Positions 1 through 56,240 of a DNA stretch of 56,240 bases are shown here, piece by piece. Below the pieces are notes generated by a model. It worked only from the letters and a program-made list of their open reading frames with translations. It was not told the origin of the DNA and made no database searches. The position numbers and the translations under genes were made by a program. Origin of the DNA: Octopus sinensis (Eukaryota); assembly GCF_006345805.1 (NCBI RefSeq), contig NW_021833907.1:1-56240 (forward strand). The letters are read 5' to 3'. The number at the start of each line of letters is the position of its first letter. Within the stretch, counting starts at the first letter, position 1.

Positions 1-549
1 TGGTGAGAGATTATTTATTTCATATCGCTTCATTGTCACAAGAAGTTGAATGATAATATCGAAACACGAAGGAGAATATTGAAATAAGAAATGGAGCAGG
101 ATGTAAAAATATAAAATAAAGGAATAATATAGTCACATTTCACACATAACTACACTTATAAATGAACATACACATATACTTCAGCTAAAAATATTTGATG
201 CAAACATGTAAACTCACAAACGTTACCATTTCTAATACAAATTCATATCAAAATCATTGAAATTTGGGGAACAAAAATGATTTATTTAGATGCGAATTGA
301 ATCAAAGCAACTACAATAAAGGAACATTATATTCTTCCTATTATTTCAATTTCTCTCTCAAATTCTCTCTCTTTCTTTCACATTGTCTCGCTCTCTCATA
401 TTCTCTTTGCATATTCCTAAATCTTGTTCATTCTACAAATTTGAATTGATTTTGTTCGGGGCAGTCTGAAATGTTATACATTTGTGAGCTTATATTTGAG
501 CATCAATTATTACTTTCGGATAATAGTATCAAGAAACTGAAGAACTTAC

Positions 550-621
550 AATTCTTTTAAATTGGAAAGCCCTTTGAATGTACCGTCTTTGATGGTTGAA
601 ATGTTGTTGGCACCAAGATTT
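550..621 (-). CDS. 72-nt LRR exon (phase 2-2) of a minus-strand LRR-protein gene: NLGANNISTIKDGTFKGLSNLKEL
   Basis: Acceptor ttctttactgctatAG and donor GTAAGT flank exactly 72 nt. The translation fits the extracellular LRR consensus LxxNxIxxIxxxxFxxLxxLxxL. Confidence 0.9.
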
Positions 622-699
622 CTATAGCAGTAAAGAAAGAGTAAAATAGATTATATGGAAAATATTTGTGACACGACATCAAACACTGTGACTTTAGAA

Positions 700-1470
700 T
701 GAAAGGAAGAAAAAGAAGAAAGATAACGAAGAAAAAGAAGAAGTAGAAGGAGGAGGAGGAGAAGAAGAAGAAGAAGAAGAGGAGGAGTAGAAGAAGAAAC
801 TAGAAGAAGGAGAATTGGGCAGGAGGTGGAGGGGGCGGAAGAGAAGAAGAGAAGGTGTGGTGGGGAGGTTAGGAGGGAGGTCCAAGGAATGGATGACTGA
901 GGAGCGGCAGCTGGGGGTAGAAGCAGAAGGAGCAGGAAGAGCATGAGAATGAGAATAAGAGGAATAATTGGCAGAGAATGGAAAAGAGGGAGACCAGTGA
1001 CGAAGCAGAAAGTACAGAGAAGAAAAGAAGAAGAAAAGAAGAAGAGGAAGAGAATGAAAAACAGAAGAAGAATACAATAAGTAGAAAAATAAGAAGAAAA
1101 AGAAGGCTAGAGAAGACAAAAGATGAAGAGTAGAACACGAAGAAAAGTAACAAGAAGAAGAAGAAGATGAAGTAAGAAGAAGAAGAAGAAAAGAAGAAGA
1201 GAAAGAAGACGACGAAGAAGAAGAGGAACATGTAGGAGATGAAGAAGGAAAGAAGAAGACGAAGAAGAGAAGTAGAAGAAAATAGAAGAGAAAGAAGGAA
1301 ATTGAGAAAAAAGGAGGATGAGTAGGACGAAGAAGAGGGGAGGTTGAGGAGGAGAATTGCAATAATAATAAGAAGAAGAGAAAAAGGAGGAGAAGGAGTG
1401 GAGGAGGAGGCTGAAAAGATAATTACAAGAAGAAGAACAAAACAACAACAACAACAATAACAAAAAAAAT
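700..1470. repeat. Degenerate (GAA/GGA)n purine-rich microsatellite, intronic
   Basis: Directly visible low-complexity tract. It accounts for the spurious poly-F/S/L/E ORFs. Confidence 0.95.
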
Positions 1471-1805
1471 TATCTCGGTGGAAGTGTGGATAAATAACCA
1501 CACGGCACCACAGAATCAAACGAGAACAATGTGTAAGAAAATAGTAGCTTAAACCTTTATATTAATAGTGCAGATACATACATACATATGAACATACACA
1601 TATATTATTTAAGGAATACATTTTATGCAGACAATTATCAACTGACAGTCATTGAATGTTCACACTCAATCAAATAAATATAACACGAATATGAGAACTG
1701 AATATGATACAGTAATAGAGAGTGAGGAAAACATGGAATAGGGATATTAAATTTAAAGACATAGTATATTCCTCATGTATAAACGAAAACATTGAAAGAA
1801 CTTAC

Positions 1806-1877
1806 AATTTCTCTAAGCTGTGAAGGCCTTGAAACATCTCTTTTTCAATCCTTGAATTTTTATTGTAGGAAAGATCT
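1806..1877 (-). CDS. 72-nt LRR exon (phase 2-2): DLSYNKNSRIEKEMFQGLHSLEKL
   Basis: Acceptor ttcctgcttcAG, donor GTAAGT, 72 nt, LRR consensus in the same phase as the other exons. Confidence 0.88.
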
Positions 1878-1974
1878 CTGAAGCAGGAAACAATATTGGT
1901 TAGATTGACATAGTGTAAATTGCGATAACATATTCAATATTGTTCTTTATGAAAAGGGACAAAATTATTGGAAA

Positions 1975-2530
1975 ATAATACGAGAAGAAGAGGAACAAGA
2001 AAGAGATTGAGGAGAAGAAGAAGAAGAAGAAGAAGGAGAGGAGGGAGAAGGAGAAAGGAAGAAGTCAAGGAGGAAGAGAAGGGGTGAGAAGAAGTAGAAG
2101 AAGGAGGAGTTGGAGGAGCAGGAGGAGGAGGAGGAGGAGGGGAGGTGAAGAAGGATGAGAACAGGGAAGGACAAGGAGATGCAGGAGGGGGAGGAAAATA
2201 GGAGGAGGTGCAGAGGGTAGAGTATAAGAAGATATAGAAGATTAAAAAGTGGAGGAAGAAAAGAAAAAGAAGGAGGAGAAGGGAAAAGACAAAAATAGGT
2301 GGAGGCGGAGGAGGAGGAGGAAGGGGAAGATAAAGAAGAAGACAAAGGGGAAGGAGGAGGAGGAAGGAGAAGTAGAAGAAAAAGAAGGAGGAGAAGGAGG
2401 AGGAGGAGAAGTAGGAGTAGAAGAAGAAGAAGAAGAACATGTAGAAGAAGAAGAAGGTGAAGAAGAAGAAAAAGAAGTAGAAGAAGAAGAAGAAGTAGAA
2501 GAAGAAGTAGAAGAAGAAGAAGAAGAAGAT
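1975..2530. repeat. Degenerate (GAA/GGA)n purine-rich microsatellite, intronic
   Basis: Directly visible. Confidence 0.95.
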
Positions 2531-2895
2531 GACACTTTCAAAATCATGGTGTTCAAGAAGACGAAACTGAAATTGTTCTTAAAATATCAGGAAATAATTC
2601 AAGGACAGATTGAAAAATTTTGGGCGAGAAGACATGGCTGGAAAATCAGGAAATATACGGAATCAGAAATCAACATATTCAAATACACTCATACGCATTC
2701 TTATATTCATAGTATCAACGACGGAATGCGGTATGCACACTCACATCACACATATTCCCACTCACACTTGTGGAAATATGGTGAGAGAGATTATTTATTT
2801 CATATCGCTTCATTGTCACAAGAATATTAGAAAACACACGCTTACAAGAAATATATCAGCAGTTTAATTGTATCAGGCCAAATATTCCAGCTTAC

Positions 2896-2982
2896 AAGTA
2901 CAGTAAGTATTTCAGGTTTACAGATAGAATGTATGTGACTATATTATTCGAATATATATTTTCCGCTTCCACTTCAGTTGCT
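2896..2982 (-). CDS. Possible atypical 87-nt LRR-like exon (phase 2-2): ATEVEAENIYSNNIVTYILSVNLKYLLYL
   Basis: Donor TT|GTAAGC in the same phase as the other exons, acceptor tttatgtaatAG, open frame, LxxNxIxxI...LxxLxxL-like pattern. The length is non-canonical. Confidence 0.4.
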
Positions 2983-3527
2983 CTATTACATAAATAACGT
3001 GAAGTGAATGACAAAATTCGAAGTTGAATGATAATATCGAAACACGAAGGAGAATATTGAAATAAGAAATGGAGGAGGATGTAAAATATAAAATAAAGGA
3101 ATGATATAGTCACATTTCACACAGAACTACACTTATATATGAACATACACATATACTTCAGCTAAAAATATTTGATGCAAACATGTAAACTCACAAACGT
3201 TACCATTTCTAATACAAATTCATATCAAAATCATTGAAATTTGGGGAACAAAAATGAGTTATTGAGATGCGAATTGAAACAAAGCAACTACAATAAAGGA
3301 ACATTATATTTTTCCTATTATTTCACTTTCTCTCTCAAATTCTCTCTCTTTCTTTCACATTGTCTCGCTCTCTCATATTCTCTTTTTATCTCCCTAAATC
3401 TTGTTCATTCTACAAATTCGAATTGATTTTGTTTGGTGCAGTCTGAAATTTTATACATTTGTGAGCTTATATATCAGCATCAATTATTACTTTCGGAAAA
3501 TAGTATCAAGAAACTGAACGAACTTAC

Positions 3528-3598
3528 AATCCTTTAAATTCGAAAGCCCCGTGAATGCACCTTCTTTGATGGTTGCAATGTTGTTCCATTGCAGATAT
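3528..3598 (-). CDS. LRR exon (71 nt as written; probably 72 with a homopolymer error): YLQWNNIATIKEGAFTGLSNLK(x)L
   Basis: Same acceptor and donor as its paralog at 550-621. One base is missing in the AAAG/GAA run near the 3' end. Confidence 0.85.
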
Positions 3599-4015
3599 CT
3601 ATAGCAGTAAAGAAAGAGTAAAATAGATTATATGGAAAATATTTGTGATACGATATCAAACACTGTGACTTCAGAATGAAAGGAAGAAAAAGAAGAAAGA
3701 TAACGAAGAAGAAAAAGAAGAAGAAAGATAACGAAGAAGAAGAAGAAGAAGAAGAAGAAGAAGAAGAAGCAGAAGGAGAAGAAAAAGAAGAAGCCAGAGG
3801 AGAAGAATATCTTAACGTGGAGCCGTTTCATGTTTATTTCCTACTTGACTTGCACAACCTCGAGTATCCGCTTCGCCTCTCTATGTACCAACACACACAT
3901 CCACACACATCCACACACATACACGCACATATACGCACATACACACATATATGCTCAGAAATATACACACATATATGCTCAGAAATATACACACATATGT
4001 ATATCTACCTCTGGG

Positions 4016-4760
4016 GGCGAGTACGTGTGCGAACCTCGTCCCCGTAGTGGTGTCCTTTTATCTGTCGATACAGTTTATTATCGAATCTAAAGGTGTTGTC
4101 TTCTAGTTCCCGGCGTGTGTCTTTGGAAATGCGTTTTGAAGCGTTCGTCCATCCGTCCGCTATGTTTTTCTACCCAGTGTTTGATTGCTTCCAGGCCCAA
4201 AGTGTGATGTATTTGTACAAAGATTAGTCAAATCTTTTAAGTATAGTACGTTCTGGGACAGTGGGTGGAATGTGTTTGATGAAATCCATATCGTCTCGGG
4301 TATAGCTGGGCATTAATGGGCACAACGGTTTGAGGAGTATATCCAAAAGATAGCTCAGGTTGTTGTGTTGGGGCTCAAGGTCCAGCAACTGTTGGTCTCA
4401 ATTTGATGTCAGTAGGTCTTAGTATTTTTATATGCTGATCCTTGCATTTTGGAGCATTCGCAGATCTTGGGTGATCCATAGAAATTACTCTTTTCATTCA
4501 TTACAGAGCTGCATAAATAATCTTTCTCTTTATCTGTGAACGAACGTTGGTATTCATTTATCAGACTTTTTGAGTGTATTCACTATTACTTTCTCCGCGT
4601 GTCTTGGTTCTTCCTTGTAGCAGGATTAGTCTGTTTCCAATATTTTATCTTTATAGTAGTCTTGGTCCGTGACTGCTATCACCCTTCCCCAATCGTTCTT
4701 TTAGGATGATTGAATTGTCATTTTCAGTTTGTAAGGCTTCTTTTCGTCTTCACGAAGGTT
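4016..4760 (-). mobile_element. Old, degenerate PLE RT fragment (a different family from the 15-25 kb element), in an LRR-gene intron
   Basis: Frameshifted translation gives PLE RT-like segments: LK(N)DNSII..D.G...DYYKDKI, LRPTVAGP..PT, LLKPLCP..PSY.RDDMDFI, LGLEAIKHWV, EDNTFRFDNKLYRQIKG..GTRFA. Confidence 0.75.
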
Positions 4761-7111
4761 CTGTTTGCATTTTACGTATATTTTATTATATAAGATATAA
4801 AACAGATTAAGAAGTCATACGTAAGTATGAATGGAAAACACACATGCATGTAAAATATGAGAAAAGAATGGATGTTCAAATATTTGTGATTTGAATTAGA
4901 TTTACAAAGCCTTCGTTGCAACATCAGTTTTCAGTGGAAGATATTTTTATCATCTCAGAAGTCAGCTTTATTTATATATCTTGTTTCTGTCCAATGAGCA
5001 TTCTATTTGTTATTACACTTTGCTGTCAAAAGTAATTTATCTTTGCAAAATAAACTCCTTTCCTTTGCGTAATTGATGCATAAAGTTCTTCACAAAAATA
5101 AATAAACCCCCAAAACTTCAAGACTGAAATAATAGACTAGGAAGGAAAACATAACAGAAATAGAAAGGGATTTATTATAGAATTGGTGATGGTAGAGTGG
5201 GAAACCCTGATTTAATTTTGAGTTATGTGCTACAAAGGAGAACAACCTTACATGGTGATTTAACTGGCTTAGGTGTTTATTTAAAAAAGGGATGTGACAA
5301 CATACATTGCCTTAGTTTTTTCGTCTTTTTTAGCCCTTTGCTCCTTACTCTTGCTGTATTAAACCTCAGTTTGTTACCATTATTAGCCATCTATGCTAAA
5401 TCCTTCATCCCCTAAATAGCATCCCTGTTAATCATTCCTGTAAAGGTTAACCTGCAACAGCTCAAACGGAATATTAATGATATCTGTCTCACAAGTATTA
5501 GGGATCTTGCAGGGGTTAAAAAACTTGTATGATCCTTTCTCCAAAATCGGTAAAATAAAAAGTGTGGAATTTTAACTCAGGTCACAGACAACTGGACAAT
5601 ATACTGCAAGGTGTCTTATTCGAGGTCCTCATAGTTGCATTTGTTCATTGAACTGTTATGGTTCTTTATTGATCTCTGAAATGAATGACCCAAGGTTGAC
5701 CTTGGCGGGACTTGAAGTCAGATTGCCGTGTGTCAGAACGCAATGTATTCTGCTAGACGGTCAAAAGATTTGTGCCTATCCTCGCTCAAGTTATGAACGA
5801 TGAAAATATCTAACTTATTAAACAGAACTTCAACTTTACTATTCAACATCTTGAGTTATACGAGATTTAGGGATTCCATTATTGAAACTTTCTCTTTATT
5901 TTACATTAGGATTCTCATTTTGTCAAAACGTTCCAAATGTTTTGAGAAATAGATCTGATCGAATGAATTGATCCACTTAGTATTAGAATAATTTGATTAA
6001 AACTGAAAGTTTAAGGTGATTAATGCAACGATGCAAGCCAATTAACTGGAAATAATCACCTGGAAGAGCAATGTGTTCCAACAGAGTATTTGTTATGATT
6101 GCATGTATCAAATAATTACTCTTTTTTATTCTATTCCATTTCTTGAGACATTAAATTTTAATAATTTACTTAAAAATTACGTAAGTTTTCAGGTGAACGG
6201 GGATACATCAATCAGCCGAAACTTCAATTAAGCTTGCATAATTTTGTAATAAGTTTTATTGTGTTCATGATAGGGTAAATTTTACTGATGACATTCTATC
6301 AAAAATAAATTCCTCATAATTTGTTAAAATAACACTATTTTGATTTCTTCACTTAGGTATTTTAAGAATTTGGTAATTTAAGCGGATCTCGTCATTATCT
6401 GCTGTTTAATCCATCTGTTTCATTTTTAATTATAAAAATAATCATTTCTTCTATAGGAACAAACCTGAAATTTTGGGAAAGGGACAAGTCCTTTACATTG
6501 ATCTCAGAGAAATTGCTATTTATTTTACCGACTCCAAAAAAGAATGAAACAAAGTCAACCTCGACAGAATTTAAAATCGAAACGTAAAGACGAACGAAAT
6601 ACCGCTCAACATTTTGTCTGGCGTGTGCACAACGATTCTGATAGCTCGCTGCATTTCTATTATAAAATTAACACAAAGAATAATTAACTTATTCTTGTGA
6701 CAACACGATCAACTGATATTATATCATATTACTGTAATAATAAGCAACAATTCAACTAATTAATGATATAATATAACTATGTGGAATACACGTTTTCTTA
6801 GCACTAAAGTTTTTATACTGTCCGTTCATTGAATATACCGTAAGATTTGATAAGTTCAGACAAATGACATCAAAGTTAGATACTAGTCATATCCAATCTC
6901 TGTGTATGCGATGTTATATATTATAAATTCAATATGGTAGGAAACAGTTTATTTGACTTCACAGCAGGTAACTTATCGATTTGTTTTACTCTAACATAAG
7001 ATTGTGCTTAAAGCTGTGAGATAAACAGCATAAGCGATTAGCTGAGAACATAATCAATGAGAATTTAAAATATTGGATATGGAAAATACGTAGAAAGTGT
7101 CAAATACTTAC

Positions 7112-7302
7112 AAATATTCAACATTCGTCGGAATTGGTTGTGGAATTGATAGTAAATTGCGACCTACACAATTTATTCTCGTTGTAAGTGAATTGCAAGT
7201 ACATATCTTGCATATATCTGAATCAGCTTGAGTCTCCAAAAACAATATCGTACACAGTATCAACACAAGAGACCGTCTATATGATACTACGTGGTGAAAC
7301 AT
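7112..7302 (-). CDS. First coding exon of the LRR gene: signal peptide + LRRNT cap
   Basis: MFHHVVSYRRSLVLILCTILFLETQA (signal-like), then DSDICKICTCNSLTTRINCVGRNLLSIPQPIPTNVEYL (CxxCxC...C..RNL.SIP..IP LRRNT). Phase-2 donor TT|GTAAGT at 7111. A polypyrimidine+CAG acceptor at 7323 implies an upstream 5'UTR exon. Confidence 0.9.
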
Positions 7303-7853
7303 ATTGCCAGGCGTAGATTTATCTGTAAAAGAAGAAAATAGGAAATGTCAGAGATTTCAATGTTATTAACTTCAAATTGCAGATTCTCTGAAGGAACTAA
7401 AATTCACCCCTGTTCCACATGACAAATATTTTTTGTTTTCATGATTGGATATTTAAAGCTAAAAATTAAATTTCGATAAATTAGTGTGAAGAAATTTATA
7501 AAAATATTATAGCTTTAACGCGTAATAATATCAAAGAAAACACCAAACTCACACACACAAACACAAACGCACTCCTACACACATCTGTAACCATACTCGG
7601 AGGGGGGTCTAATATATATATATACAAAACTAGCGAACCATGAGTTTCGTAGACCCTAAATACGCAGTGGTTGTAAACCTGGTTGGGTCGTTAAATCCGA
7701 TGGGACCCCACAAGCAACTGTATTGTATCAAAGGATTTTTCCTGTACCCCAGTTTTAGAAGCGTTCATACAAAGTTTTTCCTTAAATAAACTATCATGAT
7801 TTCATTTTACTTACTTTTTTTTACTGAAAACAAGAATAAAGCATGAACGTAAA

Positions 7854-8787
7854 TCTATATAATAAAACTCAACTTGTGTGTCTATCTGTGTATCTGTGTG
7901 TGTGTGTGTGTCTTTTACTTACTTCCCGGCACATCTCCTCCTAGCCAACAAATCGTAGAACCACCAACATGGGTCACTTAAAGTTTAGGCGAATGAAAAT
8001 TGAACTGCGCTATTTCTGTTCCGAATTCATCTCGCAAGTGCAAAAATCGATAATGTGTTTGTTTAGGCCTTCTCCATGCATTGAATAGTGAACTTTACTC
8101 AGTCAGCTGTTTGACGTGAACTGTGTTCACCACGCGTGCAAGCATGCGTAAATTGCATGAAAAATAAAAAAGCAAGACGAATCGCCGTAAACATTGTAGA
8201 AATTCGGCAAAGAAATGAATTTTCGGGATGTAGCCCGGAGGGTTTTTCCCTATTAATCGTTTGGACTTTGTGAACTCATACCAATTGTTTTCATACCATT
8301 TTTACGCTTTGAATTAAATGTGACCATTTTGCGTTGAGTCTGCAGTTTGAATCACTAACCAATTTTAGCAGGTGGATTTTTGATCATCACGATACATCGC
8401 CAGCGACTCCCTGAACTCTCCTCTGATATCCTCGTTGAGAAATACTGATCTAAAAGAATAATTCAACAATGCAATTTTCTGTATGTTATATGTGTTTGTA
8501 AATCCTGGTGTTTTTGTTATGTATTTGTCTGAATAATTTTTTATCATGCCTAATGCACTTACTATGATAGGAATTGTTTCTGTTTTTAGATTCCTCGTTC
8601 GAGTTACCTCTATTTCCAGGTCTTTGTATTTTGAAAGTTTTTCCATTTCTTTATTGTTATTATTAATTTGTGTCGGTTTTGGAGACTAGTTGTTCGGAGC
8701 TCTAAGTTTTCTTTAGAATTTGTTGTTACAATGTTGTTTTCAAAATTTTATTGACCACAGAACCCACCTCGCTGTAAGCGGGGCTAG
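7854..8787 (+). mobile_element. Possible non-autonomous Helitron-like element
   Basis: 5' TCTATATAATAAAA after an A, then a (TG)n tract. The 3' end has a short hairpin (ctcgc-tgtaa-gcggg) followed by CTAG. The base after CTAG is C rather than the canonical T. Confidence 0.3.
8461..8650 (-). mobile_element. 3' fragment of an R4/Dong-type non-LTR retrotransposon (restriction-like endonuclease C-terminus)
   Basis: EKLSKYKDLEIEVTR..NLKTETIPIIVSALGMI...NIQKIALL matches the K.KY.DL..E....W......IP.V.GALG......QK..LL motif. Confidence 0.75.
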
Positions 8788-9859
8788 CTGCGGTGACCAG
8801 AATTCGCCCCTTAAAGGCGAATTTTGAGTTTTAAAACCTACAAATTTATATTTTAAAAAGAAAAAGTTCAGTCTGGCTTCCCAAATCGAGGCAATAAAGG
8901 TTCTTACATCATCCGTTTTGACATTTTGTCACCTCCGCTTGTTAATATTTTTGAGAAACAAAGCAAAGACAGCAGCAGCAGCAGTAGTAGTAGCAACAAC
9001 AACAACAGCATCACAACCATCAGCACCAACAAAAACATAACAGAAAAATGAAGAGGAGGCAAGGAATCAATCCACTTTGACCCTAAAAAAGAAGACACAC
9101 CACCAGAAATAGACAGCTGATTCTTGGTGGTAGATGTCCTCTTGGACATATAGGCAAAACGAGCATCTTACAGATGCGGAAACTTTACAAACAAACTATT
9201 CGGGTCAAGGCCTAAAATTGTGGGTGAAAATGGACAGCCAAAGTCTGGACACAATTCCAGATATCATAAATTCACACGTTGGCACCAACCTCCACGTGGC
9301 CTTTGAAAGCTGATGGTTTCGGTATCATCTGTGTGGGAACACAAATCATCTAAAATTCTTCTATTGCCCACAACAAATTAGAGAAAGGAGCCTCTCAATT
9401 TTGCCAACATCATCAACACCACCACCACAGCAACAATAACAACAATAGCAACAGCACCAACAGAGGCAGGTGACGATCGCGGCTACAAAATCAATAGTAA
9501 CAGTAGCAGCAACACTAATCGCAGCAGCACGGGCAGCAGCAAAACCAACAGCATCAACCCCGGTCCCCGCCACCAAAAAAGCAACAACGTTATGAATAGG
9601 AAACGCCAAAAAGCTCTACAAGATTTGCCCCTCCCCTGTTCGGAGCACTCAGACATACCTTGCGCGGATAGGGACGACGAAAGACAAAAATGGCAAGTAG
9701 TCGCCTGAACACACAAAAGAAAAAGAAACAGAACCCAAAACACACAGACAATACAGACATAGACTTGCCCAAATGCATCAATAAATTAACATTGATATTT
9801 TTTCACCGTTGTTGCAATCATCTGAAATGGAACTGTCAAAGCGAGATCTTCGAAAAAAT

Positions 9860-10695
9860 TTTGTTGATAAAAGGCAAGTCATAAAAAGGGCTATTTCTAG
9901 TTACAAAAAAAGCACTTCTGGTTTTGTTCAAATGCTTGGAACCAACAATGAAGCTAAATAATGTAGTTAGACAATTGCTTAATGTATAGTTGAGAAAGGT
10001 AAACCTTTTACAGCCCGAGAATTTATCAAAAAAACTTTTTTGAGAATTGCTAAAATTGTGTTCAGTGTTTAAGCAAACGCTGAAAAAATACTGTCTCGAA
10101 TTCAAGAAATACCAACTTCTGCATGATCAGTTGAGAGACGTATAACTGATATAGCTGAAAACATAATTATAACACAGAAAGTTAGATTACAAAATGCTGC
10201 TGCATTCAGTGACCCCTATCGATGAAAGTACTCAAGTGAATGACATGGCGCACCTAGCAATTGTTGCAAGATACTGGGACAATGATCGTATTTACGAAGA
10301 ATCATGTTGTTTGATTATTCTCTTACCAATACATCTACAGGACAGGACATTCTGACTGCATTTCTAAATTATTTCGAAAATCAAGCTATTAATACAAATA
10401 AAATATTTTGTATTACTACTGGTGGTGCACGTGCAGTGGTGGAAAGGAAAAAAAGATTTATTAAGTGTCTTGAAAATCACATTTCACGCAGTGTAATGTG
10501 TTTTAATTGCATTGTACATCAGGAAAATTTAGTTGCAAAACTTTCGTCACACAAAGCTTGAGTTCTGTCGTGGAAAACTGTTGTTAAAATAGTTAACTTC
10601 ATGGTTTCTTGCTCTTCACTGACTCACAGACAATTTAAGTTCTCTTCTGCAGGAACTGGACAGCGAATATGCAGACTTCCACTTCACAGTAAAGT
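9860..10695 (+). pseudogene. Degenerate hAT transposase fragment (GTF2IRD2/Charlie-like)
   Basis: Across frameshifts: KGKPFT..EFIK, IQEIPTSA.SVERRITDIAEN, FS...DEST.VND.AHLAI.ARY, NTSTGQDI..AF, ITT.GA, FNCIVHQENL.AK, V.KIVNF, SLTHRQF..LLQELDSEYADFPLHSKV. Confidence 0.85.
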
Positions 10696-12407
10696 CCTGC
10701 AGCGTAGACTCGGTTAAAATTTCTCTCTCCCATTTATTATATATACGTGCATTCGAGAGTAGCACGGAACAGCTAGCCTTTTGCCGCTATTTGGATCCCG
10801 TTCTGTCCACTACTCTGATTAGTTGGTATTGGCGCAATTTGTCGCGCCAAACTGCCGCGTATAACCAGTCGGAGTCAGCCTGTTCTCTACCCCGTTTTGG
10901 CCTATTTCTCCTTATAAAAACTCTCCCCCTTTTCTCCTTTCGTCTTTTGGTTCCAGACCTTTTAAGGACTAGCCTCTGACCACAAAGACACAGCCAGTTC
11001 CAGAGACTTACCAACTTTGTCCAACAGCATTCCAACAACCTCCATCGTCGTCGCTATCACCATGTCCTTAACGTCTTCAACATCATCTCTCTATGTACAC
11101 AGCTCTGCAAGCGATGCACCCAGGTTCCAAACACTTCACTGTTCATGAATTACTTCATCATGGGTCAACAACAAATATACAACCAGTATGAATTCCTGTA
11201 CAAGTTACCCAGGCAGCAGCATCACAGCCACGACATCACGTTCAACATATACCTCTAATTGTCTCCTACATCTATGAACCATACGCATACATTCTGTTCT
11301 CATGACGGCATGTCTATCGTTCAGTATACATGATGCACACACAGACACATCTGTTAACATATCAATAAATCTTCTTTTAATCATTCTACGCGGTTGTCTC
11401 CTTTATCCATCTGGCAAATAGATGGTACTATCAATTTTCTCTTTATTGTAAGGGCTTGTGATGTGGTACTAAAGAGCCATTCTTGTCAACTCGCATCGCA
11501 CGGTCCTTACAGTCCGTTGGCTTTGTCGGGGTAATGTTTTGAACGATTTGTATCATGCTTAGAAGAATATTTCTTGAAACAACTTATCCTTTCATTTCTC
11601 AGAGGTGCTGAAGTCCAATTACTCGACTTTCGACCTTCCCCACAAAAACACAACCACGGCCTTGTACCTAATCCAGAAACCACTTAGTAGGTGGCAATCT
11701 AGGATTTTAGGACAAAGAATTGCAACGCGGTGTCATATGTAATCATGTATGATTATAGAAAGATGCATGAGGATATATATACATACACAAACGCGCACAA
11801 ATATATGTGTGTGTATGAGTGTGTGTGTGCACATGAGTGTGTGAATCTATGTACATTTGTACATATATATAGATATATATATTATATATATATATATATA
11901 TATACATATATATAATATATATGCATGTATGTATATATGTATGTATATGGCGGGCGTGTGTCTACATGCGTGTGTGAATACATGCACATATGTACGAAGC
12001 GAAACATTCACACACCACACACACACACACGTTATATATATAGGTATATAAATACATAGATATTATTTATACGCATTTAGATGTATAACACACGCATATA
12101 TGTGTATTTTTTTTCTTTAATTCTTTTAATTGTTGAAGTCATTTGCTTGCGCCCATGCTGGAGCACTATATCAAAAGCCTTGAAGCCCAATAAATTGACA
12201 TCAGGGCTTATTCTTGGAAGCCAATACTTATTTTATTGGCCTCTTTAGCCGAACCACAATGGTAAGGAGGGGAGCGTAAAAACCTGCTGTCAAGATATGA
12301 AAGGGTACAAACATAGTCGCAAAGACAGAAACACACATACACAAACAAACTCACACATATATGCATCAATATATATATATATATATATAATATATGTATA
12401 TATATAT

Positions 12408-12477
<70 letters not shown>

Positions 12478-13580
12478 CATATATATAATATGTATATATT
12501 ATATATGTATATATATATATATAAAGAACTTTTTTCGGTTTCTGTCTACCTAATCCACTCGTAAGGCTTTGGTCGGCCTTAGGCTATAGTAGAAGAGACT
12601 TTCCCAAATTGCCATGCAGTGAACTGAACCTGGAACTATCTGCTTGCAAAACATGATTCTTACCACGCAGCCACGCCTATGCATGTGTGTTTATGTATAA
12701 GTCTATATATAGGATGAACAGGACAAACAAATATTTAAATAATAATTCTGACGTGCATGTAACAATGTTATGGTTGCTTGGAACCAAATGCTCACCGACA
12801 AATGATTGTCAGGAACAACATTATTCTATTAAGTTGCATAGTTATAGAATGATAGAGAGACAGGGAAAAATAAATCATATATACATGTGTGTGTAGATAC
12901 AAATGTTAAATCTTAAAAGAAAAGTAACAAAAATTTATTTACCTTTATAAAGCCGACTCCAAATATTACTTCAGTTTCAAATTTTTTTACAGAAATTAAA
13001 AGACTTATCCACTTATCTGAATATTCTATTGCCTCATATAATTTTTTTGTCTCACCTTCCAGCTTCTATCCGAAATGCATACTGAATGAAATATCCTGTT
13101 GTAATAATTCTCTATATTTTTTAAACGAGAGTGGCAGTATTTTCCCTTGATGTATGTGATTGGCTGAAATACTTTAATATCCGGAAAATAAATCCATATT
13201 CCAGCTAGTCACCATTCCTACACGTCAAGTGTTGAAATGGTCGCTGTGCAATATGAGATGAATTGGTCTGCGCACAATACACCACTCGTCCCAGGATCTG
13301 AAATCATGACCTTAATCAAGATTTCATGTGTCCTCGACTTCTAAAATATTACCAAAACTTTATTTTTCATATATCCTGGCAACACCCAGAGAATATTCTT
13401 ATGTACTTGACACATTTCTAAAACAAACGCCATTGTTTTAGAGGCGTTTCGGTCATGATCATCACGTCGATTTACTTACATCGTATTGTGTGTTCTATTC
13501 TTCCGTGGTTAAGACGGTAGGGTGTGAGACAGTAGAATATCATTGTCTCAAATGCTTACGATAGGGCTGATAGCGCAAAT

Positions 13581-13928
13581 GAGTAAGAAAGACATGGTTC
13601 CGGGTTCAGTCCCGTTGCGAGATAGCTTGGCTGAGTGTCTTCTGCTATAGCCTAGGGCCGACCAAAACGATGGTGAGTGGATTTCATAGATGGAAACTCA
13701 AATAAGTCCGTCGTATGTGTGTGTGTAAATTTGAAGTCTTATTCGTCCGTCCACCATCCCTTGACAATCGATGTTGGTGTGCTTACGTCCCTGTAACCTA
13801 GCGGTTCTGTAAAAGAAACTGATAGAATATTAATAGGCTTACAAAGATTAATCCTAGGGTCGATTTGTTCAACTAAGGCGGAGCTCCAACATGGCCGCAG
13901 CCAAATGACTGAACCAAGTCAAAGAATA
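13581..13928 (-). mobile_element. Octopus-type SINE, reverse orientation (paralogs at ~32340-32590 and ~46085-46452)
   Basis: Reverse complement of the ...gtcatttgactgcggccatgctggagc...tttccgtctaccaaatccactc...ctatagcagaagacac...gaacccggaaccatg family seen forward at 31635-31991. Confidence 0.75.
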
Positions 13929-14582
13929 GTCACGATGGGCTTCTTTCAGTTTCCATCTAACAAATCCACTCCTGAAGATTTTGAGAGTTCAATGGCTACA
14001 GTAGAAGACATGTGCGTGGTGAGCCACGCAGTGGAAATGAACCCGAAACCAGCTTTGGGAGCAAGCATCTAACCACACAGCCGCGCCTAAACATGCCCCC
14101 CTACACAGATTCAATCTAAGGAAACACGCATAAAGATGAGACACGCTCCAAGCCGTTCACTTTATAATTTGTTAAAACCATTAACATGGTGTCCATTAGT
14201 GAGTAATGCTGTGTTTTGTTTTATTTCTCCTACACATTGATTTCAAATTTTGGCAAACAACACCAGCAATTTCGGGAGAGGGAGTAAGTTGATTGCATCG
14301 ACCCGTACATAACCGATATTGATTTCATCGACCCCGAAAGGATAAAAGGCAAAGACAACCTCGGCGGAATATTTCTACTTAATATTTAATATTATTTCGT
14401 TCATGCATTTTTGAAATTGGGTGTTAAAACAGAAATACTTCTATTTGGAGATGGTCGTCTGTTGCCAATGAAAACACACGCAATATATATTTGATCTTCA
14501 CTTTATAATTATTGTTCTTGTCGTTGTTGTTGTTGTTATCATTGGTACGCTGGGCGAAACGCTTAGAAGTATTTCGTCTGCC

Positions 14583-14805
14583 AAAAGGCGGTGAGCTGGC
14601 AGAAACGTTAGCACGTCAGGCGAAATGCTTAGCAGGATTTCGTCTGTGGTTACGTTCTAAGTTCTAATTCCGCCGAGGTTGACTTTGCCTTTCATCATTT
14701 CGGAGGCGATTAAATAAGTACCAGTTACGCACTGGGGTTGATATAATCGACTCAATCCGTTTGTCTGTCCTTGTTTGCCCTTGTGGGTAGTAAAGAAATA
14801 GGTAT
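14583..14805 (+). mobile_element. tRNA-derived SINE (paralogs at ~33279-33500, 33858-34050, 47050-47285, 47488-47690)
   Basis: Head ggcggtgagctggcagaaacgttagcacg (A-box-like), gttctaagttctaattccgccgagg (B-box-like), body aagtaccagttacgcactgggg. Confidence 0.8.
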
Positions 14806-14941
14806 TTCGCCTTTCACTACGTTCTGAGTTCAAATTCCGCCGAGGTTGACTTTGCCTTTCATCCTTTCGGGGACGATAAATTCAGTACCAGTTACACACT
14901 GGGATCGATGTAATGGACTTGTCCATGTGCTTCAAGTAGAC

Positions 14942-14944
14942 ATT

Positions 14945-14975
<31 letters not shown>

Positions 14976-15003
14976 TTATTATTATTATCATTTTTATTAT
15001 TAC

Positions 15004-15034
<31 letters not shown>

Positions 15035-15096
15035 TTCATTATTATTGTTATTATTATTGTTATTGTTGTTATTATTATTATTATTATTATTTTCAA

Positions 15097-15136
<40 letters not shown>
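14942..15136. repeat. (ATT)n microsatellite forming the left flank of the PLE dimer
   Basis: Directly visible. Confidence 0.95.
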
Positions 15137-15139
<3 letters not shown>

Positions 15140-15806
15140 CAAGGACAGGTTTTATTAAAAGTTGCAAAGATTACAGCATATAAACGAGTCCCGTACTCAT
15201 CAGCTAAAATACATGTAAGTTCTCTAGACATCCTAGTGTTTGAGGCTATACTCATGAAGTAATGTAGATAATTAAACAGATTCTAAAGTTCATTAAAGTT
15301 CTTTAAAGATGATGTACAGTCTTATCACAGAATTTTAAAAAAGTTTTGATAGCATCACAGAGAAGGTGACCTAATCCATATGAATTTCCATAGATATGAT
15401 GAGGGATTATATACTCACAGAAGACAAATTTATCCATTGTTAATTACAACGAGGTGGGTCTCAATTCCTGCTTATTAGTATTACAGAGAGGGTGAATTAA
15501 TCCTTTGTATATATGCACAGATTCCAATGGTGTAGATGTAATTTCCAGAGAAATGGAGATGAATTTCATATTCACAGGCGATAAATTTTACAATGGTTGA
15601 ACACAATGAGGTAGGTATCAATCCTTGTTATATGATTAGGTGTTTGCCACATTAATCACATTACTGCTATTCACAAGAGGCTGTAGCTATTTAACTCTTA
15701 AAGGCTGAAGGGCTTACTAGATCGGCCAAGAATAGAGAAGGGAATAGAAGAAAGAGAGAAAATAATGGAGGAGGGAGCAAAAAGGGGGGAAAGGGGGACT
15801 AAAAGA
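15137..15806 (-). repeat. 3' pseudo-LTR of the minus-strand PLE copy, truncated inside the hammerhead
   Basis: Direct repeat of ~19692-20358. It ends at ...gtccttgtat, abutting (AAT)n. Confidence 0.9.
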
Positions 15807-16643
15807 GAAGAGAAAAGGAAACAGAGAATAAGAAGAAGAAAAAGAAAAAAGAGAAAAGAGAAAGAAATAGGGAAAGAAGGGAAAAAAGAAAAAGAAAAAA
15901 AGAGGGTTCTAGTTATACAGAAGAGTTAGTAGACTGTAAGTCTGGTTTTAATCAACAGGCATCTAGGAACTAGAGGAGAATATTATTCTTTGACCAGTAA
16001 ACCGTTAATTTATTGCTGTTGAAATCAGCTATGAGTTTAAAGAGAATCTAAAGAGATAACACAGTCAGGGGTTAAGGGGTCATGCTAAAATCACCAGAAA
16101 ATACATTAGGAAAATCTAAGTATAATCTTATCAAAAAGTCATTAAAAATTTACTTATTTAATTTATTCATTTTATTGTCTTAAGGAGTTGTCGTTATTAT
16201 TCATACATTGACTGACTACAGGTCAAATCTTATAAGATCATTTACAAGGTGTTAGGGGATTGTCTATCATAATGATATAATCATATTATCACCGAGGGAA
16301 TAGCCTTATTTATTTAATTATGAAATAGAATTATGGGGCTACAGTAACTAATTATAATTTATTAGAGTTATGCTATTTAAATTAGATTAAGTTAGGAATT
16401 AAAATTAATATTACAATTAAGATTTAAAATTAAGAATTTAAAAATTGTGAGTTTGAAATTAAATAAAGCCTCAATTAAGTAGCGAATAAGTACTATTCAT
16501 TTCCCTGTCTCAAAAAACTGATGCAGATATAAGGAAAAAGATAAAGATAACTGTAATGTGAGAACTCTTAGTTATCTACTTAAAGCAGTGCTATACTAGT
16601 AGAAATCAAGTTATATCTATCTATCTAGTTATGAATATTCCAA

Positions 16644-19467
16644 TCATTTAAAATATTTTAAAGTCTTCAATTTAGCGTGGACACAAACGTGACCTAGTTC
16701 GATATGGTTATTCAATAAGTTTCTATGTTTACTATGCTTTAGAATTTCGTACGTCTCCATGGAGCATAGTTGACAACCAACCCTACTATTTTTATACGGA
16801 ATTGCTCTCCTAACTATTTCCCAATTAAGGGTAATAATTTATTATTATTTTTGAGTTCTCAGATTTTGTTTGAAAGTGTGTGGGTACAAGCTTTATGACG
16901 TAATTTAAAAGTCGAGATGTGATTTCTAACCCTGGCTAAAAAATTAATTGTACAGCCAATGTAAAAATATTTGTTATTCTCCGTGGATATGGTACATTTA
17001 TAGATTACATTATTTTCCTACATAGACCAGGTGCCGGGCATTTTGATTTTATTCTACACTTACACACAGGAGGAACAACTTCAGGCCTTGGATTATTCCT
17101 GGGTAGATGTTTAAGGTTCATATTATTTTGATTATCATTTCTATAGTTGGTGCTGATATCTAAAGTATTGTTATTATTTATTGATCCTTCTGTTTCATCA
17201 TTTAGGTGTAAAGTCCTACCAAGATTCTTATATATTCGTAATGTTATTATTATGTTAGTCTTTTTATCCAACTGTATATTATTGTTATAGATATCACTGA
17301 TATTTTCATTCTCCTTATTTTCTCCATTAGCCTTATTTCTATTATTTCTATTATTAACAATATTACTTCTATTAATATCGGCATTGTTATTATTACTATT
17401 AATGTTAATGTTATTAGTCATTCTGTGGTTACTAATTTCACCATGTTTTGATAGTTCCTATTGTTGTTTTTATTGTTGGTAGTATTATTGTTATTGCTAT
17501 TGTATTCATTCTGATATTATTATTTTTATTTCTATCTTTCCTGGCTAGTTTAATTTTGTTATTATTAATTTTAGCTATTAAAGTGGACATATTTGGGAGG
17601 GTTGAATAAGAAATCCTAACTGTTTTCCTAGAATAATTCTATGATATCTATGAGAGATAGGGAAATTTTTTCCAGAATCACTTTGAATTTGTTCTGTATA
17701 TCCGATTGTATCGCACAGTTGAAAGGAATATTCAGCCATAATATATCTTTTTTATAAAATTTAGGGTTCGTAGAATTACTACTATTCATCTCACCGGAGT
17801 TATTGTATTATTACCATTATTTTTATTTTTATTTGTGTGCATCTTAGGTTTATCTACTTCAATCTTATCCGAGTTACCTATGTTCTGGTCAATGCTTCTA
17901 TTTGAATTGTTGGGCCTGTACTCTAGATTAGCGTTTACCGTTAATTTAATTCTACTTTTATTTCGGGCTTGGTCTTTTTTGCTGCTTACGTGATTACTGA
18001 TAACTTCATTATTAGGAATACGTGAGTTCTCCTTATCAACGAATGTAATCTTTTGGTTGTATCCAGCCTTAGTTAACGCCGCATTATAATGCTCAGAATG
18101 GGAGTTAAATATATCCTTATTGGATGATAATTTTGAAATTCTTAATGAATATTTCTTACTAAAGATTCTATTATATTTGGGGGATGATTATATTTATTTA
18201 CGTAATTCGTGACTTCGCCTTCCTTCTAAATGGGTAATGTAGCTTGGAGTTAAGGTCTAGGTAATATCTAGGAAATTAGCTATTTTAGTGCCCGGTTCAT
18301 ACGTTATACTGAGGTTGAAATCCTTAAAGAACTTATTAATTTTCTTTCTAATCCTTTCTATAACAGATTTATTATTACTAGGGATAACAAACAGAGCATC
18401 ATCCCTATATAGACCCCCCTGTATTTCTGGGATATCCTTGCTTATGCATTTTAATAGATATGCGCCTACTAGGTTGGTTACCTCAGCCGAATCACTGGAA
18501 CCCATTGGTATATCAAAAAAATTTGGTGTATCTGCTCTAGTCCATAATTTATCTTCAAATTCAATAAATGTCTTCCTAGCTAGTAGCACAATATTGATTT
18601 CTTCTCTAGTTATGAGGGAGCGATTCATGGCAAATATTAGTGATTTGTTGAGTAAGATAGGGGAACTGCTAGAGTAATAACTATTAATATCGAACTGAAT
18701 AAAGGACAGACTACTAGTATTAGTTAGAGAGTTAAACCATTTTAGAACTTCGTCGGTACTTAGCCATAGGTTTAAGGGGAGAAGAGGGGTTATTTGGGGT
18801 AGAACAGTATCCAGGATAGATTTACTAAGTCGGCCAATGTCCGACTTAGTTGGACAGATCAGCCTTACCGAAGGGTTATCCAAGAAGTCCTTTTTGTGGT
18901 CTTTAAGGTTGATCCTGGGTTCACAGGGTTTAAGTGGCTCCGTTCTATCTGTTAAATTTAGTTTCTCCATGATCTCTTTCATTTCCATGTTTACTTTTTT
19001 CAAATGGTTCTTAGTTGTAATTTTATATTGGAGTTTAGTTCTTTCCTAATTAATTTGCTATAAATATCGTAATCAACTCTATACATATACCCGTTTTATC
19101 TGCTGGTACTAGGATTCCATGTTTGCACCGGTTGACTGAATAAAGTTCCTAAGGTGTCTAAGGTGAGGGTATATCTTAACGGGTGTTCATTGAAGCTAAT
19201 ATCATCTATAAGATTCAGCAAGTCTTTCTCAAAGTTCTCCAGGAATGGGTTCTGAGGTGGGCTTTTTCTACTTTTAAAAATTCTTCTAAAATTCTTTTCG
19301 GTATTCATTTCCTGGGTTTCTTCTTCTGTTTGACATCAAAATGGTACGTTTTCCACCTGATTCTTCTAATGAAATCGTTAATCCTATGAATGAGAAGCCA
19401 ATTATATTCATCTATACTATGTAAGGGGATGTCTCTTAGGGGAGAACTCAATGTTTACTTTTTCCAT
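16644..19467 (-). CDS. PLE polyprotein, left copy (RT - CxCx5Cx5C linker - GIY-YIG), ~940 aa once 1-nt indels are corrected
   Basis: Starts MEKVNIEFSP.DIPLHS. RT motifs FIQFDINSYY, FDIPMGSSDSAEVTNLVGAYLL, GLYRDDAL, ANFLDIT. Linker CKCRIKSKCPAPGLC. Endonuclease VIYKCTISTENNKYFYIGCT..RNH..CQLCSMETYEI..HVCVH. Confidence 0.9.
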
Positions 19468-20358
19468 TCTTGTTGAGAAATTAAGTACCAGAAAAACATA
19501 CAGACTGTATGGGAATATATTCAAAGAGCAATAAAGATTCAAGTTATTTTAAAAAAAAATTTACTTGAATATGGTACCTAACTTAGATGCACCAAAAAAC
19601 TATACTGATTTAACAATACAGTAATGTGGGGGGTGATTATAAGCGAGAAAGAAGCAACAAGAATGGATAGGTTTTTTAGTACGATCGTTTCATACAGGAC
19701 AGGTTTTATTAAAAGTTGCAAAGATTACAGCATATAAACGAGTCCCGTACTCATCAGCTAAAATACATGTAAGTTCTCTAGACTCCTAGTGTTTGAGGCT
19801 ATACTCATGAAGTAATGTAGATAATTAAACAGATTTCTAAAGTTCATTAAAGTTCTTTAAAGATGATGTACAGTCTTATCACAGAATTTTAAAAAGTTTT
19901 GATAGCATCACAGAGAAGGTGACCTAATCCATATGAATTTCCATAGATATGATGAGGGATTATATCTCACAGAAGACAAATTTATCCATTGTTAATTACA
20001 ACGAGGTGGGTCTCAATTCCTGCTTATTAGTATTACAGAGAGGGTGAATTAATCCTTTGTATATATGCACAGATTCCAATGGTGTAGATGTAAATTTCCA
20101 GAGAACTGGAGATGAATTTCATATTCACAGGCGATAAATTTTACCATGGTTTGAACAAATGAGGTAGGTATCAATCCTTGTTATATGATTAGGTGTTTGC
20201 CACATTAATCACATTACTGCTATTCACAAGAGGCTGTAGCTATTTAACTCTTAAAGGCTGAAGGGCTACTAGATCGGCCAAGAATAGAGAAGGAATAGAA
20301 GAAAAGAGAGAAAATAATGGAGGGGAGCAAAAAGGGGGGGGGGAAGGGGGACAAAAGA
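19468..20358 (-). repeat. 5' pseudo-LTR and leader of the left PLE copy (also the spacer of the palindrome)
   Basis: Homologous to 15137-15806 (direct) and 24030-24870 (inverted). Runs directly into the ATG at 19467. Confidence 0.9.
19674..19763 (-). ncRNA. Type I hammerhead ribozyme, complete; predicted cleavage after GUA (A = complement of 19680)
   Basis: Stem I UUUUAG/CUAAAA, core CUGAUGA, stem II GUACGGGAC/GUCCUGUAU (9 bp), GAAA, stem III AC-GAUC-GU (palindrome ACGAUCGU), A17. Confidence 0.9.
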
Positions 20359-23186
20359 ATGGAAAAGTAAACATTGAGTTCTCCCCTAAAGACATCCCCT
20401 TACATAGTATAGATGAATATAATTGGCTTCTCTTCATAGGATTAACGATTTCATTAGAAGAATCAGGTGGAAAACGTACCATTTTGATGTCAAACAGAAG
20501 AAGAAACCTCAGGAAATGAATACCGAAAAGAATTTTAGAAGAATTTTTAAAAGTAGAAAAAGCCCACCTCAGAACCCATTCCTGGAGAACTTTGAGAAAG
20601 ACTTGCTGAATCTTATAGATGATATTAGCTTCAATGAACACCCGTTAAGATATAACCCTCACCTTAGACACCTTAGGAACTTTATTCAGTCAACCCGGTG
20701 CAAACATGGAATCCTAGTACCAGCAGATAAAACGGGTAATATGTATAGAGTTGATTACGATATTTATAGCAAATTAATTAGGAAAGAACTAAACTCCAAA
20801 TATAAAATTACAACTAAGAACAATTTGAAAAAAGTAAACATGGAAATGAAAGAGATCATGGAGAAACTAAATTTAACAGATAGAACGGAGCCACTTAAAC
20901 CCTGTGAACCCAGGATCAACCTTAAAGACCACAAAAAGGACTTCTTGGATAACCCTTCGGTAAGGCTGATCTGTCCAACTAAGTCGGACATTGGCCGACT
21001 TAGTAAATCTATCCTGGATACTGTTCTACCCCAATAACCCCTCTTCTCCCCTTAACCTATGGCTAAGTACCGACGAAGTTCTAAATGGTTTAACTCTCTA
21101 ACTAATACTAGTAGTCTGTCCTTTATTCAGTTCGATATTAATAGTTATTACTCTAGCAGTTCCCTATCTTACTCAACAAATCACTAATATTTGCCATGAA
21201 TCGCTCCCTCATAACTAGAGAAGAAATCAATATTGTGCTACTAGCTAGGAAGACATTTATTGAATTGAAGATAAATTATGGACTAGAGCAGATACACCAA
21301 ATTTTTTTGATATACCAATGGGTTCCAGTGATTCGGCTGAGGTAACCAACCTAGTAGGCGCATATCTATTAAAATGCAAAGCAAGGATATCCCAGAAATA
21401 CAGGGGGGTCTATATAGGGATGATGCTCTGTTTGTTATCCCTAGTAATAATATCTGTTATAGAAAGGATTAGAAAGAAAATTAATAAGTTCTTTAAGGAT
21501 TTCAACCTCAGTATAACGTATGAACGGGCACTAAAATAGCTAATTTCCTAGATATTACCCTAGACCTTAACTCCAAGCTACATTACCCATTTAGAAAGGA
21601 AGGCGAAGTCACGAATTACGTAAATAAATTATCAAATCATCCCCCAAATATAATAGAATCTTTAGTAAGAAATATTTCATTAAGAATTTCAAAATTATCA
21701 TCCAATAAGGATATATTTAACTCCCATTCTGAGCATTATAATGCGGCGTTAACTAAGGCTGGATACAACCAAAAGATTACTTCGTTGATAAGGAGAACTC
21801 ACGTATTCCTAATAATGAAGTTATCAGTAATCACGTAAGCAGCAAAAAAGACCAAGCCCGAAATAAAAGTAGAATTAAATTAACGGTAAACGCTAATCTA
21901 GAGTACATGCCCAACAATTCAAATAGAAGCATTGACCAGAACATAGGTAACTCGGATAAGATTGAAGTAGATAAACCTAAGATGCACACAAATAAAAATA
22001 AAAATAATGGTAATAAATACAATAACTCCGGTGAGATGAATAGTAGTAATTCTACGAACCCTAAATTTTAAAAAAAGATATATTATGGCTGAATATTCCT
22101 TTCAACTGTGCGATACAATCGGATATCAGAACAAATTCAAAGTGATTCTGGAAAAAAATTTCCCTATCTCTCATAGATATCATAGAATTATTTCTAGGAA
22201 AACAGTTAGGATTTCTTATTCAACCCTCCCAAATATGTCCACTTTAATAGCTAAAATTAATAATAACAACATTAAACTAGCCAGGAAAGATAGAAATAAA
22301 AATAATAATATCAGAATGAATACCAATAGCAATAACAATAATACTACCACAACAAAAAAACAACAATAGGAACTATCAAAACATAGGTGAAATTAGTAAC
22401 CACAGAATGACTAATAACATTAACATTAATAGTAATAATAACAATGCCGATATTAATAGAAGTAATATTGTTAATATAGAAATAATAGAAATAAGGCTAA
22501 TGGAGAAAATAAGGAGAATGAAAATATCAGTGATATCTATAACAATAATATACAGTTGGATAAAAAGACTAACAATAATAATAACATTACGAATAATATA
22601 AGAAATCTTGGTAGGACTTTACACCTAAATGATGAAACAGAAGGATCAATAAATAATAACAATACTTTAGATATCAGCACCAACTATAGAAATGATAATC
22701 AAAATAATATGAACCTTAAACATCTACCCAGGAATAATCCAAGGCCTGAAGTTGTTCCTCCTGTGTGTAAGTGTAGAATAAAATCAAAATGCCCGGCACC
22801 TGGTCTATGTAGGGAAATAATGTAATCTATAAATGTACCATATCCACGGAGAATAACAAATATTTTTACATTGGCTGTACAATTAATTTTTTAGCCAGAG
22901 TTAGAAATCACATCTCGACTTTTAAATTACGTCATAAAGCTGGTACCACCACACTTTCAAACAAAATCTGGGAACTCAAAAATAATAATAAAAATTATAC
23001 CCTTAATTGGGAAATAGTTAGGAGAGCAATTCCGTATAAAAATAGTAGGGTTGGTTGTCAACTATGCTCCATGGAGACGTACGAAATTCTAAAGCATAGT
23101 AAACATAGAAACTTATTGAATAACCATATCGAACTAGGTCACGTTTGTGTCCACGCTAATTGAAGACTTTAAAATATTTTAAATGA
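20359..23186 (+). CDS. PLE polyprotein, right copy (RT - Zn linker - GIY-YIG), frameshifted as assembled
   Basis: Near-identical inverse of 16644-19467. Its frameshifts mostly lie in homopolymers and differ from those of the left copy, so the consensus appears open. Confidence 0.9.
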
Positions 23187-24029
23187 TTGGAATATTCATA
23201 ACTAGATAGATAGATATAACTTGATTTCTACTAGTATAGCACTGCTTTAAGTAGATAACTAAGAGTTCTCACATTACAGTTATCTTTATCTTTTTCCTTA
23301 TATCTGCATCAGTTTTTTGAGAACAGGGAAATGAATAGTACTTATTCGCTACTAATTGAGGCTTTATTTAATTTCAAACTCACAATTTTTAAATTCTTAA
23401 TTTTAAATCTTAATTGTAATATTTAATTTTAATTCCTAACTTAATCTAATTTAAATAGCATAACTCTAATAAATTATAATTAGTTACTGTAGCCCCATAA
23501 TTCTATTTCATAATTAAAAATAAATAAGGCTATTCCCTCGGTGATAATATGATTATCTTCATTATGATAGACAATCCCCTAACACCTTGTAAATGATCTT
23601 ATAAGATTTGACCTGTAGTCAGTCAATGTATGAATAATACGACAACTCCTTAAGACAATAAAATGAATAAATTAAATAAGTAAATTTTTAATGACTTTTT
23701 GATAAGATTATACTTAGATTTTCCTAATGTATTTTCTGGTGATTTTAGCATCTGACCCCTTAACCCCTGACTGTGTTATCTCTTTAGATTCTCTTTAAAC
23801 TCATAGCTGATTTCAACAGCAATAAATTAACGGTTTACTGGTCAAAGAATAATATTCTCCTCTAGTTCCTAGATGCCTGTTGATTAAAACCAGACTTACA
23901 GTCTACTAACTCTTCTGTATAACTAGAACCCTCTTTTTTCTTTTTCTTTTTTTCCCTTCTTTCCCTATTTCTTTCTCTTTTCTCTTTTTTTCTTTTTTCT
24001 TCTTCTTATTCTCTGTTTCCTTTCTCTTC

Positions 24030-24870
24030 TCTTTTAGTCCCCCTTTCCCCCCCCCTTTTTGCTCCCTCCTCCATTATTTTCTCTCTTTTCTTCTATTCCC
24101 TTCTCTATTCTTGGCCGATCTAGTAAGCCCTTCAGCCTTTAAGAGTTAAATAGCTACAGCCTCTTGTGAATAGCAGTAATGTGATTAATGTGGCAAACAC
24201 CTAATCATATAACAAGGATTGATACCTACCTCATTGTGTTCAACCATTGTAAAATTTATCGCCTGTGAATATGAAATTCATCTCCATTTCTCTGGAAATT
24301 TACATCTACACCATTGGAATCTGTGCATATATACAAAGGATTAATTCACCCTCTCTGTAATACTAATAAGCAGGAATTGAGACCCACCTCGTTGTAATTA
24401 ACAATGGATAAATTTGTCTTCTGTGAGTATATAATCCCTCATCATATATGGAAATTCATATGGATTAGGTCACCTTCTCTGTGATGCTATCAAAACTTTT
24501 TTAAAATTCTGTGATAAGACTGTACATCATCTTTAAAGAACTTTAATGAACTTTAGAAATCTGTTTAATTATCTACATTACTTCATGAGTATAGCCTCAA
24601 ACACTAGGATGTCTAGAGAACTTACATGTATTTTAGCTGATGAGTACGGGACTCGTTATATGCTGTAATCTTTGCAACTTTTAATAAAACCTGTCCTTGT
24701 ATGAAACGATCGTACTAAAAACCTATCCATTCTTGTTGCTTCTTTCTCGCTTATAATCACCCCACATTACTGTATTGTTAAATCAGTATAGTTTTTTGGT
24801 GCATCTAAGTTAGGTACCATATTCAAGTAAATTTTTTTTAAATTAACTTGAATCTTTATTGCTCTTTAAA
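24030..24870 (+). repeat. 3' pseudo-LTR of the right PLE copy
   Basis: Inverted repeat of ~19530-20358. It ends at gctcttt(a)aatatat, merging into (TA)n. Confidence 0.9.
24631..24720 (+). ncRNA. Type I hammerhead ribozyme, complete; predicted cleavage after A24714
   Basis: ttttag(24631-36) CTGATGA(37-43) gtacgggac(44-52)...gtccttgtat(24693-702) GAAA(03-06) c-gatc-g T A(14) ctaaaa(15-20). Confidence 0.9.
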
Positions 24871-25514
24871 TATATATATATATATATATATATGGATAGA
24901 GAGAGACTTTTATGGGGGCAACCAGATCGACCCATCTCAAGTGTAACTGCCCGAGATGGTCGTGATTTCTGGGACTTGACTGAGGAAAGAAAGCCACGAA
25001 GAAGCCGTCTTTTTTTGCCTGTCCTTCTAATCGTTGTTTCTCCTGTCCGCCTTTCTATCGTCTATCAGTCCGAATCTTTTATTGTCTTCTATTGGGTTTT
25101 TTTACCATTTATATATGTATGTGTGTGTGTATGAGTGTGAGAGTGTGTGTGTGTGTGTGTGTGTGTATGTGTCTATCTATCAATCTATTTATAGAAGTTT
25201 CTATTTGTTTATCTGTCTAATTATTATTCGATTTATCTCTCTCTTTCTCTATTTCTTTCATTTTCTTTCCCTCTCTCTCTGTTCACCACTTTCTTTTTCT
25301 CTCTCTTTTTCTCTCCTTCTGTCTTTCTCTCTTCCTCTCTCTCTCTCTCTCTCTCACTCTCTCTCTCTTCGTGTTGCTATTTTTAGTGTGCTGGTGCTTC
25401 TTGTAGGACCTTTAATTATTAATTAATGAGGCTTTACCTTATGGGATTGTTTTTACGCATGCTTGCGACTTGATATTATTGGAAGCAATAATATCATTAT
25501 ATATATATATATAG

Positions 25515-25556
<42 letters not shown>

Positions 25557-25558
25557 CA

Positions 25559-25650
<92 letters not shown>

Positions 25651-27497
25651 TCACTAATACACAGGTGTGTATAAAAGAATATATTATTAAACATGGTATA
25701 TGACATATGAAGGTGTGACAGCAACCCAGGAATCACTCTTATCTACTAGGCGTTTTACTGAACCAACACCCACTGAATTCTCATGGATCCCCAAAACGAT
25801 CTGAGCGTTACTCCTAAGAGATGTCTCTCGTCAGCTAACGATATGGCGTTGTATCATGTACTGATAGAAAGACTGACGCAGAAAATTACGGAGTTTGGTG
25901 TGGTGATACAAAGTCTGAGAACGAAGCCAAACTTAGGTACATATGTTTGTTTGATTTTTTGTGTTTTACTTAGGGTGTTGTGGTCGACGTTGTTGTTTGC
26001 CCTGATCGTAGTTTTGCACAAAGTTATTCCAACTCTAGCTATCTAATTCTATTGAATCATATAAGATTTTTGTCTCACGTCTCAGCTGCTATCCGAAAAG
26101 CATACACAATGAAGTACCCGTTTGAAATAATTCTCTATTTTTTTTAAAAACGAGAGTGGCAAGTATTTTCCTTGATGTATTTGATTGGCTGAAATTCTTT
26201 AATATCTGGGAAATAAATCTATTTTCCAGCTATTCACCATTCCTACACGACAAGTGCTGAAATGGTGCCTGTGCAACATGAGATGAAGTGTTTGCGCGCA
26301 ATACACCTCCCGTTGCAGGATTTGAAATCACAACCTTGTTATCGAGAGCAGCACCTTTAACCACGATGTTATGTATTCTCGACTTCTATTATATTACCAA
26401 AATGGTATTTTTCATATGTCCAGGCAACACCCAGAGAATATTCTTATCTATTTGACACATTTCTAAAACAAACGCCATTGTTTTTATCGATTATTGGGAT
26501 GGCGATATCTGCTCAAAGACACGGCCTCATCTCTCGAGTTACTAAAATGCAAACCGGACGAATTTCCCTCGTTTCCCAGAATATATTTCAGTTGGTTGTA
26601 AAGGACGCTTGTTGTTCACTGATGACATCCCGTCGATTTACATGTATTGCAATATGTGTTGTGTTCTTTCCGTGGTTAAGACGGTAGGGCGTGAGACAAT
26701 GGAATATCATTTTCCCAAATGCTTACGATAGGGCTGATAGCGCAAATATACAAGTAATGGACATTCATTAGTCCTGAAACCTACATCTACAATCATTATT
26801 GTAATACATCACATGATGTGGATGTTAATTTTCATAGATCTTTCCGATGTATAAGTTCGACCTTACTATCAAGATGAACCATCAATTTATTAAATGACAT
26901 CTTGGACTTCCTTAGAGTCCGTCTACAATACCCACTCACAAGTCTTTGCTCGGACGGAGGCTATAGTAGAAGAAACTTTCCCAGGTTGCCATGCAGCGAA
27001 ACTAAACCTGGATCTAAGTGCTGACGGAGCAAGTTTCTTACCACATAGCCACGCCTATGCATGTGTGTTTATGTATAAGTCTATATATAGGATGAACAGG
27101 ACAAACAAATGTTTAACTAATAGTTTTTACATGCGTGTAACAACGTTATGGTTGCTTGGAAAAGAAAAGTAACAAAAATTGATTTATCTATTCGCGTTCT
27201 GAGTTCTATCCTGTCGAACTCCCATTTGCCTTTCATTTCTCAGAGGTACTGAAGTCCAATTAGTCGACAGTCCACCTTCCCCACAAAACACAACTACTGG
27301 CATTCTACCTAAACCCGAAACCACTTTATAGGTGGCAATCTAGGATTTTAGGCCGACGAATTGCTACGCAGTGTCATATGTAAACATGTATGGTATATAA
27401 AGATGCATGAGGATATATATACATACACAAACACGCACAAATATGTGTGCGTGTATGAGTGTGTGTGCATATGAGTGTGTGTATGTATGTACGTTTG

Positions 27498-27536
<39 letters not shown>

Positions 27537-27624
27537 GAATGTATATGTGAGCGTGTGTCTACATGTATGTGAATACATGCACAAGTGTACGAGGCGAAAC
27601 ATCCAAACAAACACACAAACACAC

Positions 27625-27662
<38 letters not shown>

Positions 27663-28009
27663 GGTATATAAATACTTATATATGTATTCATACGCATTTA
27701 GATATATACACACACATAAGCACACACATATATCAATATGTATACTTTTTCTTTAATTCTTTTACTTGTTGAAGTCATTTGCCTGCGTCCATGCTGGAGC
27801 ACAATATCATAAGCCTTTAAGCCCAATACATTGACATCAGGGATTATTCTTTGTAAGCCAAGTACTTATTTTATTGTCCGCTTTTGCCGAGCCGCAATGT
27901 TAAGGAGGGGGCGTAAAAACCTGCTGTAAGTTATGAAAGGGTAACAAACATAGTCGCGAAGACAGACACACACATACACAAACAAACAAACTCACACACA
28001 CTTATGCAT

Positions 28010-28059
<50 letters not shown>

Positions 28060-31000
28060 ACGAAATTCTTTCGGTATTTTCGTCTACCAAATCCACTCGT
28101 ACGGCTTTGGTCACCCGAGGTTATAGTAGAAGACACTTTCCCAAATTGCCATGCAGTGAAACTGAACCTGGATCTATCTGCTTGCGAACCATCTATCTTA
28201 CCACATAGCCACGCCTATGCATGTGTGTTTATCTATAAGTCTTTATACAGGATGAACAAGACAAACAAATATTAAATAATAATTCTGACGTGCATGTAAC
28301 AATGTTATGGTTGCTTGGAACCAAATGCTCACCGACAAATGATTGTCAGGAACAACATTATTCTATTAAGTTGCATAGTTATAGAATGATAGAGAGAGGG
28401 AAAAATAAATCATATATACATGTGTGTGTAGATACAAATGTTAAATCTTAAAAGAAAAGTAACAAAAATTAATTTACCTTTATAAAGCCGACTCCAAATT
28501 TTACTTCAGTTTCAAATTTTTTTACAGAAATTAAAAATCTTATCCACTTATCTGAATATTCTATTGCCTCATATAAATTTTTTGTCTCACTTTCCAGCTT
28601 CTATCCGAAATGCACACTGAATGAAATATCCTGTTGTAATAATTCTCTATATTTTTTAAACGAGAGTGGCAGTATTTTCCCTTGATGTATGTGATTGGCT
28701 GAAATACTTTAATATCCGGAAAATAAATCCATATTCCAGCTAGTCACCATTCCTACACGTCAAGTGTTGAAATGGTCGCTGTGTAACATAAGATGAAGTG
28801 TTCTGCGCACAATACACCACTCGTCCCAGGATCTGAAATCATGACCTTAATCACGATTTCATGTGTCCTCGACTTCAATTATATTACCAAAATGCTATTT
28901 TTCATATGTCCTGGCAACACCCAGAGAATATTCTTATCTACTTGACGCTTTTCTGAAATAAACGCCATTGTTTTTATCGATTATTGGGATTGCGATATCT
29001 GCTCAAAGACACGACCTCATCTCTCTAGTTACTAAAATGCAAACCCAACCAATTTTCCTCGTTTCCCAGAATATATTTCAGTTGGTTGTAAATTATTCTA
29101 GTTGTTCACTGGCGGAAAGACTATGACCACAGGCGTTTCGGTCATGATCATCCCGTTGATTTATTTACATCGTAATGTGTGTTCTATTCTTTCCGTGGTT
29201 AAGACGGTAGGGTGCGAGACAATGGAATATCATTGTCTCAAATGCTTACGATAGGGCTGATAGCGCAAATGTTCAAGTAATGGACATTCATTAGTCCTGA
29301 AACCTACATCTACAATAATTATTGTATGACATCACATGATGTTAATGTTAATTTTCATAGATCTCTCCGAAATATTAGTCCGGCCTTACTATCAAGATGA
29401 ACCTTCAATTTATTAAATGACATCTAGGACTGAATTATTCTGCTACTAGCAGAAGAATGAAAGTGATATTCTACGTGGTTTTACTCTCCGTGTGTTTTAG
29501 CATATTGTAACTTTCATGTACATGGGTTATCTCAAGTACAACATACCCTCGAATGTTTAGGGGCGTCCAGTTCACCCTGCGTCACTTGCCACAGGTCTCA
29601 CACAGCAGATGCAGGTACTAGAGGGTAAAGACGGTACTGAATCCCTAAGCTGTTCACGTGTGAATCCCCATATCAATTTATTATTATTCCATATACAAAC
29701 AACAGTTTAGATTGTGTGAGTACGTTTGTGTATATATACATATATACATAATTAAGATTTTGCTTACAAACTTTGTCTCCCTTTTCAGCTTCCTTTCAGT
29801 AACCAAAACCATGTCTCAATATTACTATTTCCTGCAACTATCTTTGCCAATCTACCAGGGAAAAACATTCTCTTGTCAGTTAGATAATCTCTCTTATTTT
29901 TTCTGGTTTTAATTTCATTTGGCTTTTTCCTTTCCTCTCTCCTACTGTAACTCTTGCAACTCATAAATTATATTCACTATTATATACATCAACTCTAGCT
30001 AACTCTACGGTACCTTCTGCTGATATTAAACCTCACCCACCTTCGTTATTCTAAGTAAATCTTGCTCTTCGTAATCGAGGCTGAAGTCCTCCATTCATAT
30101 CGAATTCCTTCCTAGTTATTTTGTCAAGATTTGCAAATTGAGATCTTTTCAATCAACAAATCTGCTGAATACAAGTAACCATACTTCCCAAAGTTTTTAC
30201 ACCTTTACTAGATTTAGAACACTAAGCTTTCCCTTTATTAGCTTCTTTTCCCTTCCGATGTACTCCTTATCTATTTCCATTGTTAGGACACTCTCAGATT
30301 CTAATACTCCGAAGCACTTATGATTCTCTGCCTTCAGTGATTTTACTCTCTTGCTATCTGACATTCACTGCTGACTATCTGTCCACTTTTTATGACTTAT
30401 GTGGCGCACATATCTATGCCAAATTCTTATATCTTTGCTGAAGAATCTTACAATTCTTGTTCCTATAGATATACACACTTACGTGTGAATATATATAGGA
30501 ATATGCCACTGCATGTATGTGTGTATATGTTAGTGCGTGTATGTATATATGTATGTCTGTATGCATGTGTGCGTATACATTCATCCCTTTAACCCTCAAG
30601 TCAAACACACCCTCACTATATAGACTAATCTCTATATACTCTCATATGTTTCTCATTCGCCCAATAATAGACTCTTCCAAGGCCTTACAAAACTGATTCA
30701 ATTTCTATTCAAAGATGCAACTGATAACTTCCATTATCCTTTGCCAGGGACTTACCTGGAAACTTTACTAACTCTTCGATCACGAAAATACCCAACACAT
30801 TTATCAGAGAATTCCATGGTTTCCCAAAAGACTGGGAACGAATAATATCCTCGATAAAGGATATTATGCATTTCTGCATTTTCTTCTTCTTTCTCAATAA
30901 CGGAATGATTTGCTCAGATGGAATTCTTTACTCAATAACATGCTTAGTTATTCTAGAAACATCTATAAAAGACTTTGCCAATTTCTATAACCACTCTGCA

Positions 31001-31634
31001 CAGTTCTTTTATTTGTTTCAGCCATTTCACAGCGGCCATGCTGGAACACAGCCTTTTAATCTAACAAATGGACACCGGGATTTATTGTGTAAGCCTATTA
31101 TTTATTCTATCGGTCTCATTTGCCGAACCGTCTCGGCTACAGACACGTAAACTCACCAACATCGGTTGTCAAGAGATGGTGGGGGGACAAACATACACAC
31201 ACACAAACACACAATTACACACACTTAAGACGGATGTCTTTCAGTTTCCGTCTCCCAAATCCACTCTCAAGACTTTGGTCGGCCCGAGGCTATAGTGGAA
31301 CGCATTTTCCCAAGGTGCAACGCAGTTGGAATGAACCCCGAACCATGTGATTGTAGCACGCTACTTACTAAAACAGCCACTCCTGCACCTATACTTATAT
31401 TATAAATTATAAAATGAATGTTCTTGAATAACGCTAAATATTTTGCTTGATCATTATCTGTTATAATTTATGTCCCTCCGCTCAATGATCAACCACTTCA
31501 TATCACCTTTGATACGCAATTTCTCCACCACATTTTTCTTTTCGAGCCGGTGTTTTAGTAGTAAACCAAACTGAGCAGTCACACTACATACGACTTTTTA
31601 CATGATTTTCTTTCGTATGAACGCTAAGGTATAA

Positions 31635-31991
31635 TACTCTTTTACTCTTTTACTTGTTTCAGTCATTTGACTGCGGCCATGCTGGAGCACCGCCTTTAGT
31701 ACTTATTCTATCGGTCTCTTTTGCCGAAACGCTAAGTAACGGGGACATAAGCACACCAGCATCGGTTGTCAAGCAATGCTAGGGGACAAACACAAACACA
31801 CACACACACACACATACATATATATACATATATACGACAGGCTTCTTTCAGTTTCCGTCTACCAAATCCACTCACAAGGCATTGGTCGGCCCGGGGCTAT
31901 AGCAGAAGACACTTGCCCAAGATGCCACGCAGTGGGACTGAACCCGGAACCATGTGGTTGGTTAGCAAGCTACTTACCACACAGCCACTCC
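31635..31991 (+). mobile_element. Near full-length Octopus-type SINE (related copy at ~31015-31390; many fragments in the array)
   Basis: tactcttttacttgtttcagtcatttgactgcggccatgctggagcaccgcc...ggtcggcccggggctatagcagaagacacttgcccaagatgccacgcagtgggactgaacccggaaccatgtggttg...; recognised from memory as an abundant Octopus SINE. Confidence 0.8.
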
Positions 31992-33172
31992 TTTTATGTG
32001 GCTTTGGGGAGTGGCATGAATCGGATTTCTTCTATTTGTATGAATTTCAATTACTCGTGTGACGAACAATTGCTTTAACGAACATGGCACGGAAAGTATT
32101 ATGTGTATATATAGAGATATATTGAGAGGTTTTGAGTCGAACTAATTGACCTCTGTACTTAATTATTTAAGCATGGTACTTATTTCATCGGAGTATTATG
32201 GTGAACCGCTAGGTTACCGGAGCGTAAACACACCAACACAGGTCGTCAAGCGGTGGGACAAACACGGACACAAAGACACACACACACACACTGATACATA
32301 CAGACAGGCATATATAGGCATCCGAGTGGCCGTAGAGTAAGAAACACATGGTTTGAGTGGATTTCATAGATGGAAACTCAAATAAGCCCGTCGTATGTAT
32401 GTGTCTATATTTGTCCCTCCACCATCCCCTGACAACCGGTGTTTGTGTGCTTACGTCCCTGTAACCTAGCGGTTCGGTAAAAGAGACCGATAGAATAAGT
32501 TCTAGGCTTACAAATATTAAGTCCTAGGGTCGATTTGTTCGATTGAAGGCGGAGCTCCTACATGGCTGCAGTCAAATGACTGAAACAAGTCAAAGAATAG
32601 TCACGATGGGCTTCTTTCAGTTTCCATCTACCAAATCCACTCCTGAAGATTTTGAGAGTCCAATGGCTACAGTAGAAGACACGTGCTTAGTGTGCCATGC
32701 AGTGGAACTGAAACCGAAACCAGATTTGGAAGCAAGCGTCTTACCACACAGCCGCGCCTAAACATGCCCACCTACACAGATTCAATCCAAGGAAACACAC
32801 ATAAAGATGAAACACTCTCCAAGCCGTTCACTTTATAATTTGCTAAAACCATTAACATGGTGTCCATTAGTGAGTAATGCTGTGTTTTGTTTTATTTCTC
32901 CTACACATTGATTTCAAATTTTGGCACAACACCAGCAATTTCGGGAGAGGGAGTAAGTTGATTGCATCGACCCCAGTACATAACTGATATTGATTTCATC
33001 GACCCCGAAAGGATAAAAGGCAAAGACAACCTCGGCGGAATATTTCTACTTAATATTTAATATTATTTCGTTCATGCATTTTTGAAATTGGGTGTTAAAA
33101 CAGAAATTCTTCTATTTGGAGATGGTCGTCTGTTGCCAATGAAAACACACGCAATATATATTTGATCTTCAC

Positions 33173-33223
<51 letters not shown>

Positions 33224-33642
33224 GTTGTTGTTGTTATTGGTACGCTGGGCGAAGCGCTTAGAAGTATTTCGTCTGCCAAAAGGCGGTGAGCTGGCAGAAA
33301 CGTTAGCACGTCAGGCGAAACGCTTAGGAGGATTTCGTCTGTGGTTACGTTCTGAGTTCTAATTCCGCCGAGGTTGACTTTGCCTTTCATCATTTCGGAG
33401 TCGATTAAATAAGTACCAGTTACGCACTGGGGTTGATATAATCGACTCAATCCGTTTGTCTGTCCTTGTTTGCCCTTGTGGGTAGTAAAGAATTTGATAT
33501 TTCGCCTCTCACTACGTTCTGAGTTCAAATTCCGCCGAGGTTGACTTTGCCTTTTATCCTTTCGTTGACGATAAATTCAGTACCAGTTACACACTGGGAT
33601 CGATGTAATGGACTTGTCCATGTGCTTCAAGTAGAAATTATT

Positions 33643-33673
<31 letters not shown>

Positions 33674-34189
33674 TTATTATTATTATTATTTCTATTATTA
33701 TTATTATTATTATTATTATTTATTTCATTATTATTGTTATTATATTGTTATTGTTGTTCTTATTATATTATTATTATTATTATTATTATTATTTTTTATT
33801 ATTTATTATTATCTCATTATTATTATTATTACTATTATTATTATTATTATTATTATTAAGCGGAGAGCTGGCAGAATCCTTAGCACGCCGGGCAAAATGC
33901 TTGGTGGTATTTCATCCATCATTAGTTTCTGAGTTCAAATTCCCCGAGGTCACTTCGCATTTCATCATTTCGATGTCTAAATTAATACCAGTTCTGTACT
34001 AGGGGCTATGTAATCGACTAACTCACTCCCCAAAAGATTTCAGGCCTTGTGCCTATAGTTGGAACGACTGTTATTATTGTTATTATTATTATGGTGATTG
34101 TGATTATTATTATTATTATTATTATTATATTATTATTATATTATTATTATTTTATATTATTATTATTATTATTATTATTATCCTATTTT

Positions 34190-34635
34190 GACTTTTGCTT
34201 TATGTCTGTGCAAGTTGGCTCCAATCTCACCCAGAGACCTCAAGAGACAACATGTTGGAAGTTCTGAGCCTATATTTGTTTTTTTTTTTTTGTGGTGTTG
34301 TACTAGTGAATGTCTAATACATAAAAAATAATAATAAATAAATAAAAAAAAGTTTGTTTTAAACCTGTGATTACATAGAGAGTATTTTCGTAGGATATGA
34401 GCAGTTCCCATGAGCACTATCTTTTGAATTTCTGCCCTTTTCTGGTTTCCTGGTATCTGAGTTAGGTAGCAGTCACCCCTTTCGCTATCATTCCCAGGGC
34501 ACCTATGACAACAGGTATTGTTTTAGTCTTCAGCTTCCACATTTTGCTGATTTCTATTTCAAGATCTTTAATTTGCTCATTTTTGGTAGTCTTAACAGAT
34601 ACGTTTATTCGATTGGGACAGTCACATCAATATTT
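34190..34635 (-). mobile_element. 5'-truncated R4/Dong-type LINE (RLE C-terminus + 3' tail) inside (ATT)n
   Basis: IKDLEIEISKMWKLKTKTIPVVIGALGMIAK...QKIVLMGTAHILRK, with (ATT)n on both sides. Confidence 0.8.
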
Positions 34636-34640
34636 TATTA

Positions 34641-34697
<57 letters not shown>

Positions 34698-35150
34698 CAT
34701 TATTATTATTTATTATTATTATTATTAGTTTATTAATAGTTCTTTCGTCTCACATAATATGATCTCCTGGGCGTCTCTCTGCTCCACCTGTTTTCTTCTT
34801 ATTCCACTATTCTCGATTAAAAATTATTAAATGTCTACTTATCTACTGTTTGTCAAGTGGATTGTTTATCAAATAATTTATACTCGGAACAATTGTACAT
34901 ATTTCCCTGGTTAAAACGGAATTTCCCACTTGGTGCAGCTACGTAATTTAGTAAGTGTTTGCAAGTGCTAAGAAACTTGGGAAGCGGATTTTGAACGACG
35001 CAAATGTCTCGTTTGAGAAATGCAAGTTGATTATTGCATCAAAAATTCGGGCAGGAAGTAGACGGAATGGTCAGCGAAGGTCGTTGGCGGGTGTTGAACC
35101 CCTTATTGGTGAGAGGAGGAAAAAAGACGAATGAATACACGAAGATACAC

Positions 35151-35195
<45 letters not shown>

Positions 35196-35480
35196 ACACA
35201 CAGATACACATATATATATATATATATATATATATGGAGAGAGAGAGACTTTTATGGGGGCAACCAGATCGACCCATCTCAAGTGTAACTGCCCGAGATG
35301 GTCGTGACTTCTGGGACTTGACTGAGGAAAGAAAGCCACGAAAGAGCCGTCTTTTTTTGCCTGTCCTTCTAATCGGTGTTTCTCCTGTGCGCCTTTCTAT
35401 CGTCTATCAGTCCGAATCTTTCATTGTCTACTATTGCGTTTTTTTACCATTTATATGTATGTGTGTGTGTATGAGTGTGT

Positions 35481-35522
<42 letters not shown>

Positions 35523-35833
35523 TGTCTATCTATCAATCTATTTATAGAAGTTTCTATTTGCTTATCTGTCTAATTATTCTTCGATTTATCTCTCTCTCTT
35601 TCTCTATTTCTTTCATTTTCTTTCCCCCTCTCTCTGTTCCACACTTTCTTTTTCTCTCTATTTTCTCCCTTGTCTTTCTCTCTCTCTTCCTCTCTCTCTC
35701 TCTCTTCGTGCTGCTATTTTTAGTGTGCTGTTGCTGCTTGTAGGACCTTTAATTATTAATTAATGAGGCTTTACCTTATGGGATTGTTTTTACGCATGCT
35801 TGCGACTGATATTATTGGAAGCAATAATATCAT

Positions 35834-35865
<32 letters not shown>

Positions 35866-35938
35866 CATATATAATATATATATATATATATTATATATAC
35901 ATAATACATATACATACACCCACACCACACACACACTA

Positions 35939-35970
<32 letters not shown>

Positions 35971-37871
35971 AAATAATATATATAATATATAATATATATA
36001 TATTCACTAATACACAGGTGTGTATAGAAGAACATATTATTAAACATGGTACATGGCATATGTAGGTGTGACAGCAACCCAGGAATCACTCTTATCTACT
36101 AGGCGTTTTACTGAAGCAACACCCACTGAATTTTCATGGATCCCCAAAACGATCTGAGCGTTACTCCTAAGAGATGCCTCTCGTCAGCTAACGATATGGC
36201 GTTGTATCATGTACTGATAGAAAGACTGACGCAGAAAATTACGGAGTTTGGTGTGGTGATACAAAGTCTGAGAACGAAGCCAACCTTAGGTACATATGTT
36301 TTTTTGATTTTTTCTGTTTTACTTAGGGTGTTGTGGTCGACGTTGTTGTTTGCCCTGATCGTAGTTTTGCACAAAGTCATTCCAACTCTAGCCATCTAAT
36401 TCTATTGAATCATATAAGATTTTTGTCTCACGTTTCAGCTGCTATCCGAAAAGCATACGCAATGAAATACACGTTTGAAATAATTCTCTATTTTTTTTAA
36501 AAACGTGAGTGGCAGTAAATTTCCTTGATGTTTGTGATTGGCTGAAATTCTTTAATATCTGGAAAATAAATCTATTTTCCAACTATTCACCATTCCTACA
36601 CGACAAGTGTTGAAATGGTGTCTGTGCAACATGAGATGAAGTGTTCTGCGCGCAATACACCTCCAGTTGCAGGATTTGAAATCACAACCTTGTTATCGAG
36701 AGCAGCACCTTTAACCACGATGTTATGTATTCTCGACTTCTATTATATTACCAAAATGGTATTTTTCATATGTCCTGGTAACACCCAGAGAATATTCTTA
36801 TCTACTTGACACATTTCTAAAACAAACGCCATTGTTTTTATCGATTATTGGGATGGCGATATCTGCTCAAAGACACGACCTCATCTCTCGAGTTACTAAA
36901 ATGCAAACCCGACGAATTTCCCTCGTTTCCCAGAATATATTTCAGTTGGTTGTAAAGGATGCTTGTTGTTCACTGATGAGAAGACTATAATCAGAGGCGT
37001 TTCCGTCGTGATCATCCCGTCGATTTACATATATTACAATGTGTGTTGTGTTCTTTCGGCTGTTAAGACGGTAGGGTGTGAGACAATGGAATATCATTGT
37101 CTCAAATGCTTACGATAGGGATGATAGTGCAAATATACAAGTAATGGACATTCATTAGTCCTAAAACCTACATCTACAATCATTATTGTAATACATCACA
37201 TGATGTGGATGTTAATTTTCATAGATCTTTCCGATGTATAAGTTCGACCTTTCTATCAAGATGAACCATCAATATATTAAATGACATCTAGGACTTCCTT
37301 AGGGTCCGTCTACAATACCCACTCACAAGTTTTTGCTCGGACCGAGGCTATAGTAGAACGAAACTTTCCCAGGTTCCATGCAGCGAAGCTAAACCTGGAT
37401 CTAGTGCTTACGGAGCAAGTTTCTTACCACATAGCCACGCCTATGCATGTGTGTTTATGTATAAGTCTATATTCCGGATGAACAGGACAAACAAATTTAA
37501 CTAGTTTTTACATGCGTGTAACACGTTATGGTTGCTTGGGAAAAAAGTACAAAATTGATTTATCTATTCGCGTTCTGAGTTCTATCCTGTCGAACTCCCA
37601 TTTGCCTTTCATTTCTCAGAGGTACTGAAGTCCAATTAGTCGACAGTCCACCTTCCCCACAAAACACAACTACTGGCATTGTACCTAAACCCGAAACCAC
37701 TTTATAGGTGGCAATCTAGGATTTTAGGCCGAAGAATTGCTACGCGGTGTCATATGTAATCATGTATGGTATATAAAGATGCATGAGGATATATATACAT
37801 ACACAAACACGCACAAATATGTGTGCGTGTATGAGTGTGTGTGCATATGAGTGTGTGTATGTATGTACGTT

Positions 37872-37905
<34 letters not shown>

Positions 37906-38358
37906 TGTATATGTGAGCGTGTGTCTACATGTATGTGAATACATGCCAAGTGTACGAGGCGAACATCCAAACACACACCAAATACACACACACACACCAC
38001 CACACATATATAATATATATATATATATTATATAAATACTTATATATGTATTCATACGCATTTAGATATATACACACACATAACACACACATATATCAAT
38101 GTGTATACTTTTTCTTTAATTCTTTTACTTGTTGAAGTCATTTGCCTGCGTCCATGCTGGAGCACAATATCATAAGCCTTTAAGCCCAATACATTGACAT
38201 CAGGGATTATTCTTTGTAAGCCAAGTATTTATTTTATTGTCCGCTTTTGCCGAACCGCAATGTAAAAACCTGCTGTAAGTTATGAAAGGTAACAAACATA
38301 GTCGCGAAGACAGACACACACATACACAAACAAACAAACTCACACCACACTTATGCAT

Positions 38359-38424
<66 letters not shown>

Positions 38425-41400
38425 CGAACTTCTTTCGGTTTTTTCGTCTACCAAATCCACTCGTACGGCTTTGGTCAGCCCGTGGCTATAGTAGAAGACA
38501 CTTTCCCAAATTGCCATGCAATGAAACTAAACCTGGAACTATCTGCTTGTGAAGCATGTTTCTTATCACACAGCCACGCCTATGCATATGTGTTTATGTA
38601 GAAGTCTATATATAGGATGAACAGGACAAACAAATATTTAAATAATAATTCTGACGTGCATGTAACAATGTTATGGTTGCTTGCGAACCAAGTGCTCACG
38701 ACAAATGATTGTCAGGAACAACATTATTCTATTAAGTTGCATAGTTATAGAATGATAGAGAAAGAGGGAAAAATAAATCATATATACATTTGTTGTGGAT
38801 ACAAATGTTAAATCTTAAAAGAAAAGTAACAAAAATTTATTTCCCTTTATAAGCCGACTCCAATATTACTTCAGTTTCAATTTTTTTACAGAAATTAAAA
38901 GTCTTATCCACTTATCTGAATATTCTATTGCCTCATATAAATTTTTTGTTTCACCTTTCAGCTTCTATCCGAAATGCATACTGAATGAAATATCCTGTGT
39001 AATAATTCTCTATATTTTTTAAACGAGTGGCAGTATTTTCCCTGATGTATGTGATTGGCTGAAATACTTTAATATCCGGAAAAATCCATATTCCAGCTAG
39101 TCACCATTCCTACACGTCAAGTGTTGAAATGGTCGCTGTGTAACCTAAGATGAAGTGTTCTGTTCCAATACACCACTCGTCCCAGGATCTGAAATCATGA
39201 CCTTAATCACGATTTCATGTGTCCTCGACTTCAATTATATTACCAAAATGGTATTTTTCATATGTCCTGGCAACACCCAGAGAATATTCTTATCTACTTG
39301 ACGCTTTTCTAAAACAAACGCCATTGTTTTTATCGATTATTGGGATTGCGATATCTGCTCAAAAACACGACCTCATCTCTCTAGTTACTAAAATGCAAAC
39401 CCAACCAATTTTCCTCGTTTCCCAGAATATATTTCAGTTGGTTGTAAAGTATTCTAGTTGTTCACTGGCGGAAAGACTATGACCACAGGCGTTTCGGTCA
39501 TGATCATCCCGTTGATTTACATCGTAATGTGTGTTCTATTCTTTCCGTGGTTAAGACGATAGGGTGTGAGACAATGGAATATTCATCTCAAATGCTTACG
39601 ATAGGGCTGATGGCGCAAATGTAAAATTAATGGGCATTCATTAGTCCTGAAACCTATATCTACAATCATTATTGTAATACATCACATGATGTGGATGTTA
39701 ATTTTCATAGATCTTCCGAAATATAAGTCCGACCTTTCTATCAAGATGAAGCATCAATTTATTAAACGACATCTAGGACTGAATTATTCTGCAACTTGCA
39801 GAAGAATGAAAGTGATATTCTACGTGGTTTACTCTGCATGTGTGTTTAGTATATTGTAACTTTCATGTACATGGGTTATCTCAAGTACAACATACCCTCG
39901 AATATTTAGGGGCGTCCAGTTCACCTGTGTAACTTGCCGAAGGACTCACACAGCAGATGCAGGTACTAGAGGGTAAAGACGGTCTAATTCTGTAAGTTGT
40001 TCACTTGAGCATCCGCATACCAATTTATTATTATTCCATATACACAAAACACTTGATTGTCTGAATACGTTTGTGTGTTATATATATATATACTAATGTA
40101 TATGTGGGCGTCTATGAGCATGTGTGTGGTGAGTACATGCACAAGTGTACGGCGTTCAAAATACTCACACAGACACACACACACGCAGATACACACACAT
40201 ATTTGTGTTAGTAGACGGACCCGAAGGAAATCCGTTATATATATATATATATATATATACATATGTGTGTTGAGTGTGTCTGTGAGTGTATGTTGGCGCG
40301 CGCGCGCGTGTGTGGTGTATTAGGGGCGGTTGTTTGACTATTTATTAAAATTTTATGTATTGATTAGTCTTCCTTGTTGTTTTGCAAATAGTGGTTTTGC
40401 CTCTAATATATTTATATTATATAATATATATATATATATATATATATTCATACGCATCAGAGATCAACACACACATATAAAAAGTGTATTCGTTTCTTTA
40501 ATTATTTTACTTGTTTAAGTCATTTGACTGCGTCCTTGCTGGAGTTCCACCTAAAAGCCTTTAAGCCGAAGAACCGAAAGTTTACCACTGGGCTTATTCT
40601 TGTAAGCCTGGTACTTATTTTATTGATCGCTTTTGCCGAACAGCTATGTTAAAGCGGGCGTAAAAGACCTGCTGTCAAACTATGAACGCGTAACCAACAT
40701 AGTCACACAGACACACACGCACACAGGTAAACACACACACACACTCATACATACACACACACGCGCGCGCGCGCACACATACACTCACAGACACACTCAC
40801 ACACACATATGTATATATATATATATATAACGGATTTCTTCGGGTCCGTCTACTAAACCCACTCACAAGTCTTTGCTCGGCCCGAGGTTATAGTAGAAGA
40901 CACTTTCCCAGGTTGCCAAGCAGGGAAACTACACCTGGATCTATGTGCTTGCGGAGCAAGTTCCTTACCAAATAGCCACGCCTTTGCATGTGTGTTTATG
41001 TAGAAGTCTATAAACAGGATGAACAGGACAATCAAATGTTTAACTAATAGTTCTTACTTGCGTGTAACAACGTTATGGTTGCTTGGAACAAAATGCTCAC
41101 CGACAAATGACTGTCAGGAACAACGTTATTCTATTAAGTTGCATAGTATAGAAAGATAGAAAGAAGGAAAAAAAATCATATATTTGTGTGTGTGTATATA
41201 TAAATAAATTTTAAATTTAAAAGAAATGTAACAAAATTGATTTATCTATTCGCATTCTGAGTTCCTTTCCTGTCGAATTCCCCTTTGCCTTTCATTTCTC
41301 AGAGGTGCTGAATTGCAATTAGTCGACTGTCCACCTCCCCCACAAAAACACACCCCTGGCATTCTACCTAACCAGAAACCACTTTATAAGCGGCAATCTA

Positions 41401-44099
41401 GGATTTTAGGACGAAGAATTTCTACGCGGGGTCATATGTAATCATGTATGGTTATATAAAATGCATGAGGATATTATACATACACAAACACGCGCAAAAA
41501 TATGTGTGTGTATGAGTGTGTGTATGTATGTTAGTTCGTATATATATATATATATATATAATATATATATATACATATGTATATATGAATGTATATGTGA
41601 GCGTGTGTCTACATGTGTGTGTGTGAATACATGCACATGAGTACGAGGCAAAACATTCACACACATACATACATATAGGTATATAAATACATATGTATAT
41701 ATTCATACGCATTTATATATATACACAGACATGCGCACACACATATATAAATGTGTATTCTTTTTCTTTAATTCTTTTACGTGTTGAAGTCATTTGCCCG
41801 CGGCCATGCTGGAGTGCCATATCAAAAGCCATTAGGCCCAATAAATTGACATCAGAGATTATTCTTTGTAAGCCAAGTACTTATTTTATTGGCTGCTTTT
41901 GCCGAACCGCAATGTTAAGGAGGGGCCTTAAAAAACCTGCTGTCGAATATGAATGGGTAACAAACATAGTTGCAAAGGCAGAAACACACATACACAAACA
42001 AACAAACTCACACACACACACACAAACACACATATGCTTCAATATATATAGATTTATATATAACGCACTTCTTTCGGTTTCCGTCTACCAAATCCACTCG
42101 TAAGGCTTTGGTCGGTCTGAGGTTATAGTAGAAGACACTTTCCCAAATTGCCATGCAGTGAAACTGAACCTGGAACTATCTGCTTGTGAAGCATGTTTCT
42201 TACCACTCAGCCACGCCTATGCATATGTGTTTATGTAAAAGTCTCTATATAGGATGAACAGGACAAACAAATATTTAAATAATAATTCTGACGTGAATGT
42301 AACAACGTTATGGTTGCTTGGAACCAAAATCTCACCGACAAATGATCGTCAGGAATAACTTAATTGTATTAATTTGCATAGTTATAGAAAGATAGAGAGA
42401 GAGGAAAAAATAAATCATATATACGTGTGTGTGTGTAGATACAAATGTTAAATCTTAAAAGAAAAGTAACAAAAATTGGTTTACCTTTATAGAGCCGGCC
42501 CCAAATATGACTTCGGTTTGAATTTTTGACAGAAATTAAATGTTTATCCACTTATCGGAATATTCTATTGCCTCATATAAGTTTTGGTCTCAACGTTCCA
42601 GGTGCTATCCGAAAAGCATACTGAATGAAATAACCCTGTTGTAATAATTCTCTAATTATTTTTAAAACGAGAGTGGCAGTATTTTTTCTTGATGTATGTG
42701 ATTGGCTGAAATTCTTTAATATCCGGAAAATAAATCCATTTTCCAGCTAGTCACCATTCCTACACGTCGAGTGTTGAAATGGTCGCTGTGCAACATAAGA
42801 TGAATTGTTCTGCGCACAAAACATCACTCGTCCCAGGATCTGAAATCACGACCTTAATCACGATTTCATGTCCTCGACTTCTATTATATTACCAAAACTT
42901 TATTTTTCATATGTCCTGACAACACCCACAGAATATTCTTATCTACTTGTCGCTTTTCTAAAACAAACGCCATAGTTTTTACCGATTATTGGGATGGCGA
43001 TATCTGCTCAAAAATATGACCTCATCGCTCTAGTTACTAAAATGGAAATCCGGCCAATTTTCCTCGTTTCGCAGAATATATTTCAGTTATTTGTAAAGAA
43101 TGCTTGTTGTTCAATGATGACAAGACTATGATCAGAGGCGTTTCGGCCATGATCATGCCGTTGATTTACTTACATCGCAATGTGTGTTGTGTTCTTTCCG
43201 TGGTTAAGACGGTAGGGTGTGGGACAATGGAATATCATTGTCTCAAATGCTTACGATAGGGCTGATAGCGCAAACGTTCAAGTAATGGACAATCATTAGT
43301 CCTGAAACCTACACCTGCAATCATTATTGTAATACATCACATGATGTGGATGTTAATTTTCATAGATCTCTCCGAAATATAAGTCCGACCTTACAATTAA
43401 TTTTTGCTTAGAAACTCTGTCTCCCTTTTCAGCTTCCTTTCAGCAACCATAACCATGTCTCAATATTACTATTTCCTGCAACTATCTTTGCCAATCGACA
43501 TTGCCATACATTCTCTTGTCAGTTAGATTATCTTCCTACTTTTTTTATTGTTTTAATTCATTTGGCTTTTTCTTTCCTATCTCCTACTATAACTCAGGCA
43601 AATCATAAATTTTTTTCATTATTATATATATCAACACTAGCTACTCTACCTACCCTACTTTCTGCTGATATTAAACCGCTTCCACCTTCGTTATTCTACG
43701 TAAGTGCAATCTTGCTCTTCCTAATCGAGGCTGAAGTCCTCTATTCATATTGAATTCCTTCTTAGTTCTTCTGTCTAGATTTGCTAATTCAGATCTTTTC
43801 CAATCAACAAATTCTGCTGAATACCGAAGTAACGACACTTCCCAAAGTTTTTACAACCTTTACTAGATTTAGAACCCTTCGCATTCCCTTCATTAGCTTC
43901 TTCAACCTTCCGATGTACTCCTTAGCTATTTTTTTTTCATTTCCATTGTTAGTACACTCTCAGATTCTAATACTCCGAAGCACTTATGATTCTGTGCCTT
44001 CAGTGATATTACTTTCTTGCTATCTGGCCTTCACTGCTGACTCCTTTTCTGTGTGAATTCATGTTAAAAGTCTCTACATTGGGAATTTGCCTGGTTTTG

Positions 44100-44620
44100 T
44101 CTATTTTGGATTTTATGTAGTTAGTTATGAATGCCTGATCGTGTGCGGTTGCTTACAAACACTGTCTCCCTTTTCATTTTCCGTTCTGAAACATATTAGT
44201 CTGTAAGTGTCCCTTGGCTATTCTTTCTGTACCCTTTCTGTTCCACTGGTGCTTTGTAATTTATTTCCAGGAATCATACACCTAATTAGATATTATTCCT
44301 GTCATCAGCTTCCACATGAGGGGCAGACAGGTGATAGGCCGGTGATTATCCACTCCATTGCTTTGTTGGGATTATTTTGGCAAAGAATTGTTTGACTTTT
44401 GGTCAGCCTCTTTGGGATTTGTACCCCGTTGTTGATCATTTTATATTTGCTTGGCTATTCTTCTGTGTACTGCTGGGAAATTTTCAGCCAATATCCTTGT
44501 ACGCTATCCGGTCCTGGGTATTTCCAGTTTGCGATTTAATCACTCTGGCCCACATTGGTAGTCAAATATACAATGAGGCGACATGTGTTTATACATCTGC
44601 TTTTACTCGTCCTTAATTAC
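44100..44620 (-). mobile_element. Degenerate LINE RT fragment (CR1/L2-like)
   Basis: Weak remnants resembling P.QW..A.I.P....RP.SL....KL.E.I and Q.GF.KNR after allowing frameshifts. Confidence 0.4.
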
Positions 44621-47431
44621 TAAACAATACTCTCCTCTCGCTCTCTTTCTCTCTCTCTCTCCTCTAATAACTTAATTAAATTTAACTCTCTATAATTATC
44701 TACGATGACTATGCGAGTTTTTGTATGTGGGTGTGTCTGTGCGTGCAAACAGACATTTATCTGTCCATTTCTAAACTCATACGTATGGATGTGTATGTAT
44801 GGCCGCGTAAGTGTGTGTATCTGACTGTGTGTATATCAATAGGAATATGCCACTGCATAGTGTCTGTGTGTGTGTCTGTGTGTGTTTGCATATGTTAGTG
44901 CGTGTGTGTATGTGTATGTCTCTCTCTGTATGTATGTGTGTGTATACATGCATCCCTTTAACCCCCAAGTCAAACACCCCTTCACTATATAGACTAATCT
45001 CTATATACTCTCATATATTTCTCATTCGCCCAATAATAGACTCTTCCAAGGCCTTCCAAATCTGATTCACTTTCTATTCAAAGATGCAACTGTTAATTTC
45101 CATTATCCTTTGCCAGGGACTTTCCTGGAAACTTTACTAACTCTTCGATCACGAAAATACCAGACACATTTATCTGAGAACTCCATGGTTTCCCAAAAGA
45201 CTGGTAACGAATAATATCCTCGATTAAGGATATTATGCATTTCTGCATTTTCTTTTTCTGTGCATATTTGTAACCACTCTGCACAGTTCTTTTATTTGTT
45301 TCAGCCATTTCACTGCAGCCATGCTGGAGCAATGCCTTTTTCACCGAACTTATTATTTATAAGACTTGTACTTATTCTATGAGTCTCCTTTGCTGAACCA
45401 CTATTTTACATGGACGTAAACTCACCAACATCGGTTGTAAAGCGATGGTGGTGGACAGACAAAGACACAAAACTCTCACAACCACACACACCCACACACA
45501 CACACAATACTTATATTATAAATTATAAAATGAATGTTCTTGAAAAAGGCTAAATGTTTTTCTTTCTCCTAATCTGTTATAATTTATGTCCCTCCGCTCA
45601 ATGATCAACCACACCTTAAACCCATGATACCCAATTCTGCACCACATTTTTCTGTTCAAGCCGGTGTTTTAGTGGTAAACCAAACTGAGCAGTCAAACTA
45701 CATACGACCTTTTAAATGATTTTCTTTTGTATCAACGCTAAGGTATAATATATACTTTTATGTGGCTTTGGGGAGTGGCATGAACGGATTTCTTCTATTT
45801 GTATTTATGTATTTCAATTTCTCGTGTAACGAACAATTCCTTTAACGAACATGGCTCGGAAAGGATTATGTGTATATATAGAGATGGCACTGGTTTGAGA
45901 AGTTGTGAGTCGAACTAATTGACCTCTGTACTTAATTTTTTAAGCCTTGTACTTATTTTATTGGAGTATATTGGTGAACCGCTAAGTTACCGGAGCGTAA
46001 ACACACCAACACAGGTCATCAAGCGGTGGGACAAACACTGACACAAAGACACACACACTGATACATACAGACAGACATATATAGACATAGAAGTGGCCGT
46101 AGAGTATGAAACACATGGTTCCGGGTTCAGTCCCGTTGCGAGACATTTTGGCTGAGTGTCTTCTACTATAGCCAAGGGCCGACCATAGTCTTGTGAGTGG
46201 ATTTCAGAGATGGAAACTCAAATAAGCCCGTCGTATGTGTGTGTGTGTATTTGTGTGTCGATATTTGTCCCTCCACCATCATTTGACAACCGATGTTGGT
46301 GTGCTTACGTCCCTGTAACATAGCGGTTCTGGAAAAGAAACTGATAGAATAAGTACTAGGATTACAAAGGTTAAGTCCTAGGGTCGATTTGTTCGACTAA
46401 AGGCGGAGCTCCAGCATGGCCGCAGTCAAATGACTGAAACAAGTAAAAGAATAGTCACGATAGGCTTCTTTCCGTTTCCATCTACCAAATCCACTCCTGA
46501 AGATTTTGAGAGTCCAATGGCTACAGTAGAAGACATTTATGTAGCGTGCCACGCAGTGGAACTGAACCCGAATCCAAATTTGGAAGCAAGCGTCTTACCA
46601 CACAGCCGCGCCTAAACATGCCCCCCTACACAGATTCAATCCAAGGAAATACGCATAAAGATGAAAACTCTCCAAGCCGTTCACTTTATAATTTGTTAAA
46701 ACCATTAACATGGTGTCCATTAGTGAGTGATGCTGTGTTTTGTTTTATTTCTCCTACACATTGATTCCAAATTTTGGCACAACACCAGCAATTTCAGGGG
46801 AGGAGTAAGTTGATTACATCGACCCCAGTATATAACTGATATTCATTTCATCGACCCCGAAAGGATAAAAGGCAAAGACAACCTCGGCGGAATATTTCTA
46901 CTTAATATTAATATTATTACGTTCATGCATTTTTGAAATTGGGTGTTAAAACAGAAATTCTTCTATTTGGAGATGGTCGTCTGTTGCCAATGAAACACGC
47001 GCAATATATATTTGATATTCACTTTATTGTTGTTGTTGTTGTTGTGTGTTGTGTTGTTGGTACACCGGGCGAAACGTTTAGAAGTATTTCGTCTGCGGTT
47101 ACGTTCTGAGTTCAAATTCCACCGAGTCCAAATTCCACCGAGGTCGATATTGCCTTTCATCCTTTTGTAGTCGATTAAATAAGTACCAGTTACGCACTGG
47201 AGGCGATATAATCGACTTAATCGCGTGTCTGTCCTTGTTTGTCCTCTCTGTGTTTAGCCCCTGTGGGTAGTAAAGAGATAAGTATTTCGTCTCTCACTAC
47301 ATTCTGAGTTCAAATTCCGCTTAGATCGACTTTGCCCTTCATCCTTTCGGAGACGATAAATTAAGTACCAGTTACACACTGGGATCGATGTAATGGACTT
47401 GTCCTTGTGCTTCCAGTAGACAGGATAATTA

Positions 47432-47479
<48 letters not shown>

Positions 47480-47707
47480 TGAGGTTTAGCTGGCAGAATC
47501 GTTAGCACGCCGGGCAAAATGCTTGGTAGTATTTCATCCATCATTAGTTTCTGAGTTCAAATCCCCCGAGGTCAACTTCACATTTCAACATTTCGAGGTC
47601 TATAAATTAAATACCAGTTGAGTACTAGGGGCTATGTAATCGACTAACTCCCCCCATCCAAGAATATGTCAGGCTTTGTGCTTATAGTAGGAACGACTAT
47701 TATATTG

Positions 47708-47751
<44 letters not shown>

Positions 47752-48213
47752 TATTATTATTATTATTATTATCATTATTATTATTATTCTATTAGTATAA
47801 ATTTCTTTCGTCTCACATACTGTGATCTCCTCAGCGACTCTCTACTACGCTTTTTCTTCTTATCCTGCTTATTCTGTATTAAAATTTATATTAAATGTCT
47901 ACGTTTCTACTGTTTGTCAAGTGTTTTGTTTATCAATAATTTTATACTCGGAACAATTGTACAACGGAATTTCCCACTTGGTGCAGCTTATATTTTTAGT
48001 AATTGTTTGAATGAATACACGCACATACACAACTCACTTATATGTTTGTGTGTGTGTGTGTTGTACATATATATGTATATATATATATTATATATATATA
48101 TATATATATATGTTGTGTGTGTGTGTGTGTGTGTATGTATATATATAAGCATAGTAGAAATATGTTAAAGAAAGAAAATATAAAATACACGTGGAAATGT
48201 AAGATAAAAGATG

Positions 48214-48276
<63 letters not shown>

Positions 48277-48659
48277 AGAGAGAGAGAGAGAGAGAGACTT
48301 TTAGTGGGGGGCAACCAGATCGAACCTTCCAAGTGTTACTCCCGAGATGTCGTGACTTGTGGGACTTGACTGAGGAAGAGAGCGTTATTTTTTTACCATT
48401 TATATAAGTATGTATGTTGTGGTGTGTGTGTGTGTGTGTATTTGTGTGTGTATGTGTTGTAATTGTGTGTATGATATGTGTGTGTGTTGTGTGTTTGGAA
48501 TCTATGTATTGAAGTTTCTGTTTGTTTATCTGTCTAATTATTTTTCGAATTGTCCTCTCTCTCTCTCTCTTTCTCTCTTCTTTCTTTTTTCTTTCCCTCT
48601 CTCTCTGTTCCACACTTTCATTTTCTCTCTCTTTTCTCTCTTTCTGACTTTCTCTCTTA

Positions 48660-48692
<33 letters not shown>

Positions 48693-48855
48693 TCGTAATG
48701 CTATTTTTAGTGTGCTGGTGCTGCTTGTAGGAACTTTAATCATTAATTAATGATGCCTTACCTTATGGCATTTTTTACGCATGCTTGACACTTGATAATA
48801 TTGTAAGCAATAATATCCTTATATATACATATATATATCATATATGTACATAATA

Positions 48856-48907
<52 letters not shown>

Positions 48908-50079
48908 TTATACACAGGTATGTATGATTGTGTATAGAGGAATATATTACTGAAAGAAATTCCAACTTTGATTTTCATGATTATTTACAATCCTATAATA
49001 ATATATGATAAGATAAGATAACATATGAAGCGATAGAATATCAAATATCCGCTCTGATTGAACTAGTACTTTCATGCATTCTTCAAGTTGTATAAAAATA
49101 GTTATTGTCTGCATCATTCCAAGAGAAAAAGTCTCCATAAAGTGTAAAAGTTAGAAATAATTTGTATGGTGTTAGTAACAAAATATTTTGTTAGAAATAG
49201 GATTATTATCATCGGTCTTAAATTTAATCTCGCCAGTGTAGATATGTGTGTGTATAAATATCAATTTTAAATATTTACAGGAAAGTAGCAAAAATTGATT
49301 TACATTTACAATGCCGGTTTCAAATATGACTTCAGTATTAATTTTTTACAGAAATTAGAAAAGGTTTATCCACTTATCTGAATATTCTATTACCTCATGA
49401 AAGTTTATTGTCTCATTTTGCGGCTTGTATCGGATAAGAATACTGACCGAAGTACACATTTTTTATAACCCGTTATGTGTTTTTTTAACGGCAGTGTCAG
49501 TATTTTCTGTCGATGTATGTTATTCGCTGTACTTTAATATCCGGAAAATAAATCCATTTTAAGAAATTCACCATTTCTACACGACGCAAAGTAATATAAG
49601 ATGAGGTGATTGCTTAAGAACGCAATACAATTCCCTTTACGGAATTGAAACCGCGATCTCGCTATCGCGAATGTAACACCGTTAACAGCGTGGTCATTCG
49701 CCTTGGACACCCATTATATTTTTAACATGTTATATGACATAGGTGGGACAGCATCCCAGAATCCTTCTTATCTACTAGGCGTTTTCCCGAAGCAACACCC
49801 ACTGAATTTTCATGGATCCCGAGAAAATCTGAGCGTTACTCCTAAGTGATGTCTCTTGTCAGCTAACGATATGGCGTTGTATCATGTAATGATAGAAAAT
49901 CTGACGCAGAAAATTGCGTTGTTTGATGTGGTGATACAGTCTGAGACCGAGGCCAATTTTAGGTACATATCTTTGTTTGTTTTTTTGTGTTTTACTTAGG
50001 GTGTTGTTGTCGACGTTGTTGTTTGCCCTGACTGATCGTAACTTTGCACAAAGGCATTCCAATTATACCCTACTAATTA

Positions 50080-50450
50080 TTTTTATTCAAACATTAGCAA
50101 CCATGTCCTCCATTGTCTAAAATAAGAGTGTGTGATTGGAAAGAGATTTCGCAGGTATCTCCAGGTGTTTTGATGGAAAACATTGTAAACATATCTGCGT
50201 CACAAGCCAATGTTTCCTGATTGAGTAAAGCTATGGTCAGAGGACATCCAGTCGTCATCTTCCCATCCATTTAGTTATATAGCATGTCTCCGGTCTCTAG
50301 GTGAGCAGGATTTTCCATGAATTCAACTGCTTCAGCACACATGCAACCAAAAACCCATAGGACACTTGTGTGTAGACCACTAAATACATGCTTCCACCAC
50401 CTCAGATCTGATGCTTCGCCATCTTCCCATCCCCGCAGGACTTTCGAATG
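50080..50450 (-). mobile_element. Degenerate LINE RT fragment (RTE-like)
   Basis: Remnants resembling GVHQGSVL...TGCPW.LLYADDL after allowing frameshifts. Confidence 0.45.
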
Positions 50451-51129
50451 AAAAAATAAGTTGTACAGTTAAAAAGTATAGAGCTTAAATTAAAAGATAA
50501 TATTAAACAAGAATATCCAAGCAAAATAGTCGGCAATGCCTGTACACAATGCCTGTACACAAATTTACAAATTGCTTTGCAGCGCTTCTGTCGGCTATTC
50601 GCGTTCTGAGTTCCTTTCCCGCCGAAGTCCCCTTTGCTTTTATTTCTCAGAGGAGCTGAGTCCAATTAGTCGACTGACCACTTCCCCACAAACAACAACC
50701 ATGGCATTCTACCTAAGCCAGAGTAAACATTATATGAGCGGCAATCTAGGATTTCAGGACAAAGAATTGCTACGCGGTGTTATATGTAATCATGTCTGGT
50801 TATATAAAAATGCATCGGGATATATATACATACACAAACACGAACAAATATATGTGCGTGTATGTGTGTGTGTGTAAGTGTACCTGTGTGTGTATGTGAA
50901 TGTGAATGTGTGCAAATATGTACGTTTGTGTGTGTATATATATATATATATATATTAATCAATTTAATCAATTAATTGATAATTTTCTGACTAATTCTGA
51001 GATTGAATCGGCAGTTTATATTTGCTGCCGATAAGTTTGGCGCGAATGCGTTGGTCTTGAAAATTTTAAGACAGATATTCCCGAGGCATTGATACAGTCG
51101 CCTCGTGTATTTCCGTCTCTCCCAGGTTT

Positions 51130-51228
51130 CTTTTACTGATGAAGTGTGACCTATGGTAGACTAGCTTAATTTAATTTAATTAAGCTGGTCTATCATTAAA
51201 GACACTGAAACGATGCATCGTATAAAAG
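51130..51228 (+). ncRNA. Type I hammerhead ribozyme, unit 1, intact; cleavage after A51222
   Basis: ctttta CTGATGA agtgt [19-bp hairpin 51153-71/51178-96] acact GAAA cgatgcatcg T A taaaag. Stem III is the 12-nt palindrome ACGATGCATCGT. Confidence 0.92.
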
Positions 51229-51604
51229 TTGAATTAGGGTAAATGTTTTTAAATTTTCACCTTATTTCCGAATTACACTACTTGGCGGTTGGAGTTCTGG
51301 CTGCTCTTTCTGGTGGACGAATGGCCTGTTTAGGCCATTCCTAAATTGTTATATTTATACATATTTAGTCTTTGACTATTTTCTCTTTTCCACTAGGCCG
51401 CTGGTAGCGATAAATTTTTACTGAATTTTTTGCTACCCTAAATTGATTAATTGATAATTTTCTGACTAATTCTGAGATTGAATCGGCAGTTTATATTTGC
51501 TGCCGATAAGTTTGGCGCGAATGCGTTGGTCTTGAAAATTTTAAGACAGATATTCCCGAGGCATTGATACAGTCGCCTCGTGTATATCCGTCTCTCCCAG
51601 GTTT

Positions 51605-51700
51605 CTTTTACTGATGAAGTGTGACCTATGGTAGACTAGCTTAATTTAATTTAATTAAGCTGGTCTATCATTAAAGACGATACGATGCATCGTATAAAAG
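51605..51700 (+). ncRNA. Hammerhead, unit 2, disrupted core (GATA instead of GAAA; stem II 3' strand partly lost)
   Basis: ...ttaaagac-GATA-cgatgcatcgta-taaaag. Confidence 0.75.
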
Positions 51701-52074
51701 ATGAATTAGGGTAAATTTTTTTAAATTTTCACCTTATTTCCGAATACACTACTTGGCGGTTGGAGTTCTGCGCTCTTTCTGGTGGACGAATGGCCTGTTA
51801 GGCCATTCCTAAATTGTTATATTTATACATATTTAGTCTTTGACTATTTTCTCTTTTCCACTAGGCCGCGCTGGTAGCGATAAATTTTTACTGAATTTTT
51901 TGCTACCCTAAATTGATTAATTGATAATTTTCTGACTAATTCTGAGATTGAATCGGCAGTTTATATTTGCTGCCGATAAGTTTGGCGCGAATGCGTTGGT
52001 CTTGAAAATTTTAAGACAGATATTCCCGAGGCATTGATACAGTCGCCTCGTGTATATCCGTCTCTCCCAGGTTT

Positions 52075-52174
52075 CTTTTACTGATGAAGTGTGACCTATG
52101 GTAGACTAGCTTAATTTAATTTAATTAAGCTGGTCTATCATTAAAGACAACTGATACGATGCATCGTATAAAAG
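52075..52174 (+). ncRNA. Hammerhead, unit 3, variant core (GATA instead of GAAA)
   Basis: ...gacaact-GATA-cgatgcatcgta-taaaag. Confidence 0.75.
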
Positions 52175-52550
52175 ATGAATTAGGGTAAATGTTTTTAAAT
52201 TTTCACCTTATTTCCGAATTACACTAATTGGCGGTTGGAGTTCTGGCTGCTTCTTTCTGGTGGACGAATGGCCTGTTTAGACCATTCCTAATTGTTATAT
52301 TTATACATATTTAGTCTTTGACTATTTTCTCTTTTCCACTAGGGCCCGCTGGTAGCGATAAATTTTTACTGAATTTTTTGCTACCCTAAATGATTAATTG
52401 ATAATTTTCTGACTAATTCTGAGATTGAATCGGCAGTTTATATTTGCTGCCGATAAGTTTGGGCGAATGCGTTGGTCTTGAAAATTTTAAGACAGATATT
52501 CCCGAGGCATTGATACAGTCGCCTCGTGTATATCCGTCTCTCCCAGGTTT

Positions 52551-52648
52551 CTTTTACTGATGAAGTGTGACCTATGGTAGACTAGCTTAATTTAATTTAA
52601 TTAAGCTGGTCTATCATTAAAACACTGAAACGATGCATCGTATAAAAG
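52551..52648 (+). ncRNA. Type I hammerhead ribozyme, unit 4, intact; cleavage after A52642
   Basis: ctttta CTGATGA agtgt...acact GAAA cgatgcatcg TA taaaag. Confidence 0.92.
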
Positions 52649-53779
52649 ATGAATTAGGGTAAATGTTTTTAAATTTTCACCTTATTTCCGAATTACACTA
52701 CTTGCGGTTGGAGTTCTGGCTGCTCTTTCTGGTGGACGAATGGCCTGTTTAGGCCATTCCTAAATTGTTATATATATATATATATTTAGGCGTAAACCCT
52801 GTGAGTGATTTGGTAGACAGAAACTTAAAGAAGCCCGTCGTATATATGTATATATATGTGCGTGTGTGTGTCTATATGTTTCTATGTGTTATTTTATTGG
52901 TCACTTTTGCCGATCCGCTATGTTAAGGGGGGGGGGTGTTATGTTTGCTTGGAACCAAATGCTCACCGACAAATTATCGTCAGAAATTAAATAAGTTTTC
53001 TCCTCTTATCTGAATATTCTATGGCCTCATATAAGTTTTTGATCGATTATTGGGATGGCGATATCTCATTTCTCTAGTTACTAAAATGCAAACCCGACGA
53101 ATTTCCCTCCTTTCCCAGAATATATTTCAGTTGGTTGTAAATTATGCTTGTTGTTCACTGATGACAAGGCTATGATCAGAGGCGTTTCGGTCATGATCAT
53201 CCCGTCGATTTACTTACTTCACAATATGTGTTGTGTTCTTTCCTTGGTTAAATCGGTAGGGTGTGAGACAATTGAATATCATTGTCTCAAATGCTTACGA
53301 TAGGGCTGGTAGCGCAAATGTTCAAGTAATGGACATTCACTAGTCCTGAAACCTACACCGACAATCATTATTCTAATACATCACATGATGTGGATGTTAA
53401 TTTTTATAGATCTTTCCGAAATATAAGTCCGACCTTACTATCAAGATGAAGCATCAATTTATTAAATGACATCTAGGATTGAATTATTCTGCTACTAGCA
53501 GAAGAATGAAAGTGATATTCTACGTGGTTTACTCTGCATGTGTGTTTAGTATATTGTAACCTTCATGTACATGGGTTATCTCAAGTAAAACATAGCCTCG
53601 AATGTTTAGGGACGTCCAGTTCACCCTGTGTAACTTGCCACAGGAGTCACACAGCAGATGCAGGTACTAGAGGTTAAAGACTGTACTAATTCCTTAAGTT
53701 GTTCACTTGAGCATCCGCATACCAATTTATTATTATTCGATATACACAAAAAACTTTAGATTGTCTGAGTACGTTCGCG

Positions 53780-53810
<31 letters not shown>

Positions 53811-55094
53811 TAATGTATATATATATATTAATGTATATGTGGGCGTCTATGTGCATCTGTGTGTGTGAGTACATGCACAAGTGTTCGGCTTTTAACATAC
53901 ACACACAGACACACACACATGCACATACACACACACGCACACGATCACACATATTTGTATATATATATATATAAAAATATTCATACGCATTCAGAGATCT
54001 ACACACACATATAAATAGTGTATTCTCTTCTTTAATTCTTTTACTTGTTTAAGTCATTTGACTGCGGCCTTGCTGGAGTACCACCTGAAAAGCCTTTAAG
54101 CCGAAGAGCCGAAGAAATTTACAGTTGGGCTTAGTTTTTGTAAGCCTGGTACATATTTTTTTGAACGCTTTTGCCGAACAGCTATGTTAAGGCGGGAGTA
54201 AAAGAACTGCTCTCAAGCTGTGAACGGGTAGCAAACATAGTCACACAGACACACACGCACACAGGTAAACACACACACACACACGCTCTCACACACACAC
54301 GCGCGCGCGCGCACCACACATACACTCACAGACACACTCACACACACATATGTATATATATATATATATATAACGGATTTCCTTCGGGTCCGTCTACTAA
54401 ACCCACTCACAAGTCTTTGCTCGGCCCGAGGTTATAGTAGAAGACACTTTCCCAGGTTGCCAAGCAGGGAAACGAAACCTGGACCTATGTGCTTGCGGAG
54501 CAAGCTTCTTGCCACATAGCCACGCCTATGCATGTGTGTTTATGTAGACATCTATAAACAGGATGAAGAGGACAATCAAATGTTTAACTAATATTTCTTA
54601 CGTGCGTGTAACAACGTTATGGTTGCTTGGAACCAAATGCTCACCGACAAATGACTGTCAGGAACAACGTTATTCTATTAAGTTGCATAGTTATAGAGAT
54701 AGAGAGAGATGGAAAAATAAATCATATATATGTGTGTATATAATATAAATTTTAAATCTTAAAAGAAAAATAACAAAACCGTTTATCTATTCGCATTCTG
54801 ATTTCCTTTCCTGTCGAACTACCATTTGCCTTTCATTTCTCAGAGGTGCTGAAGTCCAATTAGTCGACTGTCCAATTCCCCCACAAAACACAACCACTGG
54901 CAATCTACCTAACCCAGAAACCACTTTATAGGCGGCAATCTAGGACTTTAGGACGAAGAATTTCTACGCGGGGTCATACGTAATCATGTATGGTTATATA
55001 AAGATGCATGAGGATATATATACATAAACAAACACGCACAAATATGTGTGTGTGTATGAATGTGTGCGCATATGAGTGTGTGTATGTATTTTCG

Positions 55095-55367
55095 TTTGTA
55101 TATATATATATATAAATATATATATGTATATATATATATAAATATATATATATGTATATATATATATAAATATATATAAGTATATATATGTATATATATA
55201 TATAAATATATATATATTATATATATATATAAATATATATATGTATATATATATATATAAATATATATGTATATATGTAATATATATAAATATATATATG
55301 TATATATATATTATATATATTAAATATATATTAGTATATAATATATAAATATATATGTATATATATG

Positions 55368-55405
<38 letters not shown>
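55095..55405. repeat. Long degenerate (TA)n microsatellite
   Basis: Directly visible. Confidence 0.95.
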
Positions 55406-55408
<3 letters not shown>

Positions 55409-56240
55409 TGTATATGTGAGCGTGTGTCTACATGTGTGTTGGAAATCATGCAGATGTGTACGAGGCAAAAACACTCACACCACACACACACACACATATA
55501 TATATATAGGTATATAAGTACATATTTATATATTCATACGCATTTATATATACACACACGCATGCGCACACACACATATAAAGGTGTATCTTATTCTTTA
55601 AATTCCTTACGTGTTGAAGTCATTTGCCCACGGTCATGCTGGAGCACCATATCAAAAGCCTTTAAGCCCAATAAATTGACATCAGAGCTTATTCTTTGTA
55701 AGCCAGTACTTATTTTATTGGCCGCTTTTGCCGAACCGCAATGTTAAGGAGGGGCCTTAAAAAATGCTGTCAAGATATGAATGGGTAACAAACATAGTCG
55801 CAAAGACAGAAACACACATACACAACAAACAAACTCACACACACACACACAAACACATATATGCTTCAATATATATAGATACATATAGAACGCACTTCTT
55901 TCGGTTTCCGTCTACCAAATCCACTCGTAAGGCTTTGGTCGGTCTGAGGTTATAGTAGAAGACACTTTCCCAAATTGCCATGCAGTGAAACTGAACCTGG
56001 AACTATCTGCTTGTGAAGCATGTTTCTTACCACACAGCCACGCCTATGCATATGTGTTTATGTATAAGTCTATATATAGGATGAACAGGACAAAGAAATG
56101 TTTGAATAATAATTCTGACGTGCATGTAACAACGTTATGGTTTCTTGGAACCAAAATCTCACCGACAAATGATCGTCAGGAACAACTTAATTGTATTAAT
56201 TTGCATAGTTATAGAAAGATAGAGAGAGAGGGAAAAATAA

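What the first reader, a model, noticed from the sequence alone, without database searches (positions are those of the whole stretch)
550..3598. Duplicated LRR exons are more divergent than their introns, with change concentrated on the predicted ligand-binding face
Seen: exons 550-621 and 3528-3598 are paralogs. By hand count, flanking intron differs at ~3/110 nt on one side and ~8/112 nt on the other, while the exon differs at ~15/72 nt, of which only 2 are clearly synonymous. All six nucleotides of the two codons in LxxN differ (GGT GCC = GA versus CAA TGG = QW), and the residue before the L changes N to Y. Established: these x positions are the exposed concave beta-strand residues that bind ligand in LRR receptors and are hypervariable in VLRs and TLRs. 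Inference: diversifying selection on an exon-cassette-expanding LRR recognition receptor in a cephalopod.
Basis: partly seen in the sequence, partly recalled or inferred. Interest (0 to 1): 0.7.

Follow-up and report, generated by a model that had tools for sequence, protein, structure and literature searches.

The report
Octopus receptor repeats with shuffled binding patches
Two near-identical repeat units of an octopus cell-surface receptor gene differ almost only at the few codons that form the predicted binding surface; relatives show such patches being copied between repeats, which suggests how octopuses could build many receptors on one scaffold.

Summary
Exons 621..550 and 3598..3528 (minus strand) differ at 15 bases plus a 1-nt indel. 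Their 613 nt of aligned intron differ at 23 bases (Fisher p=1e-6).

They are LRR cassettes 1 and 3 of a gene that starts at 7302 with a signal peptide and LRRNT and runs off the left edge. Its N-terminal exon matches Octopus sinensis and O. vulgaris LRR-bearing adhesion GPCRs, an octopus-specific expansion already described.

In 18 A-type cassettes from 7 loci and 108 cassettes from about 40 proteins, variation sits on x3, x5, x7 and x8 of LxxLxLxxN. dN there over framework dS is 2.9-5.1. Framework omega is 0.3-0.6.

The intron is a poor clock. Framework third positions are 3 times more diverse than intron, and 125 of 190 site pairs fail the four-gamete test.

Two 99.4%-identical O. sinensis contigs differ in one cassette only by a 12-nt patch identical to the neighbouring cassette. 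This points to short-tract gene conversion plus selection for diversity, not point mutation after a recent duplication.

As assembled, exon 3598..3528 is 71 nt and creates a TAG at the next junction, so it is either a pseudo-exon or an assembly error.

The parts
7112..7322 (-). First coding exon. Acceptor ttttacag|AT at 7323/7322, ATG at 7302..7300, donor TT|gtaagt after 7112. Encodes the signal peptide plus Cys-rich LRRNT (MFHHVVSYRRSL...CKICTCNSLTTRINC...PTNVEYL). It ends in phase 1 like all the cassettes.
   Evidence: tblastn of P0001 and P0003 (94% and 90% identity); sequence read; weak LRRNT and strong LRR_8 Pfam hits on the spliced product.
3528..3598 (-). LRR cassette 1 (A-type), YLQWNNIATIKEGAFTGLSNLK(E)L. 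It is 71 nt, one base short in the x3 codon, so the splice to the next exon makes GAT|TAG.
3586..3597 (-). Hypervariable patch of cassette 1 (codons x5, L6, x7, x8 = TAT CTG CAA TGG).
   Evidence: Per-site diversity 0.56-0.81 in this patch, against 0.057 in intron.
1806..1877 (-). LRR cassette 2 (B-type), DLSYNKNSRIEKEMFQGLHSLEKL, 72 nt. The core position I11 is N here (AAT; the seven other B-type cassette DNAs aligned have ATT or TTT, a hydrophobic residue).
550..621 (-). LRR cassette 3 (A-type), NLGANNISTIKDGTFKGLSNLKEL, 72 nt. The gene continues beyond the left edge of the window.
609..620 (-). Hypervariable patch of cassette 3 (AAT CTT GGT GCC).
1..549 (-). Intron downstream of cassette 3. 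It is homologous to 2778-3527, the intron downstream of cassette 1, and about 96% identical from position 48 on. The upstream copy carries an extra 196 nt at 2825-3020.
   Evidence: (family D20)
2778..3527 (-). Intron downstream of cassette 1, the partner of 1-549.
622..740 (-). Conserved intron stretch upstream of cassette 3. It is 3/112 different from 3599-3715 and is found before every A-type cassette in 7 loci.
3599..3720 (-). Conserved intron stretch upstream of cassette 1, the partner of 622-740.
706..1440 (.). (GAA/GGA)n tract, which reads (TTC/TCC)n on the gene strand, upstream of cassette 3. Similar tracts lie at 1983-2529 and 3683-3793, and the duplicated units end in them.
   Evidence: Tandem-repeat rows from 706 to 1297; the tract read on to about 1440 in the sequence.

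Best explanation
**What is shown**
- The two exons are cassettes 1 and 3 of the LRR ectodomain of a minus-strand gene. The gene starts at 7302 with a signal peptide and LRRNT, continues through cassettes at 3598..3528, 1877..1806 and 621..550, and runs off the window.
- The gene belongs to an Octopus family whose fuller-length members carry LRRs, an LRRCT, Cys-rich modules, HRM, GPS and a secretin-type 7TM. This makes them adhesion GPCRs.
- Each cassette is one 24-residue LRR on a 72-nt, phase 1-1 exon. Cassettes can therefore be added, lost or skipped without changing the reading frame.
- Whole cassette units (the exon plus at least 600 nt of intron) are 94-97% alike, both within a gene and between paralogous genes. 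Their polymorphisms form a recombinant mosaic.
- Four codons per cassette are nearly saturated with differences: x3, x5, x7 and x8 of LxxLxLxxN.

**What is inferred**
- Units are continually exchanged. Candidate processes are unequal crossing-over, perhaps at the (TTC)n tract before each cassette, and gene conversion. This exchange keeps introns and the structural framework homogeneous.
- New states at the four codons arise mainly as short templated patches of 12-38 nt copied from other cassettes, including broken pseudo-exons.
- Selection retains cassettes that differ at these outward-pointing residues of the concave beta-sheet. Omega there is about 3-5 against synonymous sites, and about 0.2-0.4 in the framework.
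- The product is a germline repertoire of receptors with one scaffold and many binding surfaces.
- The copy in this window may itself be disabled by a 1-nt deletion.
For: **Gene model**
- Exon 1 and the three cassettes have canonical splice sites.

**Family**
- P0005 has the same arrangement of exon 1 plus A, B and A cassettes at 87% identity.
- Relatives carry LRR plus 7tm_2 (P0037, E=8e-28), LRR plus GPS (P0025) and a weak HRM hit.
- The family corresponds to the octopus-specific adhesion GPCR 'group 3' of PMC6408891.

**Hypervariability**
- Entropy at x3, x5, x7 and x8 is 2.3-2.8 bits in 18 cassette DNAs.
- It is 3.1-3.5 bits in 85 A-type peptides, against 2.2 bits or less elsewhere. There are 103 distinct four-residue words among 108 cassettes.
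- B-type cassettes show the same pattern.

**Rates, nine closely related units**
- dN at the hypervariable codons is 1.27. Framework dS is 0.275, framework dN is 0.055, and intron divergence is 0.058.
- Bootstrap interval for omega at the hypervariable codons: 2.9-5.1 with 18 cassettes and 2.9-8.2 with 9.

**Exchange**
- 125 of 190 informative site pairs show all four gametes. Rmin is 12 in about 450 nt.
- Framework third positions have pi 0.185 against 0.057 in intron (p=0.008). Intron variants are mostly singletons, 55 of 71.

**A direct patch event**
- L002 and L007 are 99.4% identical over 16.8 kb.
- Cassette 1 differs at 7 sites within exon nt 2-13. Every one takes the state of cassette 2 of the same gene.
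- Cassette-1 markers at -22..-17 and at +22 are retained, which bounds the tract.

**Control**
- In an older O. bimaculoides array, exons (15-21% divergent) are less divergent than introns (20-76%).
Against: - Only about 13 synonymous sites per cassette are available, and the pairwise comparisons are not independent.
- Recombination rules out tree-based site tests, so omega rests on pairwise Nei-Gojobori counts.
- The concave-face assignment rests on general LRR structural knowledge. The only direct check is a moderate single-sequence model: pLDDT 70-90 in the LRR region, with strands every 24 residues that span x3 or L4 to I14.
- Patchwise differences in repeat arrays can be created by polishing with mis-mapped short reads. 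Every O. sinensis unplaced contig studied ends inside the array, so assembly there is difficult.
- The window copy carries a frameshift and an I-to-N change in a core position, so it may not be functional.
- No expression or splicing data were available.
- The 7TM part of this particular gene is outside the window.
Confidence: 0.65

Rival explanations
1. A recent tandem duplication was followed by rapid point substitution under positive selection, with the intron as the neutral clock.
For: The exon is 21% divergent against 3.8% in the intron. Nonsynonymous changes dominate, 12 of 15. dN at the hypervariable codons exceeds dS.
Against: - The rate needed is about 20 times the intron rate.
- Synonymous and third positions in the framework also exceed intron 3- to 5-fold.
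- The units are a recombinant mosaic.
- A whole 12-nt patch is replaced in one step between two 99.4%-identical contigs, with a donor visible 1.7 kb away.
- The QW and GA patch words recur in another gene, P0026. They are inherited blocks, not new mutations.
Confidence: 0.12
2. The exon differences reflect pseudogene decay. The window gene is dead and its exons drift.
For: Exon 3598..3528 is 71 nt and gives an immediate TAG. Exon 1877..1806 has N at the core I11 position. Cassette 2 of L002 and L007 is clearly broken in both contigs.
Against: - Drift cannot exceed the intron rate, and it would not fall on four codons.
- The same four positions are hypervariable in 108 cassettes from about 40 annotated proteins of three Octopus species.
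- Framework omega is 0.1-0.6, which indicates purifying selection.
Confidence: 0.05
3. Assembly or polishing artefacts in a hard-to-assemble repeat array create both the apparent patches and the indel.
For: - All five unplaced O. sinensis contigs end within about 1.4 kb of the last annotated cassette.
- Homopolymer-type 1-nt indels are present.
- The 71-nt exon may be one of these.
Against: - The clustered changes are substitutions, not indels.
- The same hypervariable words appear in independently assembled genes and species: YLQW and LGAN in O. sinensis P0026, and YLHW in O. vulgaris P0016.
- The three deletions in cassette 2 are shared by L002 and L007.
- The pattern follows codon and LRR-position logic.
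Confidence: 0.08
4. The introns are conserved by purifying selection, for example through splicing control of cassette choice. Exons only look fast by comparison, and no exchange between units is needed.
For: About 100 nt upstream and at least 200 nt downstream of every A-type exon, and likewise of every B-type exon, are alignable across all loci, including the more distant L005 and L006.
Against: - Similarity is uniform over at least 550 nt of intron, with mostly singleton variants.
- Intron divergence rises to 0.16 when more distant cassettes are included and to 0.2-0.76 in the older O. bimaculoides array.
- The four-gamete failures need exchange or massive homoplasy.
Confidence: 0.1

Closest known systems
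Octopus-specific adhesion GPCR expansion ('group 3' of Ritschard et al. 2019, PMC6408891)
   Same: - Same genus and the same protein family names in NCBI annotation ('adhesion G-protein coupled receptor G6-like').
- GPS and 7tm_2 are present in relatives, and LRRs are present in some members.
- The genes lie in tandem clusters.
- The paper reports branch-level omega above 1 and expression in axial nerve cord, suckers and skin.
   Different: - That study was built on the 7TM domain, saw LRRs in only 5 of 22 sequences, and found no individual sites under positive selection.
- The cassette-exon anatomy, the four hypervariable LRR positions, the homogenised introns and the patch conversion are not described there.
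- They were also not found in three literature searches.
Vertebrate ADGRA2/ADGRA3 (GPR124/GPR125)
   Same: Both have an N-terminal LRR block with LRRCT, then HRM, GAIN/GPS and 7TM. Several octopus relatives hit Pfam PF26588 'ADGRA2/3 GAIN'.
   Different: - No Ig domain was seen in the octopus family.
- An unassigned Cys-rich module (CQTCSG...CCVGHLCNKNDF, one to three copies) sits after the LRRCT.
- The octopus family is large, with variable cassette number. The vertebrate genes are single and conserved (own knowledge).
Variable lymphocyte receptors of lampreys and hagfish
   Same: Both have a conserved LRR scaffold with hypervariable concave-face residues at the x positions of xxLxLxxN. Both generate diversity by copying short templated stretches from other LRR cassettes. 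In this family the hypervariable positions are dominated by D, Y, N, G, W, R, E and S.
   Different: - VLR assembly is somatic, uses intron-less donor cassettes flanking an incomplete gene, and depends on cytidine deaminases (own knowledge; PMC3900441 abstract).
- Here the cassettes are ordinary spliced exons in complete germline genes.
- The exchange is seen only between germline copies, and nothing here indicates a somatic process.
Plant LRR resistance-gene clusters (e.g. tomato Cf-4/Cf-9 Hcr9 genes)
   Same: Both show hypervariable solvent-exposed residues of the xxLxLxx strand, omega above 1 there, and sequence exchange among tandem paralogs that shuffles patches (own knowledge; not tested against those sequences).
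   Different: The plant genes are intron-poor single-exon LRR blocks. Here each LRR is its own exon, and the surrounding introns are homogenised with it. The signalling module is also different (a GPCR).
MHC class I/II exon against intron divergence
   Same: Introns are homogenised by recombination, while adjacent peptide-binding exons retain old, selected diversity. Linked synonymous sites are also elevated (own knowledge).
   Different: The MHC case concerns alleles at one locus. Here the comparison is between repeats within a gene and between paralogs.
One-LRR-per-72-nt-exon genes (Slit, LRIG, LGR4-6)
   Same: They share the 24-residue 'typical' LRR. The nearest solved structures by sequence are IGFALS, LGR4, TLR3 and LRIG1. 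The exon-per-repeat layout is from own knowledge.
   Different: Those genes have fixed repeat numbers and conserved binding faces. They show no cassette homogenisation or hypervariable patches (own knowledge).

Membership tests
Extracellular 'typical' LRR domain with N-terminal cap | Tandem 24-residue LxxLxLxxNxIxxIxxxxFxxLxx repeats recognised by LRR profiles. | tested here: met
   LRR_8 E=8.2e-24 on the spliced window product. All three cassettes fit the consensus, except N at I11 in exon 1877..1806.
Extracellular 'typical' LRR domain with N-terminal cap | Signal peptide and Cys-rich LRRNT cap. | tested here: inconclusive
   LRRNT hit E=0.005, 16.8 bits, below the 25.8-bit cutoff. The hydrophobic N-terminus and a CxxCxC...C pattern were read by eye. 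No signal-peptide predictor was available.
Adhesion GPCR (octopus-specific expansion) | GAIN/GPS autoproteolysis motif and secretin-type 7TM in the same polypeptide as the LRRs. | not testable with these tools
   The 3' part of the window gene lies beyond position 1. Relatives meet the feature: P0037 has LRR_8 plus 7tm_2 (E=8e-28), and P0025 has a homologous N-terminal exon, LRRs and GPS (E=9e-11). P0050 has precomputed hits for LRR, 7tm_2 and ADGRA2/3 GAIN.
Adhesion GPCR (octopus-specific expansion) | Close homology of the window's own exons to members of that family. | tested here: met
   Exon 1 is 90-94% identical to P0003 and P0001. The whole 136-aa product is 87% identical to P0005. P0003 also carries a weak HRM hit.
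VLR-type somatically assembled LRR receptor | An incomplete germline gene completed somatically from intron-less flanking cassettes. | tested here: not met
   The cassettes have canonical AG and GTAAGT sites and sit in order inside a complete transcription unit. Somatic change itself cannot be tested from one assembly.
Toll-like receptor | A cytoplasmic TIR domain after the LRR ectodomain and a single TM. | tested here: not met
   No Octopus relative in the 112 hits carries TIR (PF01582). They carry GPS, 7tm_2 or GAIN instead. The window gene's own C-terminus is unseen.
Concerted evolution with diversity-retaining selection on LRR solvent-exposed residues (Cf-9-like or MHC-like regime) | Variation concentrated on the x positions of the beta-strand motif. 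| tested here: met
Concerted evolution with diversity-retaining selection on LRR solvent-exposed residues (Cf-9-like or MHC-like regime) | dN greater than dS at those positions and dN less than dS in the framework. | tested here: met
   Omega at the hypervariable codons has a 95% interval of 2.9-5.1. Framework omega is 0.27-0.59. These are pairwise counts only, with few synonymous sites.
Concerted evolution with diversity-retaining selection on LRR solvent-exposed residues (Cf-9-like or MHC-like regime) | Sequence exchange between repeats and paralogs. | tested here: met
   Four-gamete failures in 125 of 190 pairs, with Rmin 12. A 12-38 nt patch was transferred between cassettes of L007 relative to L002.
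Concerted evolution with diversity-retaining selection on LRR solvent-exposed residues (Cf-9-like or MHC-like regime) | Repeats more alike within a species than between orthologous repeats of different species. | not tested
   No orthologous A/B-type array from a second, clearly distinct species could be fetched. The O. bimaculoides locus L008 is a different, older subfamily.

The most novel reading that the evidence does not exclude
The LRR-bearing adhesion GPCRs of octopuses may form a germline, combinatorially diversified recognition repertoire. In this reading a roughly 12-nt concave-face patch is moved between cassette exons by micro gene conversion, and even broken pseudo-exons serve as donors. 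The symmetric 72-nt cassettes could further be chosen by alternative splicing. That would be an invertebrate system combining VLR-like surface diversification with Dscam- or protocadherin-like cassette logic, wired to a GPCR. It could serve chemotactile sensing or cell recognition in arms and suckers.
Probability: 0.25. Interest if true: 0.85.

Novelty: new variant of a known kind. Interest (0 to 1): 0.6.

Why it matters
The octopus-specific adhesion GPCR expansion has been linked to arms, suckers and skin, but no ligand-facing sites were known. The earlier codon analysis found no selected sites (PMC6408891).

This analysis makes three points:
- It locates the diversity precisely, at four residues per LRR on the predicted binding face.
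- It shows that introns and framework are homogenised around those residues.
- It catches one apparent templated patch transfer between cassettes.

If this holds up, it gives a concrete and testable model for how a cephalopod generates many receptor specificities on one scaffold. It also provides sites to mutate and ectodomains to use in ligand screens. More generally, it warns that flanking introns in repeat arrays are not a neutral clock.

Tried and rejected
- **First motif scan.** A scan for LxxLxLxxN within single reading frames found nothing, because the motif is split across exon junctions. It was replaced by an exon-aware scan.
- **Exon 1877..1806 as a recent copy of the same unit.** Rejected. 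The exon is only 66% identical and the flanks show only scraps of similarity. It is a separate B-type cassette with its own conserved introns.
- **PHI-style test for distance decay of incompatibility.** Uninformative (p=0.87), because incompatibility is already saturated between neighbouring sites.
- **DNA for four relatives.** It could not be fetched for P0003 (gene range too long) or for P0006, P0026 and P0032 (not on record). The gene sharing the QW and GA patches could therefore not be compared at the DNA level.
- **Structure model.** The single-sequence AlphaFold2 model of P0032 was good only in the LRR block and gives no side-chain exposure. No fold search was run on it.
- **Cys-rich module after the LRRCT.** It looked Ly6/uPAR-like by eye, but Pfam gave no such hit, so it is left unassigned.
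- **CpG hypermutability as a cause of excess synonymous change.** It can account for at most two of the variable third positions (TCG, ACG). The other variable third positions are not at CpG, for example CTG/CTT and GGA/GGT.
- **Cryptic donor.** A donor 4 nt downstream (75-nt exon) would restore the frame of exon 3598..3528. It replaces the core Leu by Cys-Lys and uses a weak GTTCGT site, so it was judged unlikely.
Full report
**1. What is at the coordinates**

Both exons lie on the minus strand.
- Exon 621..550 reads ctatag|AAATCTTGGTGCCAACAAC...AAAGAATT|gtaagt. It encodes NLGANNISTIKDGTFKGLSNLKEL.
- Exon 3598..3528 reads ctatag|ATATCTGCAATGGAACAAC...AAAGGATT|gtaagt. It encodes YLQWNNIATIKEGAFTGLSNLK...
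- Each is one 24-residue leucine-rich repeat that starts at x5 of LxxLxLxxN and ends two bases into L4 of the next repeat (phase 1-1).
- A third, diverged repeat exon lies between them at 1877..1806: DLSYNKNSRIEKEMFQGLHSLEKL.
- The coding start of the gene is at 7302. The exon 7322..7112 encodes a hydrophobic leader and a Cys-rich cap and ends ...PTNVEYL.
- The gene runs off the left edge of the window.
- The spliced product hits LRR_8 at E=8e-24 and LRRNT only weakly.

**2.

With the compensating indels placed, the counts for the pair are as follows.

| Region | Differences |
|---|---|
| Exon | 15 substitutions plus one 1-nt indel |
| Intron, acceptor side | 3 of 112 |
| Intron, donor side | 8 substitutions plus 1 indel of 110 |
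| All alignable intron | 23 of 613 |

The exon-against-intron contrast (15 of 71 against 23 of 613) gives Fisher p=9.6e-7. GGT GCC against CAA TGG differs at all six bases, and three of the 15 changes are synonymous.

Three corrections are needed:
- Exon 3598..3528 is 71 nt. Nearly every other cassette is 72 nt, and the matching cassette of the relative P0026 ends ...KEL, as does exon 621..550 (AAA GAA TT). The window has AAG GA- TT. As assembled, the junction with the next exon reads GAT|TAG, a stop.
- Exon 1877..1806 has N where the seven other B-type cassette DNAs aligned have a hydrophobic residue, I or F (AAT against ATT or TTT).

**3. What gene it is**

A search with the three repeats, and then with the whole 136-aa product, found Octopus sinensis proteins with the same N-terminal exon. 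P0005 is the closest, with the same arrangement of exon 1 plus A, B and A cassettes at 87% identity.

A search with the O. vulgaris relative P0003 gave more than forty Octopus proteins. NCBI mostly names them 'adhesion G-protein coupled receptor G6-like'. Their sequences show a common layout:
- signal peptide and LRRNT,
- a variable number and order of two cassette types, A (..NNIATIKEGAFTGLSNLKxL) and B (..NKISRIEKEMFQGLHNLEKL),
- an LRRCT,
- one to three Cys-rich modules with no Pfam assignment,
- HRM, GPS and 7TM.

Pfam confirms LRR_8 plus 7tm_2 in P0037 and LRR plus GPS in P0025. HRM hits are weak. This matches the octopus-specific adhesion GPCR expansion of Ritschard et al. 2019. That paper reports tandem clusters, expression in axial nerve cord, suckers and skin, and branch-level omega above 1, but no selected sites. 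The nearest solved LRR structures by sequence are IGFALS, LGR4, TLR3 and LRIG1.

The window itself is not identical to any locus I fetched. The best match is 96% over 8.4 kb to O. sinensis contig VCDQ01005800.

**4. The pattern is family-wide**

I fetched eight loci carrying family genes, L001 to L008. The cassette set comes from the window and L001-L006: 18 A-type and 8 B-type cassettes with their flanks. L007 is used in section 6 and L008 in section 7.

In both types the variable columns are the first 13 bases of the exon and bases 66-71. The middle of the exon and the introns are nearly constant.

Amino-acid entropy in the 18 A-type cassettes:

| Position | Entropy (bits) |
|---|---|
| x3 | 2.82 |
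| x5 | 2.34 |
| x7 | 2.71 |
| x8 | 2.38 |
| x18 | 1.72 |
| x2 | 1.40 |
| x10 | 1.23 |
| L, N and F core positions | 0 |
| I positions | 0 to 0.3 |

In 108 unique cassette peptides from about 40 proteins, x3, x5, x7 and x8 reach 3.1-3.5 bits in the A type, with 14-16 different residues. D, Y, N, G, W, R, E and S are the most frequent residues there. There are 103 distinct four-residue words.

By established LRR structure, these x positions are the outward-pointing residues of the concave beta-sheet. A single-sequence AlphaFold2 model of P0032 gives strands every 24 residues that span x3 or L4 to I14, with pLDDT 70-90 in the LRR block. It shows nothing about side-chain exposure.

**5. Selection, and why the intron is a bad clock**

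Nei-Gojobori counts for nine closely related A-type units (the window and L001-L004):

| Class | Divergence |
|---|---|
| dN at the four hypervariable codons | 1.27 |
| Framework dN | 0.055 |
| Framework dS | 0.275 |
| Intron | 0.058 |

The hypervariable codons therefore run about 22 times faster than intron, but only 4.6 times faster than synonymous sites in the same exons. Bootstrapping over cassettes gives these intervals:
- Omega at the hypervariable codons: 2.9-8.2 with nine units and 2.9-5.1 with eighteen.
- Framework omega: 0.10-0.31 and 0.27-0.59.

By segregating sites in the nine close units:

| Class | Segregating sites | pi | Note |
|---|---|---|---|
| Intron | 71 of 357 | 0.057 | 55 are singletons |
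| Framework third positions | 9 of 19 | 0.185 | p=0.008 against intron |
| Framework first and second positions | 6 of 38 | 0.049 | |
| Hypervariable positions | 12 of 12 | 0.567 | |

Of 190 pairs of informative sites, 125 show all four gametes, and Rmin is 12 in about 450 nt. The units are a recombinant mosaic, and the exons hold older variation than their introns. Selection at the x positions is still needed. Without it, the exchange that homogenises the intron one base upstream and the framework ten bases downstream would also homogenise the patch.

**6. How the blocks arise**

L002 and L007 are two O. sinensis contigs that are 99.4% identical over 16.8 kb.
- In cassette 1 they differ at seven sites, all within exon bases 2-13: AGATCTGAACGAG against ACGTCTTGGCAAC, which changes DLNE to RLGN.
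- Every changed base takes the state of cassette 2 of the same gene, 1.7 kb away.
- Cassette-1-specific markers at -22..-17 and at +22 are unchanged. The copied tract is therefore 12-38 nt long.
- One more cassette-2 state appears at -56.
- Cassette 2 is broken in both contigs, with three shared 1-nt deletions and a lost GTAAGT donor. A pseudo-exon may therefore have acted as donor.

This is the simplest explanation for the six-out-of-six base difference in the window pair. The window's own patch words also recur elsewhere:
- YLQW and LGAN occur in P0026.
- TCTTGGTGaCAAC occurs in L004.
- AAATGGAAC occurs in L005.

**7. Control**

In an older array of the same architecture in O. bimaculoides (L008, 72-nt phase-1 cassettes), paired cassettes are 15-21% different in the exon and 20-76% different in the introns. 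That is the usual order, so the reversal is a property of the young or homogenised A/B arrays and not of the method.

**8. Verdict**

This is an octopus LRR receptor built from expanding exon cassettes, with selected diversity on the predicted binding face.
- However, the receptor is an adhesion GPCR family member.
- The intron comparison exaggerates the rate.
- The differences are best explained by short-tract gene conversion within a concertedly evolving array.
- This particular exon copy is frame-broken as assembled.
- The main caveats are few synonymous sites, no read-level or expression data, difficult assembly of these arrays, and the missing 3' part of the gene.
- No paper describing the hypervariable LRR positions or the patch exchange in these octopus genes was found.

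Noticed in passing
L001-L004 and L007 (O. sinensis unplaced contigs VCDQ01005800, VCDQ01006897, VCDQ01007574, VCDQ01000433, VCDQ01007705): Every one of these contigs ends within about 1.4 kb of the last annotated LRR cassette. The NCBI protein models are truncated there, either reading into the intron or stopping at a broken exon. The cassette arrays appear to break the assembly, so family size and cassette numbers are probably underestimated. The window also starts just 549 nt beyond cassette 3.
   Followed up: partly
L002:15914-15986 and L007:15929-16001 (approx.): Cassette 2 of this gene carries the same three 1-nt deletions and a destroyed GTAAGT donor in both contigs. It is therefore a real pseudo-exon and not a random assembly error. 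Its hypervariable patch is the one found copied into cassette 1 of L007.
   Followed up: yes
window 1806-1877 (-): The B-type cassette has AAT (Asn) at the buried I11 position. The seven other B-type cassette DNAs aligned have ATT, or TTT in one case. Together with the 71-nt exon, this suggests the window's gene copy may be decaying.
   Followed up: partly
window 17900-22600: An inverted pair of retroelement fragments. ORFs 18257-19003 (-) and 20423-21037 (+) encode the same peptide stretch (..MEMKEIMEKLNLTDRTEPLKPCEPRINLKDHKKDF..). One gives a weak reverse-transcriptase hit (RVT_1, E=0.004, below cutoff).
   Followed up: partly
window 12600-13440, 26000-29600, 36400-39900, 40400-43450, 53000-56240: Large dispersed or tandem repeat blocks upstream of the gene (families D1-D19, 60-99% identical, spacings about 2.5, 10.3 and 13 kb). 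They also match L001:2400-5100, upstream of the paralogous gene. Their nature is not determined.
   Followed up: no
window 50924-52624: A tandem array of four copies of about 475 nt, 69-100% identical (family D8).
   Followed up: no
window 706-1440, 1983-2529, 3683-3793; same position in all loci: A long (GAA/GGA)n tract, which reads (TTC/TCC)n on the gene strand, precedes every cassette. The duplicated units end inside these tracts. They may be the substrate for unequal exchange that changes cassette number. This is an inference.
   Followed up: no
P0015, P0031, P0013 (proteins of related loci): A roughly 90-residue Cys-rich module (..CQTCSG..C..VTSCPG.EPVCRFAISMNG.KLKTERSCSTYRKCVEAMRNN..CNKRTN..C.GCCVGHLCNKNDF) follows the LRRCT in one to three tandem copies. 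It has no Pfam match. A second domain of the ectodomain therefore also varies in copy number.
   Followed up: partly
L008 (O. bimaculoides CM046629.1:10409675-10474064): A more distant family member keeps the same 72-nt, phase-1, one-LRR-per-exon layout, with one 69-nt exon. Its cassettes are old: exons are more conserved than introns, and several cassette types alternate in a repeating order.
   Followed up: partly
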